Shown piece by piece: positions 1 through 64,000 of a stretch of DNA of 64,000 nt. A program made the translations under genes and the position numbers. The stretch lies in the IMG/VR virus record IMGVR_UViG_2698536476_000008; one strand, written 5' to 3'. The notes beneath the pieces are model-generated. The model worked only from the letters and a program-made list of their open reading frames with translations. It did no database searches and was not told where the DNA came from. The DNA comes from a virus (Duplodnaviria > Heunggongvirae > Uroviricota > Caudoviricetes). Every line of letters starts with the position of its first letter. Positions within the stretch are counted from its first letter, which is position 1.

Positions 1-31321: not shown

Positions 31322-32515
31322 GTGACCTGGGACGATCACAAGAAGAATTTTGCTCGCCTGGCGCGAGATGGTGGTTACACCATCGCACAGTATGCCGCCG
31401 AGTTTAATCTTAACCCTAATACCGCACGTCGTTATCTCCGTGCCTTCAAAGAAGACACCAGGACAGCGGACAGCCGCAAGCCAAATAAGCCAGTCAGGAA
31501 GCCACTAAAAAGCATGATCATTGATCACTCTAATGATCAACATGCAGGTGATCACATTGCGGCTGAAACAGCGGAAAAACAAAGAGTTAATGCCGTTGTC
31601 AGTGCCGCAGTCGAGAATGCGAAGCGCCAAAATAAGCGCATAAATGATCGTTCAGATGATCATGACGTGATCACCCGCGCCCACCGGACCTTACGTGATC
31701 GCCTGGAACGCGACACCCTGGATGATGATGGTGAACGCTTTGAATTCGAAGCTGGCGATTACCTGATAGATAACGTTGAAGCGCGGAAGGCCGCGCGCGC
31801 TATGTTGCGTCGGTCCGGGGCCGATGTTCTGGAAACCACTCTTCTGGAAAAGTCTCTTTCTCATCTCCTTATGCTGGAGAACGCCAGGGATACGTGTATT
31901 CGCCTGGTGCAGGAAATGCGCGATCAGCAAAAAGACGATGATGAAGGTACTCCGCCTGAATACCGTATCGCGAGCATGCTAAACAGCTGTTCCGCGCAGA
32001 TAAGCAGTCTGATCAACACCATTTACAGCATCCGGAATAACTATCGAAAAGAAAGCCGGGAGGCGGAAAAGCACGCTTTGTCTATGGGGCAAGCTGGCAT
32101 TGTTAAGCTGGCATATGAACGAAAGCGTGAAAATAACTGGTCAGTGCTGGAAGCAGCTGAATTCATCGAGGCGCATGGTGGGAAAGTTCCGCCCCTGATG
32201 CTGGAGCAAATCAAAGCCGATCTGCGTGCTCCTAAGACCAATACCGATGATGAGGAAAGGCAAACAGCCGTCGGTGGCCCTTCTCTTGACGATCTGGACA
32301 AAGTTGCGCGAGAACGGGCCGCCAACCGCCGCGCCGATGCCGCATTGTGGATTGAGCAGCGTAGGGAAGAAATCGCCGATATCGTTGATACAGGCGGTTA
32401 TGGAGATGTTGATACTGAAGGTGTATCAAACGACCCATGGCTGGAACAAGACCTGGACGAAGACGAGGAGGAAGACGAAGAAGTTACCCGCAAGCTATAC
32501 GGGGATGATGATTAA
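31322..32515 (+). CDS. pacA: Pacase small subunit
   Basis: 397-aa ORF containing the pac hexamer cluster. Confidence 0.8.
31514..31673 (+). other. pac packaging site: two clusters of TGATCA/TGATCG hexamers (4 + 3 Dam sites) flanking the cleavage region
   Basis: Hexamers at 31514, 31522, 31534, 31549 and 31644, 31657, 31668. Confidence 0.75.
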
Positions 32516-33999
32516 TGGCCAGAAGTTGCGTAACGGATCCTCGTTGGCGCGAGCTGGTGGCGCTATATCGTTATGACTGGATTGCTGCCGCTGATGTTTT
32601 GTTCGGCAAAACACCTACCTGGCAGCAGGATCTGATTATTGAGTCTGTGCAGGAACAGGGTAGCAAGACATCTGTTTCGTCTGGTCACGGTACCGGGAAA
32701 TCAGACATGACTTCTATCATGATCATGTTGTTCATAATCATGTATCCCGGTGCCCGCGCCATTATCGTTGCGAACAAAATTCAGCAGGTAATGACCGGTA
32801 TATTCAAGTACATCAAGATAAACTGGGCTACTGCCACCAGCCGTTTTCCATGGCTTGCTGATTATTTTGTTCTGACAGAAACCGCTTTCTATGAGGTTAC
32901 TGGTAAAGGTGTATGGACTGTAGTACCGAAGGGCTTTCGTCTGGGAAGTGAAGAAGCTCTCGCCGGTGAACACGCAGATCATCTTCTGTATATTATCGAT
33001 GAAGCCTCCGGTGTCAGTGATAGAGCTTTCGGTATCATCACCGGTGCTCTTACCGGACAGGATAACCGCATCTTATTACTGTCACAGCCTACACGCCCAA
33101 GCGGCTATTTCTACGATACTCACCATAAACTGGCCAAGCGTCCTGGTAACCCAGATGGCGTTTATACGGCGATCACGCTTAACAGTGAGGAATCACCGCT
33201 GGTAACGCCAGAATTTATCAAAATGAAGCTGGCGGAGTACGGCGGGCGTGATAACCCTATGTACATGATTAAGGTGCGCGGCCTATTCCCTAAATCACAG
33301 GACGGCTTCCTTCTTGGACGTGATGAGGTTGAACGTGCAACGCGGCGGAAAGTTAAGATTGCCAAAGGATGGGGCTGGCTTGCATGTGTGGACGTTGCTG
33401 GTGGTACGGGACGGGATAAGTCAGTTATCAATATCATGATGGTGTCCGGCCAGCGAAATAAACGCCGTGTAATCAACTATCGAATGCTGGAATACACAGA
33501 CGTTACAGAAACGCAGCTTGCCGCCAAAATTTTCGCAGAATGTAATCCTGAGCGATTCCCCAATATCACCATAGCGATAGATGGCGATGGCCTGGGTAAA
33601 GCAACAGCGGATCTGATGTACGAGTATTATGGTATTACCGTACAGCGTATACGCTGGGGTAAAAAGATGCATAGCCGTGAAGATAAGAGCCTGTACTTTG
33701 ATAAACGTGCTTATGCCAACGTTCAAGCCGCAGAGGCCGTAAAATCTGGTCGTATGAGACTGGATAAGGGTAATGAAACTATTGAGGAAGCGTCGAAAAT
33801 CCCTGTAGGGATTAACTCCGCAGGTCAATGGAAGGTGATGAGTAAGGAGGATATGAAGAAAAAACTCAACCTGCACTCACCAGACCATTGGGATACATAT
33901 TGTTTCGCTATGCTGGCGGATTATGTTCCCCAGGATGAAGTGCTTAGCGTCGAAGACGAAGCGCAGGTTGATGAAGCTCTGGCATGGCTTAATGAATGA
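32515..33999 (+). CDS. pacB: Pacase large subunit (terminase large subunit-like)
   Basis: 494-aa ORF coupled to pacA. Confidence 0.8.
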
Positions 34000-34002
34000 A
34001 TA

Positions 34003-34019
34003 TTTGCTCTAATAAATTG
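34003..34019 (+). promoter_or_regulatory. C1 operator-like site (TTTGCTCTAATAAATTG) preceding the immI-like module
   Basis: Direct read. Confidence 0.5.
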
Positions 34020-34201
34020 TGTTTTTTAGCTACCGATGTTACATTGAACCTGACCTCTTGCGCCTTGAGGCATTTTCGGTTTATGCTTATCAGGCACCTC
34101 ATTAAAACGGGTGCCGGGATTGGCCTCCCGCTTAAGTCTAAGGCGATACAGACGCCGCTCGCGTCTTTTTTTGTATCGGCGTACACGCACACCTCTACAA
34201 T

Positions 34202-34277
34202 GGTGGGCTGTATGGGGCTACCTTCGGGTAGGCTGGTTACCTTGGACGCCAGTAAGGCCAACTCCGTACAGTCCACC
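34202..34277 (+). ncRNA. c4: c4-like structured antisense RNA candidate (about 76 nt, ends paired)
   Basis: GGTGGGCTGTA at 5' end pairs with TACAGTCCACC at 3' end; internal hairpin CTACCTTCGGGTAG; sits between operator and icd/ant. Confidence 0.45.
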
Positions 34278-34337
34278 GCCAGCAAGATTGGTCTCTTCTG
34301 CGGTGGTTACATACCAACGTCTAAGGAGGCTGCCAAT

Positions 34338-34559
34338 ATGGCTACTATCCCTACCCCAACTCATCCTGAATTTATCTGGCGCTTTTACTCCTGCCAAAAA
34401 CGTCACTATCACTTCGTTATTGCACCAACAGAAGATGAGGCCCGCTCTCAGCTGCCTGACGCCCCATGTATTTTCTCTGCCCGTTTTTCCACTGATTCAC
34501 GCAATTCTCTCAGTTACTGGTACCTCCCTGTTAACGCTTCTGTTCAGGAGGGGCTATGA
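34338..34559 (+). CDS. icd: Icd-like small protein overlapping ant start
   Basis: 73-aa ORF, TAAGGAGG RBS, ATGA overlap with next gene. Confidence 0.5.
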   Translation: MATIPTPTHPEFIWRFYSCQKRHYHFVIAPTEDEARSQLPDAPCIFSARFSTDSRNSLSYWYLPVNASVQEGL

Positions 34560-35674
34560 GAACGTCATTAGTCACCCGTGAAGAGATGATCGAGGCAATT
34601 GAACAGCACACTGCCTGTATCAGCACCAGGGATATTCCCAGTGTTATAGCCAACTACTTCATGATCACTAAACAACTTTACCGGAGAAAGGACAAGAACG
34701 CGGTTCACCGTATCCTGCTGTCTGATATTCGCGAATACCTGCTCGAACAGGGTCATCTGAATTACGCAACCGTCGCAGCCGAAGCACGCAAGGAGGCACA
34801 CAGAATGAAAGCAACTAACGTTAAATCAGAAAAAATTCATGCACCTTCAGTTCAGGAATCGGAGCTGGTGGTTGTTCAGAATCAGTCTGATGAAATTCCC
34901 GTTCTGGAATGGCAGGGAGTGCGTGTAGTGACAACCGAGACTCTTGCTAGAGGGTATGGGACAGAAACAATCCGTATTCGCCAAAATCATCATGAGAACA
35001 AAGTACGCTTTGTTGAAGGGAAGCACTTTTTCAAAGTTGAAGGAGAATCATTGCGCGAGTTGAAGCACAGAGTAGCTTTAAACTACTCTGTAAAAATTGC
35101 TCGCAATGTTCGCTCACTCACCCTCTGGACAGAACGCGGCGCAGCCCGCCACGCTAAAATGCTCGAAACCGATCAGGCATGGGCATTCTTTGAAAAACTG
35201 GAAGACAGCTACTTCCGACAAAAAGAACAGCAACCGATCGCAATCCCCCAGACGCTTCCTGAAGCCCTACGCCTGGCTGCCGAACTGGCTGAACAAAAGC
35301 AACTTCTGGAACAGAAAGCCCACCAGCTAAATCAGCAGCTGGTGGCCGCCGCTCCTAAAGTCGATTTTGCCGACCGGGTATCAGTAGCTAAAGGGATCCT
35401 GATTGGGAATTTTGCAAAGGTTGTTGGACTTAAGCAAAACGCGCTGTTTGTCTGGTTACGGGAGAACGGCATCCTGATAGCGTCCGGTGGACGTAAAAAT
35501 GTGCCGTTCCAGCAGTACATCAACGCGGGGTATTTCACGGTGAAAGAAGTGGTGCTGGATGATGAAGATGGCTACCAGATACGGTTGACGCCTCAATTAA
35601 CGGGTAAAGGCCAGCAGTGGTTGACGCGTAAACTGCTCGATGCTGGCTTGTTAAAACCGGTGGCAGCTGAATAA
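34556..35674 (+). CDS. ant: Antirepressor (ORF6N-like N-domain, Ant/KilAC-like C-domain); possible internal start for shorter isoform
   Basis: 372-aa ORF with antirepressor-type sequence features. Confidence 0.6.
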   Translation: MRTSLVTREEMIEAIEQHTACISTRDIPSVIANYFMITKQLYRRKDKNAVHRILLSDIREYLLEQGHLNYATVAAEARKEAHRMKATNVKSEKIHAPSVQESELVVVQNQSDEIPVLEWQGVRVVTTETLARGYGTETIRIRQNHHENKVRFVEGKHFFKVEGESLRELKHRVALNYSVKIARNVRSLTLWTERGAARHAKMLETDQAWAFFEKLEDSYFRQKEQQPIAIPQTLPEALRLAAELAEQKQLLEQKAHQLNQQLVAAAPKVDFADRVSVAKGILIGNFAKVVGLKQNALFVWLRENGILIASGGRKNVPFQQYINAGYFTVKEVVLDDEDGYQIRLTPQLTGKGQQWLTRKLLDAGLLKPVAAE

Positions 35675-35706
35675 TGGAAGAATGCCCGGTTGATGCCGGG
35701 CATAAT

Positions 35707-36558
35707 TTATTGCGCGCTTTCGGGGTTGTCGTTTACTGGCTGCCCCTTCTTGGTTTTACGACTGCGCGTAACTGATGCGGCTGACTTAACCTTTTTCTCT
35801 TCGCGAGTGATGGCAATTTGTTTTTTTACATTTTCAATATCTGCCAGGCGATATATTTTTGCTTGCGGCCAGCGGTCGCAGATGATCGGTTCTATGGAGT
35901 CATAAAGGCTAAATTTTGCTTTTTCGAATTCACCGTTGATGATAATTCCATCACGGAGAGTTTCATCGCAGATAAACACGCCACACAGTGGCACATGGTA
36001 ACTAACTGATTTACCATCATTGTAGTTAGGGCTACTGGAAATGTAGTGGACGCGCAGCATTGTTTCGCTAAAGCCGTGTACGCGCATACGGAATTTTTCA
36101 TCCTCCGGGTACTGCCTCATTAGCTCTTTTGTTGCTTCCAGGTTCTCTATGTATTTCGCACTGTGCTCATTGATCCCCGCGCTTTTCTGGATGCGAATGT
36201 CCTTATCAATCAGATGAATAATGCGGCCAGCGGTCATGTTGACGCTGTTCACAGCTTCTGTCTGATAAGTTGTAACCTTACGCACACCGCGAAGGATGTT
36301 AGGCACTGGATATAAAATAGTCTTTGGGATATTGAGGTCTGGGTACTGTTCCAGTTCCCGCGCCATTAAAGTCCATTTATCAATTTCAGCCTGAATGCTG
36401 TCCGTTTCTTTGAACGGCAGAACGACAACCGGGCGAACAGGACGACCGTCGCTGGCGGCATCAACGTGTTGGGCGCGTGCAACAGCTTTTTTTAGAAAGA
36501 GATCCCTGAAGCTGACGAACTCCTGGTACAGTTGTTCGCCGTAGACATAATTTATCAT
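35707..36558 (-). CDS. c1: C1 repressor of lysis/lysogeny
   Basis: 283-aa ORF MINYVYGEQLYQEF...; position between pacB side and coi/loxP; its operator motif is scattered through the window. Confidence 0.8.
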   Translation of the reverse strand: MINYVYGEQLYQEFVSFRDLFLKKAVARAQHVDAASDGRPVRPVVVLPFKETDSIQAEIDKWTLMARELEQYPDLNIPKTILYPVPNILRGVRKVTTYQTEAVNSVNMTAGRIIHLIDKDIRIQKSAGINEHSAKYIENLEATKELMRQYPEDEKFRMRVHGFSETMLRVHYISSSPNYNDGKSVSYHVPLCGVFICDETLRDGIIINGEFEKAKFSLYDSIEPIICDRWPQAKIYRLADIENVKKQIAITREEKKVKSAASVTRSRKTKKGQPVNDNPESAQ

Positions 36559-36652
36559 TGATCCTCCTCCAGAATTGACATGGCCAACAACTCACAGCGG
36601 ATTACACTGGGAGTTGTTGGCCACCATTATAGAAGGATCCAACGAAAATAAT

Positions 36653-36669
36653 AGATTTATTAGTGCATT
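36653..36669 (-). promoter_or_regulatory. Degenerate C1 operator-like site between coi and c1
   Basis: Reverse complement ATGCACTAATAAATCT. Confidence 0.35.
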
Positions 36670-36878
36670 TATTGTGAGTCTGGCTGGTTAGTGGCCATGA
36701 GATATTCGATTGTGTCAGTGAGATCATCCAGGTCGTCTTGGGTGATGCGGTACTCCTGATTGGATATCTTTGAGTAGTGTTCAGCAATGGCGCGGGCAGC
36801 GTCGGTTTCGGCGGGGTCTACAGATAAAGCGTTAGAGCAATGTCTAACGTCGTCGATGGTTGGTGGAATGAAAGCCAT
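36669..36878 (-). CDS. coi: C1 inactivator-like protein
   Basis: 69-aa ORF immediately upstream of c1 on same strand. Confidence 0.6.
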   Translation of the reverse strand: MAFIPPTIDDVRHCSNALSVDPAETDAARAIAEHYSKISNQEYRITQDDLDDLTDTIEYLMATNQPDSQ

Positions 36879-37116
36879 AATTATGCCTCACTGTATTGAC
36901 AACACAGAGCCTGAAGCTCTGACCTACTGTTTCACCCATGATCCATGCTGGGGTAATCTAACAACATTGCGCTGTGTGTAAGATGAGCAATGCATAGCTG
37001 TAATGCCGTTGTATAAGGTTTCCCTGTTTGCTCATTTCCTTCTGAGCCGCTCTACAACGCTGAAGACACATTAAATAGTGAATCCAAAGTCGTATTACGA
37101 AACGGCGGCAAAACTA

Positions 37117-37133
37117 TAATTTATTAGAGCAAT
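37117..37133 (-). promoter_or_regulatory. C1 operator (ATTGCTCTAATAAATTA) on minus strand
   Basis: Reverse complement read. Confidence 0.55.
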
Positions 37134-37199
37134 TGTCAAACAACTATGAAAAACAATCCAGTTTTTGGCTGGTGGAGTGGGATTTTTCTCTCAAAATTT

Positions 37200-37216
37200 A
37201 TTGCTCTAATAATTCT
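37200..37216 (+). promoter_or_regulatory. C1 operator-like site (ATTGCTCTAATAATTCT)
   Basis: Direct read. Confidence 0.55.
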
Positions 37217-37259
37217 TGATTTTTATGCGCAGCTGGACGTAAACTCCTCTTCGGACCTA

Positions 37260-37293
37260 ATAACTTCGTATAGCATACATTATACGAAGTTAT
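37260..37293 (+). other. loxP site (ATAACTTCGTATA-GCATACAT-TATACGAAGTTAT)
   Basis: Exact 34-bp loxP sequence. Confidence 0.97.
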
Positions 37294-37482
37294 CTTAAGG
37301 GTTATTGAACATGATCAATTTACCTGTAAATCCATACAGTTCAATACCTTATCAGGTCAAATAGTGATCACTTGATCATTTGATCAAGGTTGCGCTACGT
37401 AAAATCTGCGAAATGTTGGCAGTGTTAGTGCTCCAGATTTCGCGTAGCGCACTTAGCACCACCAATCAATCAGAGGTGAAAA

Positions 37483-37704
37483 ATGGGATATTCAGCTGCT
37501 AAAGTGTCCACTCATCTTGAGCTTGAGAAAAACCGTGGTTACTGGCGGGCAAAAGGGTTTGATCGTGATAGTTGCCAACTGTCATTATCGCGCGGTGAAG
37601 AGAAAATAGAACGCACGCGCGGTCGCTGGCGTTTCTATGACGAGAACCATAAACAGGTAAAGGCAGAGCCGATCCTGTACACTTTACTTAAAACCATTAT
37701 CTGA
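37483..37704 (+). CDS. Hypothetical 73-aa ORF in the loxP-cre spacer
   Basis: GAGGTG RBS; could equally be non-coding leader. Confidence 0.25.
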   Translation: MGYSAAKVSTHLELEKNRGYWRAKGFDRDSCQLSLSRGEEKIERTRGRWRFYDENHKQVKAEPILYTLLKTII

Positions 37705-37711
37705 GTGTTAA

Positions 37712-38743
37712 ATGTCCAATTTACTGACCGTACACCAAAATTTGCCTGCATTACCGGTCGATGCAACGAGTGATGAGGTTCGCAAGAACCTGATGGACAT
37801 GTTCAGGGATCGCCAGGCGTTTTCTGAGCATACCTGGAAAATGCTTCTGTCCGTTTGCCGGTCGTGGGCGGCATGGTGCAAGTTGAATAACCGGAAATGG
37901 TTTCCCGCAGAACCTGAAGATGTTCGCGATTATCTTCTATATCTTCAGGCGCGCGGTCTGGCAGTAAAAACTATCCAGCAACATTTGGGCCAGCTAAACA
38001 TGCTTCATCGTCGGTCCGGGCTGCCACGACCAAGTGACAGCAATGCTGTTTCACTGGTCATGCGGCGGATTCGAAAAGAAAACGTTGATGCCGGTGAACG
38101 TGCAAAACAGGCATTGGCGTTCGAACGCACTGATTTCGACCAGGTTCGTTCACTCATGGAAAATAGCGATCGCTGCCAGGATATACGTAATCTGGCATTT
38201 CTTGGGATTGCTTATAATACCCTGCTACGTATAGCAGAAATTGCCAGGATCAGGGTTAAAGATATCTCACGTACTGACGGTGGGAGAATGTTAATCCATA
38301 TTGGCAGAACGAAAACGCTGGTTAGCACCGCAGGTGTAGAGAAGGCACTTAGCCTGGGGGTAACTAAACTGGTCGAGCGATGGATTTCTGTCTCTGGTGT
38401 AGCTGATGATCCGAATAACTACCTGTTTTGCCGGGTCAGAAAAAATGGTGTTGCCGCGCCATCTGCCACCAGCCAGCTATCAACTCGCGCCCTGGAAGGG
38501 ATTTTTGAAGCAACTCATCGATTGATTTACGGCGCTAAGGATGACTCTGGTCAGAGATACCTGGCCTGGTCTGGACACAGTGCCCGTGTCGGAGCAGCGC
38601 GAGATATGGCCCGCGCTGGAGTTTCAATACCGGAGATCATGCAAGCTGGTGGCTGGACCAATGTAAATATTGTCATGAACTATATCCGTAACCTGGATAG
38701 TGAAACAGGGGCAATGGTGCGCCTGCTGGAAGATGGCAATTAG
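37712..38743 (+). CDS. cre: Cre tyrosine recombinase
   Basis: 343-aa translation MSNLLTVHQNLPALPVDATSDEVRKNLMDMFRDRQAFSEHTWKMLLSVCRSWAAWCKLNNRKWFPAEPEDVRDYLLYLQARGLAVKTIQQHLGQLNMLHRRSGLPRPSDSNAVSLVMRRIRKENVDAGERAKQALAFERTDFDQVRSLMENSDRCQDIRNLAFLGIAYNTLLRIAEIARIRVKDISRTDGGRMLIHIGRTKTLVSTAGVEKALSLGVTKLVERWISVSGVADDPNNYLFCRVRKNGVAAPSATSQLSTRALEGIFEATHRLIYGAKDDSGQRYLAWSGHSARVGAARDMARAGVSIPEIMQAGGWTNVNIVMNYIRNLDSETGAMVRLLEDGN (to my recollection, standard Cre apart from possibly the final residue). Confidence 0.97.
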   Translation: MSNLLTVHQNLPALPVDATSDEVRKNLMDMFRDRQAFSEHTWKMLLSVCRSWAAWCKLNNRKWFPAEPEDVRDYLLYLQARGLAVKTIQQHLGQLNMLHRRSGLPRPSDSNAVSLVMRRIRKENVDAGERAKQALAFERTDFDQVRSLMENSDRCQDIRNLAFLGIAYNTLLRIAEIARIRVKDISRTDGGRMLIHIGRTKTLVSTAGVEKALSLGVTKLVERWISVSGVADDPNNYLFCRVRKNGVAAPSATSQLSTRALEGIFEATHRLIYGAKDDSGQRYLAWSGHSARVGAARDMARAGVSIPEIMQAGGWTNVNIVMNYIRNLDSETGAMVRLLEDGN

Positions 38744-38760
38744 CCATTAACGCGTAAATG

Positions 38761-38777
38761 ATTGCTCTAATTCTTTG
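38761..38777 (+). promoter_or_regulatory. C1 operator-like site (ATTGCTCTAATTCTTTG)
   Basis: Direct read. Confidence 0.55.
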
Positions 38778-38793
38778 ATATTTATGGTGGCAT

Positions 38794-39105
38794 ATGAGAA
38801 AGGATTTCAACATCGACGGAAAATATGTAGTGCTGTCTGTAAGCACTAATATTCTGTCGCCATCTGTCATTGTCACCGTAAAGTTGAGCGATAGGATGCC
38901 TGATATCGACTCGATATCTGTTGCGTTCCCCGTTAAAAGCATGCGGAGTGCTGAACATTTTGTGATGAATGCAACGGAGGAGGAAGCGCGGCGCGGGCTT
39001 ACTAGAGTGATGGGGGAATTTGGCGAACTCCTGGGTAAGGTAAACAATGCCCTTTCAATCAGTTCAGCAAGGTCCAAAGCGTTAACCGCTTCCATGATGA
39101 AATAA
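38794..39105 (+). CDS. Small protein downstream of cre (position of P1 cra)
   Basis: 103-aa ORF. Confidence 0.45.
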   Translation: MRKDFNIDGKYVVLSVSTNILSPSVIVTVKLSDRMPDIDSISVAFPVKSMRSAEHFVMNATEEEARRGLTRVMGEFGELLGKVNNALSISSARSKALTASMMK

Positions 39106-39237
39106 AAAAAAGCCTGGCAAGGAGCCAGGCTGCACAAAAGAGCGGGTTTGTATTCCGCATCCAATCAATCAAGAAGGAGTATAGCACACAGGTACTGAAG
39201 TGAAAAAATGTGATTCGCGAGAAACAAAATATATACC

Positions 39238-39254
39238 ATTGCTCTAATTGATTG
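39238..39254 (+). promoter_or_regulatory. C1 operator-like site (ATTGCTCTAATTGATTG) preceding ref
   Basis: Direct read. Confidence 0.55.
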
Positions 39255-39352
39255 CTATAATTTGGCCGCAGTTTTTGTCAACTACGAAGACGTTGCCATT
39301 ACTTCACTCCTTGACATCATTGGCGGCCATTAGGCCGCCTTTTTTTTGCCAT

Positions 39353-39913
39353 ATGAAAACAATCGAACAAAAACTTGAACAGCGCCGCGAGTGGCAGAAG
39401 GCAGCCAGAGAACGAGCGATCGCTCGGCAACGGGAAAAGTTGGCTGACCCCGCCTGGCGAGAATCGCAATATCAGAAAATGCGGGATTCTATCGACCGCC
39501 GTATCGCTAAACAGAAAGAGCGCCCACCAGCCAGCAAAACGCGGAAAAGTGCGGTAAAAATAAAATCTCGTGGCTTGAAGGGGCGAACACCGACGGAGGA
39601 GGAACAGACTATCGCCAATGCTCTTGGCACTCTCCCCTGCATTGCCTGCTACATGCATGGAGTAATATCTGAAGAGGTGTCTCTGCACCATATCTCCGGT
39701 CGTACCGCGCCGGGTTGTCACAAAAAGCAATTGCCCCTTTGCAGATGGCACCACCAGCATGCAGCACCGGCTGAAGTAAGAGAAAAATACCCCTGGCTGG
39801 TCCCTGTTCATGCCGATGGCGTGGTAGGAGGCAAGAAAGAATTCACCTTGTTGAACAAGTCAGAGATGGAGTTGCTGGCTGACGCCTATGAAATGGCAAA
39901 CATCATGCACTAA
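39353..39913 (+). CDS. ref: Ref, RecA-dependent HNH-family nuclease (recombination enhancement function)
   Basis: 186 aa from ATG 39353; basic N-terminus, Cys/His cluster CIACYMHG...HHISGR...CHKKQLPLCRWHH. Confidence 0.75.
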   Translation: MKTIEQKLEQRREWQKAARERAIARQREKLADPAWRESQYQKMRDSIDRRIAKQKERPPASKTRKSAVKIKSRGLKGRTPTEEEQTIANALGTLPCIACYMHGVISEEVSLHHISGRTAPGCHKKQLPLCRWHHQHAAPAEVREKYPWLVPVHADGVVGGKKEFTLLNKSEMELLADAYEMANIMH

Positions 39914-40101
39914 TAAATATATTATTTTTAATCTTAAATGATTGACAACTGACAAGTGACTTGAGTCAGAATCATCACACGCCCGGTACGGATGGATCCC
40001 TTTTCAAATATTCCATGGACGGCACAGTCTGAGTACCGGGCGCTACCTTCAGTTGTATTGCTAAGCCGCCGCTGGTGGCTTTTCTTTTTTGTAGGGGCGC
40101 T

Positions 40102-40743
40102 ATGGATAAGAAAATATGCGTTGTTTCGATGAGCGTCGGCAAACCGGCGTCAATGACTGCTGCATGGATCAACAACGAGCTGATAATGGCTGAGCGGACC
40201 AGCTACCCTGAACGCCGCCGCGACATGGAACTCCAGCTGCTGCGCGAATTGCGAGAAAAAGAGGAAAAGGGTTTTATCGTGCTGGTGGAAGAGGAAAACA
40301 GCTTTATTACTGGTCGAGTTGGCCAGCGTGTAAGGTTGCGCGATCCCTTCATGAACGGCAGGCCGGTACTGATTGAAGCAATGCAGATTTACAAGGAGCT
40401 GGAACGCCAGAAAGCGATCAAGTTACCGCGCAAGGAATCCGGCAAATACATCCTCCACCAAAGCATCTTCGATTCCGAACACGATAAAAAAGGCGATGAA
40501 TTTTTCAACATCAACTGGAGCGAAATAACGACAGAGCATGTTCTGACGTTACTATGTTGCTTTGCGACGGAATACAACAACGTTGCCAGCGCAGACTACA
40601 TCAGGGCAATGGCTGGAGAAGTTGAGGCACGCCAGGAACCATCGTTACTAAGCCCTCTGATTAACATAATTCGCGGAACCCAAACGCTGGCACAAAAACA
40701 GGTGCCTAAGGGAGTATTAACAGGAAAAGGAAATTATCTATAA
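40102..40743 (+). CDS. Mat-position protein (particle maturation-like), start uncertain
   Basis: ORF track 40075..40743; late-promoter-like motif upstream. Confidence 0.4.
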   Translation: MDKKICVVSMSVGKPASMTAAWINNELIMAERTSYPERRRDMELQLLRELREKEEKGFIVLVEEENSFITGRVGQRVRLRDPFMNGRPVLIEAMQIYKELERQKAIKLPRKESGKYILHQSIFDSEHDKKGDEFFNINWSEITTEHVLTLLCCFATEYNNVASADYIRAMAGEVEARQEPSLLSPLINIIRGTQTLAQKQVPKGVLTGKGNYL

Positions 40744-40799
40744 ACGTCAATGCATTAGGGTATACTTCTCCGTAGAACTATAAGTAAATGGAGTAAGTA

Positions 40800-42104
40800 A
40801 TGAGCGAGTATATAGAAATTGCCTATGCAGCAGCTACACATAGGCTGTGCTTTCTTACAGGCACTGGATTTTCAAAGGCTGTTTCTGATGATAAAGCCCC
40901 AAGTTGGCAATCTTTATTGGAGCAACTGTGCGGTTTATTGAAGGATGGTGACTCACTCAAAGAGGAATTATTTCCTGATGGAAAAGCAAAAGACCTTAGC
41001 CTTGAAGAGGCTGCTCAAGTTATTGCACTAAAATTTATACTTTCGGGGAAAAATATTTACCAGGAGATTGAGAAAATCATAGCCTCAATCGAACTTGATC
41101 CATCAATTGAATATATTCAAGACTTTTTCAAAGAAAACACATTTAAAGTAATTACGACAAATTATGACAAGTTAGCAGAAAAACTGGCTGGAGAGAATCG
41201 AACGTGTACAATCACCCCCGGCCTGCCAATTCCAAAATATAATTGTGAGGTTAAAGTCTACCATGTTCACGGCTCTATAGACTCCCCATCAGATATGGTT
41301 GTTACTAGCGAGGATTATTTCAGATTTATAAATGGTAATTCTTACTTTTCAAATAAACTAAGCACAGTTCTACATGAAAACACTATTGTTATTCTTGGCT
41401 ATTCTCTAAGTGACGCGAACCTCAAGGCGATTATAAATGAATATAAGGTATTTTCACGGGACAACGTAATGTCCTCCAATATTTTCCTTATTTCCCGAGG
41501 AAAACTATTGCAACCTATTAAAGATTACTATTTTTCCTGCTTTGGGATTAGGGTTATAGATAAAACAGAGGTGTCTGATTTCTTTAGAAAACTTAACAAG
41601 AAAATTCCAGAAGCAAAAAAAATAAAAGACAAATTGAGGCACTCAATCAAATCGGTAATAAAAAACGGAAGAGAGTATAAAATAGAGTTCTTGAAGTTAG
41701 AGGATTCTTTTTATCATATCATTTCCTCCATTTCATCATCTGGATATAGCTGGAATGATGAAAAGGTATTAAATGTTTTTTGTGATATAATAGATAAAAA
41801 AATAGATCTTACTAAAGAGTCTGGCGCATGGGAGCAGTATGAACACCTGGCAAAATGGCTTATTTATTTCGGTAGTTTATTTGAAGTAAAAGGAACCAAC
41901 TTTGAGAAAAAATACATACATGCGGTTGAACACTCAATGACTTATATGAATAAACCTTACGAAACAGGCTACTCATGGCGAGCATATCTAGCCTGGAAAA
42001 CAAAATGGCCTTCACTGACAGCATCTAACCGCTCTCTTATTAAGAGTAAGATGGAAGAAATCCCGCTACAACAGATTCACGATATTATATCTAAGTTTAT
42101 ATAG
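40800..42104 (+). CDS. SIR2-like (sirtuin-fold, SIR2_2/DSR-ThsA type) protein with uncharacterised C-terminal half; candidate single-gene antiphage defense
   Basis: N-terminal motifs LCFLTGTGFSK, VITTNYDKL, KVYHVHGS; low GC relative to flanks; occupies the mat to lxc interval. Confidence 0.7.
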   Translation: MSEYIEIAYAAATHRLCFLTGTGFSKAVSDDKAPSWQSLLEQLCGLLKDGDSLKEELFPDGKAKDLSLEEAAQVIALKFILSGKNIYQEIEKIIASIELDPSIEYIQDFFKENTFKVITTNYDKLAEKLAGENRTCTITPGLPIPKYNCEVKVYHVHGSIDSPSDMVVTSEDYFRFINGNSYFSNKLSTVLHENTIVILGYSLSDANLKAIINEYKVFSRDNVMSSNIFLISRGKLLQPIKDYYFSCFGIRVIDKTEVSDFFRKLNKKIPEAKKIKDKLRHSIKSVIKNGREYKIEFLKLEDSFYHIISSISSSGYSWNDEKVLNVFCDIIDKKIDLTKESGAWEQYEHLAKWLIYFGSLFEVKGTNFEKKYIHAVEHSMTYMNKPYETGYSWRAYLAWKTKWPSLTASNRSLIKSKMEEIPLQQIHDIISKFI

Positions 42105-42112
42105 TATATTTA

Positions 42113-42139
42113 TCTCCGGCCTAATCTCCCTAGGCCGGA
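42113..42139. terminator. Bidirectional terminator hairpin (ctccggcc-taatctccctag-ggccggag) between convergent SIR2-like gene and lxc
   Basis: 8-bp GC-rich inverted repeat. Confidence 0.5.
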
Positions 42140-42145
42140 GAGTTC

Positions 42146-42394
42146 TTAATCAGCATTCAGGAGCAATGCGTTATCTATGATGATCTGCTCCCATTCCTCG
42201 AATGCCCGGTCGCGGACGCCCTGGGGAACGCTGTTAGTTTTGAAATCGACGACCGTCCGCCATTTTCCGTCCGGACGGTACATGCGCAGAGCTTTACTTC
42301 CCCCTTCCCTGCGCACCTCAACGTTATGCTTGTCAGCAAACTCTTGTAATGCTCGTAGCGTCCCATGCTTTACTGTGTAGTATCGCTTTTTCAA
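42146..42394 (-). CDS. Lxc/Bof-position protein (82 aa)
   Basis: Size and position downstream of ulx/darB. Confidence 0.4.
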   Translation of the reverse strand: MKKRYYTVKHGTLRALQEFADKHNVEVRREGGSKALRMYRPDGKWRTVVDFKTNSVPQGVRDRAFEEWEQIIIDNALLLNAD

Positions 42395-42831
42395 GTTTTC
42401 TCTCCAGCCTGTGCCAAGGCTTCAACTTCCAAATCGTAAGACTCAAACTCATAGTCCTGGTCGTCAACTTCTTCAGGCACTGGCAGTAAATGCCAGGCTG
42501 AGTATATCTGACCATTATCAAAACGCTCCTGGCTGTAGAGCGTCGCGGCTATGAGTGTTAGCGCCGGGCGGTCATAACGGTAAATTTTGCGAACGTCACG
42601 GTCAACGAGACGACCGAAATTACCATAACCGCGCTCCAGTAATAATTTTTTAATTTCCGGCCAGTATGGACCATAGCTGCGGTACAGGCGGGGATTTTTC
42701 AGTAATCGCCCGCGTAGCCCTGACAGGAAGAAATCAACGTATTCGTCTTCTGTCTTTCCTAACAACGCTGTACGGAGTACCGCCTCAAGATATGTTTTAT
42801 TCGGTTTTATTGTATCAGATAGTGTGGCCAT
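42391..42831 (-). CDS. Ulx-position protein (146 aa)
   Basis: ORF coupled between darB and lxc. Confidence 0.4.
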   Translation of the reverse strand: MATLSDTIKPNKTYLEAVLRTALLGKTEDEYVDFFLSGLRGRLLKNPRLYRSYGPYWPEIKKLLLERGYGNFGRLVDRDVRKIYRYDRPALTLIAATLYSQERFDNGQIYSAWHLLPVPEEVDDQDYEFESYDLEVEALAQAGEKT

Positions 42832-42864
42832 ATTATGCGACGCCCGGCGAACCGGGCGCTCCTG

Positions 42865-45800
42865 TTATGCGTATTGTTGGATGACGGCCAGAACGTCCGC
42901 CACGTTGTGTTTTGTCTCGATAATCCACCAGTTACCCGGGAAATCGCTGTTCTTCGCCTTCGCTGGCAGCCAGCGAGCGCCGAATTTCGCCTTGATTGCG
43001 TCTTTCGCACGGAAAAGAACGCCTTTCATGCCTGAGGCTTCCTGAAGCCCAAATACCTCGCCAGCGGCGAATTTTGGTGCGTACATCATCTTCAGGTCGG
43101 CGGTGGATACGCGATAATTCAGACCAAGAGACTGAGCTATGCTGGTGGCATCACCCTGTATTGATGATAACTCTTCTTGTTTCTCGTTTCTGGCGGCAAT
43201 CTCTTCCTCCGTGATGTTGCCAAGGGCTAGGTTTATCCGATCAGCGTCGGCCTGTTTCTCTTCATCGGTGCGCCCGGCAAGAACCGTGTTAATTCTCTGC
43301 AATATCTCCACATGATTCTTGCGCATGCTGAGCAATTCCGGCGTAACCTCGTTAAGATCCACCAGCCCAAGGATGGCAAGGTCGGAAAACATTGATACCA
43401 GGTTGTAGGTCATGCGATAGCTGAGTTGACCATAGGCTGATGGCAACTTCACCGCATCCATTTGATAGGCATCCATAAATTTAGAGCCGTCGTTTACGAC
43501 ATCCGCTATTGCAGGTGTGATTTTCCCTGTGGTGGCGGCCTCCCTGATTGCTGTTACCCACGATTGAGTCAGCGCGGCGACTGCATGATTCAGATTGGCT
43601 TCCCGTTCTGCTGCGATGCGCGCGCTTGCTGCGTCCATTGCCTGCTTGATCTCGGCTTTATTGCTGTAAATGCCAATGGTGCCAAACTGTGCTGTGGTGA
43701 TCTCATAATCTGACGCCCGGAACTCATTGGTACCGAAAATGGCATTGGTGACTTCAAGTTCAGAATCCCCGTTACGAGTAGCCCCCTGGCTTGTTTTTTC
43801 CGGCATTCTGGCGATCGCATCCGCTATTTTCTCCTGAATTGCTTCAGGGGATAGCGTATCTCCGTATGACGCGATTACATCGCCATAATTGGAGCCAAAC
43901 AGTTCAACCAGGAATGTTTCTGCCGAACGGATCTGGCGGTTATTCCCTTCCGACATCATACCAAGCACCCATTTTGCAATTGACGACTTCAGCGCGCCGT
44001 CACGGCGATCCGGGTAAACCGCATGCTTCAGTGGGTCCGTATAGGTACCAACAAAATCGATGCTATAGCCTGACTCTGTAGTCTGAACGCCGTATGAGTC
44101 AGTGATTTTGATCATGCCGCGCTGCTGGAAACGGTAGAAATCGTCACAGGAAATGATGTCGTTAATCCCGGCGATGGAGACGCCACCACTGATTTTCTGC
44201 ATAACAGCATCTTCATCGGGAGTTACATCAACCTGTTTATCCAGCGTCTTCACATCCCAGTTACCCGATTTGGTGCCTTTGAAGGTAAAGATGATCTCCA
44301 CGTCTGCGCGCTGGCTGTCGAAGTCCAGCGACTTAATGCGAACGATATCACCGGCACAATCATAGTATTGGCCTACACGCCATGAGCGATCGCCGATAAC
44401 AAGGAACTCATTCGCATGGTTAACCAGATCAGGATCAACATCCAGAATGCCTTTATTTATTGCATCCTCCACCAGCGGGCGCAGGCGTTTGATATCCGTC
44501 GCGGCCTTCTGAGTACGGTTCAATAATTTCTCATAGCGGGAGATGGCCTGAGAGATATTAGCCTTGCGCTGAATGGCGCTTTTCAACGACGCGCGATACT
44601 GTGCTAACAACATACGGTCTGTGTGATGGACGCTACCCCAGCGGGCTTTCCAGTCTGCGTTATCAGCTGCTTTGGCCATTACCGCCTGTTTGAATTTAGC
44701 TACCTCGGCGGTGGTCTTTTCAAGTTCCGCTTTGCTTCGCTCCAATTCAGCGGTAAGTACCTCCACATCCTCACCAGCTGCGTGCTGCGCCTTGATGTAG
44801 TTCTGAAGGTCGATAGTAGCCTGTTCTTTCTGGCGAGCGCGTTTCGCAGCTTTCGCCTTATCCATTTGAACCTGCATCATTGCCAGACGTTCGCCGTCAT
44901 CCTTCGCGGTATACATCTGCATTTCGATCATGTCATTGGCGTCGGCGTTCTCCATTTCTGACTTATCTGAACGGAGGATATCGGAGATCCAGCCTGCTTT
45001 ACGCTTCAGCGTCTTCAGTCGGTATTCATCGAAAGACCCCTTGCCGCAGTAGTAGTGAACGCGAACGCTTGCACGGTTGGAGCCAACTCGTGCACCGCGA
45101 CCGTTACGTTGTGCGATGCTGGCTGGTGTCCATGGCAACGTCAGATGATGGATGTCAGTCGTTCCTCGATGCAGGTTGATACCCACCTCTGCCTTTTTGT
45201 TGCAGATGATGATCGGAGTCCGGCCCTCCTGGAAGTCGGCTGCAATCTTTTCCAGACCGCCCAACGACATTTCATTTTGCTGCGCGATATAGGCGTCATA
45301 CAGAGCCATTTGCTCGTTGTATTTCGCTATCTGTGCATCTGTTGGTTCATCCGGTAGCTCTTTCGGCGGTTTAACCGCTTTCAGTTTCTTACCGGTTTTA
45401 CCTGCCTCGGCAACCGTCTGAGCATTCAGGATCCCCACCTTTGAAGGTTCAAGGTTTAGAGCATTGCAGATAATGCGCTTGAGCTTCTGGTGCTGCGTTT
45501 TTTCATCGGTGAAGATGATTTGCTTACCTTCCGGGAAAAACTCCTTCAGCGTGGCGATCAGCTTCGCGTATTTCGGCGTAACGGGGTGAGTTACGGTCTG
45601 TTCGTCAATGCCAAACCTGGCCAGGCGCTTATTCACTTCCTGCTCGAACGCTTCCGGAACCTGCAACTGAATAAACTCGCCCTTATCTATCAGGGAGTAT
45701 TGCGATTGCTGCGTGATTGAATCATCACTGTCGTCGTCTTCGCTGGTGGCTTGTTTAGGCAAACTGTCCGCCAGCTGCTGCACCGCATCGGCGTACTCCG

Positions 45801-48800
45801 GCAGGAAACGATAGGTGATCCGGCGATAGTACAGGTCCATGTCAGTACATACGCGGTCCATATCCCTGATTATTGAGAAGATCGGACGGGCTTTCTCGTG
45901 CTCAATCACGCCGTCTTCATTGACCGAGGTCGTTACGCCATTGTTGGCTTTGGCCGCCGCTTCCGCCTGCTGACGCAATTCTTCATACGCCGCCAGTTGT
46001 TCTTCAGTAAGTGGTGCATCCTGCTGGTGTTCGTCCAGCTCCGGGATCTCCACGGTATCCTTAACGTCTTCCGCCGTTTTAAGCGTTACCCAGCGATGGA
46101 ATATACCGCGCAGCGCATCAAGGTTTTCAAAGCCCACCAGCGCCATTTTTTCTTCAACTTCACCGCTAATTTTCTGTACCGTTTCCAGCCTGGTCTTGCC
46201 GAAGAATTTAACGAAGTCATCAGGACCGTAGATCCCCATGTTCTGCCAGTATTCCTTCGGCAGAACATGAGAAAGCATGTTGTATGCATCGATCGGGGTG
46301 TTAACGACTGGCGTTGCAGTCAGGAGAACCGGCCCGCGCCCGCCATTCTTTTTCATCAGGTACGCGTTTTTAATTGCCATATCTCGCGCCGATTGCGCCA
46401 CCGCGCTGGTGGGCAGATAGGCCAGTTGTGACGCTTCGCGACCATTTTTATAGCTATTGCGGTAGTTGTGACCTTCGTCGGCGATCACACTATCGAAGCC
46501 CATATCCTCAAAGTACGGATACTTCTCTGCTTTTTCGGTGCCGGTATCTGAATACTCCGACAATACCCGGCGACGCGCGGCCTCTTTGCGGTGGGAGTCG
46601 GAGTCCATTGCGCTGGCTACGCGCCCGGCTGCAACGAAGTCATAAAGCATATCCTGTGCATGCTCATCTACGGTGTCATCACGTAGCGGAATGCGGGCGT
46701 ATTGTTCTTTGGTAAACACGACTGCACGGTAATTTGAGTGCGGGATCGCGTTCATCCGCGCCGTGATAGTGGCTTCATCTGCCAGTTTTAGGGCATCGCG
46801 CATAACTGGAGTGCCATCAGTACCAAGAACAGGTTTACCGTTCTCATCGAGCACCGGCACCTGGCGAATCTGATCGCCATCCATCAGCACATCAAGACCG
46901 ACGAACAGGTAGTTACTGAATGCCTCTTCACTCAGGAATTCTTTTGCTTCGTAATACCAGTTTTCCAGCACTGATTTAGGCACTACATACGCAGTACGGG
47001 TGGAGCGACCGTTCTCATAGTTGAACGCCTCAAGCGCCAGCGCGGTCGTAGTTTTACCCAGCCCGGTGCCGAAGCCCAGGATGCCGCGCCCATCTTCGGA
47101 CAGTCGGCGCACTTCGCTATTCTGGTAATCAAATGGCTGGCGCTTACCGCTTAATCCCTTCAACCCAAGCGGATCGCCAGAGTGTTCATACGGGATATTG
47201 CTATTGAACACATCGTTGTATTTGGCAACCAGTTCATCGTAGCGATCGTGCGTCTTGATCCACTTATTGAACTGGTCCTCAAGCAGTGCCATCTGCTCGC
47301 GGTAGCCGTTCGCCGTCGCGCTATCTTTGCCACCGATACGCGCACCATTGAGATACTTTTCCAGCTGTGCCGGGAACCCGGTCGCGTTTTCACCTGATTT
47401 ACGGTCCCACTCGTAGCGGATCTCGCCTGTTTCTTTATCCTTGCGCTGGACGACACCGTATCGGTGCCCGACGAACAGGCCATCACCACCGTGATAGGTG
47501 TCAGAAACCATTTCGTCGCCTTCCAGCTGCACTGACTGCACATAGCGCAGATCCGGATAGCCGTTTTCCTGCAAAAACTCCAGAATGACGGAACGGTCGA
47601 ACCAACGGCTATTGAGCTTAAACCGGATATTCTCTGCTGGCGTCTTGATGCGCTTCTCTTCGATCGCTGCCAGCTGATTAAGGACGTTGTTCTTTACTGG
47701 ACCGTCGGGGAGCGTGGCGAGGAATTCCTGTTTTGGAGCCACTATCTCGTTAATGTCGCCGCTGGTGGCGCGGGCGAACGGAACAATCCCGCCATACGGT
47801 GAAACCGCAATACCAGGAGTGCTGGCCAATAAATTAAGCAACTCTTCATCACTGGCTGGCAATTCGCCGGTAAACGCAAGGCGGAAATCATCGAGCTGGA
47901 TTGGATCGCGGGTAAGATCGCTATAGAGATAACGCAGGGTGTCCTGATAGCTGGTGGAGTCATAACTGGCGCTGGAATCATGCGTAACCAGCTTTCCTGT
48001 CAGCTCGTCAGAAATAGTGCCATCCAGCTTAATTGCACCACGGAAAGCAAACCAGGCGCGCGCACCGCTTCCCGATAATTTAGCTATCGGACCGCGACCA
48101 GGGTTACCAAAACGGTCAATCTCTGCCTGCAAACGGGATACCAGAGAAAGGCGCTGCTGTTCGATTTGTTCAGCACTATGCCCGGCGGCCTTCATATCCT
48201 GATATTCAATTAACATCCGGCCAATCATCGCCCCACGATACAAGCGTTCACGGTATTTTTCAGGCTGGCTGTTAATCCAGTCCACCAGCTGCACCATATC
48301 GTCGCTGATTGATGTGGTGTACTTATCGCGGACATTTGCCATCTGGGTAAATGTCATACCGAGACGGCCTTCTGTTGTAGTCAGGTTACGCTGAAGAGCC
48401 TCCCAGCTATCCGCGCCATAACTGGCAGCATCAATTTTAAGTTCCTTCCCGGCATCAGCTTCAATCCAGCGACCACCAGCATATTTTTGCCATACGCCAT
48501 TAATCAGGCGCATTTCCCCTTCACCAACAACGTCTGCGGTCAGTGACGGTTCAGCCATATCGAGCAAAGACCAGTCGATACGGCTTTCGAAACGATGAAT
48601 CAGCTTCGCTTTAAGAGCCTGGTTATCAATCTGACCGTCGGCACGAACCTCAATACGCCCCTGGAAGCCCTTTTCCTGGGTGCCATGAACAAACCGGCGG
48701 CCATCCTTTTCAAACCACTTGCCAGAAATAAACGTTGGCCAAAGCACATTTGCCGATTCAAGAGTGCTTTCATCCACCAGGGGGATTTTCTCAGCCATCT

Positions 48801-49632
48801 CTGCCGGATGTTTGCGCATCAGCACCACATCAACGACTGTACTGGTCCCGTTTGCGTCAAAAGTACCGGTAGGCAAGCGGTGGGCACCAAGAAATTCAGC
48901 TTTCCGTGATAGGCGCAGGCGTAACCGCTTCATGTTTGAACCTGAAACAATGGACGGCGGCACAATCACGCACATGAATCCGCCTGGCTTTATCTTGTCC
49001 AGCATGCGGAGCATGAAGTAAGAACCCATGTCCGTTTCTTCTGCGTAAGGCTTATCGATGTTGCGTGTGTTATCACGACCGCCGAACGGAACGTTACCCA
49101 CAACATGGTCGAATGAATCGTTAGGCGTGCTTATAGCCAGCTGTTCGAACGGGGAAATCTGTACGCTGTCTTCCGGGTGTAACAACTGGTTTATACGACC
49201 GGAAACACTGCTGATCTCAGTCGCGGTCATCACCGTACCAACCGGTTTTGTCTCATTAAAAACGCCGGTTCCCGCCGATGGTTCCAGAGTGTTACCTACG
49301 TCCGCGCCGTAGAGCTTCATGATCTCCCAGACACCTTCAGCGATCGGCTTTGGTGTGTAATATTCGGAGACGGACCCGCCAATGCCGCCTTCACCGGTGT
49401 ACCCAGCCAGGATCTGGCGCTGTTCATCTGTCAGTGTCGCGCCGTCCACCAGCGAATTAAGCAAATCTATCGCCTTCTGATTCGCCTCCCGGCGTAGTCG
49501 GTCATAGCTTTTGCCTTCCACCTTTTCCACGCCGTATCTAATCGGCGCTCGGTGAGATGTTATTGCCCTAATGTATTTCAATATTTCGCTGACACTTGAA
49601 CAGCGAAACACCCCCATAGATAGCTTGTTCAT
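42865..49632 (-). CDS. darB: DarB-like giant antirestriction protein (2255 aa) with N-terminal methyltransferase-like and helicase-like regions
   Basis: Single 6.8-kb ORF of exactly the size I recall for P1 DarB; DPPY-like and helicase motifs. Confidence 0.8.
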   Translation of the reverse strand: MNKLSMGVFRCSSVSEILKYIRAITSHRAPIRYGVEKVEGKSYDRLRREANQKAIDLLNSLVDGATLTDEQRQILAGYTGEGGIGGSVSEYYTPKPIAEGVWEIMKLYGADVGNTLEPSAGTGVFNETKPVGTVMTATEISSVSGRINQLLHPEDSVQISPFEQLAISTPNDSFDHVVGNVPFGGRDNTRNIDKPYAEETDMGSYFMLRMLDKIKPGGFMCVIVPPSIVSGSNMKRLRLRLSRKAEFLGAHRLPTGTFDANGTSTVVDVVLMRKHPAEMAEKIPLVDESTLESANVLWPTFISGKWFEKDGRRFVHGTQEKGFQGRIEVRADGQIDNQALKAKLIHRFESRIDWSLLDMAEPSLTADVVGEGEMRLINGVWQKYAGGRWIEADAGKELKIDAASYGADSWEALQRNLTTTEGRLGMTFTQMANVRDKYTTSISDDMVQLVDWINSQPEKYRERLYRGAMIGRMLIEYQDMKAAGHSAEQIEQQRLSLVSRLQAEIDRFGNPGRGPIAKLSGSGARAWFAFRGAIKLDGTISDELTGKLVTHDSSASYDSTSYQDTLRYLYSDLTRDPIQLDDFRLAFTGELPASDEELLNLLASTPGIAVSPYGGIVPFARATSGDINEIVAPKQEFLATLPDGPVKNNVLNQLAAIEEKRIKTPAENIRFKLNSRWFDRSVILEFLQENGYPDLRYVQSVQLEGDEMVSDTYHGGDGLFVGHRYGVVQRKDKETGEIRYEWDRKSGENATGFPAQLEKYLNGARIGGKDSATANGYREQMALLEDQFNKWIKTHDRYDELVAKYNDVFNSNIPYEHSGDPLGLKGLSGKRQPFDYQNSEVRRLSEDGRGILGFGTGLGKTTTALALEAFNYENGRSTRTAYVVPKSVLENWYYEAKEFLSEEAFSNYLFVGLDVLMDGDQIRQVPVLDENGKPVLGTDGTPVMRDALKLADEATITARMNAIPHSNYRAVVFTKEQYARIPLRDDTVDEHAQDMLYDFVAAGRVASAMDSDSHRKEAARRRVLSEYSDTGTEKAEKYPYFEDMGFDSVIADEGHNYRNSYKNGREASQLAYLPTSAVAQSARDMAIKNAYLMKKNGGRGPVLLTATPVVNTPIDAYNMLSHVLPKEYWQNMGIYGPDDFVKFFGKTRLETVQKISGEVEEKMALVGFENLDALRGIFHRWVTLKTAEDVKDTVEIPELDEHQQDAPLTEEQLAAYEELRQQAEAAAKANNGVTTSVNEDGVIEHEKARPIFSIIRDMDRVCTDMDLYYRRITYRFLPEYADAVQQLADSLPKQATSEDDDSDDSITQQSQYSLIDKGEFIQLQVPEAFEQEVNKRLARFGIDEQTVTHPVTPKYAKLIATLKEFFPEGKQIIFTDEKTQHQKLKRIICNALNLEPSKVGILNAQTVAEAGKTGKKLKAVKPPKELPDEPTDAQIAKYNEQMALYDAYIAQQNEMSLGGLEKIAADFQEGRTPIIICNKKAEVGINLHRGTTDIHHLTLPWTPASIAQRNGRGARVGSNRASVRVHYYCGKGSFDEYRLKTLKRKAGWISDILRSDKSEMENADANDMIEMQMYTAKDDGERLAMMQVQMDKAKAAKRARQKEQATIDLQNYIKAQHAAGEDVEVLTAELERSKAELEKTTAEVAKFKQAVMAKAADNADWKARWGSVHHTDRMLLAQYRASLKSAIQRKANISQAISRYEKLLNRTQKAATDIKRLRPLVEDAINKGILDVDPDLVNHANEFLVIGDRSWRVGQYYDCAGDIVRIKSLDFDSQRADVEIIFTFKGTKSGNWDVKTLDKQVDVTPDEDAVMQKISGGVSIAGINDIISCDDFYRFQQRGMIKITDSYGVQTTESGYSIDFVGTYTDPLKHAVYPDRRDGALKSSIAKWVLGMMSEGNNRQIRSAETFLVELFGSNYGDVIASYGDTLSPEAIQEKIADAIARMPEKTSQGATRNGDSELEVTNAIFGTNEFRASDYEITTAQFGTIGIYSNKAEIKQAMDAASARIAAEREANLNHAVAALTQSWVTAIREAATTGKITPAIADVVNDGSKFMDAYQMDAVKLPSAYGQLSYRMTYNLVSMFSDLAILGLVDLNEVTPELLSMRKNHVEILQRINTVLAGRTDEEKQADADRINLALGNITEEEIAARNEKQEELSSIQGDATSIAQSLGLNYRVSTADLKMMYAPKFAAGEVFGLQEASGMKGVLFRAKDAIKAKFGARWLPAKAKNSDFPGNWWIIETKHNVADVLAVIQQYA

Positions 49633-49698
49633 TGGTAATCCTTAACAAGTGACTAGTGTTAAATTCCGTTCAAACACGATGCGAATTATTCTAATTAA

Positions 49699-52429
<2,731 letters not shown>

Positions 52430-52442
52430 CCACCAAAAATAA

Positions 52443-52464
52443 CCCCGGCGGCTGCCGGGGTTCT
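52443..52464 (+). terminator. Rho-independent terminator (ccccggcggctgccgggg + TTCT)
   Basis: Stem-loop read directly. Confidence 0.55.
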
Positions 52465-52720
52465 CGTTAACTATTATCGCCTTCGCCTGCGTGCCATATA
52501 TTTGCGCACCGCGCGGCGTGGACAATCTGAAGCGGTTTCTTTCTGCTGCATCAATCTTGCAGCCATGCTCAAAAATGTCAGGCACAGCCGAAGCCCGGCA
52601 TACAATAGCGGTTCCAGTGGCCACGTCTCATTGAGCACATATACCGCCATGAAAATCGAGTCGAAAACTATCGCCGCCAACGATAACTTCATTGTCGAAA
52701 GTCGGCGGAGCTGCCGGAGT

Positions 52721-53278
52721 TTATTCATTGACCAGTCCCGTCAGGCAAAGCTGGCGTTCTTTTTCACGGCGAATCTTTAAACCTCGCAGGGGCACGCCGT
52801 TACTGTTCACGAAATCAGGGAGATGGTTACACATATTCACCCATTCCCCTTTCTGCGCCCACTTGTGGATGGACGTTTCTACTCGCATGCCTCGCGCTTT
52901 GCTGTAGTAGGTCCGTAAGCTATTGCATCCCATATTGAATGCCGCGCTTGTCATTGCACTGAAGGCATTATCGGGCATGTCTTTGCCCCGGAAGTGCTGA
53001 TTAATACAGCGTTCAGCGATCAGGATATTCTTTTCCCAATCAGCGGCGATTTGCTGGTCTGTTTTTCGCACACCCGGCGTTACCCCGTGTGTATTACCGA
53101 TCCCGTCAGTCCATACCCCTGCCGGGCACATGTATGGATCACGTCGGCAACCTTCAGCGTTACCAATCAGCTCAAGCCCCGCCTGGTTGGTTCGCACATT
53201 GCCATTACCCATCACGATGGTAATCATCACCGCGATAGCGCAAATTGCACCGCCTCCTGCGGCTGTTTTTCCCTTCAT
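52721..53278 (-). CDS. lyz: SAR endolysin, T4-lysozyme-like (GH24)
   Basis: 185 aa from ATG; N-terminal SAR segment AICAIAVMITIVMGNG; ELIGNAEGCRRDPY catalytic region. Confidence 0.8.
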   Translation of the reverse strand: MKGKTAAGGGAICAIAVMITIVMGNGNVRTNQAGLELIGNAEGCRRDPYMCPAGVWTDGIGNTHGVTPGVRKTDQQIAADWEKNILIAERCINQHFRGKDMPDNAFSAMTSAAFNMGCNSLRTYYSKARGMRVETSIHKWAQKGEWVNMCNHLPDFVNSNGVPLRGLKIRREKERQLCLTGLVNE

Positions 53279-53411
53279 AAAGACCTCATAAGCGAATTTT
53301 TTACGCTCCAGGACAAACACCCATTCACAGCCAATACCGACTGACTCGATCCCTTTAGAAGGCACAGGATAATGCAAATCACTTGTTAGCTACGTTTCAA
53401 AGATATACATT

Positions 53412-53428
53412 ATTGCTCTAATTAATTT
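53412..53428 (+). promoter_or_regulatory. C1 operator-like site (ATTGCTCTAATTAATTT) preceding ssb
   Basis: Direct read. Confidence 0.6.
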
Positions 53429-53447
53429 ATTTTATTAGGTAAGATAA

Positions 53448-63342: not shown

Positions 63343-63915
63343 TTACAGCTCAGATTGAGTTTGGCGCTTCTCTACAGGATGATAACGATAAATCGTCGAT
63401 ACACCGATATCGTAAATAATTGCCAACTGTTTCCTGCTGTAGCCATTTTCGATCAACCTCGCTATTTGCTCATGTTGTTCTTTTGTCAACTTCGGGCGAC
63501 GTCCGCCAATGCGTCCCTGTTCGCGTGCAGCTGCCAGTCCGGCCAGTGTTCTCTCAACAATTAATTCACGTTCCATTTCTGCTAAAGCACCCATGACATG
63601 AAAAAAGAAACGCCCCATGGGTGTTGATGTGTCAATACTGTCTGTCAGACTACGGAAATTAACACCTTTTTCCCGCAACTCCTCTATAAGCGTGATAAGG
63701 TGTTTCATACTTCTGCCAAGCCTATCCAGCTTCCAGACAACCAGCGTATCTCCTTCTGATAAGGTTCTGAGCAGCTTTTTCAAGCCTGGTCTGGCTGACT
63801 TTGTTCCGCTTATTTTATCTTCAAAAATCAGTTCACATCCTGCGCAGTTCAGTGCATTTCTTTGTAAATCTGTGTTTTGGTCATTTGTTGACACACGAAT
63901 GTAGCCAATTTGCAT
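63343..63915 (-). CDS. cin: Cin serine DNA invertase
   Basis: MQIGYIRVSTNDQNTDLQRNAL...VVWKLDRLGRSMKHL...GRIGGRRPKLT; start at internal ATG of track ORF 63343..63924. Confidence 0.85.
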   Translation of the reverse strand: MQIGYIRVSTNDQNTDLQRNALNCAGCELIFEDKISGTKSARPGLKKLLRTLSEGDTLVVWKLDRLGRSMKHLITLIEELREKGVNFRSLTDSIDTSTPMGRFFFHVMGALAEMERELIVERTLAGLAAAREQGRIGGRRPKLTKEQHEQIARLIENGYSRKQLAIIYDIGVSTIYRYHPVEKRQTQSEL

Positions 63916-63968
63916 GAAAAACAACCTCTTTGTTTAGTTAAAAATACATCGTTGGTATAGGTAGGGAT

Positions 63969-63994
63969 TAAGACTAAAACGTTGGTTTGGGGGA
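63969..63994. other. Candidate cix-like crossover site (imperfect inverted repeat around AAAACGTTGGTTT) upstream of cin at window edge
   Basis: Resembles Gin/Hin/Cin-type sites (AAAACC-NN-GGTTT core); truncated by window end. Confidence 0.3.
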
Positions 63995-64000
63995 AGGCTC

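What the first reader, a model, noticed from the sequence alone, without database searches (positions are those of the whole stretch)
34003..36878. immI-like module (operator, c4-like RNA, icd, ant) lies directly beside immC (c1, coi)
Between pacB and the 3' end of c1 there is a C1 operator, a structured RNA candidate, a small ORF overlapping an antirepressor gene by ATGA, and then c1 and coi on the opposite strand. In the canonical P1 map as I remember it, immI (c4/icd/ant) is far from immC, near the sim/kilA-repL region. If my recollection is right, this genome has consolidated two immunity regions.
Basis: partly seen in the sequence, partly recalled or inferred. Interest (0 to 1): 0.45.

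Follow-up and report, generated by a model that had tools for sequence, protein, structure and literature searches.

The report
Second antirepressor switch beside P1 repressor
This P1-like phage-plasmid carries a complete antisense-RNA-controlled antirepressor cassette (operator, decoy RNA, C4 RNA, icd, ant) between the terminase gene pacB and the repressor gene c1, where reference P1 has 24 bases; the cassette is real, but it is common in related plasmids and has already been noted in print, and the one complete relative read in full also keeps the classical immI region.

Summary
Window 34000-35706 replaces the 24-nt pacB/c1 spacer of reference P1 with a full immI-type operon. It holds a C1 operator overlapping a promoter, an IsrK-type a1/b1 RNA element with its own terminator, a C4 antisense RNA (Rfam 75.9 bits) and a2/b2 target sites covering the icd ribosome-binding site. 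It also holds icd (75% identical to P1 Icd), an ATGA-coupled ant (56% to P1 Ant1, internal Ant2 start conserved) and a terminator hairpin facing c1.

The "consolidation" reading is not supported. The closest complete relative (CP098993.1) carries this cassette and also the canonical sim-c4-icd-ant-kilA immI, so the cassette is an extra copy, not a relocation. The canonical site lies outside this window.

The cassette is common: 272 of 589 PLSDB plasmids that match the pacB 3' end carry it. It is annotated in phage RCS47 and was mentioned by Venturini et al. 2019.

The one added point is that its C4 loops and targets co-vary across six alleles. They differ at every site from the P1- and P7-type C4, and divergence between alleles is concentrated in the RNA cassette. 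So these plasmids probably carry two independent RNA immunity specificities. It is an ordinary member of a known system, of low to moderate interest.

The parts
34003..34019 (+). C1 operator-like site (TTTGCTCTAATAAATTG), 4 nt after the pacB stop codon
   Evidence: It matches 15 of 17 positions of ATTGCTCTAATAAATTT. It aligns column for column with P1 Oc4/Op51 (annotation).
34017..34045 (+). Putative C1-controlled promoter (-35 TTGTGT 34017-34022, 17-nt spacer, TGn-extended -10 TACATT 34040-34045); counterpart of P1 P2c4/P51a
   Evidence: Placed by alignment to the annotated P1 promoter. Its -35 overlaps the operator. The generic promoter scan did not call it.
34065..34093 (+). Putative second promoter (-35 TTGAGG, 17-nt spacer, -10 TATCAG); counterpart of the P1 promoter P1c4/P51b. 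It is a weak consensus match.
   Evidence: Placed by alignment to P1. It ends exactly where the Rfam isrK match begins. The whole stretch is identical in the RCS47 allele and 98% identical in the JL22 allele.
34094..34173 (+). IsrK-type a1/b1 RNA element: a1 TTGGCCT 34120-34126 in a hairpin loop, b1 GTCTAAGG 34136-34143, terminator hairpin 34150-34166 and T-run 34167-34173
   Evidence: Rfam RF01394, 60.8 bits. The terminator-like site was found and the fold. a1 and b1 are complementary to the C4 a' and b' sequences.
34196..34283 (+). C4 antisense RNA (mature form predicted at about 34202-34280); b' CCTTGGAC 34240-34247 in the loop of hairpin 2, a' AGGCCAA 34255-34261 in the junction
   Evidence: Rfam RF01695, 75.9 bits. 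Fold z = -3.5. Across six alleles, 99.4% of cells are paired and 13 of 27 pairs show compensatory changes.
34288..34329 (+). C4 target sites in the icd leader: a2 TTGGTCT 34288-34294, b2 GTCTAAGG 34319-34326 overlapping the Shine-Dalgarno AAGGAGG 34323-34329
   Evidence: The pattern TTGGYCT-N5-35-GTCTAAGG occurs only twice in the window, at a1b1 and a2b2, against 0.02 expected. The sites co-vary with a' and b' across alleles.
34338..34559 (+). icd-like gene (73 aa)
   Evidence: 75% identical to P1 Icd over its full length. PGAP annotates it in relatives as 'host cell division inhibitor Icd-like protein'.
34556..35674 (+). ant (Ant1-like, 372 aa), overlapping icd by ATGA; internal Ant2-like start at 34805 (Met84) behind AAGGAGG
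   Evidence: 56% identical to P1 Ant1. The N-terminal 100 aa and the C-terminal KilAC part are alike, and the middle is replaced. Pfam finds ORF6N at 116-202 and ANT at 260-361. The internal start context is conserved with P1 ant2.
35682..35703 (.). GC-rich hairpin between the convergent ant and c1 genes (likely bidirectional terminator)
   Evidence: Found. Fold -18 kcal/mol, z = -4.7.
35707..36558 (-). c1 repressor gene (immC)
   Evidence: NCBIfam NF041318 equivalog, 611 bits. 281/283 identical to P1 C1.100.
36669..36878 (-). coi (C1 inactivator, immC)
   Evidence: 69/69 identical to P1 Coi.

Best explanation
Window 34000-35706 is a second, self-contained immI-type antirepressor operon inserted between pacB and c1 of a P1-like phage-plasmid.

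Anatomy (shown by sequence):
- A C1 operator overlaps a promoter, followed by a second promoter.
- An IsrK-type leader RNA carries a1/b1 sites and its own terminator.
- A C4 antisense RNA has a' and b' sequences that are complementary to a1/b1. They are also complementary to a2/b2, which covers the icd ribosome-binding site.
- icd is translationally coupled to ant, and ant has an internal Ant2 start.
- A hairpin terminator faces c1.

Inferred mechanism, by homology with P1/P7 immI:
- In the lysogen, C1 shuts the operator-linked promoter.
- The other promoter supplies C4 RNA, processed from the transcript.
- C4 pairs with a2/b2 and blocks icd translation. Because ant depends on icd translation, ant expression is blocked too.
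- When C4 is absent or non-cognate, Icd and Ant1/Ant2 are made and Ant inactivates C1. The C1 here is 99% identical to P1 C1.
- The a1/b1 leader RNA probably titrates C4, as short IsrK activates orf45-anrP in Gifsy-1.

This C4 differs from the P1- and P7-type C4 at every recognition site. In the one complete relative examined, the canonical immI is still present. The cassette therefore most likely adds a second, independent RNA immunity specificity rather than relocating immI.
For: - Rfam finds C4 (75.9 bits) and isrK (60.8 bits), both above their gathering scores and in the right order and strand.
- The operator and both promoters align with the annotated P1 Oc4, P2c4 and P1c4.
- The a1/b1 and a2/b2 pattern occurs exactly twice in 64 kb, against 0.02 expected.
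- Across six IsrK-type alleles and three canonical alleles, a1, a' and a2 change together, and so do b1, b' and b2.
  - Window allele: TTGGCCT / AGGCCAA / TTGGTCT and GTCTAAGG / CCTTGGAC.
  - RCS47 allele: TTGAGAC / GTCTCAA and GTCAAAGG / CCTTTGAC.
  - P1 allele: TTGACAG / CTGTCAA and GTTAGTGA / TCACTAAC.
- In one search the window C4 pairs best with its own leader: -24.8 kcal/mol, against -16.4 to -19.1 for the other leaders. Each of the other C4 alleles is also best, or tied for best, with its own leader.
- The C4 stems keep 99.4% pairing, with 13 compensatory pairs.
- Icd is 75% identical to P1 Icd. Ant is 56% identical to P1 Ant1, with a nearly identical KilAC C-terminus and a conserved Ant2 start.
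- C1 is 99% and Coi 100% identical to P1.
- The relative CP098993.1 has both modules.
- Divergence between the window allele and the RCS47 and JL22 alleles is confined to the RNA cassette (34100-34340) and one Ant segment.
- Trans-activation by IsrK and the AUGA coupling in Gifsy-1 are described in PMC4825925.
Against: - Nothing here shows expression, C4 processing, C1 binding to the operator, or Ant acting on C1. All of these are inferred from homology.
- The second promoter has a poor -10 (TATCAG), and the generic promoter scan called neither promoter.
- The window allele pairs with b1, b2 and a2 through one G-U wobble each.
- The crude duplex energies predict partial cross-reaction between IsrK-type alleles that share one site.
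- The Ant middle domain (ORF6N) differs from that of P1 Ant1, so its target could differ.
- Whether the window's own genome also has the canonical immI cannot be seen within 64 kb.
Confidence: 0.8

Rival explanations
1. Relocation or consolidation: immI has moved from the sim/kilA region to sit beside immC, so the genome has a single merged immunity region.
For: - The module is a complete immI-type unit next to c1.
- The window contains no other C4, sim or kilA.
- A few plasmids with this module show only one ant-like place, for example NZ_CP099352.1 and NZ_CP145673.1.
Against: - The closest complete relative has both modules.
- 26 of the 30 best plasmid matches have at least two ant-like places.
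- NZ_CP145673.1 is a degraded P1 remnant filled with capsule genes and insertion sequences, so its loss of immI is uninformative.
- The module differs in kind from canonical immI in its IsrK-type leader, its C4 loops and its ORF6N domain in Ant.
- By collinearity with CP098993.1, the canonical site would lie about 16 kb beyond the window end.
Confidence: 0.07
2. The cassette is the same, but its Ant does not act on P1 C1. Instead it targets the repressor of another resident prophage, giving lambdoid- or Gifsy-type cross-talk, and the cassette is cargo acquired from such phages.
For: - The segment 34095-35224 (leader, C4, icd, Ant N-terminus and ORF6N) is about 76% identical to antB/anti-repressor regions of Stx-converting lambdoid phages.
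- The leader belongs to the Gifsy-1 IsrK family.
- Gifsy antirepressors act in trans on other prophages (PMC3121763, listed).
- ORF6N is absent from P1 Ant1.
Against: - The cassette has a P1-type C1 operator at the position of Op51.
- The N-terminal 100 aa of Ant and the whole KilAC C-terminal part match P1 Ant1/Ant2. The C-terminal part is nearly identical in protein and 81-86% identical in DNA.
- The Ant2 start is conserved.
- The cassette is fixed at one site in hundreds of P1-like plasmids.
Confidence: 0.1
3. The cassette is an inert remnant: a hitch-hiking insertion without function.
For: - No expression data are available.
- The second promoter is weak.
- In phage vB_EcoM-673R5 the homologous ant and c1 are annotated as fragments.
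Against: - All ORFs are intact in the window.
- Three-way co-variation of a1, a' and a2 and of b1, b' and b2 across alleles would not be maintained without selection, nor would 13 compensatory stem pairs.
- The cassette is present in 272-289 plasmids.
Confidence: 0.03

Closest known systems
immI region of phages P1 and P7 (Op51/P51a-P51b, a1 b1, c4, a2 b2, icd, ant1/ant2)
   Same: - The order of parts is the same.
- The C1 operator overlaps the first promoter.
- The C4 RNA has the same fold, with b' in the loop of hairpin 2 and a' in the junction.
- b2 overlaps the icd Shine-Dalgarno sequence.
- Icd is 75% identical, and icd and ant overlap by ATGA.
- The Ant2 internal start and the KilAC C-terminus are conserved.

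   Different: - The location is pacB/c1 rather than sim/kilA.
- The leader matches Rfam isrK, not c4-a1b1.
- The a and b recognition sequences are all different.
- Ant has an ORF6N middle domain.
- In the one complete relative read in full it exists in addition to the canonical immI.
The ant insertion between pacB and c1 in phage RCS47, plasmid pTZ20_1P, phage JL22 and phage vB_EcoM-673R5
   Same: - The site and junctions are the same.
- The operator-promoter stretch is identical in RCS47 and 98-100% identical in JL22.
- The icd and ant backbone is the same.
[quoted passage not shown]
   Different: - The RCS47 and JL22 alleles differ from the window allele in the a1b1-C4-a2b2 cassette (50-80% identity) and in one Ant segment. 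They therefore have different predicted RNA specificity.
- The vB_EcoM-673R5 allele is the same type as the window allele.
Gifsy-1 isrK-orf45-anrP locus of Salmonella (IsrK, with STnc1160 processed from the orf45 region)
   Same: - An IsrK-family leader RNA with its own terminator lies upstream.
- It is followed by a small upstream ORF that overlaps an antirepressor gene by AUGA.
- Read-through of the leader terminator makes the mRNA (PMC4825925).
   Different: - Gifsy-1 has no C1 operator, and the paper names no Icd homologue.
- There the antirepressor leads to AntQ expression.
- In Gifsy-1 the short leader RNA has been shown to activate in trans. Here that role is only inferred.
antB/anti-repressor modules of Stx-converting lambdoid phages (for example P13374, TL-2011c)
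   Same: About 76% nucleotide identity over the leader, C4, icd and the first two thirds of ant.
   Different: They sit in a lambdoid context next to antitermination and regulatory genes. I did not examine them for a P1 C1 operator or for the C-terminal part of ant.

Membership tests
P1/P7 immI-type c4-icd-ant operon | C4 antisense RNA with the family's sequence and structure | tested here: met
   Rfam RF01695, 75.9 bits against a gathering score of 45, covering the full model. 99.4% of cells paired and 13 compensatory pairs across six alleles.
P1/P7 immI-type c4-icd-ant operon | The a' and b' sequences of C4 are complementary to a2/b2 in the leader, with b2 covering the icd ribosome-binding site | tested here: met
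   a' AGGCCAA pairs with a2 TTGGTCT (one G-U). b' CCTTGGAC pairs with b2 GTCTAAGG (one G-U). b2 overlaps AAGGAGG, which lies 8 nt before the ATG. The sites co-vary across alleles.
P1/P7 immI-type c4-icd-ant operon | A second copy of the target sites (a1/b1) upstream of c4 | tested here: met
   a1 is at 34120-34126 and b1 at 34136-34143. They sit in an element that matches Rfam isrK rather than c4-a1b1.
P1/P7 immI-type c4-icd-ant operon | C1-controlled operator overlapping the upstream promoter | tested here: inconclusive
   The sequence matches 15 of 17 positions at the position homologous to Op51. Binding by C1 was not tested.
P1/P7 immI-type c4-icd-ant operon | icd homologue translationally coupled to ant, with Ant1 and in-frame Ant2 products | tested here: met
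   Icd is 75% identical. The ATGA overlap is present. Met84 follows AAGGAGG as in P1 ant2. Ant is 56% identical to Ant1.
P1/P7 immI-type c4-icd-ant operon | Ant inactivates the C1 repressor; C4 is cut out of the operon transcript by RNase P | not testable with these tools
   This needs biochemistry or genetics. It is supported only indirectly, by the conserved KilAC C-terminus and by C1 being 99% identical to P1 C1.
P1/P7 immI-type c4-icd-ant operon | Map position between sim and kilA-repL | tested here: not met
   It lies between pacB and c1. P1 immI is at 48.1-49.7 kb, and the P1 pacB/c1 gap is 24 nt. Position is a property of the P1 locus, not of the mechanism.
IsrK RNA family (Rfam RF01394) | Matches the covariance model above the gathering score and ends in an intrinsic terminator | tested here: met
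   60.8 bits against 50. Hairpin 34150-34166 followed by a T-run.
IsrK RNA family (Rfam RF01394) | The short RNA activates translation of the downstream ORF and antirepressor in trans | not testable with these tools
   Shown for Gifsy-1 only (PMC4825925).
Phage repressor C1 (NCBIfam NF041318) | Full-length match above the equivalog cut-off | tested here: met
   611 bits against a cut-off of 500. 281/283 identical to P1 C1.100.

The most novel reading that the evidence does not exclude
P1-like phage-plasmids carry two, and sometimes three, interchangeable antirepressor cassettes, each locked by its own C4 RNA. Together these would form a combinatorial immunity code.

- The a and b recognition sites reassort. 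In the IsrK-type cassette, four a variants and three b variants give six observed combinations.
- Divergence between alleles is concentrated in the 240-nt RNA cassette.
- That pattern is what diversifying selection for escape from, and protection against, related superinfecting elements would produce.
- Placing one cassette directly against c1 would make repressor and antirepressor specificity co-inherit as one linkage unit.
Probability: 0.3. Interest if true: 0.45.

Novelty: already known. Interest (0 to 1): 0.2.

Why it matters
It matters mainly for annotation and for typing P1-like phage-plasmids, which often carry resistance genes.

**Annotation.** The pacB/c1 insert is a full regulatory unit containing two RNA genes. 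PGAP either misses these or covers them with spurious ORFs. Examples are the 'ash family protein' ORF over C4 and an over-long Icd ORF.

**Biology, if the inference holds.** If the two cassettes have independent specificities, superinfection immunity and mutual induction among co-resident P1-like plasmids would depend on two RNA specificities rather than one. That would bear on which of these plasmids can coexist or displace each other. It does not change what is known about how immI works.

Tried and rejected
1. My first comparison of the small ORF with P1 Icd used a start coordinate one base off (34339), so it read the wrong frame and found nothing. With 34338 the identity is 75%.
2. The generic sigma-70 scan found no promoter in 34000-34100. 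The promoters are placed only by alignment to the annotated P1 promoters.
3. Pfam and NCBIfam have no model that matches the Icd-like protein or Coi.
4. I tried to find the window's source record so I could look for the canonical immI directly. The best matches are 98.8-98.9% identical in PLSDB and in RefSeq E. coli genomes, so the source is not held.
5. A scan of IMG/VR for the operator-promoter string gave only three contigs. Allele diversity was therefore taken from PLSDB and the phage records instead.
6. Inclusion-exclusion on record counts gives only a weak lower bound on co-occurrence of the two modules. The counts are c1 in 702 records, canonical immI in 451 and the junction in 272. Co-occurrence rests on one fully read relative and on the place counts of the top 30 matches.
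7. Insertion versus deletion: the P1 24-nt spacer shares ATGCCGG with the cassette's terminal hairpin. That is too little to decide whether P1 lost the cassette or the others gained it.
8. Literature searches for a described 'second immI' found only the one sentence in PMC6906374.
Full report
**What the window is**

The window is the backbone of a P1-like phage-plasmid (genus Punavirus). The 5 kb around the finding is 98.2% identical to phage vB_EcoM-673R5, and parts of it are 92-99% identical to P1, P7, SJ46 and RCS47. The closest long matches are IncY plasmids of E. coli at 98.4-98.9% over 24 kb. The exact source record is not in the collections searched.

**Checking the observation**

- pacB runs from 32515 to 33999 on the + strand.
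- A 17-mer, TTTGCTCTAATAAATTG (34003-34019), starts four bases after the pacB stop codon. It matches 15 of 17 positions of the C1 operator consensus. The window holds nine sites with at most two mismatches, against 0.03 expected.
- Rfam finds a full-length C4 antisense RNA at 34196-34283 (75.9 bits, gathering score 45).
- Rfam also finds an isrK match just upstream at 34094-34171 (60.8 bits, gathering score 50).
- The C4 stretch folds at -41.6 kcal/mol, z = -3.5.
- A 73-codon ORF at 34338-34559 is 75% identical to P1 Icd. My first attempt used a start one base off and failed.
- The Icd-like ORF's TGA overlaps the ATG of a 372-codon ant gene (34556-35674) as ATGA.
- c1 (35707-36558) and coi (36669-36878) follow on the minus strand. 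C1 is 281/283 identical to P1 C1.100 and Coi is 69/69 identical to P1 Coi.

Every item in the finding is therefore present at the stated coordinates.

In reference P1 (NC_005856), pacB ends at 93206 and c1 ends at 93231. Only 24 bases separate them. P1 immI (Oc4, P2c4, P1c4, a1, b1, c4, a2, b2, icd, ant1/ant2) lies at 48.1-49.7 kb between sim and kilA.

An alignment of the junctions shows that window 34000-35706 replaces exactly that 24-nt spacer. The recollection was right, and the "would refute" condition is not met.

**Anatomy of the module**

Aligned to the P1 immI leader, the window keeps each part in the same order:

- The operator sits at the position of Op51.
- The first promoter has a -35 (TTGTGT) that overlaps the operator, and a TGn-extended -10 (TACATT).
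- The second promoter (TTGAGG, 17 nt, TATCAG) ends where the isrK match begins.

The generic promoter scan called neither promoter, so they rest on homology alone.

The isrK-type element has two hairpins, a single-stranded linker, and a terminator hairpin with a T-run at 34150-34173.

In P1, b' lies in the loop of C4 hairpin 2 and a' lies in the following junction. At the same positions the window C4 has CCTTGGAC and AGGCCAA. Their complements occur twice and only twice in the window, against 0.02 expected:

- TTGGCCT ... GTCTAAGG inside the isrK-type element (a1, b1).
- TTGGTCT ... GTCTAAGG in the icd leader (a2, b2).

b2 overlaps the Shine-Dalgarno sequence AAGGAGG, 8 nt before the icd ATG.

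Ant is 56% identical to P1 Ant1. The first 100 residues and the KilAC C-terminal part are alike, and the middle is replaced by an ORF6N domain that P1 Ant1 lacks. Met84 sits behind AAGGAGG exactly as the P1 ant2 start does.

A GC-rich hairpin (35682-35703; -18 kcal/mol, z = -4.7) separates the convergent ant and c1 genes.

**Evidence that the RNA parts are under selection**

I collected alleles of the module from RCS47, JL22, three IMG/VR contigs and three plasmids, plus three canonical immI loci. The recognition sites change together at all three places:

| Allele | a1 | a' | a2 | b1/b2 | b' |
|---|---|---|---|---|---|
| Window | TTGGCCT | AGGCCAA | TTGGTCT | GTCTAAGG | CCTTGGAC |
| RCS47 | TTGAGAC | GTCTCAA | TTGAGAC | GTCAAAGG | CCTTTGAC |
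| JL22 | TTGAGAC | GTCTCAA | TTGAGAC | GCAAAAGG | CCTTTTGC |
| L009 | TTGGAAC | GTTCCAA | TTGGAAC | GCAAAAGG | CCTTTTGC |
| L010 | TTGGTCT | AGACCAA | TTGGTCT | GTCAAAGG | CCTTTGAC |
| L011 | TTGGAAC | GTTCCAA | TTGGAAC | GTCAAAGG | CCTTTGAC |
| P1 (canonical) | TTGACAG | CTGTCAA | TTGACAG | GTTAGTGC / GTTAGTGA | TCACTAAC |
| P7-like (canonical, CP098993.1) | TTAGCAG | CTGCTAA | TTAGCAG | GATTGTG | CACAATC |

- Summed duplex energies put the window C4 clearly with its own leader: -24.8 kcal/mol, against -16.4 to -19.1 for the other leaders. Each other C4 allele is also best, or tied for best, with its own leader, and alleles that share one site show partial cross-reaction.
- Across the six IsrK-type C4 alleles, 99.4% of base-pair cells are paired and 13 of 27 pairs carry compensatory changes. 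No shuffle and no slid register comes close.
- The window allele is at least 82% identical to the RCS47 and JL22 alleles in every 50-nt window outside two islands. One island is 34100-34340, the a1b1-C4-a2b2 cassette, at about 50-80% identity. The other lies inside the ORF6N part of ant, at about 34950-35100 in RCS47 and extending to about 35200 in JL22.

**Extra copy or relocation**

- The window has only one C4. Nothing else in it matches the P1 sim-to-kilA region.
- By collinearity with CP098993.1, the canonical site would lie about 16 kb beyond the window's end.
- In CP098993.1 both units are present. The canonical immI has c4-a1b1, C4, icd and ant next to kilA and repL. The pacB/c1 module has isrK plus C4.
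- 26 of the 30 best plasmid matches to the module show at least two ant-like places.
- One record with a single place, NZ_CP145673.1, is a degraded P1 remnant full of capsule genes and insertion sequences.

The module is therefore best read as an additional paralogous cassette. For the window's own genome this remains an inference.

**How common it is, and what was already known**

| PLSDB count | Records |
|---|---|
| c1 present | 702 |
| Match to the query starting in the pacB 3' end | 589 |
| pacB end joined to the operator-promoter | 272 |
| At least 80% of the whole insert | 289 |
| Window-type RNA cassette (at least 95% identity) | 103 |
| RNA-cassette matches at 60-80% identity (the listed full-length ones have an RCS47-like layout) | about 150 |
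| Canonical immI | 451 |

RCS47 has annotated an ant gene at this site since its deposition. Venturini et al. [quoted passage not shown] RCS47)" (PMC6906374).

The searchable literature contains no description of this insert as a full second immI with its own C4 specificity. Much of the older P1 literature is not in that library.

**Mechanism**

From the established P1/P7 model, named here from my own knowledge of that literature and not tested:

- C1 would repress the operator-linked promoter.
- C4 would be processed from the operon transcript.
- C4 would pair with a2/b2 and block icd translation, and with it ant expression.
- Ant1/Ant2 would inactivate C1.

In Gifsy-1, a short IsrK RNA made by termination activates translation of the read-through isrK-orf45-anrP mRNA in trans. 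There too the upstream ORF overlaps the antirepressor gene by AUGA (PMC4825925). The leader here belongs to the IsrK family and carries a1/b1, so it most likely acts as a decoy for C4.

The window C4 shares no recognition site with the P1- or P7-type C4. The two cassettes should therefore be regulated independently, and a lysogen would need both cognate C4 RNAs to silence an incoming relative that carries both.

**Verdict**

The feature is a widespread member of a well-known regulatory family, already annotated and already mentioned in print. The only modest addition is the co-varying specificity of the second cassette, which differs at every site from the P1 and P7 types.

Noticed in passing
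L008 1688-3416 (IMG/VR contig UViG_2778261541_000006); equivalent to window 39345-39905: This contig carries the pacB/c1 module and also a further c4-a1b1/C4/icd/ant cassette in place of the ref-gene region downstream of cre. immI-type cassettes therefore occupy at least three different sites in P1-like genomes. Venturini 2019 reports icd-ant homologues near the same end of pSvP1.
   Followed up: partly
window 40800-42104 (+): A 434-aa SIR2-like protein (Pfam SIR2_2; PADLOC PDC-S25, ThsA-like). Relatives differ here: CP098993.1 has a RelA/SpoT-domain gene next to the maturation-control gene, and other relatives list a SIR2 family gene. It looks like a variable defence-gene slot.
   Followed up: partly
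L011 511-630, L012 513-632; CP098993.1 58301-58777: PGAP annotates an 'ash family protein' ORF lying on the C4 RNA in RCS47-type alleles. It also annotates an over-long 'Icd-like' ORF that runs back across C4 in CP098993.1. Both are likely annotation artefacts over an RNA gene.
   Followed up: no
window 34950-35100: A second island of low identity (46-64%) between the window allele and the RCS47 and JL22 alleles lies inside the ORF6N domain of Ant. The rest of ant is 84-100% identical to RCS47, while in JL22 the low-identity island runs on to about 35200. Its meaning is unknown.
   Followed up: no
L001 3055-5054 (phage vB_EcoM-673R5, ON470615.2): In this otherwise 98% identical phage record, ant is annotated as a shorter 774-nt 'Roi' gene and c1 is split into three small CDSs. 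The causes could be frameshifts, sequencing errors, or a clear-plaque-type mutant.
   Followed up: no
NZ_CP178203.1 3560006-3583980: The best E. coli RefSeq match to window 22000-46000 (98.9% identity, 92% coverage) lies in a 5.2-Mb chromosome record rather than a plasmid. It is either an integrated P1-like element or an assembly join.
   Followed up: no
window 4105-4258 and 6259-6334 (+): Three tRNA genes are present (Asn-GTT, Thr-TGT and a CAT anticodon), as expected for a P1-type backbone.
   Followed up: no
L014 (NZ_CP148392.1 39.5-40.6 kb) and L011 (NZ_CP117014.1): IsrK-type C4/icd units with other a/b combinations occur in phage-plasmids with different replicons (rep_cluster_1704 and 2221). 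In NZ_CP148392.1 the unit sits next to a Ref-family nuclease gene and no ant gene is annotated downstream.
   Followed up: partly

What the first reader, a model, noticed from the sequence alone, without database searches (positions are those of the whole stretch)
34202..34277. Candidate antisense regulatory RNA with paired termini upstream of icd/ant
GGTGGGCTGTA at the 5' end pairs with TACAGTCCACC at the 3' end around internal hairpins (CTACCTTCGGGTAG, GACGCCAGTAAGGCC), giving a tRNA-like, RNase P substrate-like shape of about 76 nt. It sits exactly where a c4-type antisense repressor would act on the ant leader. A T-run hairpin at about 34150-34175 upstream may act as an attenuator.
Basis: partly seen in the sequence, partly recalled or inferred. 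Interest (0 to 1): 0.4.

Follow-up and report, generated by a model that had tools for sequence, protein, structure and literature searches.

The report
Second C4 antisense RNA in P1-like phage
The flagged 76 bases are a genuine member of the well-known C4 antisense RNA family, the small RNA that phage P1 uses to keep its antirepressor silent. Here it sits in an extra, unannotated copy of that control module, so the finding is correct but largely ordinary.

Summary
Window 34202-34277 (+) folds into a 16-bp closing stem around two hairpins (MFE -40.1 kcal/mol, z -4.3). It matches Rfam C4 antisense RNA (RF01695) at 75.9 bits against a gathering score of 45, higher than P1's own c4 (68.8).

It lies in a complete immI-like module inserted between pacB and c1 of a P1-like phage-plasmid:
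- a C1 operator;
- promoters;
- c4;
- targets a2/b2, with b2 overlapping the icd Shine-Dalgarno;
- icd, then ant, translationally coupled.

Across 27 distinct homologues, 99.7% of structure cells pair and 16 of 26 pairs show compensatory changes. Across 28 recognition-sequence types, the two unpaired C4 segments track both target sets (0 of 20,000 permutations do as well).

Two complete relatives also carry the canonical immI c4, with different recognition sequences, so this is a second, probably orthogonal circuit. Gifsy-1's isrK/STnc1160 locus is a homologue with identical geometry and experimental support.

RefSeq annotates no RNA here and calls an "ash family" pseudogene instead. This is a new member of a known kind, of modest interest. 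An open-reading-frame signal across the RNA remains unexplained.

The parts
34003..34019 (+). C1 repressor operator (Oc4/Op51-like), TTTGCTCTAATAAATTG
   Evidence: It has 2 mismatches, both at the ends, to the P1 operator consensus. There are 15 such sites in the window against 0.32 expected. It aligns with the annotated Oc4 of P1. The operator core lies upstream of 27 of the 32 loci with pacB upstream.
34018..34046 (+). Inferred C1-controlled promoter (P2c4/P51a-like): TTGTGT, 17-nt spacer, TACATT
   Evidence: Positional homology to the annotated P2c4 of P1, whose -35 overlaps the operator. The match to consensus is weak and the scanner did not call it. Inference only.
34058..34087 (+). Inferred leader promoter: TTGCGC, 18-nt spacer, TATGCT, then 6 nt to G34094
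   Evidence: In every genomic context of the module, a -10-like hexamer ends 6 nt (7 nt in one lineage) before the G of the conserved GCACC leader start, with a TTG-type -35 placed 17-18 nt upstream. G34094 is the first position of the Rfam isrK model. Below the scanner's threshold. Inference.
34094..34172 (+). IsrK-type leader RNA, containing a1, b1 and an intrinsic terminator
   Evidence: Rfam isrK RF01394, 34094-34171, 60.8 bits (gathering 50), E 1.5e-10. Terminator stem-loop 34150-34166 plus T run. Gifsy-1's isrK has the same geometry.
34120..34126 (+). a1, upstream copy of the a target (TTGGCCT), in the loop of leader hairpin 2
   Evidence: Perfect 7-nt complement of a'. a1 tracks a' across 28 types, with 0 of 20,000 permutations as good.
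34136..34143 (+). b1, upstream copy of the b target (GTCTAAGG)
   Evidence: Complementary to b' with one G.U. b1 tracks b' across types.
34202..34281 (+). C4 antisense RNA: closing stem 34202-34217/34262-34277, hairpin 1 34218-34231 (UUCG loop), hairpin 2 34232-34253, 3' tail GCCA 34278-34281
   Evidence: Rfam C4 75.9 bits. MFE and z-score. 99.7% of cells paired, 16 of 26 pairs with double changes, slid controls 33-49%. RNAalifold independently gives the same fold. Ends are placed by homology to the annotated P1 c4.
34240..34247 (+). b' recognition sequence (CCTTGGAC) in the hairpin-2 loop
   Evidence: Pairs with b1 and b2. About 24 distinct b' sequences among homologues, each matched by its own targets.
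34255..34261 (+). a' recognition sequence (AGGCCAA) in the single-stranded junction
   Evidence: Pairs with a1 (7 Watson-Crick) and a2 (6 Watson-Crick plus 1 G.U).
34288..34294 (+). a2 target site (TTGGTCT)
   Evidence: Same position relative to c4 as the annotated a2 of P1. Complementary to a' with one G.U. It is the only one of 28 representative modules whose a2 is not fully Watson-Crick.
34319..34329 (+). b2 target site (GTCTAAGG, 34319-34326) overlapping the icd Shine-Dalgarno AAGGAGG (34323-34329)
   Evidence: Duplex -12.8 to -13.9 kcal/mol with the hairpin-2 loop. In all homologues b2 abuts GGAGG/GAGG ahead of the first ORF.
34338..34559 (+). icd (73 aa), Icd-like cell-division inhibitor and upstream ORF needed for ant expression in P1
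   Evidence: 82% identical to P1 Icd, E 4e-42. RefSeq names the identical protein 'host cell division inhibitor Icd-like'. No Pfam family for it or for P1 Icd.
34556..35674 (+). ant (372 aa) antirepressor; its start ATG overlaps the icd stop (ATGA)
   Evidence: ORF list. Pfam ORF6N plus ANT/KilAC domains. 56% identical to P1 Ant1, with conserved N- and C-terminal parts and a swapped centre.

Best explanation
The element is a C4-family antisense RNA gene. It belongs to a second immI-like immunity operon (operator, promoters, IsrK-type leader, c4, icd, ant) inserted between pacB and c1 of a P1-like phage-plasmid.

Proposed mechanism, step by step:
1. Transcription starts at about G34094 from a weak constitutive promoter. 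When C1 repressor is absent, it also starts from an upstream promoter that overlaps the C1 operator.
2. Most transcripts stop at the leader terminator, giving a short IsrK-like RNA that carries a1 and b1.
3. Read-through transcripts contain c4, a2/b2, icd and ant.
4. RNase P cuts between U34201 and G34202. The substrate features are a long coaxial stem, GGU at +1 and a 3' GCCA tail. 3' trimming then releases a C4 RNA of about 79 nt.
5. The C4 hairpin-2 loop (b') pairs with b2 across the icd Shine-Dalgarno, and its junction (a') pairs with a2. This blocks icd translation.
6. Because ant is translationally coupled to icd, and untranslated leader is prone to premature termination in P1, no antirepressor is made. 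C1 stays active and lysogeny and immunity hold.
7. The leader copies a1/b1 compete for the same C4 segments, in cis in the unprocessed transcript and in trans as the short RNA. The leader:C4 ratio therefore sets the switch.

Shown here: family membership, fold, covariation, target complementarity, gene order, and homology to two experimentally studied systems.

Inferred: transcription starts, read-through, RNase P cleavage, repression and the decoy role.
For: - Family score: Rfam C4 75.9 bits against 45, above P1's own c4 at 68.8.
- Fold: stable and strand-specific. Across 27 distinct homologues 99.7% of cells pair, 16 of 26 pairs show compensatory double changes, and slid registers reach 33-49%. 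RNAalifold recovers the same three helices unaided.
- Layout: element-by-element correspondence with the annotated P1 immI (Oc4, promoters, a1, b1, c4, a2, b2, icd, ant).
- Targets: the unpaired segments are complementary to a2/b2 and a1/b1, with b2 on the icd SD. Among 28 recognition types, cognate complementarity beats all 20,000 permutations for each of the four site classes.
- Proteins: Icd is 82% identical and Ant 56% identical to the P1 proteins, with an ATGA overlap.
- Operator: C1 operator at 34003-34019.
- Gifsy-1: isrK plus C4 with the same +109 geometry. There, a ~80-nt species processed from terminator read-through was seen, leader:'orf45' pairing was proven by compensatory mutations, and short IsrK in trans activates antirepressor translation more than 100-fold (PMC4825925).
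- Cis pairing: the full read-through RNA is predicted to pair a1/b1 with a'/b' in cis.
- RNase P: cleavage at a GGW motif and the 77-nt mature form are reported for P1/P7 C4 (Hartmann 1995 and Citron & Schuster 1992, as summarised in PMC5320573).
Against: - There is no expression or processing data for this locus.
- Both promoters are weak by consensus, and the scanner called none on the + strand.
- An intrinsic terminator lies between the promoter and c4, so C4 output depends on read-through.
- Three of the four target sites pair through a G.U wobble, which is unusual among homologues and could mean weakened repression.
- Duplex energy alone is not unique. The real target ranks only in about the top 0.3% of 65-nt tiles in the window.
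- The Gifsy-1 authors interpret the same stretch as a translated ORF (orf45), and a reading-frame signal exists here.
Confidence: 0.85

Rival explanations
1. The stretch is primarily an mRNA leader that is translated. An ORF starting at the conserved AUG 34200 (Gifsy-1 'orf45', Pfam 'Ash' domain) runs through c4 and, in this window, in frame into icd. Regulation would then work by alternative mRNA structures and by the short IsrK RNA, not by a trans-acting C4 RNA.
For: - The translation of 33996-34337 passes the Pfam PF10554 Phage_ASH threshold (31 bits against 26).
- RefSeq calls an 'ash family protein' pseudogene over 34083-34313 in a 100%-identical plasmid.
- The AUG frame has no stop inside c4 in 53 of 53 unique modules, against 17 and 9 of 53 for the other two frames.
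- Leader-to-AUG spacings of 90, 93, 102, 114 and 132 nt are all multiples of 3.
- AUGs at +107 and +119 match the orf45 start codons, whose mutation lowers anrP activation in Gifsy-1.
Against: - Within the hypervariable loops, the absence of stops is not significant (0 observed, 2.6 expected, P about 0.07). P1's own c4 has an in-frame TAA.
- The frame has stops in the leader in 14 of 44 modules.
- There is no in-frame start codon between the TSS and AUG 34200 (read from the sequence).
- There is no third-codon-position excess of variation.
- The ORF's end is not conserved: in-frame fusion, a stop 21-27 nt before the next start, or a long out-of-frame run-on.
- Helices keep pairing through double changes that would alter two codons each.
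- Coding does not explain why b2 and a2 co-vary with b' and a'.
- RNase P cleavage would remove the AUG.
- A dual role (some transcripts translated, others processed) is not excluded.
Confidence: 0.12
2. C4 acts chiefly as a transcription-termination factor, in the manner of P4 CI RNA. Pairing with the upstream and downstream repeats would cause premature termination, and translational occlusion would not be the primary event.
For: Targets flank the RNA on both sides, like seqA and seqC in P4. The Gifsy-1 authors raise this possibility for STnc1160. In P1 itself, translational repression leads to premature termination upstream of ant (my recollection of Biere et al. 1992, not checked here).
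Against: b2 always abuts or overlaps the Shine-Dalgarno of the first ORF in every lineage, which points to ribosome exclusion as the primary contact. In Gifsy-1, constitutive STnc1160 did not behave as a simple termination factor.
Confidence: 0.08
3. The module is a decaying, non-functional duplicate of immI, and the RNA fold is merely inherited.
For: The canonical immI with its own c4 exists in complete relatives. G.U wobbles sit at three of the four target sites. Promoter consensus is weak.
Against: icd and ant are intact and coupled. The module is 100% identical in many independent plasmids, and 103 plasmid records cover at least 80% of it. All wobbles preserve pairing rather than break it. 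Several recognition types occur at this same pacB-c1 site, each internally matched, which implies continuing selection.
Confidence: 0.04
4. It is a tRNA gene or a tRNA-derived pseudogene.
For: Paired termini, about 76 nt, and a 3' GCCA after the closing stem.
Against: ARAGORN finds only the three tRNAs at 4105-6334. Rfam tRNA does not match here, while C4 does. The architecture is a 16-bp stem with two hairpins, not a cloverleaf.
Confidence: 0.01

Closest known systems
c4 antisense RNA of the immI operon of phages P1 and P7 (Rfam RF01695; Citron & Schuster 1990, 1992)
   Same: - Same family by covariance model.
- Same three-helix fold, and the same placement of b' (hairpin-2 loop) and a' (junction).
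- Same a1-b1 / c4 / a2-b2 / icd / ant order, with b2 on the icd SD.
- Same C1 operator upstream and the same icd-ant ATGA overlap.
   Different: - Location: between pacB and c1 instead of between sim and kilA. It is additional to the canonical copy in complete relatives.
- Recognition sequences: a TTGGCCT/TTGGTCT and b GTCTAAGG, against P1's TTGACAG and GTTAGTGA. Predicted cross-reaction is weak.
- Leader: isrK type (RF01394) with a strong terminator, where P1's matches RF03163 c4-a1b1.
- Ant has a different central domain (ORF6N).
isrK - STnc1160/'orf45' - anrP locus of Salmonella prophage Gifsy-1 (Hershko-Shalev et al. 2016, PMC4825925)
   Same: Both have isrK plus C4 Rfam hits with identical spacing: the C4 5' G is at +109 from the isrK 5' end, and AUGs lie at +107 and +119. 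In both, the terminator is read through into an antirepressor gene, and the leader middle region is complementary to the C4 recognition segments.
   Different: - Gifsy-1 has no icd. The antirepressor follows directly, and 'orf45' ends at its start.
- There is no C1 operator, and the phage backbone is lambdoid.
- That paper does not identify the ~80-nt species as a C4 homologue or consider RNase P.
CI RNA immunity system of satellite phage P4 (seqA - cI/seqB - seqC)
   Same: A small RNA is processed from the leader of the operon it controls, and it pairs with repeats upstream and downstream of itself. The Gifsy-1 authors cite it as a structural analogue of IsrK/seqA. The Pfam 'Ash' family that overlaps this region is named after a P4 protein.
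   Different: P4 CI acts by causing premature transcription termination of replication genes, not by controlling an antirepressor. I did not test sequence or structural homology to P4 here.

Membership tests
C4 antisense RNA (Rfam RF01695) | Covariance-model score at or above the curated gathering score | tested here: met
   75.9 bits against 45, E 4.7e-13, full-length model match 1-87 on the + strand. P1 c4 scores 68.8.
C4 antisense RNA (Rfam RF01695) | Long closing stem enclosing two hairpins, supported by compensatory changes | tested here: met
   MFE fold. 99.7% of cells paired and 16 of 26 pairs with double changes, against 33-49% paired in slid controls. RNAalifold gives the same fold. 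Caveat: my locus filter fixed the two outermost pairs.
C4 antisense RNA (Rfam RF01695) | Unpaired segments a' and b' complementary to sites a2 and b2 downstream on the same strand, with b2 overlapping the ribosome-binding site of the first ORF | tested here: met
   a' 34255-34261 with a2 34288-34294. b' 34240-34247 with b2 34319-34326, which overlaps SD 34323-34329. Cognate complementarity exceeds all 20,000 permutations.
C4 antisense RNA (Rfam RF01695) | Second copy of the targets (a1, b1) upstream of c4 | tested here: met
   a1 34120-34126 and b1 34136-34143.
C4 antisense RNA (Rfam RF01695) | 5' end made by RNase P at a GGW motif; mature RNA of about 77 nt | not testable with these tools
   The sequence is compatible: U-1/G+1, GGU start, a 16-bp stem and a 3' GCCA tail. 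The AuGG and CCaCC positions are conserved in the Rfam consensus. Cleavage itself needs experiment.
C4 antisense RNA (Rfam RF01695) | Represses antirepressor synthesis and determines immunity specificity | not testable with these tools
   Only inferred, from homology to P1 and Gifsy-1.
P1 immI operon (canonical locus) | c4-icd-ant gene order with translational coupling and an upstream C1 operator | tested here: met
P1 immI operon (canonical locus) | Position between sim and kilA-repL | tested here: not met
   The module lies between pacB (32515-33999) and c1 (35707-36558). Complete relatives carry the canonical locus elsewhere as well. It is therefore a paralogous second module, not immI itself.
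isrK Hfq-binding RNA (Rfam RF01394), for the upstream element | Covariance-model score above gathering, and a 3' intrinsic terminator | tested here: met
   60.8 bits against 50. Terminator-like site 34150-34166 plus T run. On its own the fold is not statistically unusual (z -0.9).
isrK Hfq-binding RNA (Rfam RF01394), for the upstream element | Hfq binding and trans-activation of the antirepressor | not testable with these tools
   Known only for Gifsy-1 (PMC4825925).
tRNA | Cloverleaf detectable by tRNA finders | tested here: not met
   No ARAGORN call and no Rfam tRNA hit at this site.
Ash protein family (Pfam PF10554) | Profile score above the curated cut-off | tested here: met
   31 bits against 26 for the translation of 33996-34337. 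NCBIfam gives no hit.
Ash protein family (Pfam PF10554) | A conserved, translatable ORF with coding-type sequence evolution | tested here: inconclusive
   For: the frame is open in c4 in 53 of 53 modules and spacers are multiples of 3. Against: stops in the leader in 14 of 44, no third-position bias, a variable ORF end, and an in-frame stop in P1.

The most novel reading that the evidence does not exclude
P1-like phage-plasmids run two independent C4/antirepressor circuits. The second is a chimera of a P1 C1-operator region and a lambdoid isrK-type leader-c4 cassette, and it has its own recognition code. That would give the plasmid an extra, orthogonal immunity and induction channel in which the short leader RNA acts as a sponge for C4. 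Some codes, with identical c4 sequences, are shared between P1-like plasmids and lambdoid-type prophages. If so, C4 or leader RNAs from one element could repress or trigger the antirepressor of an unrelated co-resident prophage. The stretch may also be dual-function (RNA gene plus translated leader ORF), which would make Pfam's 'Ash domain' largely the translation of an RNA gene.
Probability: 0.3. Interest if true: 0.5.

Novelty: new member of a known kind. Interest (0 to 1): 0.25.

Why it matters

More broadly:
- About a third of the isrK-C4 modules sampled from viral contigs sit at this pacB-c1 site of P1-like phage-plasmids. These plasmids are common carriers of resistance genes, yet records annotate only 'ant' or an 'ash' pseudogene there.
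- Recognising a second antisense-controlled antirepressor bears on how these plasmids switch to lytic growth and on which co-resident phages they are immune to.
- The comparison links the Gifsy-1 IsrK literature to the P1 C4 literature. The two describe homologous modules in different terms.

None of this changes the known mechanism class.

Tried and rejected
- Promoter scanner: it found no + strand promoter between 33900 and 34700. The promoters are therefore inferred only from positional conservation and from the P1 annotation.
- First P1 fetch: the first NC_005856 stretch I fetched (50000-60000) lay downstream of immI and held no c4; immI came from the second fetch.
- Covariance model: MFFT put P1-type c4 out of register with the isrK-type copies. 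I did not build a model of my own. I used a gap-free alignment of isrK-type copies instead.
- First b-site parse: it relied on MFE loop calls and failed for many loci. I replaced it with a positional probe.
- Coordinate error: my first Pfam query for Icd, and the 'icd' tblastn column, used 34339 instead of 34338 and so were out of frame. I discarded and redid them. Neither this Icd nor P1's has a Pfam family.
- NCBIfam gave nothing for the leader/c4 translation.
- The codon-position entropy control on the downstream ORF was uninformative because those sequences are too diverged.
- A fixed-column intermolecular pair count was abandoned, because the b' register shifts by one base between lineages. 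A permutation test replaced it.
- Hartmann et al. 1995 and the P1 genome paper could not be read. Their content is cited second-hand or marked as my recollection.
- The tRNA reading was rejected. Minus-strand function was rejected because the fold is weaker and the G.U pairs would become A-C mismatches.

Full report
**1. What is at the coordinates.** Window 34202-34277 (+) reads GGUGGGCUGUAUGGGG CUACC UUCG GGUAG GCUGG UUACCUUGGACG CCAGU AAGGCCAA CUCCGUACAGUCCACC. It folds into a 16-bp closing stem (34202-34217 with 34262-34277). This stem encloses hairpin 1 (34218-34231, UUCG loop), hairpin 2 (34232-34253, 12-nt loop) and an 8-nt single-stranded junction (34254-34261). The MFE is -40.1 kcal/mol, z = -4.26, and none of 200 shuffles folds as well. 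The opposite strand folds far less well. The second 'hairpin' (GACGCCAGTAAGGCC) is not a hairpin: it spans the 3' arm of hairpin 2 and the unpaired junction.

**2. Identity.** A scan of the whole window against Rfam gives C4 antisense RNA (RF01695) at 34196-34283 (+), 75.9 bits against a gathering score of 45, E 4.7e-13. Immediately upstream it gives isrK (RF01394) at 34094-34171 (+), 60.8 bits against 50. No tRNA is called here. P1's experimentally defined c4 scores 68.8 bits with the same model.

**3. Surroundings.**
- The window is a P1-like phage-plasmid (Punavirus). pacA and pacB end at 33999, c1 lies at 35707-36558 (-), and coi and cre follow.
- P1 and P7 have pacB directly followed by c1. 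This window, like 673R5 (98% identical), JL22 and RCS47, has about 1.7 kb inserted there.
- The GenBank record of P1 annotates every element of immI. An alignment maps them one to one onto the insert:
  - a C1 operator (34003-34019, TTTGCTCTAATAAATTG), one of 15 operator-like sites in the window against 0.32 expected by chance;
  - promoter regions;
  - a1 (34120-34126) and b1 (34136-34143);
  - c4;
  - a2 (34288-34294) and b2 (34319-34326);
  - icd (34338-34559, 82% identical to P1 Icd);
  - ant (34556-35674, start overlapping the icd stop; ORF6N plus ANT domains; 56% identical to P1 Ant1 with a swapped centre).
- Venturini et al. 2019 noted 'two short hypothetical orfs and an antirepressor (ant)' inserted between pacB and c1 in pTZ20_1P and RCS47 (PMC6906374). 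In the passages I retrieved they do not mention an RNA there.

The hairpin-2 loop segment b' (CCUUGGAC, 34240-34247) pairs with GUCUAAGG at b2, which overlaps the icd Shine-Dalgarno AAGGAGG, and with the identical b1. The junction segment a' (AGGCCAA, 34255-34261) pairs with a1 (UUGGCCU, perfect) and a2 (UUGGUCU, one G.U). Sites this short are not unique by energy alone. The true downstream target ranks only in about the top 0.3% of 65-nt tiles of the window. The weight therefore rests on comparative evidence.

**5. Comparative evidence.**
Of these, 89 modules (53 unique) had a recognisable c4.
- Intramolecular: in a gap-free alignment of 27 distinct c4 sequences, 99.7% of structure cells form standard pairs and 16 of 26 pairs change on both sides. 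The covariation score is 0.52 against 0.19 in shuffles. Registers slid by 1-3 columns give 33-49% pairing. RNAalifold independently predicts the same three helices. One caveat: my locus filter required the AUGG and CCRCC motifs, so the outermost pairs are fixed by selection. The Rfam consensus shows the same conserved motifs.
- Intermolecular: there are 28 distinct combinations of junction and loop sequence. In each, the leader and downstream sites carry the matching complements. Mean cognate scores are 6.98/7 (a2), 7.84/8 (b2), 6.91/7 (a1) and 7.73/8 (b1). No permutation of partners out of 20,000 reaches these values.
- This is the pattern expected if the loops and targets really pair, and if changes in them create new immunity specificities, as known for P1 versus P7.

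**6. A second circuit.**
- Two complete relatives carry two C4 genes each. Phage 673R5 has one in the canonical immI with a c4-a1b1-type leader and one at pacB-c1. Plasmid NZ_CP027590.1, whose module is 100% identical to the window's, has a P1-identical c4 in immI plus this one. The window itself does not reach the canonical locus.
- Predicted duplex energies are diagonal-dominant. Cognate a'+b' sums are -19 to -22 kcal/mol. P1- and P7-type C4 reach about -8 on this module's target, and this C4 reaches about -14 on theirs. The two circuits should therefore be largely orthogonal.
- Homology to Stx/lambdoid phage modules begins at base 34095 (query position 16), next to the predicted leader start at G34094. 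The roughly 90 nt upstream, with the C1 operator, is shared only among P1-context copies and resembles P1's own Oc4/P2c4 region. The module therefore looks like a chimera of a P1 control region and a lambdoid isrK-c4 cassette.
- About a third of the sampled modules (32, all with pacB upstream) are at this site, with at least five recognition combinations. In PLSDB, 103 plasmid records cover at least 80% of the region.

**7. Link to experimental systems.**
- Gifsy-1 has isrK (34316-34240, -) and a C4 hit (34214-34131, -, 69 bits). The C4 5' G is at +109 from the isrK 5' end, exactly as in the window (34094 to 34202).
- Hershko-Shalev et al. 2016 showed for that locus:
  - read-through of the IsrK terminator into the antirepressor gene;
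  - a stable ~80-nt species (STnc1160/orf45') processed from the read-through transcript;
  - pairing between the middle of IsrK and that region, proven by compensatory mutations;
  - more than 100-fold activation of antirepressor translation by short IsrK in trans.
- They do not mention C4, P1 or RNase P.
- Folding the window's predicted read-through RNA (34094-34350) gives an MFE structure in which a1/b1 pair in cis with a'/b', disrupting the C4 fold. This corresponds to their inactive 'structure A'.
- For P1/P7, RNase P makes the C4 5' end at a GGW motif and the mature RNA is about 77 nt (Hartmann 1995 and Citron & Schuster 1992). The window has U-1/G+1, GGU, and a tRNA-like GCCA directly after the closing stem.

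**8. Most likely mechanism.** See the best explanation above. In short, C4 is processed from read-through transcripts and occludes the icd ribosome-binding site through b'/b2, with a'/a2 adding specificity. Coupled ant is not expressed and C1 repression is maintained. The leader copies a1/b1 compete for C4. Shown here are family membership, fold, covariation, target matching and synteny. Inferred are the transcription starts, processing, repression and the decoy role.

**9. An unresolved oddity.**
- RefSeq annotates no RNA here. It calls an 'ash family protein' pseudogene over 34083-34313. The translation of 33996-34337 passes the Pfam PF10554 threshold.
- That frame starts at the conserved AUG 34200, which corresponds to Gifsy-1 orf45's first AUG at +107. 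It has no stop inside c4 in 53 of 53 unique modules. The leader-to-AUG spacings (90, 93, 102, 114, 132 nt) are all multiples of three.
- Against real coding:
  - the lack of stops in the hypervariable loops is not significant (P about 0.07), and P1 has an in-frame stop;
  - 14 of 44 leaders have stops, and there is no third-position bias;
  - the ORF's end is not conserved.
- The likeliest reading is that the 'Ash domain', also reported at the N-terminus of some Stx-phage Rha proteins (PMC8951638), is largely the translation of this RNA module. Some translation from AUG 34200 is not excluded.

**10. Verdict.** The element belongs to a well-characterised family and works by a textbook mechanism. 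What is new is limited to its being an unannotated second copy with its own recognition sequences and an isrK-type leader at a non-canonical site in P1-like plasmids. Novelty: new member of a known kind. Interest: 0.25.

Noticed in passing
window 34083-34313 (+), and 33996-34559 as a 187-aa ORF: RefSeq calls an 'ash family protein' pseudogene over the leader plus c4 in an identical plasmid, and the translation passes Pfam PF10554 (31 bits against 26). The frame is open from an ATG at 33996, which overlaps the pacB stop (ATGA), through c4 and into icd. This suggests that the Pfam Ash family is at least partly built on translations of the isrK/C4 RNA module.
   Followed up: partly
isrK-type modules in loci L007-L126 (viral contigs); window 34107-34200: The distance from the conserved leader anchor to the AUG at the c4 5' end falls in classes of 90, 93, 102, 114 and 132 nt, all multiples of 3. 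The only exceptions are +1 variants, possibly from variable T-run length (not checked). The AUG frame has no stop inside c4 in 53 of 53 unique modules. No explanation fits fully.
   Followed up: partly
L088 (IMG/VR contig), around the leader anchor: The leader a1 site is joined directly to the sequence that normally follows a2. The terminator, spacer and c4 are deleted, as if by recombination between the a1 and a2 repeats. This should leave icd/ant without their antisense repressor.
   Followed up: no
L120 (P1-like contig): A mosaic module: a1 is TTGAGAC, while a' and a2 are of the GTTCCAA/TTGGAAC type. The upstream decoy therefore no longer matches its own C4, which looks like a recombinant between two specificity types.
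   Followed up: no
L011, L019, L098 (132-nt spacer class): The longer spacer between the leader terminator and c4 contains an extended -10-like sequence (TGTATAAT). It might give c4 its own promoter in that lineage.
   Followed up: no
window 34288-34294, 34136-34143 and 34319-34326: In this recognition type, three of the four target sites pair with C4 through a G.U wobble. Of 28 representative types, 27 have a fully Watson-Crick a2. The same wobble-containing version recurs in at least 15 P1-like loci and many plasmids, so it is stably inherited.
   Followed up: partly
viral-contig loci, e.g. L010, L013, L018 against L009, L029, L103: Three recognition combinations, with identical c4 sequences, occur both in P1-like plasmids (pacB-c1 site) and in other, lambdoid-type contexts. 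This predicts antisense cross-talk between unrelated co-resident elements. The window's own combination is almost confined to P1-like contexts (15 loci against 1).
   Followed up: partly
window 144-53428 (15 sites): There are 15 matches to the 17-bp C1 operator consensus with up to 3 mismatches, against 0.32 expected. They include overlapping divergent sites at 3420-3447 and a pair at 37117-37216 upstream of c1/coi.
   Followed up: no
window 4105-4258 and 6259-6334: Three phage tRNA genes are called: Asn(GTT), Thr(TGT) and one read as Met(CAT). RefSeq annotates the equivalent gene as tRNA-Ile in a related plasmid, which in addition carries a tRNA-Tyr between the Asn and Thr genes.
   Followed up: no
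window 34556-35674: Ant shares its first ~85 and last ~140 residues with P1 Ant1. The central part is replaced by an ORF6N domain, so this is a domain-swapped antirepressor.
   Followed up: partly
L006 34473-34647 (phage 673R5, outside the window): An Rfam sok antitoxin RNA hit (89.7 bits), i.e. a hok/sok-type module, lies downstream of repL in the close relative.
   Followed up: no

What the first reader, a model, noticed from the sequence alone, without database searches (positions are those of the whole stretch)
40744..42145. Low-GC cassette with sharp boundaries suggests recent horizontal swap at a defense hotspot
The SIR2-like ORF is visibly AT-rich (runs such as aaagaaaacacatttaaagtaattacgacaaattatgac) compared with flanking P1 backbone. 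It starts 57 bp after the mat-like stop and ends at a GC-rich bidirectional hairpin (42113-42139) shared with the convergent lxc gene. This is the pattern expected if the locus is a swap site for immunity cargo.
Basis: partly seen in the sequence, partly recalled or inferred. Interest (0 to 1): 0.6.

Follow-up and report, generated by a model that had tools for sequence, protein, structure and literature searches.

The report
Compact sirtuin gene in P1 cargo slot
A P1-like phage-plasmid carries an AT-rich, single-gene SIR2 (sirtuin-type, probably NAD+-destroying) cassette in the slot where phage P1 keeps its restriction system. The slot is a known variable region that also holds proven anti-phage genes in relatives, but this compact sirtuin family has not been characterised.

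Summary
Window 40744-42145 is 35.7% GC against 49-51% in the flanks, the lowest-GC 1.4 kb of the window. It sits exactly between the mat and lxc stop codons and ends in a strong hairpin.

The site is a real swap site. Among 708 P1-like plasmids the gap is empty or holds EcoP1I res-mod, CapRel^SJ46, two or three SIR2 alleles, or YaaC, DUF2971, PIN, GNAT or EAL+HTH genes. This is already published in outline as the low-GC "variable region 1".

Two parts of the reading fail:
- **"Recent" swap:** carrier copies are only 93-99.9% identical (dS up to 0.28). Every cargo type at this site is low-GC, and so are homologues of this gene in two of the three other hosts checked.
- **"Shared" hairpin:** each cargo type brings its own hairpin.

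The 434-aa protein combines a DSR2/ThsA-like SIR2 NADase domain, with the catalytic Asn and His invariant, and a family-specific ~180-aa helical-repeat domain. It has no partner gene, sits in defence islands and prophage ends in other bacteria, and is not matched full-length by PADLOC or NCBIfam models or listed in a DefenseFinder survey of P1-like elements. The most likely function is a single-protein NAD+-depleting abortive-infection defence. That function is untested.

The parts
40075..40743 (+). mat (maturation control gene), the left conserved flank. Its last ~60-150 nt co-vary with the cargo type.
   Evidence: Matches phrog_1837 full length and is annotated mat in relatives. The identity profile drops to 27-83% over the last bins for other cargo types but stays 83-100% in SIR2 carriers.
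40717..40744 (+). Promoter-like element TTAACA-N16-TATAAA overlapping the last mat codons and the stop codon. Inferred cargo promoter, not shown.
   Evidence: It matches 10 of 12 consensus positions. The CapRel variant has TTAACA-N16-TATAAT at the same place (11/12). In the empty-site phage RCS47, synonymous codons give TTGACG-N16-TCTGAA (8/12). In reference P1, mat is under the C1 operator Omat and a late promoter, so expression of the cargo in a lysogen would need a separate promoter.
40744..40799 (+). 56-nt leader with a GGAG ribosome-binding site at 40790-40793. It is shared, with one difference, by the two diverged SIR2 alleles.
   Evidence: Sequence. The alignment with allele 2 shows the leader 97-100% identical while the ORF is ~67% identical.
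40800..41564 (+). SIR2 ORF, residues 1-255: SIR2-type Rossmann domain with GTG motif (20-25), TTNYD (Asn121) and YHVHGS (His157).
   Evidence: Pfam SIR2_2 scores 83.8 bits against a cut-off of 24.5. The motif residues are invariant in 114 sequences. Foldseek's best matches are the DSR2 SIR2 domain (TM about 0.7, 20% identity), ThsA and KomC. dN/dS is 0.07-0.15.
41565..42104 (+). SIR2 ORF, residues 256-434 plus the stop codon: all-helical alpha-solenoid domain specific to this family. Inferred sensor or regulatory domain.
42113..42141 (.). GC-rich hairpin (11-bp stem, 7-nt loop), a terminator-like element between the convergent SIR2 and lxc genes. It is carried by the cassette.
   Evidence: Energy -20.8 kcal/mol, z = -4.66. 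Flagged terminator-like on the + strand. Each other cargo type has a different hairpin at the same position.
42146..42394 (-). lxc (modulator of C1), the right conserved flank. Homology to all P1 relatives resumes at its stop codon.
   Evidence: A 101-nt copy of the lxc 3' end separates SIR2 from res-mod in pE2865-1, a footprint of recombination in this flank.

Best explanation
The interval is one allele of an exchangeable cargo slot of P1-like phage-plasmids. The slot lies between the convergent backbone genes mat and lxc. Cargo modules are swapped by homologous recombination in those conserved flanks.

The SIR2 and CapRel modules each carry:
- a cargo-linked mat 3' end containing a promoter-like element,
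- a short leader with a ribosome-binding site,
- one gene,
- their own terminator hairpin.

Other cargo types hold one or two genes in either orientation and also end in their own hairpin.

Here the cargo is a 434-aa single protein built from two domains. The first is a DSR2/ThsA-type SIR2 NAD+ hydrolase domain. The second is a short, fast-evolving helical-repeat domain.

The most likely mechanism is as follows. In a lysogen the protein is made constitutively and kept inactive. A protein of a superinfecting phage binds the helical domain, or changes the protein's oligomeric state. The SIR2 domain then hydrolyses cellular NAD+, and the infected cell stops supporting phage growth (abortive infection). 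This protects the clonal population and the resident phage-plasmid.

**Shown:** composition, boundaries, hotspot diversity, domain architecture, catalytic residues, purifying selection, absence of a partner gene, and defence or mobile-element neighbourhoods.

**Inferred:** NADase activity, the phage trigger, the sensor role of the C-terminal domain, and promoter use.
For: **Hotspot.**
- 708 plasmids share the flanks, and about 122 carry a SIR2 allele.
- An empty-site form exists.
- CapRel^SJ46 and EcoP1I res-mod occupy the same slot.
- pE2865-1 stacks SIR2 and res-mod with a remnant of lxc between them.

**Protein.**
- SIR2_2 domain.
- Invariant N121 and H157, aligned to DSR2 N133/H171 and ThsA N112/H152.
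- No match to the classical sirtuin family in Pfam, and no CxxC zinc-ribbon motif in the sequence.
- The closest folds are DSR2, ThsA and KomC, all anti-phage NADases.
- The C-terminal domain is an alpha-solenoid, a fold type that DSR2 also uses, in its HEAT-repeat and C-terminal domains, to bind its phage activator.
- The architecture is fixed in all 75 clusters found.
- The ORF is intact, and dN/dS is 0.07-0.15 in the SIR2 domain.

**Context of homologues.** They lie at a prophage end next to the integrase, beside Hachiman and an integrase, beside a NERD-UvrD helicase and a DUF2971 gene, beside an HD dGTPase-like gene, and in an HNH/DUF4145/HSDR_N island. No neighbour is conserved.
Against: - No experiment exists. 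No paper in the held library names this protein.
- PADLOC, NCBIfam and PHROGs give no functional assignment beyond the SIR2 domain.
- Most other occupants of the slot (YaaC, GNAT, EAL+HTH) match no known defence model, so 'immunity cargo' is proven for only two cargo types.
- The alpha-solenoid match is generic.
- The elevated dN/dS in the C-terminal domain rests on 12-13 replacements in three non-independent sequences, and it is 0.13 in a fourth.
- The promoter is only a consensus match. The tool's own scan found no promoter upstream of the ORF.
Confidence: 0.55

Rival explanations
1. One reading: a recently acquired foreign gene whose low GC and sharp edges mark a fresh horizontal insertion into this particular element.
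For: GC is 0.357 against ~0.50 with sharp edges. The gene is absent from reference P1 and from all 20 matching phage records. The nearest homologue outside P1-like elements is only 61% identical.
Against: About 65 plasmids carry the cassette, at 93.1-99.9% identity and dS up to 0.28. That is as much divergence as the flanks show, or more. A second allele (59% amino-acid identity) and a sub-allele about 85% identical to it in DNA sit in the same slot with the same leader. All cargo types here are 0.325-0.367 GC, and homologues are below their surroundings in E. coli and Halomonas too.
Confidence: 0.1
2. The SIR2 protein is an NAD-dependent protein deacylase or ADP-ribosyltransferase, as RefSeq names it. 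It would modify a host or phage protein to regulate P1 lysogeny, maturation or host physiology, and would not be an immune effector.
For: RefSeq annotates it 'SIR2 family NAD-dependent protein deacylase'. It sits beside regulatory genes (mat, lxc). The SIR2 fold supports such chemistry in classical sirtuins.
Against: Pfam returns only SIR2_2 (PF13289) and no match to the classical sirtuin family. There is no CxxC zinc-ribbon motif (sequence). The nearest structures are NADase immune effectors. The gene is dispensable and replaceable by R-M or CapRel in relatives. Homologues lie in defence islands, not with P1 genes.
Confidence: 0.1
3. The gene is mainly a selfish stabilisation module. Its NADase toxicity would be unleashed when the plasmid or a labile inhibitor is lost, and any anti-phage effect would be incidental.
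For: P1 is a low-copy plasmid. Other occupants of the slot (R-M, fused toxin-antitoxin CapRel) can act as addiction modules, a point PMC10879196 makes for R-M systems.
Against: No antitoxin-like partner or second ORF lies in the cassette. The family occurs as a lone gene in chromosomes. P1-like elements already carry phd-doc.
Confidence: 0.1
4. The gene serves the phage offensively. It would be an anti-defence or takeover factor that lowers host NAD+ or NAD-derived immune signals during P1's own infection, consistent with the adjacent anti-restriction genes ulx and darB.
For: It neighbours the Dar anti-restriction cluster. The same window encodes a protein with a Tad2-like anti-Thoeris domain.
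Against: The slot's characterised cargo is defensive (R-M, CapRel). Homologues in non-phage defence islands argue against a phage-offence role. No SIR2-type anti-defence protein turned up in the libraries or papers searched here.
Confidence: 0.05

Closest known systems
DSR2 (defence-associated sirtuin 2, Bacillus subtilis 29R)
   Same: Single-protein system. N-terminal SIR2 NADase domain with the same N/Y/D/H catalytic pocket (TTNYD, HG). Best structural match. All-helical repeat region after the SIR2 domain; in DSR2 the HEAT-repeat and C-terminal domains bind the tail-tube activator.
   Different: 434 aa against ~1005 aa. It lacks the HTH, helix-bundle and long six-repeat HEAT domains. About 20% identity in the SIR2 domain only. 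It scores 30.6 bits against the NCBIfam Dsr2 cut-off of 1400. Trigger and oligomeric state are unknown.
Thoeris ThsA (SIR2-SLOG effector)
   Same: Similar size (476-497 aa) and a SIR2 NADase domain. Best PDB sequence hit is SeThsA 7UXT at 3e-9. PADLOC ThsA models hit the SIR2 part.
   Different: There is no SLOG/STALD ligand-binding domain; the C-terminus is an alpha-solenoid. No ThsB/TIR gene lies in the cassette or next to homologues.
Anti-phage hotspots of P2-like phages and P4-like satellites (Rousset et al. 2022, PMC9122126), and 'variable region 1 (res-mod)' of P1-like phage-plasmids (PMC9603915)
   Same: Conserved flanking genes with interchangeable low-GC cargo. Proven defence systems are among the cargo. 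An empty-site form exists.
   Different: For P1-like elements the site has been listed as variable and low-GC, and DefenseFinder surveys report RM-III and CapRel in P1-like elements. In the papers I could search, neither the slot's anatomy (cargo-linked mat 3' end, per-cargo terminator, stacking) nor its SIR2 occupants are described.
CapRel^SJ46 (fused toxin-antitoxin, Salmonella phage SJ46)
   Same: Occupies exactly the same mat-lxc slot in a sister element, in the same orientation. It has the same promoter-like element over the mat stop codon and its own terminal hairpin. It is a single-protein sensor-effector.
   Different: Unrelated protein. CapRel belongs to the toxSAS toxins (homologues of small alarmone synthetases) and is activated directly by a phage capsid protein (PMC9712102). 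It is not an NADase.

Membership tests
SIR2_2 superfamily (Pfam PF13289; prokaryotic defence-type SIR2 NADases) | Score above the Pfam gathering threshold | tested here: met
   83.8 bits against a cut-off of 24.5, residues 117-245. Ten distant family members also pass.
SIR2_2 superfamily (Pfam PF13289; prokaryotic defence-type SIR2 NADases) | Catalytic Asn and His (ThsA N112/H152; DSR2 N133/H171) and a glycine-rich NAD-binding loop | tested here: met
   TTNYD Asn121, YHVHGS His157 and T20-G21-T22-G23-F24-S25 are invariant in 114 sequences. They are aligned to DSR2 and ThsA. Residue roles are taken from PMC11263360.
SIR2_2 superfamily (Pfam PF13289; prokaryotic defence-type SIR2 NADases) | NAD+ hydrolase activity | not testable with these tools
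   Needs biochemistry.
DSR2 | Full-length match to the Dsr2 equivalog model, ~1000 aa with HTH, helix-bundle, HEAT and C-terminal domains | tested here: not met
   NCBIfam NF041819 scores 30.6 bits against a cut-off of 1400, over the SIR2 part only. PADLOC Dsr2 covers profile positions 121-240 of 1222. The protein is 434 aa.
DSR1 | Full-length match to the Dsr1 equivalog model (~1260 aa) | tested here: not met
   NF041818 scores 21.2 bits against a cut-off of 1400.
Thoeris (ThsA/ThsB) | SLOG/STALD signal-binding domain fused to SIR2 | tested here: not met
Thoeris (ThsA/ThsB) | Adjacent TIR-domain ThsB gene | tested here: not met
   The cassette holds a single ORF. No TIR gene lies beside any of the seven homologue loci.
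SIR2-HerA (Nezha) and Lamassu with a SIR2 LmuA | Adjacent HerA ATPase, or LmuB (SMC-like) partner | tested here: not met
   No second gene lies in the cassette. No conserved neighbour appears among homologues. LmuA matches only profile positions 21-221 of 433.
PADLOC candidate PDC-S25 | Full-length match to the PDC-S25 profile (517-528 positions) | tested here: not met
   Best PADLOC hit (E = 5e-24), but it covers only profile positions 127-283 of 517, i.e. the SIR2 domain.
Classical sirtuin deacylases (Pfam SIR2, PF02146) | Match to the classical sirtuin family and a Cys4 zinc-ribbon module | tested here: not met
   The Pfam scan returned only PF13289. There is no CxxC pair in the sequence.
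Mobile-element defence hotspot | Conserved flanks, many alternative cargos, an empty-site form, and experimentally proven defence systems among the cargo | tested here: met
   708 plasmids share the flanks. An even sample of 60 contains at least ten cargo classes. The empty site is seen in RCS47. CapRel^SJ46 equals 7ZTB (PMC9712102). EcoP1I res-mod is in P1.
Mobile-element defence hotspot | All or most cargo types shown to be defensive | tested here: inconclusive
   Only CapRel (PDC-S33) and part of the PIN protein hit PADLOC models. The YaaC, 169-aa, GNAT, EAL and HTH proteins hit none.

The most novel reading that the evidence does not exclude
The 434-aa protein founds an unrecognised class of compact single-protein sirtuin immune sensors, a 'mini-DSR'. 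A ~180-aa helical-repeat domain would read a phage protein and switch on NAD+ depletion.

The mat-lxc slot of P1-like phage-plasmids would be a plug-and-play expression site, with promoter, leader and terminator included, that circulates such sensors among Enterobacteriaceae. In that case its other uncatalogued occupants would also be new anti-phage systems: YaaC plus a 169-aa protein, DUF2971, EAL+HTH, GNAT and PIN.
Probability: 0.4. Interest if true: 0.6.

Novelty: new variant of a known kind. Interest (0 to 1): 0.45.

Why it matters
P1-like phage-plasmids are common in E. coli, Salmonella and Klebsiella and spread resistance genes. One carrier of this cassette, pMCR_SCKP-LL83, is an mcr-1 plasmid by its record name.

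Roughly one in six such plasmids in PLSDB carries a SIR2 allele in this slot. If it blocks other phages, it affects phage-therapy host range and competition between mobile elements.

At 434 aa with a small sensor domain, the protein would be the smallest stand-alone SIR2 defence protein among those it was compared with here. That would make it a tractable model for how NADase effectors are switched on.

The slot also offers a short, ready-made list of uncharacterised genes to test as new defence systems.

Tried and rejected
- **Known defence systems.** PADLOC, NCBIfam and PHROGs gave only partial SIR2-domain hits, or 'unknown function' for phrog_7567.
- **Partner gene.** I inspected seven homologue loci and found no conserved neighbour.
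- **Shuffled sensor module.** I tested whether the C-terminal domain is fused to other effectors. A phmmer search of 1.84 billion representatives found it only behind SIR2_2, so that idea is rejected.
- **Literature.** I searched by accession (WP_000006034, WP_023156640) and by topic. No paper names this protein. The Sir2 homologue in Vassallo et al. was not identified from the passages read, and no PD-T or PD-lambda model matched this protein in PADLOC. Gilcrease & Casjens 2018 (PMC5800970), the paper most likely to describe this slot, is not held.
- **Source record.** I assumed the window was pMCR_SCKP-LL83 because 3.1 kb match at 100%. A whole-window comparison shows it is only partly collinear, so that record's annotation was not used outside the matched blocks.
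- **Diversifying selection.** The dN/dS signal in the C-terminal domain rests on few, non-independent changes. I treat it as a hint only.
Full report
**Setting.** The window is a P1-like phage-plasmid. Around the finding the gene order is cre (37712-38743), ref (39248-39913), mat (40075-40743, +), a 434-aa ORF (40800-42104, +), then lxc (42146-42394), ulx (42391-42831) and darB (42865-49632), the last three on the minus strand. The 3.1 kb around the finding are 100% identical to Klebsiella pneumoniae plasmid pMCR_SCKP-LL83 (MF510496.1), where the ORF is annotated only as 'hypothetical protein'. The window as a whole is only partly collinear with that record.

- The cassette 40744-42145 is 35.7% GC, against 49.1% and 50.6% for equal lengths on either side. 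It is the lowest-GC 1.4-kb stretch of the window, about 4.7 sd below the mean. GC3 is 0.33 against 0.46-0.58 for the neighbouring genes.
- Homology to other P1-like phages stops at about the mat stop codon and resumes exactly at the lxc stop codon.
- The hairpin at 42113-42141 is strong: -20.8 kcal/mol, z = -4.66, and none of 200 shuffles folds as well. It looks like a terminator on the + strand.

**What occupies this position elsewhere?** Reference P1 has res, mod and an IS5 there, and no SIR2 gene. The flanks are shared by 708 plasmids. An evenly spaced sample of 60 of them shows:

| Content of the mat-lxc gap | Records in the sample |
|---|---|
| this SIR2 allele | 6 |
| a second SIR2 allele | 5 |
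| empty site | 3 |
| RelA/SpoT protein | 5 |
| GNAT | 1 |
| YaaC plus a 169-aa protein | 7-8 |
| PIN | 1 |
| DUF2971 | 7 |
| EAL plus HTH | 8 |
| rearranged | 2 |
| one flank only (gap too long for the search to join, a class that includes res-mod, or a flank missing or disrupted) | 13 |

The sixtieth sampled record matched only 85 bases of one flank and could not be classed.
- Phage RCS47 is an empty-site form, with 39 bp between the two stop codons.
- The RelA/SpoT occupant in Salmonella phage SJ46 is CapRel^SJ46. It matches PDB 7ZTB over 373/373 residues and is a validated anti-phage fused toxin-antitoxin.
- The slot therefore holds at least two proven defence systems (EcoP1I and CapRel).
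- Most other occupants match no PADLOC model, so 'immunity cargo' is a well-motivated generalisation and not a demonstrated rule.

**Anatomy of the slot.**
- Every cargo type has its own, different GC-rich hairpin just before the lxc stop codon. The hairpin is part of the module, not a backbone element shared with lxc.
- On the left, identity between elements with different cargo decays within the last 60-150 nt of mat. It stays at 83-100% per 30-nt bin among SIR2 carriers.
- That cargo-linked segment contains a promoter-like TTAACA-N16-TATAAA overlapping the mat stop codon (40717-44). The CapRel variant reads TTAACA-N16-TATAAT. The empty-site phage encodes the same Tyr-Leu-stop with codons that abolish the -10 element.
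- In P1, mat is controlled by a C1 operator and a late promoter, so a downstream gene needs its own promoter to be expressed in lysogens. P1's own P2mod promoter lies in the mirror position, inside the lxc 3' end. Promoter use here is inferred.
- pE2865-1 carries SIR2, then a 101-nt copy of the lxc 3' end, then res-mod and a full lxc. Modules can therefore stack, and recombination does occur in the lxc flank.

**Is it recent?** No.
- Among carriers, cassette identity to the window is 99.9, 98.1, 97.8, 97.7 and 93.1%, with dS up to 0.28. This equals or exceeds the divergence of lxc+ulx (98.0-100%).
- A second allele is present full-length in 57 plasmids. It shares the mat 3' end and the 56-nt leader almost exactly, but its ORF is only ~67% identical in DNA and 59% in protein, and it has its own hairpin.
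- A further variant about 85% identical to allele 2 also exists.
- All cargo types in the slot are 32.5-36.7% GC. SIR2 homologues are also below their surroundings in the E. coli chromosome (0.33 against 0.47-0.53) and in Halomonas (0.39 against 0.46-0.48), though not in Pseudoalteromonas, where gene and flanks are both about 0.37. Low GC is therefore a standing property of this kind of cargo, not a clock.
- About 65 plasmids carry allele 1 and 57 carry allele 2, roughly 17% of the 708. In E. coli, 69 of 5,426 complete genomes carry allele 1 full-length, almost always on a plasmid.

**The protein.**
- Pfam finds only SIR2_2 (residues 117-245).
- The family is large and uniform in length (~431-480 aa). 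It spans Gamma- and Betaproteobacteria at 53-60% identity to this protein.
- The glycine-rich loop, TTNYD (Asn121) and YHVHGS (His157) are invariant. They align with the catalytic residues of DSR2 and ThsA.
- An AlphaFold model (pLDDT 86, pTM 0.83) shows a Rossmann-type SIR2 domain (residues 1-255) followed by an all-helical domain (258-433).
- Foldseek's best matches are the SIR2 domains of DSR2 (TM about 0.7), ThsA and KomC, all anti-phage NADases.
- A library-wide search with that domain found 75 clusters. All have the same SIR2-plus-domain architecture or are fragments of it. It is a family-specific domain, not a shuffled module.
- The C-terminal domain is less conserved than the SIR2 domain (45% against 62.5% identity across the family).
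- Among close P1 variants, replacements cluster at charged positions 320-341 and 416-420, while the SIR2 domain shows dN/dS of 0.07-0.15. The C-terminal signal rests on few, non-independent changes.

**Context of homologues.** None has a conserved partner gene. The neighbourhoods are:
- **E. coli chromosome:** the lone last gene of a prophage, beside the integrase.
- **Idiomarina:** directly after Hachiman (HamA plus a DEAD helicase) and before an integrase.
- **Logan metagenome contig carrying P0117, a protein NCBI lists from Stutzerimonas:** between a NERD-UvrD helicase and a DUF2971 gene.
- **Pantoea:** after an HD/HD_assoc gene.
- **Halomonas:** in an HNH/DUF4145/HSDR_N/DUF87 stretch.
- **Paracidovorax:** near an AAA_23/SMC_N gene.
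- **Pseudoalteromonas:** uninformative.

**Mechanism.** The best-supported reading is a single-protein abortive-infection system. It would consist of a constitutively made, auto-inhibited SIR2 NADase whose helical domain senses a phage component and releases NAD+ hydrolysis, as DSR2 does with tail-tube protein through its HEAT-repeat and C-terminal domains. The architecture, catalytic residues, selection and neighbourhoods are shown. The activity, the trigger and the sensor role are inferred.

**Comparison with known systems.** The protein fails membership of each system tested:

| System | Why it fails |
|---|---|
| DSR2 and DSR1 | 30.6 and 21.2 bits against cut-offs of 1400 |
| Thoeris | no SLOG domain, no ThsB |
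| SIR2-HerA and Lamassu | no partner gene |
| PDC-S25 | only the SIR2 part of the profile is matched |

A 2025 DefenseFinder survey of P1-like elements lists RM-III, dGTPase, PrrC and CapRel but no SIR2 system.

**What is already known.** PMC9603915 lists res-mod as 'highly variable region 1' of P1-like phage-plasmids and notes the low G+C of the variable regions. Other work shows that phage-plasmids exchange defence genes.

**Verdict.** The hotspot reading is correct but largely known. 'Recent' and 'shared hairpin' are wrong. The part with real, moderate novelty is the cargo itself: an uncharacterised compact SIR2 family that is widespread in P1-like plasmids, together with the defined modular anatomy of the slot.

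Noticed in passing
window 53966-54811 (+): A 281-aa ORF has a C-terminal Tad2-like (Thoeris anti-defence 2) domain (Pfam PF11195, E = 2.5e-22). It lies in a 1.7-kb block (53936-55632) that is not collinear with pMCR_SCKP-LL83, which has an ompD porin gene between ssb and hxr. The same element therefore carries an anti-Thoeris-type domain and a ThsA-like SIR2 gene.
   Followed up: partly
window 19808-29012: A 9.2-kb block has no match in pMCR_SCKP-LL83, whose type I R-M genes (hsdM, hsdS and a DEAD/DEAH-box helicase, probably hsdR) lie at about the corresponding point of that record. Here it encodes two Ead/Ea22-like proteins (21022-22269, 22266-22964), a 434-aa DUF551 protein (24012-25316) and several ORFs with no Pfam hit. 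It includes a low-GC island at 25651-26800. This looks like a second cargo-swap region.
   Followed up: partly
L017 5403-5503 and L019 (E. coli pE2865-1, NZ_AP018809.1): The SIR2 cassette is followed by a 101-nt duplicate of the lxc 3' end, then res and mod, then a full lxc. This shows two defence modules stacked in one slot with a recombination scar.
   Followed up: yes
L024 7748-7776 (reference P1, NC_005856 9747-9775): P1's annotated P2mod promoter lies inside the 3' end of lxc, with its -10 element over the lxc stop codon. This mirrors the promoter-like element over the mat stop codon in the SIR2 and CapRel modules, so cargo in either orientation appears to start from within the end of the flanking backbone gene.
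   Followed up: partly
L026 8407-9237: On a Logan metagenome contig carrying P0117 (a protein NCBI lists from Stutzerimonas), the SIR2 homologue is immediately followed by a gene with a weak DUF2971 match. DUF2971 is also one of the alternative occupants of the P1 mat-lxc slot. The two gene families may travel in the same defence-island pool.
   Followed up: no
window 29012-35708: The region with doc, lpa, pacA/pacB and c1 is only 92% identical to pMCR_SCKP-LL83 over 29012-34006 and unmatched over 34006-35708, while the rest of the backbone is 97-99% identical. This suggests a different immunity or packaging allele.
   Followed up: no
NZ_CP178203.1 3563861-3565262 (E. coli APEC17 chromosome): Two of the 137 places matching the cassette in complete E. 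coli genomes are on chromosomes, not plasmids. They may be integrated P1-like elements.
   Followed up: no
NZ_LR890538.1 54405-55813 (hit H169): A full-length SIR2 cassette is 85% identical to allele 2 in DNA, a third allelic lineage in the same slot.
   Followed up: no

What the first reader, a model, noticed from the sequence alone, without database searches (positions are those of the whole stretch)
40800..42104. Stand-alone SIR2-like gene in the slot where P1 carries its restriction-modification genes
The 434-aa product has the three hallmark motifs of defense-type SIR2 domains (GTGFSK glycine-rich loop, TTNYD, HVHGS) in its first ~250 residues. It is a single gene with no TIR, HerA, Argonaute or STAND partner nearby, and it lies between a mat-like gene and lxc/ulx/darB, where canonical P1 (as I recall it) has EcoP1I res-mod. 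A NAD-degrading abortive-infection effector carried by a phage-plasmid would be consistent with this, and the architecture (short SIR2 plus an unknown ~180-aa C-terminal domain) does not match the partnered or much larger SIR2 systems I know (ThsA+ThsB, DSR1/DSR2, SIR2-HerA).
Basis: partly seen in the sequence, partly recalled or inferred. Interest (0 to 1): 0.85.

Follow-up and report, generated by a model that had tools for sequence, protein, structure and literature searches.

The report
Solitary SIR2 defence-type gene in P1 hotspot
A P1-like phage-plasmid carries, where phage P1 keeps its restriction enzyme, a single gene that fuses an NAD-destroying SIR2 enzyme domain to a small helical-repeat domain; it most likely protects the host from other phages, belongs to a widespread but untested family, and matches no named SIR2 defence system.

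Summary
ORF 40800-42104 (+) encodes 434 aa with a strong Pfam SIR2_2 hit and family-invariant GTGFS, TTNYD and HxHGS motifs. N121, D123 and H157 align with the NADase pocket residues of DSR2 and ThsA. It lies in a 1,402-bp low-GC cassette (40744-42145) inserted exactly between the mat and lxc stop codons. Phage P1 has EcoPI res/mod there, SJ46 has the validated defence gene CapRel, and RCS47 has nothing. About 18% of roughly 700 P1-like plasmids carry a member of this family in that slot, so it is accessory.

The predicted structure has a SIR2 core closest to the defence NADases KomC, ThsA and Avs5, followed by a 180-aa alpha-solenoid. That C-terminal domain is found only fused to SIR2. In 63 genomes from different species no neighbouring gene family recurs, so the gene is solitary.

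The best explanation is a self-contained sensor-effector, a miniature DSR2-like protein, that depletes NAD+ when a phage component binds the solenoid. This is inferred, not shown. Expression in lysogens is uncertain because there is no clear own promoter. It fails membership tests for DSR1/2, Thoeris, SIR2-HerA, Lamassu, Avs5 and Kongming. I call it a new variant of a known kind, of moderate interest.

The parts
40744..42145 (+). Variable cargo cassette (1,402 bp, GC 0.36) inserted between the stop codons of mat and lxc
   Evidence: Backbone homology to RCS47, SJ46 and P1 ends at 40737-40743 and resumes at 42132-42146. RCS47 has only 39 bp here. GC dips to 0.32-0.38.
40744..40799 (+). 56-bp leader with Shine-Dalgarno GGAG (40790-40793), nearly invariant among all P1-slot SIR2 alleles
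   Evidence: The leader is identical apart from 1-2 nt in 7 alleles whose proteins are only about 58% identical. It is unrelated to the DNA upstream of chromosomal homologues. It holds only a weak promoter-like match (-10 TATACT at 40761). A predicted SD-sequestering hairpin is not significant against shuffles.
40800..42104 (+). Gene for the 434-aa SIR2 + alpha-solenoid protein (identical in 100%-identity cluster P0001; near-identical plasmid copy annotated as RefSeq WP_000006034.1)
40800..41564 (+). N-terminal SIR2_2 NADase-type domain (residues 1-255), with G21-T-G-F-S25, N121, D123 and H157
41565..42101 (+). C-terminal all-helical alpha-solenoid (HEAT/ARM-like) domain (residues 256-434); proposed sensor/regulatory domain
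42113..42141 (+). GC-rich 11-bp-stem hairpin right after the stop codon, facing the convergent lxc; terminator-like and cassette-specific
   Evidence: Each slot variant has a different hairpin at this position.
40102..40743 (+). mat-like gene (left border of the slot). No terminator separates it from the SIR2 gene. The C1 operator Omat and Pmat/LPmat upstream are conserved.
42146..42831 (-). lxc (42146-42394) and ulx (42391-42831), the right border of the slot, followed by darB (42865-49632)

Best explanation
The gene encodes a self-contained, single-chain anti-phage sensor-effector carried as exchangeable cargo by a P1-like phage-plasmid.

Proposed mechanism. The N-terminal SIR2 domain is an NAD+ glycohydrolase that is kept inactive in uninfected cells. 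The C-terminal 180-aa alpha-solenoid binds a component of a superinfecting phage, by analogy with DSR2, whose HEAT-like solenoid captures a tail tube protein. Binding releases or assembles the SIR2 domains, probably as oligomers or filaments as in ThsA, KomC and Avs5. NAD+ is then depleted and the infected cell stops supporting phage growth (abortive infection). This protects the lysogen population and hence the P1-like element.

Shown here: the gene is real and under purifying selection; it has the SIR2 fold with the catalytic residues; it is solitary; it is accessory and sits in a cargo hotspot that elsewhere holds EcoPI and CapRel; its C-terminal domain is family-specific and mosaic among alleles.

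Inferred: NADase activity, phage sensing by the C-terminal domain, the mode of activation, the abortive-infection outcome, and expression in the lysogen.
For: - Solitary. No partner-type gene is annotated on the whole plasmid. In 63 loci from different species no neighbour family recurs in more than 5 loci. Upstream ORFs in two contexts are unrelated.
- Defence context. The same slot holds EcoPI in P1, the validated CapRel-SJ46 and the PADLOC candidate PDC-S31. It is empty in RCS47. The E. coli chromosomal homologue sits at the end of a prophage next to the integrase. Immediate neighbours in other species include dGTPase, type I REase, AbiU, AbiD, PD-T7-1/5 and HamB.
- Mobile and accessory. 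The cassette has low GC. The family is in 127 of about 700 P1-like plasmids and 141 of 5,426 E. coli genomes. Its distribution is patchy across phyla and it occurs on non-P1 viral contigs.
- Sensor-like C-terminus. It is an alpha-solenoid fold like the DSR2 CTD. It is less conserved than the core (55% against 70% pairwise). Within allele clade B-E the core is 93-95% identical but the C-terminus only 69-82%, with mostly higher dS, which indicates domain exchange.
Against: - There is no experimental datum for this family. I found no paper on it.
- There is no convincing sigma-70 promoter in the 56-bp leader. With no terminator after mat, transcription may depend on Pmat/LPmat, which are C1-repressed and late-activated in P1. 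A lysogen-protecting gene would be expected to be expressed in the prophage state.
- dN/dS is below 1 in both domains, so there is no signature of an arms race at that resolution.
- The C-terminal domain is not found with other effectors, so it is not demonstrably a portable sensor.
- Many immediate neighbours in other genomes are housekeeping genes, and I had no baseline for enrichment.
Confidence: 0.6

Rival explanations
1. It is an orphan signal-activated effector. Like ThsA or KomC, the SIR2 domain would be switched on by a small-molecule signal made in trans by a host- or phage-encoded enzyme (TIR, cyclase or KomA/B-like), and the C-terminal domain would be the ligand receptor.
For: The SIR2 domain is closest in fold to the signal-activated KomC and ThsA and in sequence profile to ThsA. 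One of 122 immediate neighbours in other genomes is a ThsB-like TIR.
Against: The C-terminal domain is an all-helical solenoid, not a SLOG/STALD, Macro, CARF or SAVED-type ligand-binding fold, and it has no PADLOC or Pfam hit. No partner recurs in 63 genomes and none is annotated on the plasmid. A mobile single-gene cassette that depended on a partner would rarely work after transfer.
Confidence: 0.1
2. It is a defence protein but not an NAD-depleting one. The SIR2 domain would act as an ADP-ribosyltransferase or deacylase on a specific phage or host target (protein or nucleic acid), blocking infection without killing the cell through NAD+ loss.
Against: The closest structural relatives by a wide margin are NAD+ hydrolases. 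Every characterised SIR2_2-type defence effector in the PDB hits is described as an NADase.
Confidence: 0.1
3. It is not a defence gene. It would be an NAD-dependent protein deacylase (the current RefSeq name) or another regulator serving P1 development or host physiology, co-expressed with mat.
For: RefSeq names it 'SIR2 family NAD-dependent protein deacylase'. It lies directly downstream of mat with no terminator and no clear promoter of its own. Some homologues sit among housekeeping genes.
Against: It lacks the Zn-binding Cys4 module of classical sirtuins: only C17 and C44 are invariant. Its fold similarity to deacylases is weaker. It is dispensable: the site is empty in RCS47 and alternative cargo is found in about 80% of P1-like plasmids. 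The low GC, patchy taxonomy and prophage-end location are typical of defence cargo.
Confidence: 0.12
4. It is a selfish maintenance or competition module. The latent NADase would kill cells that lose the plasmid or acquire a competing P1-like element, a form of addiction or exclusion, and would not defend against unrelated phages.
For: It is carried on a low-copy plasmid-prophage that already uses the phd/doc and hok addiction systems. Different alleles alternate among otherwise similar P1-like plasmids.
Against: There is no antitoxin-like partner or overlapping small ORF in the 1.4-kb cassette. Homologues are mostly chromosomal and solitary.
Confidence: 0.05

Closest known systems
DSR2 (defence-associated sirtuin 2, Bacillus subtilis)
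   Same: It is also a single polypeptide with an N-terminal SIR2 NADase followed by an alpha-helical solenoid. The pocket residues are the same (N133/D135/H171 = N121/D123/H157). It is the top Foldseek and PDB-sequence hit. In DSR2 the HEAT-like solenoid directly binds the phage tail tube protein (PMC11850899). This is the best model for how the protein here may work.
   Different: DSR2 is about 1,005 aa, with a MID domain and a long CTD. This protein is 434 aa with about 180 aa of solenoid. The NCBIfam Dsr2 equivalog scores 30.6 bits against a cutoff of 1,400. Similarity is confined to the SIR2 domain, with no specific match of the C-terminal domains.
ThsA (Thoeris) and KomC (Kongming) SIR2 NADases
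   Different: ThsA carries a SLOG/STALD ligand-binding domain and needs ThsB. KomC is a bare SIR2 of about 270 aa that works with KomA/B. None of those domains or partners is present here.
CapRel-SJ46 (fused toxin-antitoxin defence of phage SJ46)
   Same: It occupies exactly the same mat-lxc slot in a sister P1-like phage. It is also a single gene that fuses an effector to a C-terminal sensor, and it is validated as anti-phage (PMC9712102).
   Different: The protein is unrelated: a RelA/SpoT-type tRNA pyrophosphokinase, not a SIR2.
PADLOC candidate PDC-S25 / phrog_2695 (single-gene SIR2 candidates of about 520-530 aa)
   Same: This is the best PADLOC hit (E=5e-24), and it is likewise a single-gene SIR2 candidate.
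   Different: The match covers only the SIR2 part (query residues 100-253, profile positions 127-283 of 517). The proteins are about 90 aa longer and the C-terminal domain is not matched. I found no experimental report for it either.
Lamassu LmuA with SIR2 effector
   Same: The profile has a similar length (433) and gives a collinear N-terminal match (query 20-219 to profile 21-221, E=2e-13).
   Different: The C-terminal half does not match. The obligatory SMC-like LmuB is absent from the plasmid and from 63 other loci.

Membership tests
SIR2_2 superfamily (Pfam PF13289), defence-type SIR2 fold | Profile match above the gathering threshold, and a Rossmann-like SIR2 fold | tested here: met
SIR2 NADase effectors (functional class) | Catalytic Asn, Asp and His of the NAD pocket are conserved | tested here: met
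   N121, D123 and H157 are invariant in 41 sequences and align with DSR2 N133/D135/H171 and ThsA N112/H152.
SIR2 NADase effectors (functional class) | NAD+ hydrolysis and NAD+ depletion on infection; phage protection | not testable with these tools
   This needs biochemistry and phage challenge. No published data were found.
DSR2 / DSR1 | NCBIfam equivalog score of at least 1,400 bits; a protein of about 1,000-1,260 aa with MID plus a long HEAT-like CTD | tested here: not met
   Dsr2 scores 30.6 bits and Dsr1 21.2 bits. The protein is 434 aa and the similarity is limited to the SIR2 domain.
Thoeris (ThsA + ThsB) | SLOG/STALD (or Macro/TM) domain C-terminal to SIR2 | tested here: not met
   ThsA profile hits stop at profile positions 215-230. 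The C-terminus is an all-alpha solenoid.
Thoeris (ThsA + ThsB) | Adjacent TIR-domain ThsB | tested here: not met
   None is annotated on the plasmid. Only 1 ThsB-like match was found among 122 immediate neighbours taken from 63 loci.
SIR2-HerA (Nezha) | Adjacent HerA-type ATPase/helicase | tested here: not met
Lamassu (LmuA-SIR2 + LmuB) | SMC-like LmuB partner and the LmuA C-terminal domain | tested here: not met
   The LmuA profile matches only positions 21-221 of 433. The C-terminus alone has no PADLOC hit. No SMC-like gene is annotated on the plasmid.
Avs5 / SIR2-STAND; SPARSA (SIR2-APAZ + short Ago); Kongming (KomABC) | A STAND NTPase domain in cis, or an Argonaute partner, or KomA/KomB partners | tested here: not met
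   The only Pfam domain is SIR2_2. The protein has 434 aa with no P-loop domain in the model. No such genes are nearby or on the plasmid.
PADLOC candidate PDC-S25 | Full-length match to the 517-528-position profiles | tested here: not met
   Only profile positions 127-283 are matched.
Classical sirtuin deacylases (CobB/Sir2/SIRT) | Zn-binding Cys4 module and closest fold similarity | tested here: not met
Cargo of the P1-like mat-lxc variable slot | Insert bounded exactly by the mat and lxc stop codons, with alternative contents in related elements | tested here: met
   Boundaries at 40743/42146. The site is empty in RCS47. Alternatives are EcoPI, CapRel, DUF2971, YaaC, GNAT and EAL/AraC.

The most novel reading that the evidence does not exclude
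This would be the founding example of a 'mini-DSR' class: the smallest self-contained SIR2 immune receptor. Its family-specific 180-aa alpha-solenoid would directly recognise a phage protein and switch on NAD+ depletion. Recognition domains would be shuffled between alleles that alternate in a previously undescribed defence-cargo hotspot (mat-lxc) of P1-like phage-plasmids. At 434 aa it would be a minimal, tractable model for how a solenoid sensor gates a SIR2 NADase.
Probability: 0.4. Interest if true: 0.65.

Novelty: new variant of a known kind. Interest (0 to 1): 0.55.

Why it matters
SIR2 NADases are among the most common effectors of bacterial immunity. The characterised ones are either large (DSR1/2, Avs5) or depend on partners (Thoeris, SIR2-HerA, SPARSA, Lamassu, Kongming). 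A 434-aa single-chain version with its own sensor-like domain would be the simplest system for studying how trigger binding gates a SIR2 NADase, and a compact part for engineering.

The family is widespread. A genome scan found 111 matching stretches, essentially one per species, across several phyla. It is in 2.6% of complete E. coli genomes and about 18% of P1-like plasmids. Current defence-annotation profiles hit only its SIR2 domain, so defence censuses of phage-plasmids probably undercount it.

The mat-lxc slot, which holds EcoPI, CapRel, this SIR2, PDC-S31 and several unknown cargoes, is a ready-made place to look for further defence genes. It also shows how clinically common P1-like plasmids, which often carry resistance genes, may shape phage susceptibility of E. 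coli, Salmonella and Klebsiella, which is relevant to phage therapy.

Tried and rejected
- **Conserved partner.** I checked 5 hand-read contexts, compared upstream ORFs, read a whole near-identical plasmid and clustered all ORFs around 63 homologues. None was found, so two-gene readings are disfavoured.
- **Portable sensor.** A C-terminal-domain profile against 1.84 billion representatives found it only fused to SIR2. The two non-SIR2 hits at E of about 3e-4 are glycosidase/lectin proteins and look spurious. I dropped the idea of a shared sensor module.
- **Positive selection on the C-terminus.** dN/dS is 0.14-0.25, higher than the core's 0.06-0.09 but below 1, and dS is higher in the C-terminus in 5 of 6 pairs. 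I therefore read it as mosaic exchange plus relaxed constraint, not an arms-race signature.
- **Regulatory hairpin in the conserved leader.** A stem sequestering the SD is predicted at -10.4 kcal/mol, but z is only -2.0 (48 nt) or -0.25 (67 nt). It is not claimed.
- **Own promoter.** The consensus scan and a relaxed scan found only a weak -10.
- **Literature.** Nine searches (SIR2 with P1 or phage-plasmid, PDC-S25, stand-alone SIR2, the accession WP_000006034, short or mini DSR names, P1 hotspot terms) found no description of this family or of the slot as a hotspot. The library lacks most subscription papers, so absence is not proof.
- **Deposited phage genomes.** None in the 50,697-record collection has the gene by DNA or protein search. 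IMG/VR P1-like contigs do have it.
Full report
**Observation.** The ORF is present exactly as described: 40800..42104 on the + strand, 434 aa, ATG start. GGAG at 40790-40793 lies 6 nt upstream, and an 11-bp-stem GC-rich hairpin follows the stop codon at 42113-42141. GC falls to 0.32-0.38 across the gene against about 0.50 on both sides. Upstream lie cre (37712-38743) and a mat-like gene ending at 40743. Downstream on the opposite strand lie lxc, ulx and darB.

**It is a real SIR2-family gene.** Pfam SIR2_2 scores 83.8 bits (E=1.6e-23) against a cutoff of 24.5, over residues 117-245. A search of 5.8 billion proteins gave 665 homologues. The best 120 are nearly all 431-444 aa and match full length at 52-61% identity. 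The identical protein heads a cluster of 827 sequences. In a 41-sequence alignment G21-T-G-F-S25, T119-T-N-Y-D123, H155 and H157-G-S159 are invariant, as is a set of Trp/Tyr residues in the C-terminal part. HMMER alignments to solved structures place N121, D123 and H157 on DSR2 N133, D135 and H171, and N121 and H157 on ThsA N112 and H152. In DSR2 these residues line the NAD+ pocket, and the H171A and N133A/H171A mutants lose toxicity and NAD+ depletion (PMC11850899). S25 is probably the counterpart of DSR2 S51, but that stretch lies outside the alignment.

**Structure.** AlphaFold2 on the family alignment gives a confident model (pLDDT 85.4, pTM 0.83). It has an alpha/beta core over residues about 1-255, then a long helix and an all-helical domain to residue 433.
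- Foldseek ranks DSR2 first. However, the TM-score to full-length DSR2 is no better than to chains holding only the SIR2 domain, so the similarity is in the SIR2 core.
- The family has no conserved Cys4 zinc module: only C17 and C44 are invariant.

**It matches no named SIR2 system.**
- PADLOC hits (PDC-S25, ThsA, LmuA, Dsr2, 'SIR2') all cover only the SIR2 part.
- The NCBIfam equivalogs for Dsr2 and Dsr1 score 30.6 and 21.2 bits against cutoffs of 1,400.
- PHROGs has the protein end to end as phrog_7567, 'unknown function'.
- RefSeq calls it 'SIR2 family protein' or, more recently, 'SIR2 family NAD-dependent protein deacylase'.

**The gene is solitary.**
- A near-identical 93-kb plasmid (NZ_CP080083.1) read in full is a plain P1/IncY backbone, with no TIR, HerA, SMC-like, Argonaute or STAND gene annotated.
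- Hand-read contexts of homologues differ. In E. coli chromosomes the gene sits alone at the end of a lambdoid prophage, directly after the integrase. It is solitary in Pseudoalteromonas and Paracidovorax, and lies in a defence-island-like stretch in Halomonas. Small upstream ORFs in two contexts are unrelated.
- For a systematic test I fetched relatives from one genome per species (111 matching stretches confirmed as relatives, spanning Gamma-, Beta- and Alphaproteobacteria plus sporadic other phyla). I called ORFs around 63 full-length loci and clustered them. The SIR2 gene clusters in 62 loci, but no neighbour family occurs in more than 5, and those lie a median 2.5 kb or more away.
- The nearest neighbours are a mixture of housekeeping genes and strong matches to defence families: dGTPase, type I REase, NERD+UvrD, AbiU, AbiD, PD-T7-1, PD-T7-5, HamB, mads genes, PDC-S31, and one ThsB. 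I had no baseline, so I treat this only as compatible with a defence role.

**The C-terminal domain belongs only to this family.** A profile of it searched against 1.84 billion representatives found 97 clusters. Every full-length hit is 406-480 aa with the domain at about residues 255-450, and every divergent hit I scanned has SIR2_2 in front. It is therefore not a module shared with other effectors. It is less conserved than the core: 55% against 70% mean pairwise identity.

**The locus is a cargo hotspot.**
- Homology to RCS47, SJ46 and P1 stops at the mat stop codon (40737-40743) and resumes at the lxc stop codon (42132-42146). This defines a 1,402-bp cassette, 40744-42145.
- RCS47 has an empty site of 39 bp. 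SJ46 has a 373-aa RelA/SpoT gene there, which is CapRel-SJ46, an experimentally validated anti-phage fused toxin-antitoxin (PMC9712102). P1 has EcoPI.
- An evenly spaced sample of 60 of 708 P1-like plasmid records shows these occupants: this SIR2, a second SIR2 clade, empty sites, CapRel, GNAT, YaaC plus a small second gene, DUF2971, an EAL fragment plus an AraC-type regulator, and larger inserts.
- Among these, DUF2971 matches the PADLOC candidate PDC-S31 and CapRel matches PDC-S33. The others have no defence-profile hit. The slot is therefore rich in defence genes but not exclusively so.
- lxc/ulx occur in 699 plasmid records. The window's allele is in 66 and the family in 127, about 18%. 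In complete E. coli genomes it is in 141 of 5,426, with 138 of 148 places on plasmids. It is accessory, not core. I found no paper describing this slot as a hotspot.

**Alleles.** Two clades alternate in the slot. Clade A is the window's, with variants at 93-98% amino-acid identity. Clade B-E is 64% identical to A in the core and 50% in the C-terminus.
- All alleles are intact.
- Within B-E the core is 93-95% identical but the C-terminus only 69-82%.
- dS is higher in the C-terminus in 5 of 6 pairs (0.4-1.5 against 0.35-0.56). dN/dS is 0.14-0.25 there against 0.06-0.09 in the core.
- I read this as exchange of C-terminal domains among alleles plus weaker constraint. That is what a specificity domain would show, but there is no dN/dS above 1.
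- The 56-bp leader is nearly invariant in all seven alleles examined, although the proteins differ by about 40%. It is unrelated to the upstream DNA of chromosomal homologues.

**An open problem: expression.** The leader holds only a weak promoter-like match and the consensus scan found none. No terminator separates mat from the gene. The C1 operator Omat and Pmat/LPmat upstream of mat are 99% conserved with P1. The gene may therefore be transcribed with mat, which in P1 is C1-repressed and late-activated. A lysogen-protecting gene would be expected to be on in the prophage state. This needs transcript mapping. A predicted hairpin pairing ACUUCUCC with the SD is not better than shuffled controls.

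**Mechanism, and how sure I am.**
- Near-certain (above 0.9): this is a functional, horizontally acquired, solitary SIR2_2-family gene sitting in a variable cargo slot of a P1-like phage-plasmid.
- Probable (about 0.6): it is an anti-phage NADase whose alpha-solenoid domain senses a phage component and releases or assembles the SIR2 domains, depleting NAD+ and aborting infection. The closest working analogy is DSR2, whose HEAT-like solenoid captures the tail tube protein. The closest SIR2 cores (ThsA, KomC, Avs5) are solved as helical assemblies in their PDB entries, so activation by oligomerisation is plausible but untested.
- Rivals: a trans-signal-activated orphan effector (0.10), a defence enzyme with non-hydrolytic chemistry (0.10), a non-defence deacylase or regulator tied to mat (0.12), and an addiction or exclusion module (0.05).

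**Novelty and score.** The kind of system, a SIR2 NAD+-depleting defence with a fused sensor, is known. This family is not a member of any named system, and no report of it having been tested turned up in my searches. One recent domain-centric screen explicitly excluded single-gene candidates. I rate it a new variant of a known kind. Interest is moderate (0.55): a specialist would find it plausible, not astonishing. It is compact, common, directly testable, and comes with a useful hotspot.

Noticed in passing
window 40743/42146 (slot between mat and lxc); L009, L010, L011, L020-L023: The mat-lxc junction of P1-like elements is a precise cargo hotspot with at least eight alternative contents: empty, EcoPI, CapRel, two SIR2 clades, DUF2971/PDC-S31, YaaC plus a small gene, GNAT, and an EAL fragment plus AraC regulator. 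Each brings its own terminator hairpin. I found no paper describing it.
   Followed up: partly
window 40744-40799; L012-L017 equivalent positions: The 56-bp leader upstream of the SIR2 gene is nearly invariant across alleles whose proteins differ by about 40%. It is predicted to form a hairpin that sequesters the Shine-Dalgarno (-10.4 kcal/mol), but the fold is not significant against shuffles (z -2.0 / -0.25). Why the leader is so conserved is unexplained; it may be a recombination anchor or a regulatory element.
   Followed up: partly
L021:1151-2490 (NZ_CP087567.1): One alternative slot cargo is a two-gene cassette: a YaaC-like protein (Pfam E=1e-29) followed by a 169-aa protein with a weak nucleoside 2-deoxyribosyltransferase-like match (E=1.8e-4, below the Pfam cutoff). 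It has no PADLOC hit and could be an uncharacterised defence pair.
   Followed up: partly
L020:943-1983 (-) and two members of alignment A4: DUF2971/PDC-S31 is both an alternative cargo of the P1 slot and the immediate neighbour of the SIR2 homologue in 2 of 63 unrelated genomes. The same small set of cargo genes seems to travel in the same company.
   Followed up: no
L013:1-309 (NZ_CP057257.1); also H106: In some P1-like plasmids a DUF4145-domain gene sits where ref normally lies, just upstream of mat. This suggests a second variable site next to the first.
   Followed up: no
window 40063-40081: A terminator-like hairpin with a T-run lies between Pmat/LPmat and the mat ATG (40102), and it is identical in P1. 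The window, like RCS47 and SJ46, lacks one G that P1 has at the corresponding position just downstream of the hairpin. The mat ORF is therefore 213 aa instead of P1's annotated 250 aa.
   Followed up: no
L001-L004:8001-9311 (E. coli chromosomes): A 56%-identical homologue sits alone at the end of a lambdoid prophage, right after the integrase and next to the host narP/ccm region. The index lists the protein in 67 blocks of the collection, and 24 contigs carrying it were read. In L001/L002 the 3.3 kb downstream has no called gene, where L003 has a split AIDA-type autotransporter.
   Followed up: no
one member of alignment A4 (locus not identified): One of the 122 immediate neighbours scanned around the 63 loci is a strong ThsB-like TIR match (E=6e-52). 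It could be an adjacent Thoeris system or a rare pairing. I did not identify which locus.
   Followed up: no
RefSeq annotation of WP_000006034.1: The RefSeq product name has drifted from 'SIR2 family protein' to 'SIR2 family NAD-dependent protein deacylase'. The protein lacks the zinc module and is structurally closer to NADases, so the newer name is probably misleading.
   Followed up: partly
L007:10335-14278 (-) (Paracidovorax avenae): About 1 kb downstream of the SIR2 homologue, on the opposite strand, lies a 189-aa AAA_23/SMC_N fragment followed by an 1,135-aa protein with no Pfam hit. It may be a split SMC-like defence ATPase. It is not seen next to other homologues.
   Followed up: no

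Follow-up and report, generated by a model that had tools for sequence, protein, structure and literature searches.

A predicted all-helical repeat domain at the C terminus of a stand-alone SIR2-family protein from a P1-like element is a candidate sensory or regulatory module

The SIR2-family protein encoded by a P1-like element in the window (the whole stretch of 64,000 nucleotides analyzed here) raises the question of what its C-terminal part does. The initial annotation regarded that part as lacking any assignable motif and as a possible sensor of a phage trigger within a single-protein effector. The open reading frame it described is present, and the region it singled out, 41580-42104, corresponds to residues 261-434 plus the stop codon; the peptide quoted as the start of that region, KIKDKLRHSIKSV, begins at residue 274 (nt 41619) and not near residue 260. 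Near-identical copies are labeled "SIR2 family protein" in RefSeq (WP_000006034.1), and the protein matches the phrog_7567 profile from end to end (residues 1-434 to positions 1-434 of 434, E 7.6e-291). Both labels are without function, and the C-terminal domain (CTD) carries no annotation in either.

The gene lies directly between mat and lxc, its immediate neighbors in the window, on a cassette of 1.39 kb with a GC content of 0.35 compared with 0.48 for the flanks. Homology with phage RCS47, where the slot is empty, ends at 40739 and begins again at 42132. The same slot is occupied by the Type III res/mod genes in P1 and by a RelA/SpoT-family gene in SJ46; the mat-lxc interval is a variable cargo slot, or hotspot, of P1-like elements. 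The gene was not found in any deposited phage genome and is present only in plasmid and E. coli plasmid records. The coordinates of the gene, its domains and the cassette are collected in Table 1, in which the hairpin is predicted to be a likely bidirectional terminator.

Table 1. Positions of the SIR2-family gene, its predicted domains and conserved segments, and the surrounding cassette
Feature	Coordinates	Strand	Basis or remark
Low-GC one-gene cassette between mat and lxc, P1-like backbone	40740..42131		homology breakpoints and GC
Shine-Dalgarno-like GGAG	40790..40793	+	sequence inspection; 6 nt 5' of ATG
SIR2-family ORF, stand-alone	40800..42104	+	434 aa; phrog_7567
SIR2_2 domain, residues 1-253	40800..41558	+	Pfam, family profile vs DSR2, Foldseek
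N121 codon, TTNYD motif, predicted catalytic Asn	41160..41162	+	invariant, 52 homologs
H157 codon, HVHGS motif, predicted catalytic His	41268..41270	+	invariant, 52 homologs
All-alpha helical-repeat CTD, residues 254-434	41559..42101	+	predicted model
Long connector helix, residues 258-289 (32 residues)	41571..41666	+	entropy 1.74
CTD helix with highest conservation, residues 344-360 (WEQYEHLAKWLIYFGSL)	41829..41879	+	entropy 0.59
Second conserved CTD block, residues 390-411 (G-Y-S-W ... W ... W ... N-R)	41967..42032	+	alignment
Hairpin with 11-bp stem between the convergent SIR2 gene and lxc	42113..42141		straddles cassette boundary

The N-terminal domain is closely related to the SIR2_2 domains of known effectors. 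The Pfam SIR2_2 model (PF13289) matches residues 117-245 with 83.8 bits against a cutoff of 24.5, and a search of PDB sequences with the family profile aligns residues 7-257 with residues 33-273 of DSR2 (E 2e-11). The best solved structures in a Foldseek search of the PDB are DSR2, KomC and ThsA, and the closest solved structures, which also include Avs5-SIR2 and SIR2-HerA, are all anti-phage NADases. The motif around N121 aligns with the TTNYD motifs of DSR2 and ThsA, and the counterpart of H157 in the alignment is DSR2 His-171, the residue mutated in PDB entries titled "DSR2 H171A". The Gly-rich NAD loop (T20-G21-T22-G23-F24-S25) is likewise invariant across 52 homologs. The predicted catalytic Asn and His are intact, and NADase activity, a defense phenotype and trigger recognition by the CTD are what we infer for the protein.

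Two other assignments of the protein bear on this domain. With a RefSeq name of "SIR2 family NAD-dependent protein deacylase" and with ulx and darB, two anti-restriction genes of P1, located near the ORF, the protein could be a deacylase, an ADP-ribosyltransferase, or a counter-defense or regulatory factor serving the phage, in which the CTD would target a substrate protein or nucleic acid; protein substrates are commonly bound by helical repeats, and some divergent family members sit among ordinary metabolic and transport genes. The domain falls, however, in the SIR2_2/ThsA/DSR clade and not with the classical sirtuin deacylases, most homologs are chromosomal and placed among restriction and other defense genes, and P1 itself has a restriction system in the slot, and we consider this assignment unlikely. 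The second is that the protein is a SIR2 effector of the Lamassu LmuA type that has become an orphan, its CTD normally docking on an SMC-like LmuB/LmuC complex. A PADLOC LmuA model, which at 433 positions is nearly as long as the protein, aligns in register with residues 20-219 (E 2e-13), but the match ends at residue 219-227 and excludes the CTD, the window has no SMC/LmuB gene and none recurs across the 59 species-level loci of homologs, and the lone SMC-like gene near one of them (L007) lies on the other strand and lacks conservation at other loci. Membership in Lamassu was rejected and is highly improbable.

In the predicted model the last strand of the SIR2 domain spans residues 250-253, and a long helix (residues 258-289) then opens the CTD, which comprises 181 amino acids in approximately four predicted helical hairpins. 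The domain boundary is thereby placed slightly before the residue of about 260 given initially. The initial annotation had named predicted disorder as one outcome that would count against a sensor domain; the region is instead predicted to be ordered (pLDDT ~85, pTM 0.78-0.80), and modeling of the full-length protein gave a pTM of 0.80, which speaks for two domains in a defined arrangement. The predicted fold class is HEAT/ARM-like, the class to which the HEAT-like sensor of DSR2 also belongs. Foldseek comparison of the CTD, taken from the predicted model, with the PDB returned nothing significant, the best matches being designed helical repeats (E 0.15), and DSR2 was not among the CTD matches listed. 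The analogy with DSR2 is consequently one of fold class only, because the CTD has no specific structural or sequence relative. Hundreds of homologs conserve the C-terminal region over its full length at 55-60% identity, and it is therefore not a chance extension of the ORF.

The conservation within the CTD is unevenly distributed. The alignment of 52 sequences has 20 invariant positions in this domain, which include Trp-344, Gln-346, Tyr-347 and Trp-353 in helix 344-360 and Gly-390, Ser-392, Trp-393, Trp-399, Trp-403, Asn-410 and Arg-411 in block 390-411. The connector helix ranks among the CTD segments that vary most, with allelic substitutions at positions 267, 269, 273, 277 and 281. The invariant cluster of Trp, Gln, Tyr, Asn and Arg residues is more suggestive of a pocket or a conserved partner than of a phage target that changes rapidly, and the Trp-rich core, also invariant, is just as compatible with a role in scaffolding, autoinhibition or oligomerization.

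Family searches agree with the earlier view that the C-terminal part has no assignable family, as no match was found in Pfam, PADLOC, NCBIfam or the PDB sequences. The Pfam search gave only sub-threshold noise (OTU, 16 bits, cutoff 23.3) and no repeat family, the PADLOC search gave 0 families and the NCBIfam search no match, the best E value of the CTD profile against PDB sequences was 0.27, and in PHROGs only the protein's own family and phrog_35181, a truncated-ORF family, were matched. The models of ThsA, Dsr and LmuA all end their alignments by residue ~220-260. The exclusion of a SLOG, TIR or helicase domain by the initial annotation also holds, as the sequence models stop before the CTD and the CTD is predicted to be all-alpha, whereas those domains are alpha/beta. 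A search of 1.84 billion representative proteins with the CTD profile gave 96 clusters, of which the near-full-length ones are all 346-480 amino acids long with the CTD at the same C-terminal position, and SIR2_2 is present in all nine of the CTD-carrying clusters examined. The constant position and length, together with SIR2_2 in each of the nine, indicate that the CTD is exclusive to this SIR2 family. Fusion of the CTD to another effector, an arrangement known from many modular sensor domains, was not seen among these representative proteins, which speaks against a shuffled sensor module.

Allelic variation of the gene is concentrated in the CTD. Approximately 131 of 5,426 complete E. coli genomes (~2.4%) carry one of two deep lineages in the mat-lxc slot, which are 59% identical to each other, and pairwise identity across the family is 70% for the SIR2 domain compared with 55% for the CTD. 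Amino acid change (dN) between alleles is 2-4 times as large in the CTD as in the SIR2 half, with similar dS. For alleles of lineage 1, omega is 0.05-0.16 in the SIR2 domain and 0.14-1.05 in the CTD. A first dN/dS contrast for lineage 2, between the whole N domain and the CTD, was set aside as inflated by a recombination-homogenized 5' third (120 codons). The comparison was redone on codons 125-253 versus 254-435, within the same recombination block, and gave dN of 0.105-0.193 for the CTD versus 0.042-0.068 for the SIR2 part at similar dS (Fisher p from 6e-5 to 0.03), the allele comparisons being few and phylogenetically non-independent. Overall omega is 0.11-0.22, well below 1, and the CTD remains under purifying selection despite its faster change; its quicker evolution may reflect no more than weaker constraint. 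Many of the allelic CTD substitutions change charge and are located on helices 258-289, 320-341 and 416-430, sparing the invariant helix 344-358, and the plasmid backbones around the divergent alleles are otherwise ~97-99% identical.

These patterns bear on whether the CTD is a purely structural module for autoinhibition, oligomerization or filament scaffolding, with the trigger sensed by the SIR2 domain or through a change in a metabolite and the CTD merely setting the state of assembly. The proteins that the SIR2 domain matches best in the PDB (ThsA, KomBC, Avs5 and FAM118B) act as tetramers or helical filaments, the central helix and core of the CTD are Trp-rich and strongly conserved, and the low omega and the absence of shuffling to other effectors point in the same direction, as does the high pTM of the predicted model, which suggests that the CTD is tightly packed on the SIR2 domain. 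A pure scaffold is nevertheless not expected to be the most divergent part amid near-identical backbones, and the concentration of charge-changing substitutions on particular helices also speaks against one, leaving a purely structural role rather unlikely, if well short of improbable. A specificity or sensor module is consistent with the faster evolution of the CTD, with the presence of two lineages in one slot and with the DSR2-like fold class.

The genomic surroundings of the homologs contain no conserved partner gene. Across the 59 loci no neighbor family occurs in more than three, the gene is likewise solitary in the other contexts inspected, and the SIR2 gene is a stand-alone, single-gene unit; the single-protein effector proposed initially is in keeping with this and with the location in a variable cargo slot. 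Two recurring neighbor clusters were rejected as partners, one found at three loci that consists of resolvases and another of FecR/sigma factors, and the gene downstream of the Pseudomonas homolog has no match to a defense family. The neighbors are a mixture of restriction, TIR, reverse-transcriptase, dGTPase, integrase and resolvase genes, and the E. coli chromosomal homolog is placed at a prophage end adjoining an integrase. Literature searches on the accession, on SIR2 in P1-like elements, and on SIR2 systems that are short or stand-alone returned no paper or experiment on this family.

ThsB-like TIR genes (PADLOC PDC-S66/ThsB) near three of the 59 loci raise the possibility that the CTD, as in ThsA, is the receptor of a small-molecule immune signal made by a TIR protein next door or elsewhere. 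In one locus (L014) the TIR gene (9406-10311) is directly downstream of the SIR2 gene (8001-9311) and co-oriented, with E values of 1.5e-109 to PDC-S66 and 6e-52 to ThsB1, and the invariant residues Trp-344, Gln-346, Tyr-347, Ser-392, Trp-393, Asn-410 and Arg-411 could form a nucleotide pocket. There is, however, no TIR neighbor in the remaining 56 loci, the window or any of the P1-like copies, neither the orientation nor the distance is shared by the three TIR genes, such genes are common in defense islands, and the three TIR proteins align from end to end with a single-gene candidate family; a nucleotide-binding fold was not detected in the CTD. With TIR neighbors in so few loci, this signaling role has a low probability. 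Distinctly improbable, too, is that the CTD represents a novel kind of ligand receptor, either a minimal module recognizing a conserved phage protein or a non-SLOG receptor for a TIR-derived nucleotide, with swappable alleles in the mat-lxc slot of P1 that set which competing phages are excluded. In the second case the family would be a Thoeris-like effector able to work in trans with TIR genes, at which the ThsB-like neighbors in three of the 59 loci hint.

The reading we favor, with a probability of about 0.45, is that the ORF encodes a putative miniature DSR2-like anti-phage NADase in which the helical CTD senses the trigger or regulates the enzyme. The SIR2 NAD+-hydrolase domain would be joined by the 32-residue helix to a family-specific helical repeat of ~180 residues. 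In the lysogen the CTD would pack on the SIR2 domain and help to hold the inactive state; upon infection by another phage the CTD would bind a ligand that arises from the infection, most probably a protein of the phage, and a resulting conformational or oligomeric change would open the NAD+ pocket. Depletion of NAD+ would then lead to abortive infection and protect cells carrying the P1-like element.

Should the CTD sense the trigger, the size of the protein would make it a tractable model for the gating of a SIR2 NADase by a helical repeat, and the natural CTD alleles would be a ready-made set for specificity swaps. Should it be only a scaffold, the finding shrinks to the annotation of another uncharacterized SIR2 candidate. 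As the gene is common and occurs in two or more divergent lineages it may shape competition between phages, and in E. coli from clinics and livestock it may affect how well phage therapy or transduction succeeds. Some of the carrier P1-like phage-plasmids bear resistance genes such as mcr-1 (the record named pPC6-mcr1).

Comparison with known systems places the protein among SIR2_2 effectors with different C-terminal parts. ThsA of type I Thoeris, which is of comparable length (~476 amino acids), is also a SIR2_2 effector with a two-domain effector and sensor layout, and it has significant sequence and structure matches to the ORF. Its alpha/beta SLOG domain binds gcADPR with the TIR partner ThsB, whereas the CTD here is predicted to be all-alpha; the ThsA models align only with residues 117-236, SLOG is not matched by the CTD, and neither the window nor 56 of the 59 loci contain ThsB. 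For SIR2-HerA (Nezha) the structural similarity is weak (Foldseek E 0.013 or worse), and no HerA gene is present in the window slot or recurs in the 59 loci. The best PADLOC match (E 5e-24) is PDC-S25, a single-gene SIR2 candidate considered together with phrog_2695, but only residues 100-253 match it, at positions 127-283 of a 517-position profile. Because its C-terminal ~230 positions are unmatched, the PDC-S25 family has a different CTD. A Pseudomonas homolog matches PDC-S25 positions 26-267. Mention of PDC-S25 in the literature was found in one strain inventory only.

The combination of an enzymatic effector with a helical repeat resembles the Avs/STAND proteins and other single-protein effectors, in which the effector is fused to an alpha-solenoid that recognizes a phage protein (PMC11850899). 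The NTPase switch domain of Avs/STAND proteins is absent here, and the solenoid is very short compared with their TPR/HEAT-like sensors.

The closest counterpart is DSR2 of Bacillus subtilis, a single protein with an N-terminal SIR2_2 NADase domain whose catalytic Asn and His are kept here, and the best PDB sequence-profile match as well as the sole one spanning the whole SIR2 domain. DSR2 is activated by a phage tail tube protein, and its depletion of NAD+ is triggered by infection. It is ~1,005 amino acids long, with a linker, a helical bundle and 11 HEAT-like repeats that make up ~700 amino acids, and its C-terminal regions (MID and CTD) have no detectable sequence or Foldseek similarity to the CTD described here. 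The NCBIfam Dsr2 model reaches 30.6 bits against a cutoff of 1,400, in the SIR2 part only, and the DSR1 model 21.2 bits against the same cutoff. The ~700-residue sensor of DSR2 requires a dimeric cavity to hold its ligand (PMC11850899). The CTD, with 181 residues, is far smaller than this sensor, which counts against a DSR2-like reading. A predicted well-folded, fast-evolving, all-helical repeat domain restricted to this SIR2 family fits a module that senses the trigger or regulates the enzyme in an anti-phage system of one gene, and if the CTD is the trigger-sensing part the protein would be among the smallest known that combine a SIR2 effector and a sensor, with 434 amino acids compared with ~1,000 for DSR2.

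The CTD (C-terminal region, residues ~254-434) of the SIR2 ORF is without a match in any of the sequence libraries searched, its 174-181 residues giving sub-threshold noise in Pfam, no families in PADLOC, nothing in NCBIfam and a best E of 0.27 in the PDB profile search. The homology search with the whole protein gave 665 hits, and nearly all of the 120 best have ~431-445 amino acids, with 54-61% identity and 94-100% query coverage, the exceptions being the identical P0001 and one 405-amino acid partial sequence. A total of 20 CTD positions are invariant in an alignment of 52 sequences, including W344, Q346, Y347, W353, S379, M380, M383, G390, S392, W393, W399, W403, N410 and R411. AlphaFold2 models built from this alignment predict an ordered C-terminal region, contrary to the disorder that would have counted against the sensor domain of the initial annotation, with pLDDT 83.7 and pTM 0.80 for the full-length protein and pLDDT 85.3 and pTM 0.78 for the CTD alone. 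In the predicted CTD a long helix (258-289) leads into eight more helices, and two isolated bridge residues are the only β-structure. This all-α arrangement excludes the SLOG, TIR and RecA-helicase folds, all of which are α/β, and bears out the initial annotation, which had found no assignable motif in the region and none of these three domains. Its description of the region from about residue 260 to 434 also holds, but residue 274 is the first of the peptide quoted there, and the structural boundary falls at about residue 254-258. On the basis of the models the CTD is predicted to be a short HEAT/ARM-like helical repeat without a specific relative among solved structures.

The N-terminal part scores 83.8 bits against PF13289 (SIR2_2) over residues 117-245, and matches to the PADLOC models PDC-S25, ThsA, LmuA, Dsr2 and SIR2 are confined to this region, as are the PDB sequence matches to ThsA, DSR2 and KomC. 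The homologs share an invariant Gly-rich loop, N121 and H157, H157 aligns with DSR2 H171, and over the full SIR2 domain no solved structure is closer than DSR2. Judged by sequence, nothing to be expected of an active defense NADase is missing from the domain, which is predicted to be catalytic. Residues 181-230 show some of the highest sequence conservation (Y182, F183, S184, K186, S188, T189, E193, N194, G200, Y201, S202, D205 and N207) and have the lowest AlphaFold confidence (pLDDT 52-64); possible roles of the segment are a mobile lid over the active site and an interface needing a partner or oligomer.

A CTD-only profile (A3) scored against 1.84 billion representative proteins matches 96 clusters. 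One group comprises proteins of 346-480 amino acids in which the CTD spans about residues 230-465, and a second comprises shorter sequences that, from their lengths and from where they match, seem to be pieces of such proteins; outside both are two marginal repeat-protein matches with E > 1e-4. An N-terminal SIR2_2 domain is present in all nine divergent near-full-length members tested, and a tenth protein, a marginal match of 1,448 amino acids, lacks it and is attributed to chance. The CTD is thus exclusive to this family, and recombination with another effector was never found in the A3 search. Related SIR2_2 domains bear other C termini (SLOG in ThsA, about 700 helical amino acids in DSR2, an unmatched half in PDC-S25), and what follows the SIR2 domain is the part that sets these proteins apart. 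The 156-position PHROGs family phrog_35181 corresponds exactly to residues 279-434 and resembles an independent "CTD-only" family, its source probably being truncated or mis-called ORFs in prophage annotations.

The two parts evolve at different rates. Across the family, pairs of sequences share on average 70% identity over the SIR2 domain and 55% over the CTD, where helices 258-289 and 321-337 and the 16 C-terminal residues are most variable and helix 344-360 is most conserved. Among the window-type alleles (lineage 1), Fisher tests of nonsynonymous versus synonymous counts for the three closest give p = 0.04, 0.004 and 0.01, values that are not independent because the alleles share substitutions; substitutions in this lineage often alter charge (K to E, D to N, E to K) and spare the invariant helix 344-358. 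Lineage 2, a second deep Escherichia coli allele group, has an overall amino acid identity of 59% (SIR2 domain 64%, CTD 51%) and is divided into sub-lineages of 83-86% nucleotide identity. In a sliding window the first ~115 codons are near-identical between sub-lineages and the remainder has diverged, indicating recombination breakpoints inside the gene. As these codons have presumably been homogenized by recombination with the backbone, the comparison was repeated within the diverged block, giving Fisher p = 6e-5 to 0.03.

Evolutionary rates in the SIR2 part and the CTD (lineage-2 dS, dN and omega for codons 125-253 and 254-435)
Comparison	SIR2 part	CTD
dN/dS, window allele vs seven lineage-1 alleles	0.05-0.16	0.14-1.05
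Lineage 2, amino acid identity	93-95%	70-81%
Lineage 2, dS	0.77-1.17	0.49-1.39
Lineage 2, dN	0.042-0.068	0.105-0.193
Lineage 2, omega	0.04-0.07	0.11-0.22

The CTD therefore gains 2-4 times more amino acid change while retaining purifying selection overall. As a domain it is real: a predicted helical-repeat module, specific to the family and evolving fast, on a SIR2 effector that stands alone. A purely structural role, or one in oligomerization or autoinhibition, is rather doubtful for the CTD.

The window is a P1-like phage-plasmid encoding Cre, Ref, Mat, Lxc, Ulx and DarB. Comparison with phage RCS47 (L090), in which the mat-lxc slot is empty, defines an insertion containing the SIR2 gene alone (35% GC). 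The insertion also supplies a GGAG ribosome-binding site for this gene and one half of a strong hairpin terminator, which separates the convergent SIR2 and lxc genes. The 1-kb bin holding the ORF has 34% GC compared with about 47-49% in the bins either side. A different hairpin occupies the corresponding position in RCS47, and the terminator is apparently brought or rebuilt by each cargo variant. The slot is occupied by a RelA/SpoT-family gene, possibly toxSAS-like, in SJ46 (L085), by a hypothetical gene of 316 amino acids in JL22 (L086), by one hypothetical and one HTH gene in Ro157c2YLVW (L088) and by about 1.2 kb without annotation in MH422554. In P1 it is known to hold res/mod, and the P1 "del res del mod" record is consistent with this. 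The differing cargo identifies mat-lxc as a variable cargo slot, with a restriction system in the type phage P1. Lower-GC bins elsewhere in the window might be further acquired cargo.

Positions of features in the window and in loci of homologs (L-numbers)
Feature	Sequence	Coordinates	Strand	Remark
Lower-GC 1-kb bins	window	26001-27000; 37001-38000; 62001-64000		0.41-0.45 vs ~0.49 in backbone
Cre	window	37712-38743
Mat	window	40075-40743
Insertion	window	40740-42131		1,392 bp
SIR2 ORF	window	40800-42104	+	434 aa
Residues 181-230	window	about 41340-41489
Hairpin	window	42113-42141		perfect 11-bp stem (TCTCCGGCCTA ... TAGGCCGGAGA)
Lxc	window	42146-42394	-
Ulx	window	42391-42831	-
DarB	window	42865-49632	-
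Lineage-2 allele	L093	2561-3868		others in L094-L097
P0083	L001-L004	8001-9311		E. coli chromosome
ThsB-like TIR gene	L014	9406-10311	+	directly downstream of SIR2 homolog, co-oriented
ThsB-like TIR gene	L033	6459-7208	-	near SIR2 homolog
ThsB-like TIR gene	L019	9979-10845	+	near SIR2 homolog
Large gene, Paracidovorax avenae	L007	8335-12278	-	1 kb from SIR2 homolog

Of the 66 PLSDB plasmids with a match, 65 carry the whole cassette, as do 69 of 5,426 complete E. coli genomes. Another 62 of these genomes carry lineage 2 in the same slot; none of the deposited phage genomes has the cassette. Plasmid matches H70, H74, H78 and H115 have lost or gained 1-3 bases, and their annotation splits the gene into two CDSs ("SIR2 family protein" and "hypothetical protein"), which suggests frameshifted, possibly inactivated alleles.

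Neighbors within 4 kb either side were compared at 59 species-level loci, mostly proteobacterial with one actinobacterial, and no neighbor family occurs in more than three. The nearest 148 neighbors include ResIII, Mrr, TIR, dGTPase, reverse transcriptases, PD-T7-5, integrases and resolvases, a mixture typical of defense islands and mobile elements; a non-defense enzymatic or counter-defense role is considered unlikely. The chromosomal homolog P0083 (56% identical) lies at a lambdoid prophage end, adjoining the narP/ccm locus with an integrase immediately before it, a typical moron or defense position, and further loci are varied and likewise solitary. In P. avenae the large gene near the homolog, not conserved at other loci, comprises 1,135 amino acids and a 189-amino acid AAA_23/SMC_N piece, possibly one frameshifted SMC-like defense gene. 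ThsB-like TIR genes, with PDC-S66 as best PADLOC family (E down to 1.5e-109), lie near homologs in three of the 59 loci (Vreelandella, a Pseudomonas MAG and Photobacterium), and could represent a Thoeris-like pairing or a mere defense-island neighborhood. These three loci suggest a CTD acting as a small-molecule receptor in a Thoeris-like arrangement, an option regarded as a shade less probable again than a role outside defense.

The architecture and the evolutionary pattern are observed; the mechanism proposed by analogy is a miniature of that in DSR2, tentatively given a probability of about 0.45, with enzymatic activity, phenotype and ligand all putative. The helical CTD would hold the SIR2 domain in check until it binds a ligand derived from infection, with a phage protein as the most likely candidate, and would then release it. 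The putative sensor role that the initial annotation proposed for the CTD is reasonable and modestly strengthened.

The SIR2 ORF belongs to Pfam SIR2_2 and to phrog_7567, a family without known function, and the literature search found no paper characterizing the protein. It is not a ThsA, lacking a SLOG domain and a ThsB partner, nor SIR2-HerA, lacking a HerA gene, and the PDC-S25 profile match is limited to the SIR2 part. An orphan Lamassu LmuA is highly improbable, the model match being partial and an LmuB gene absent. Scores for DSR1 and DSR2 are far under the equivalog cutoffs, and the non-catalytic mass is about one quarter of theirs. The protein, encoded in a P1 cargo slot, is classified as a putative SIR2 NADase whose C terminus bears a helical module for regulation or sensing; it is not a DSR2 yet probably nearest to DSR2 in its working mode.
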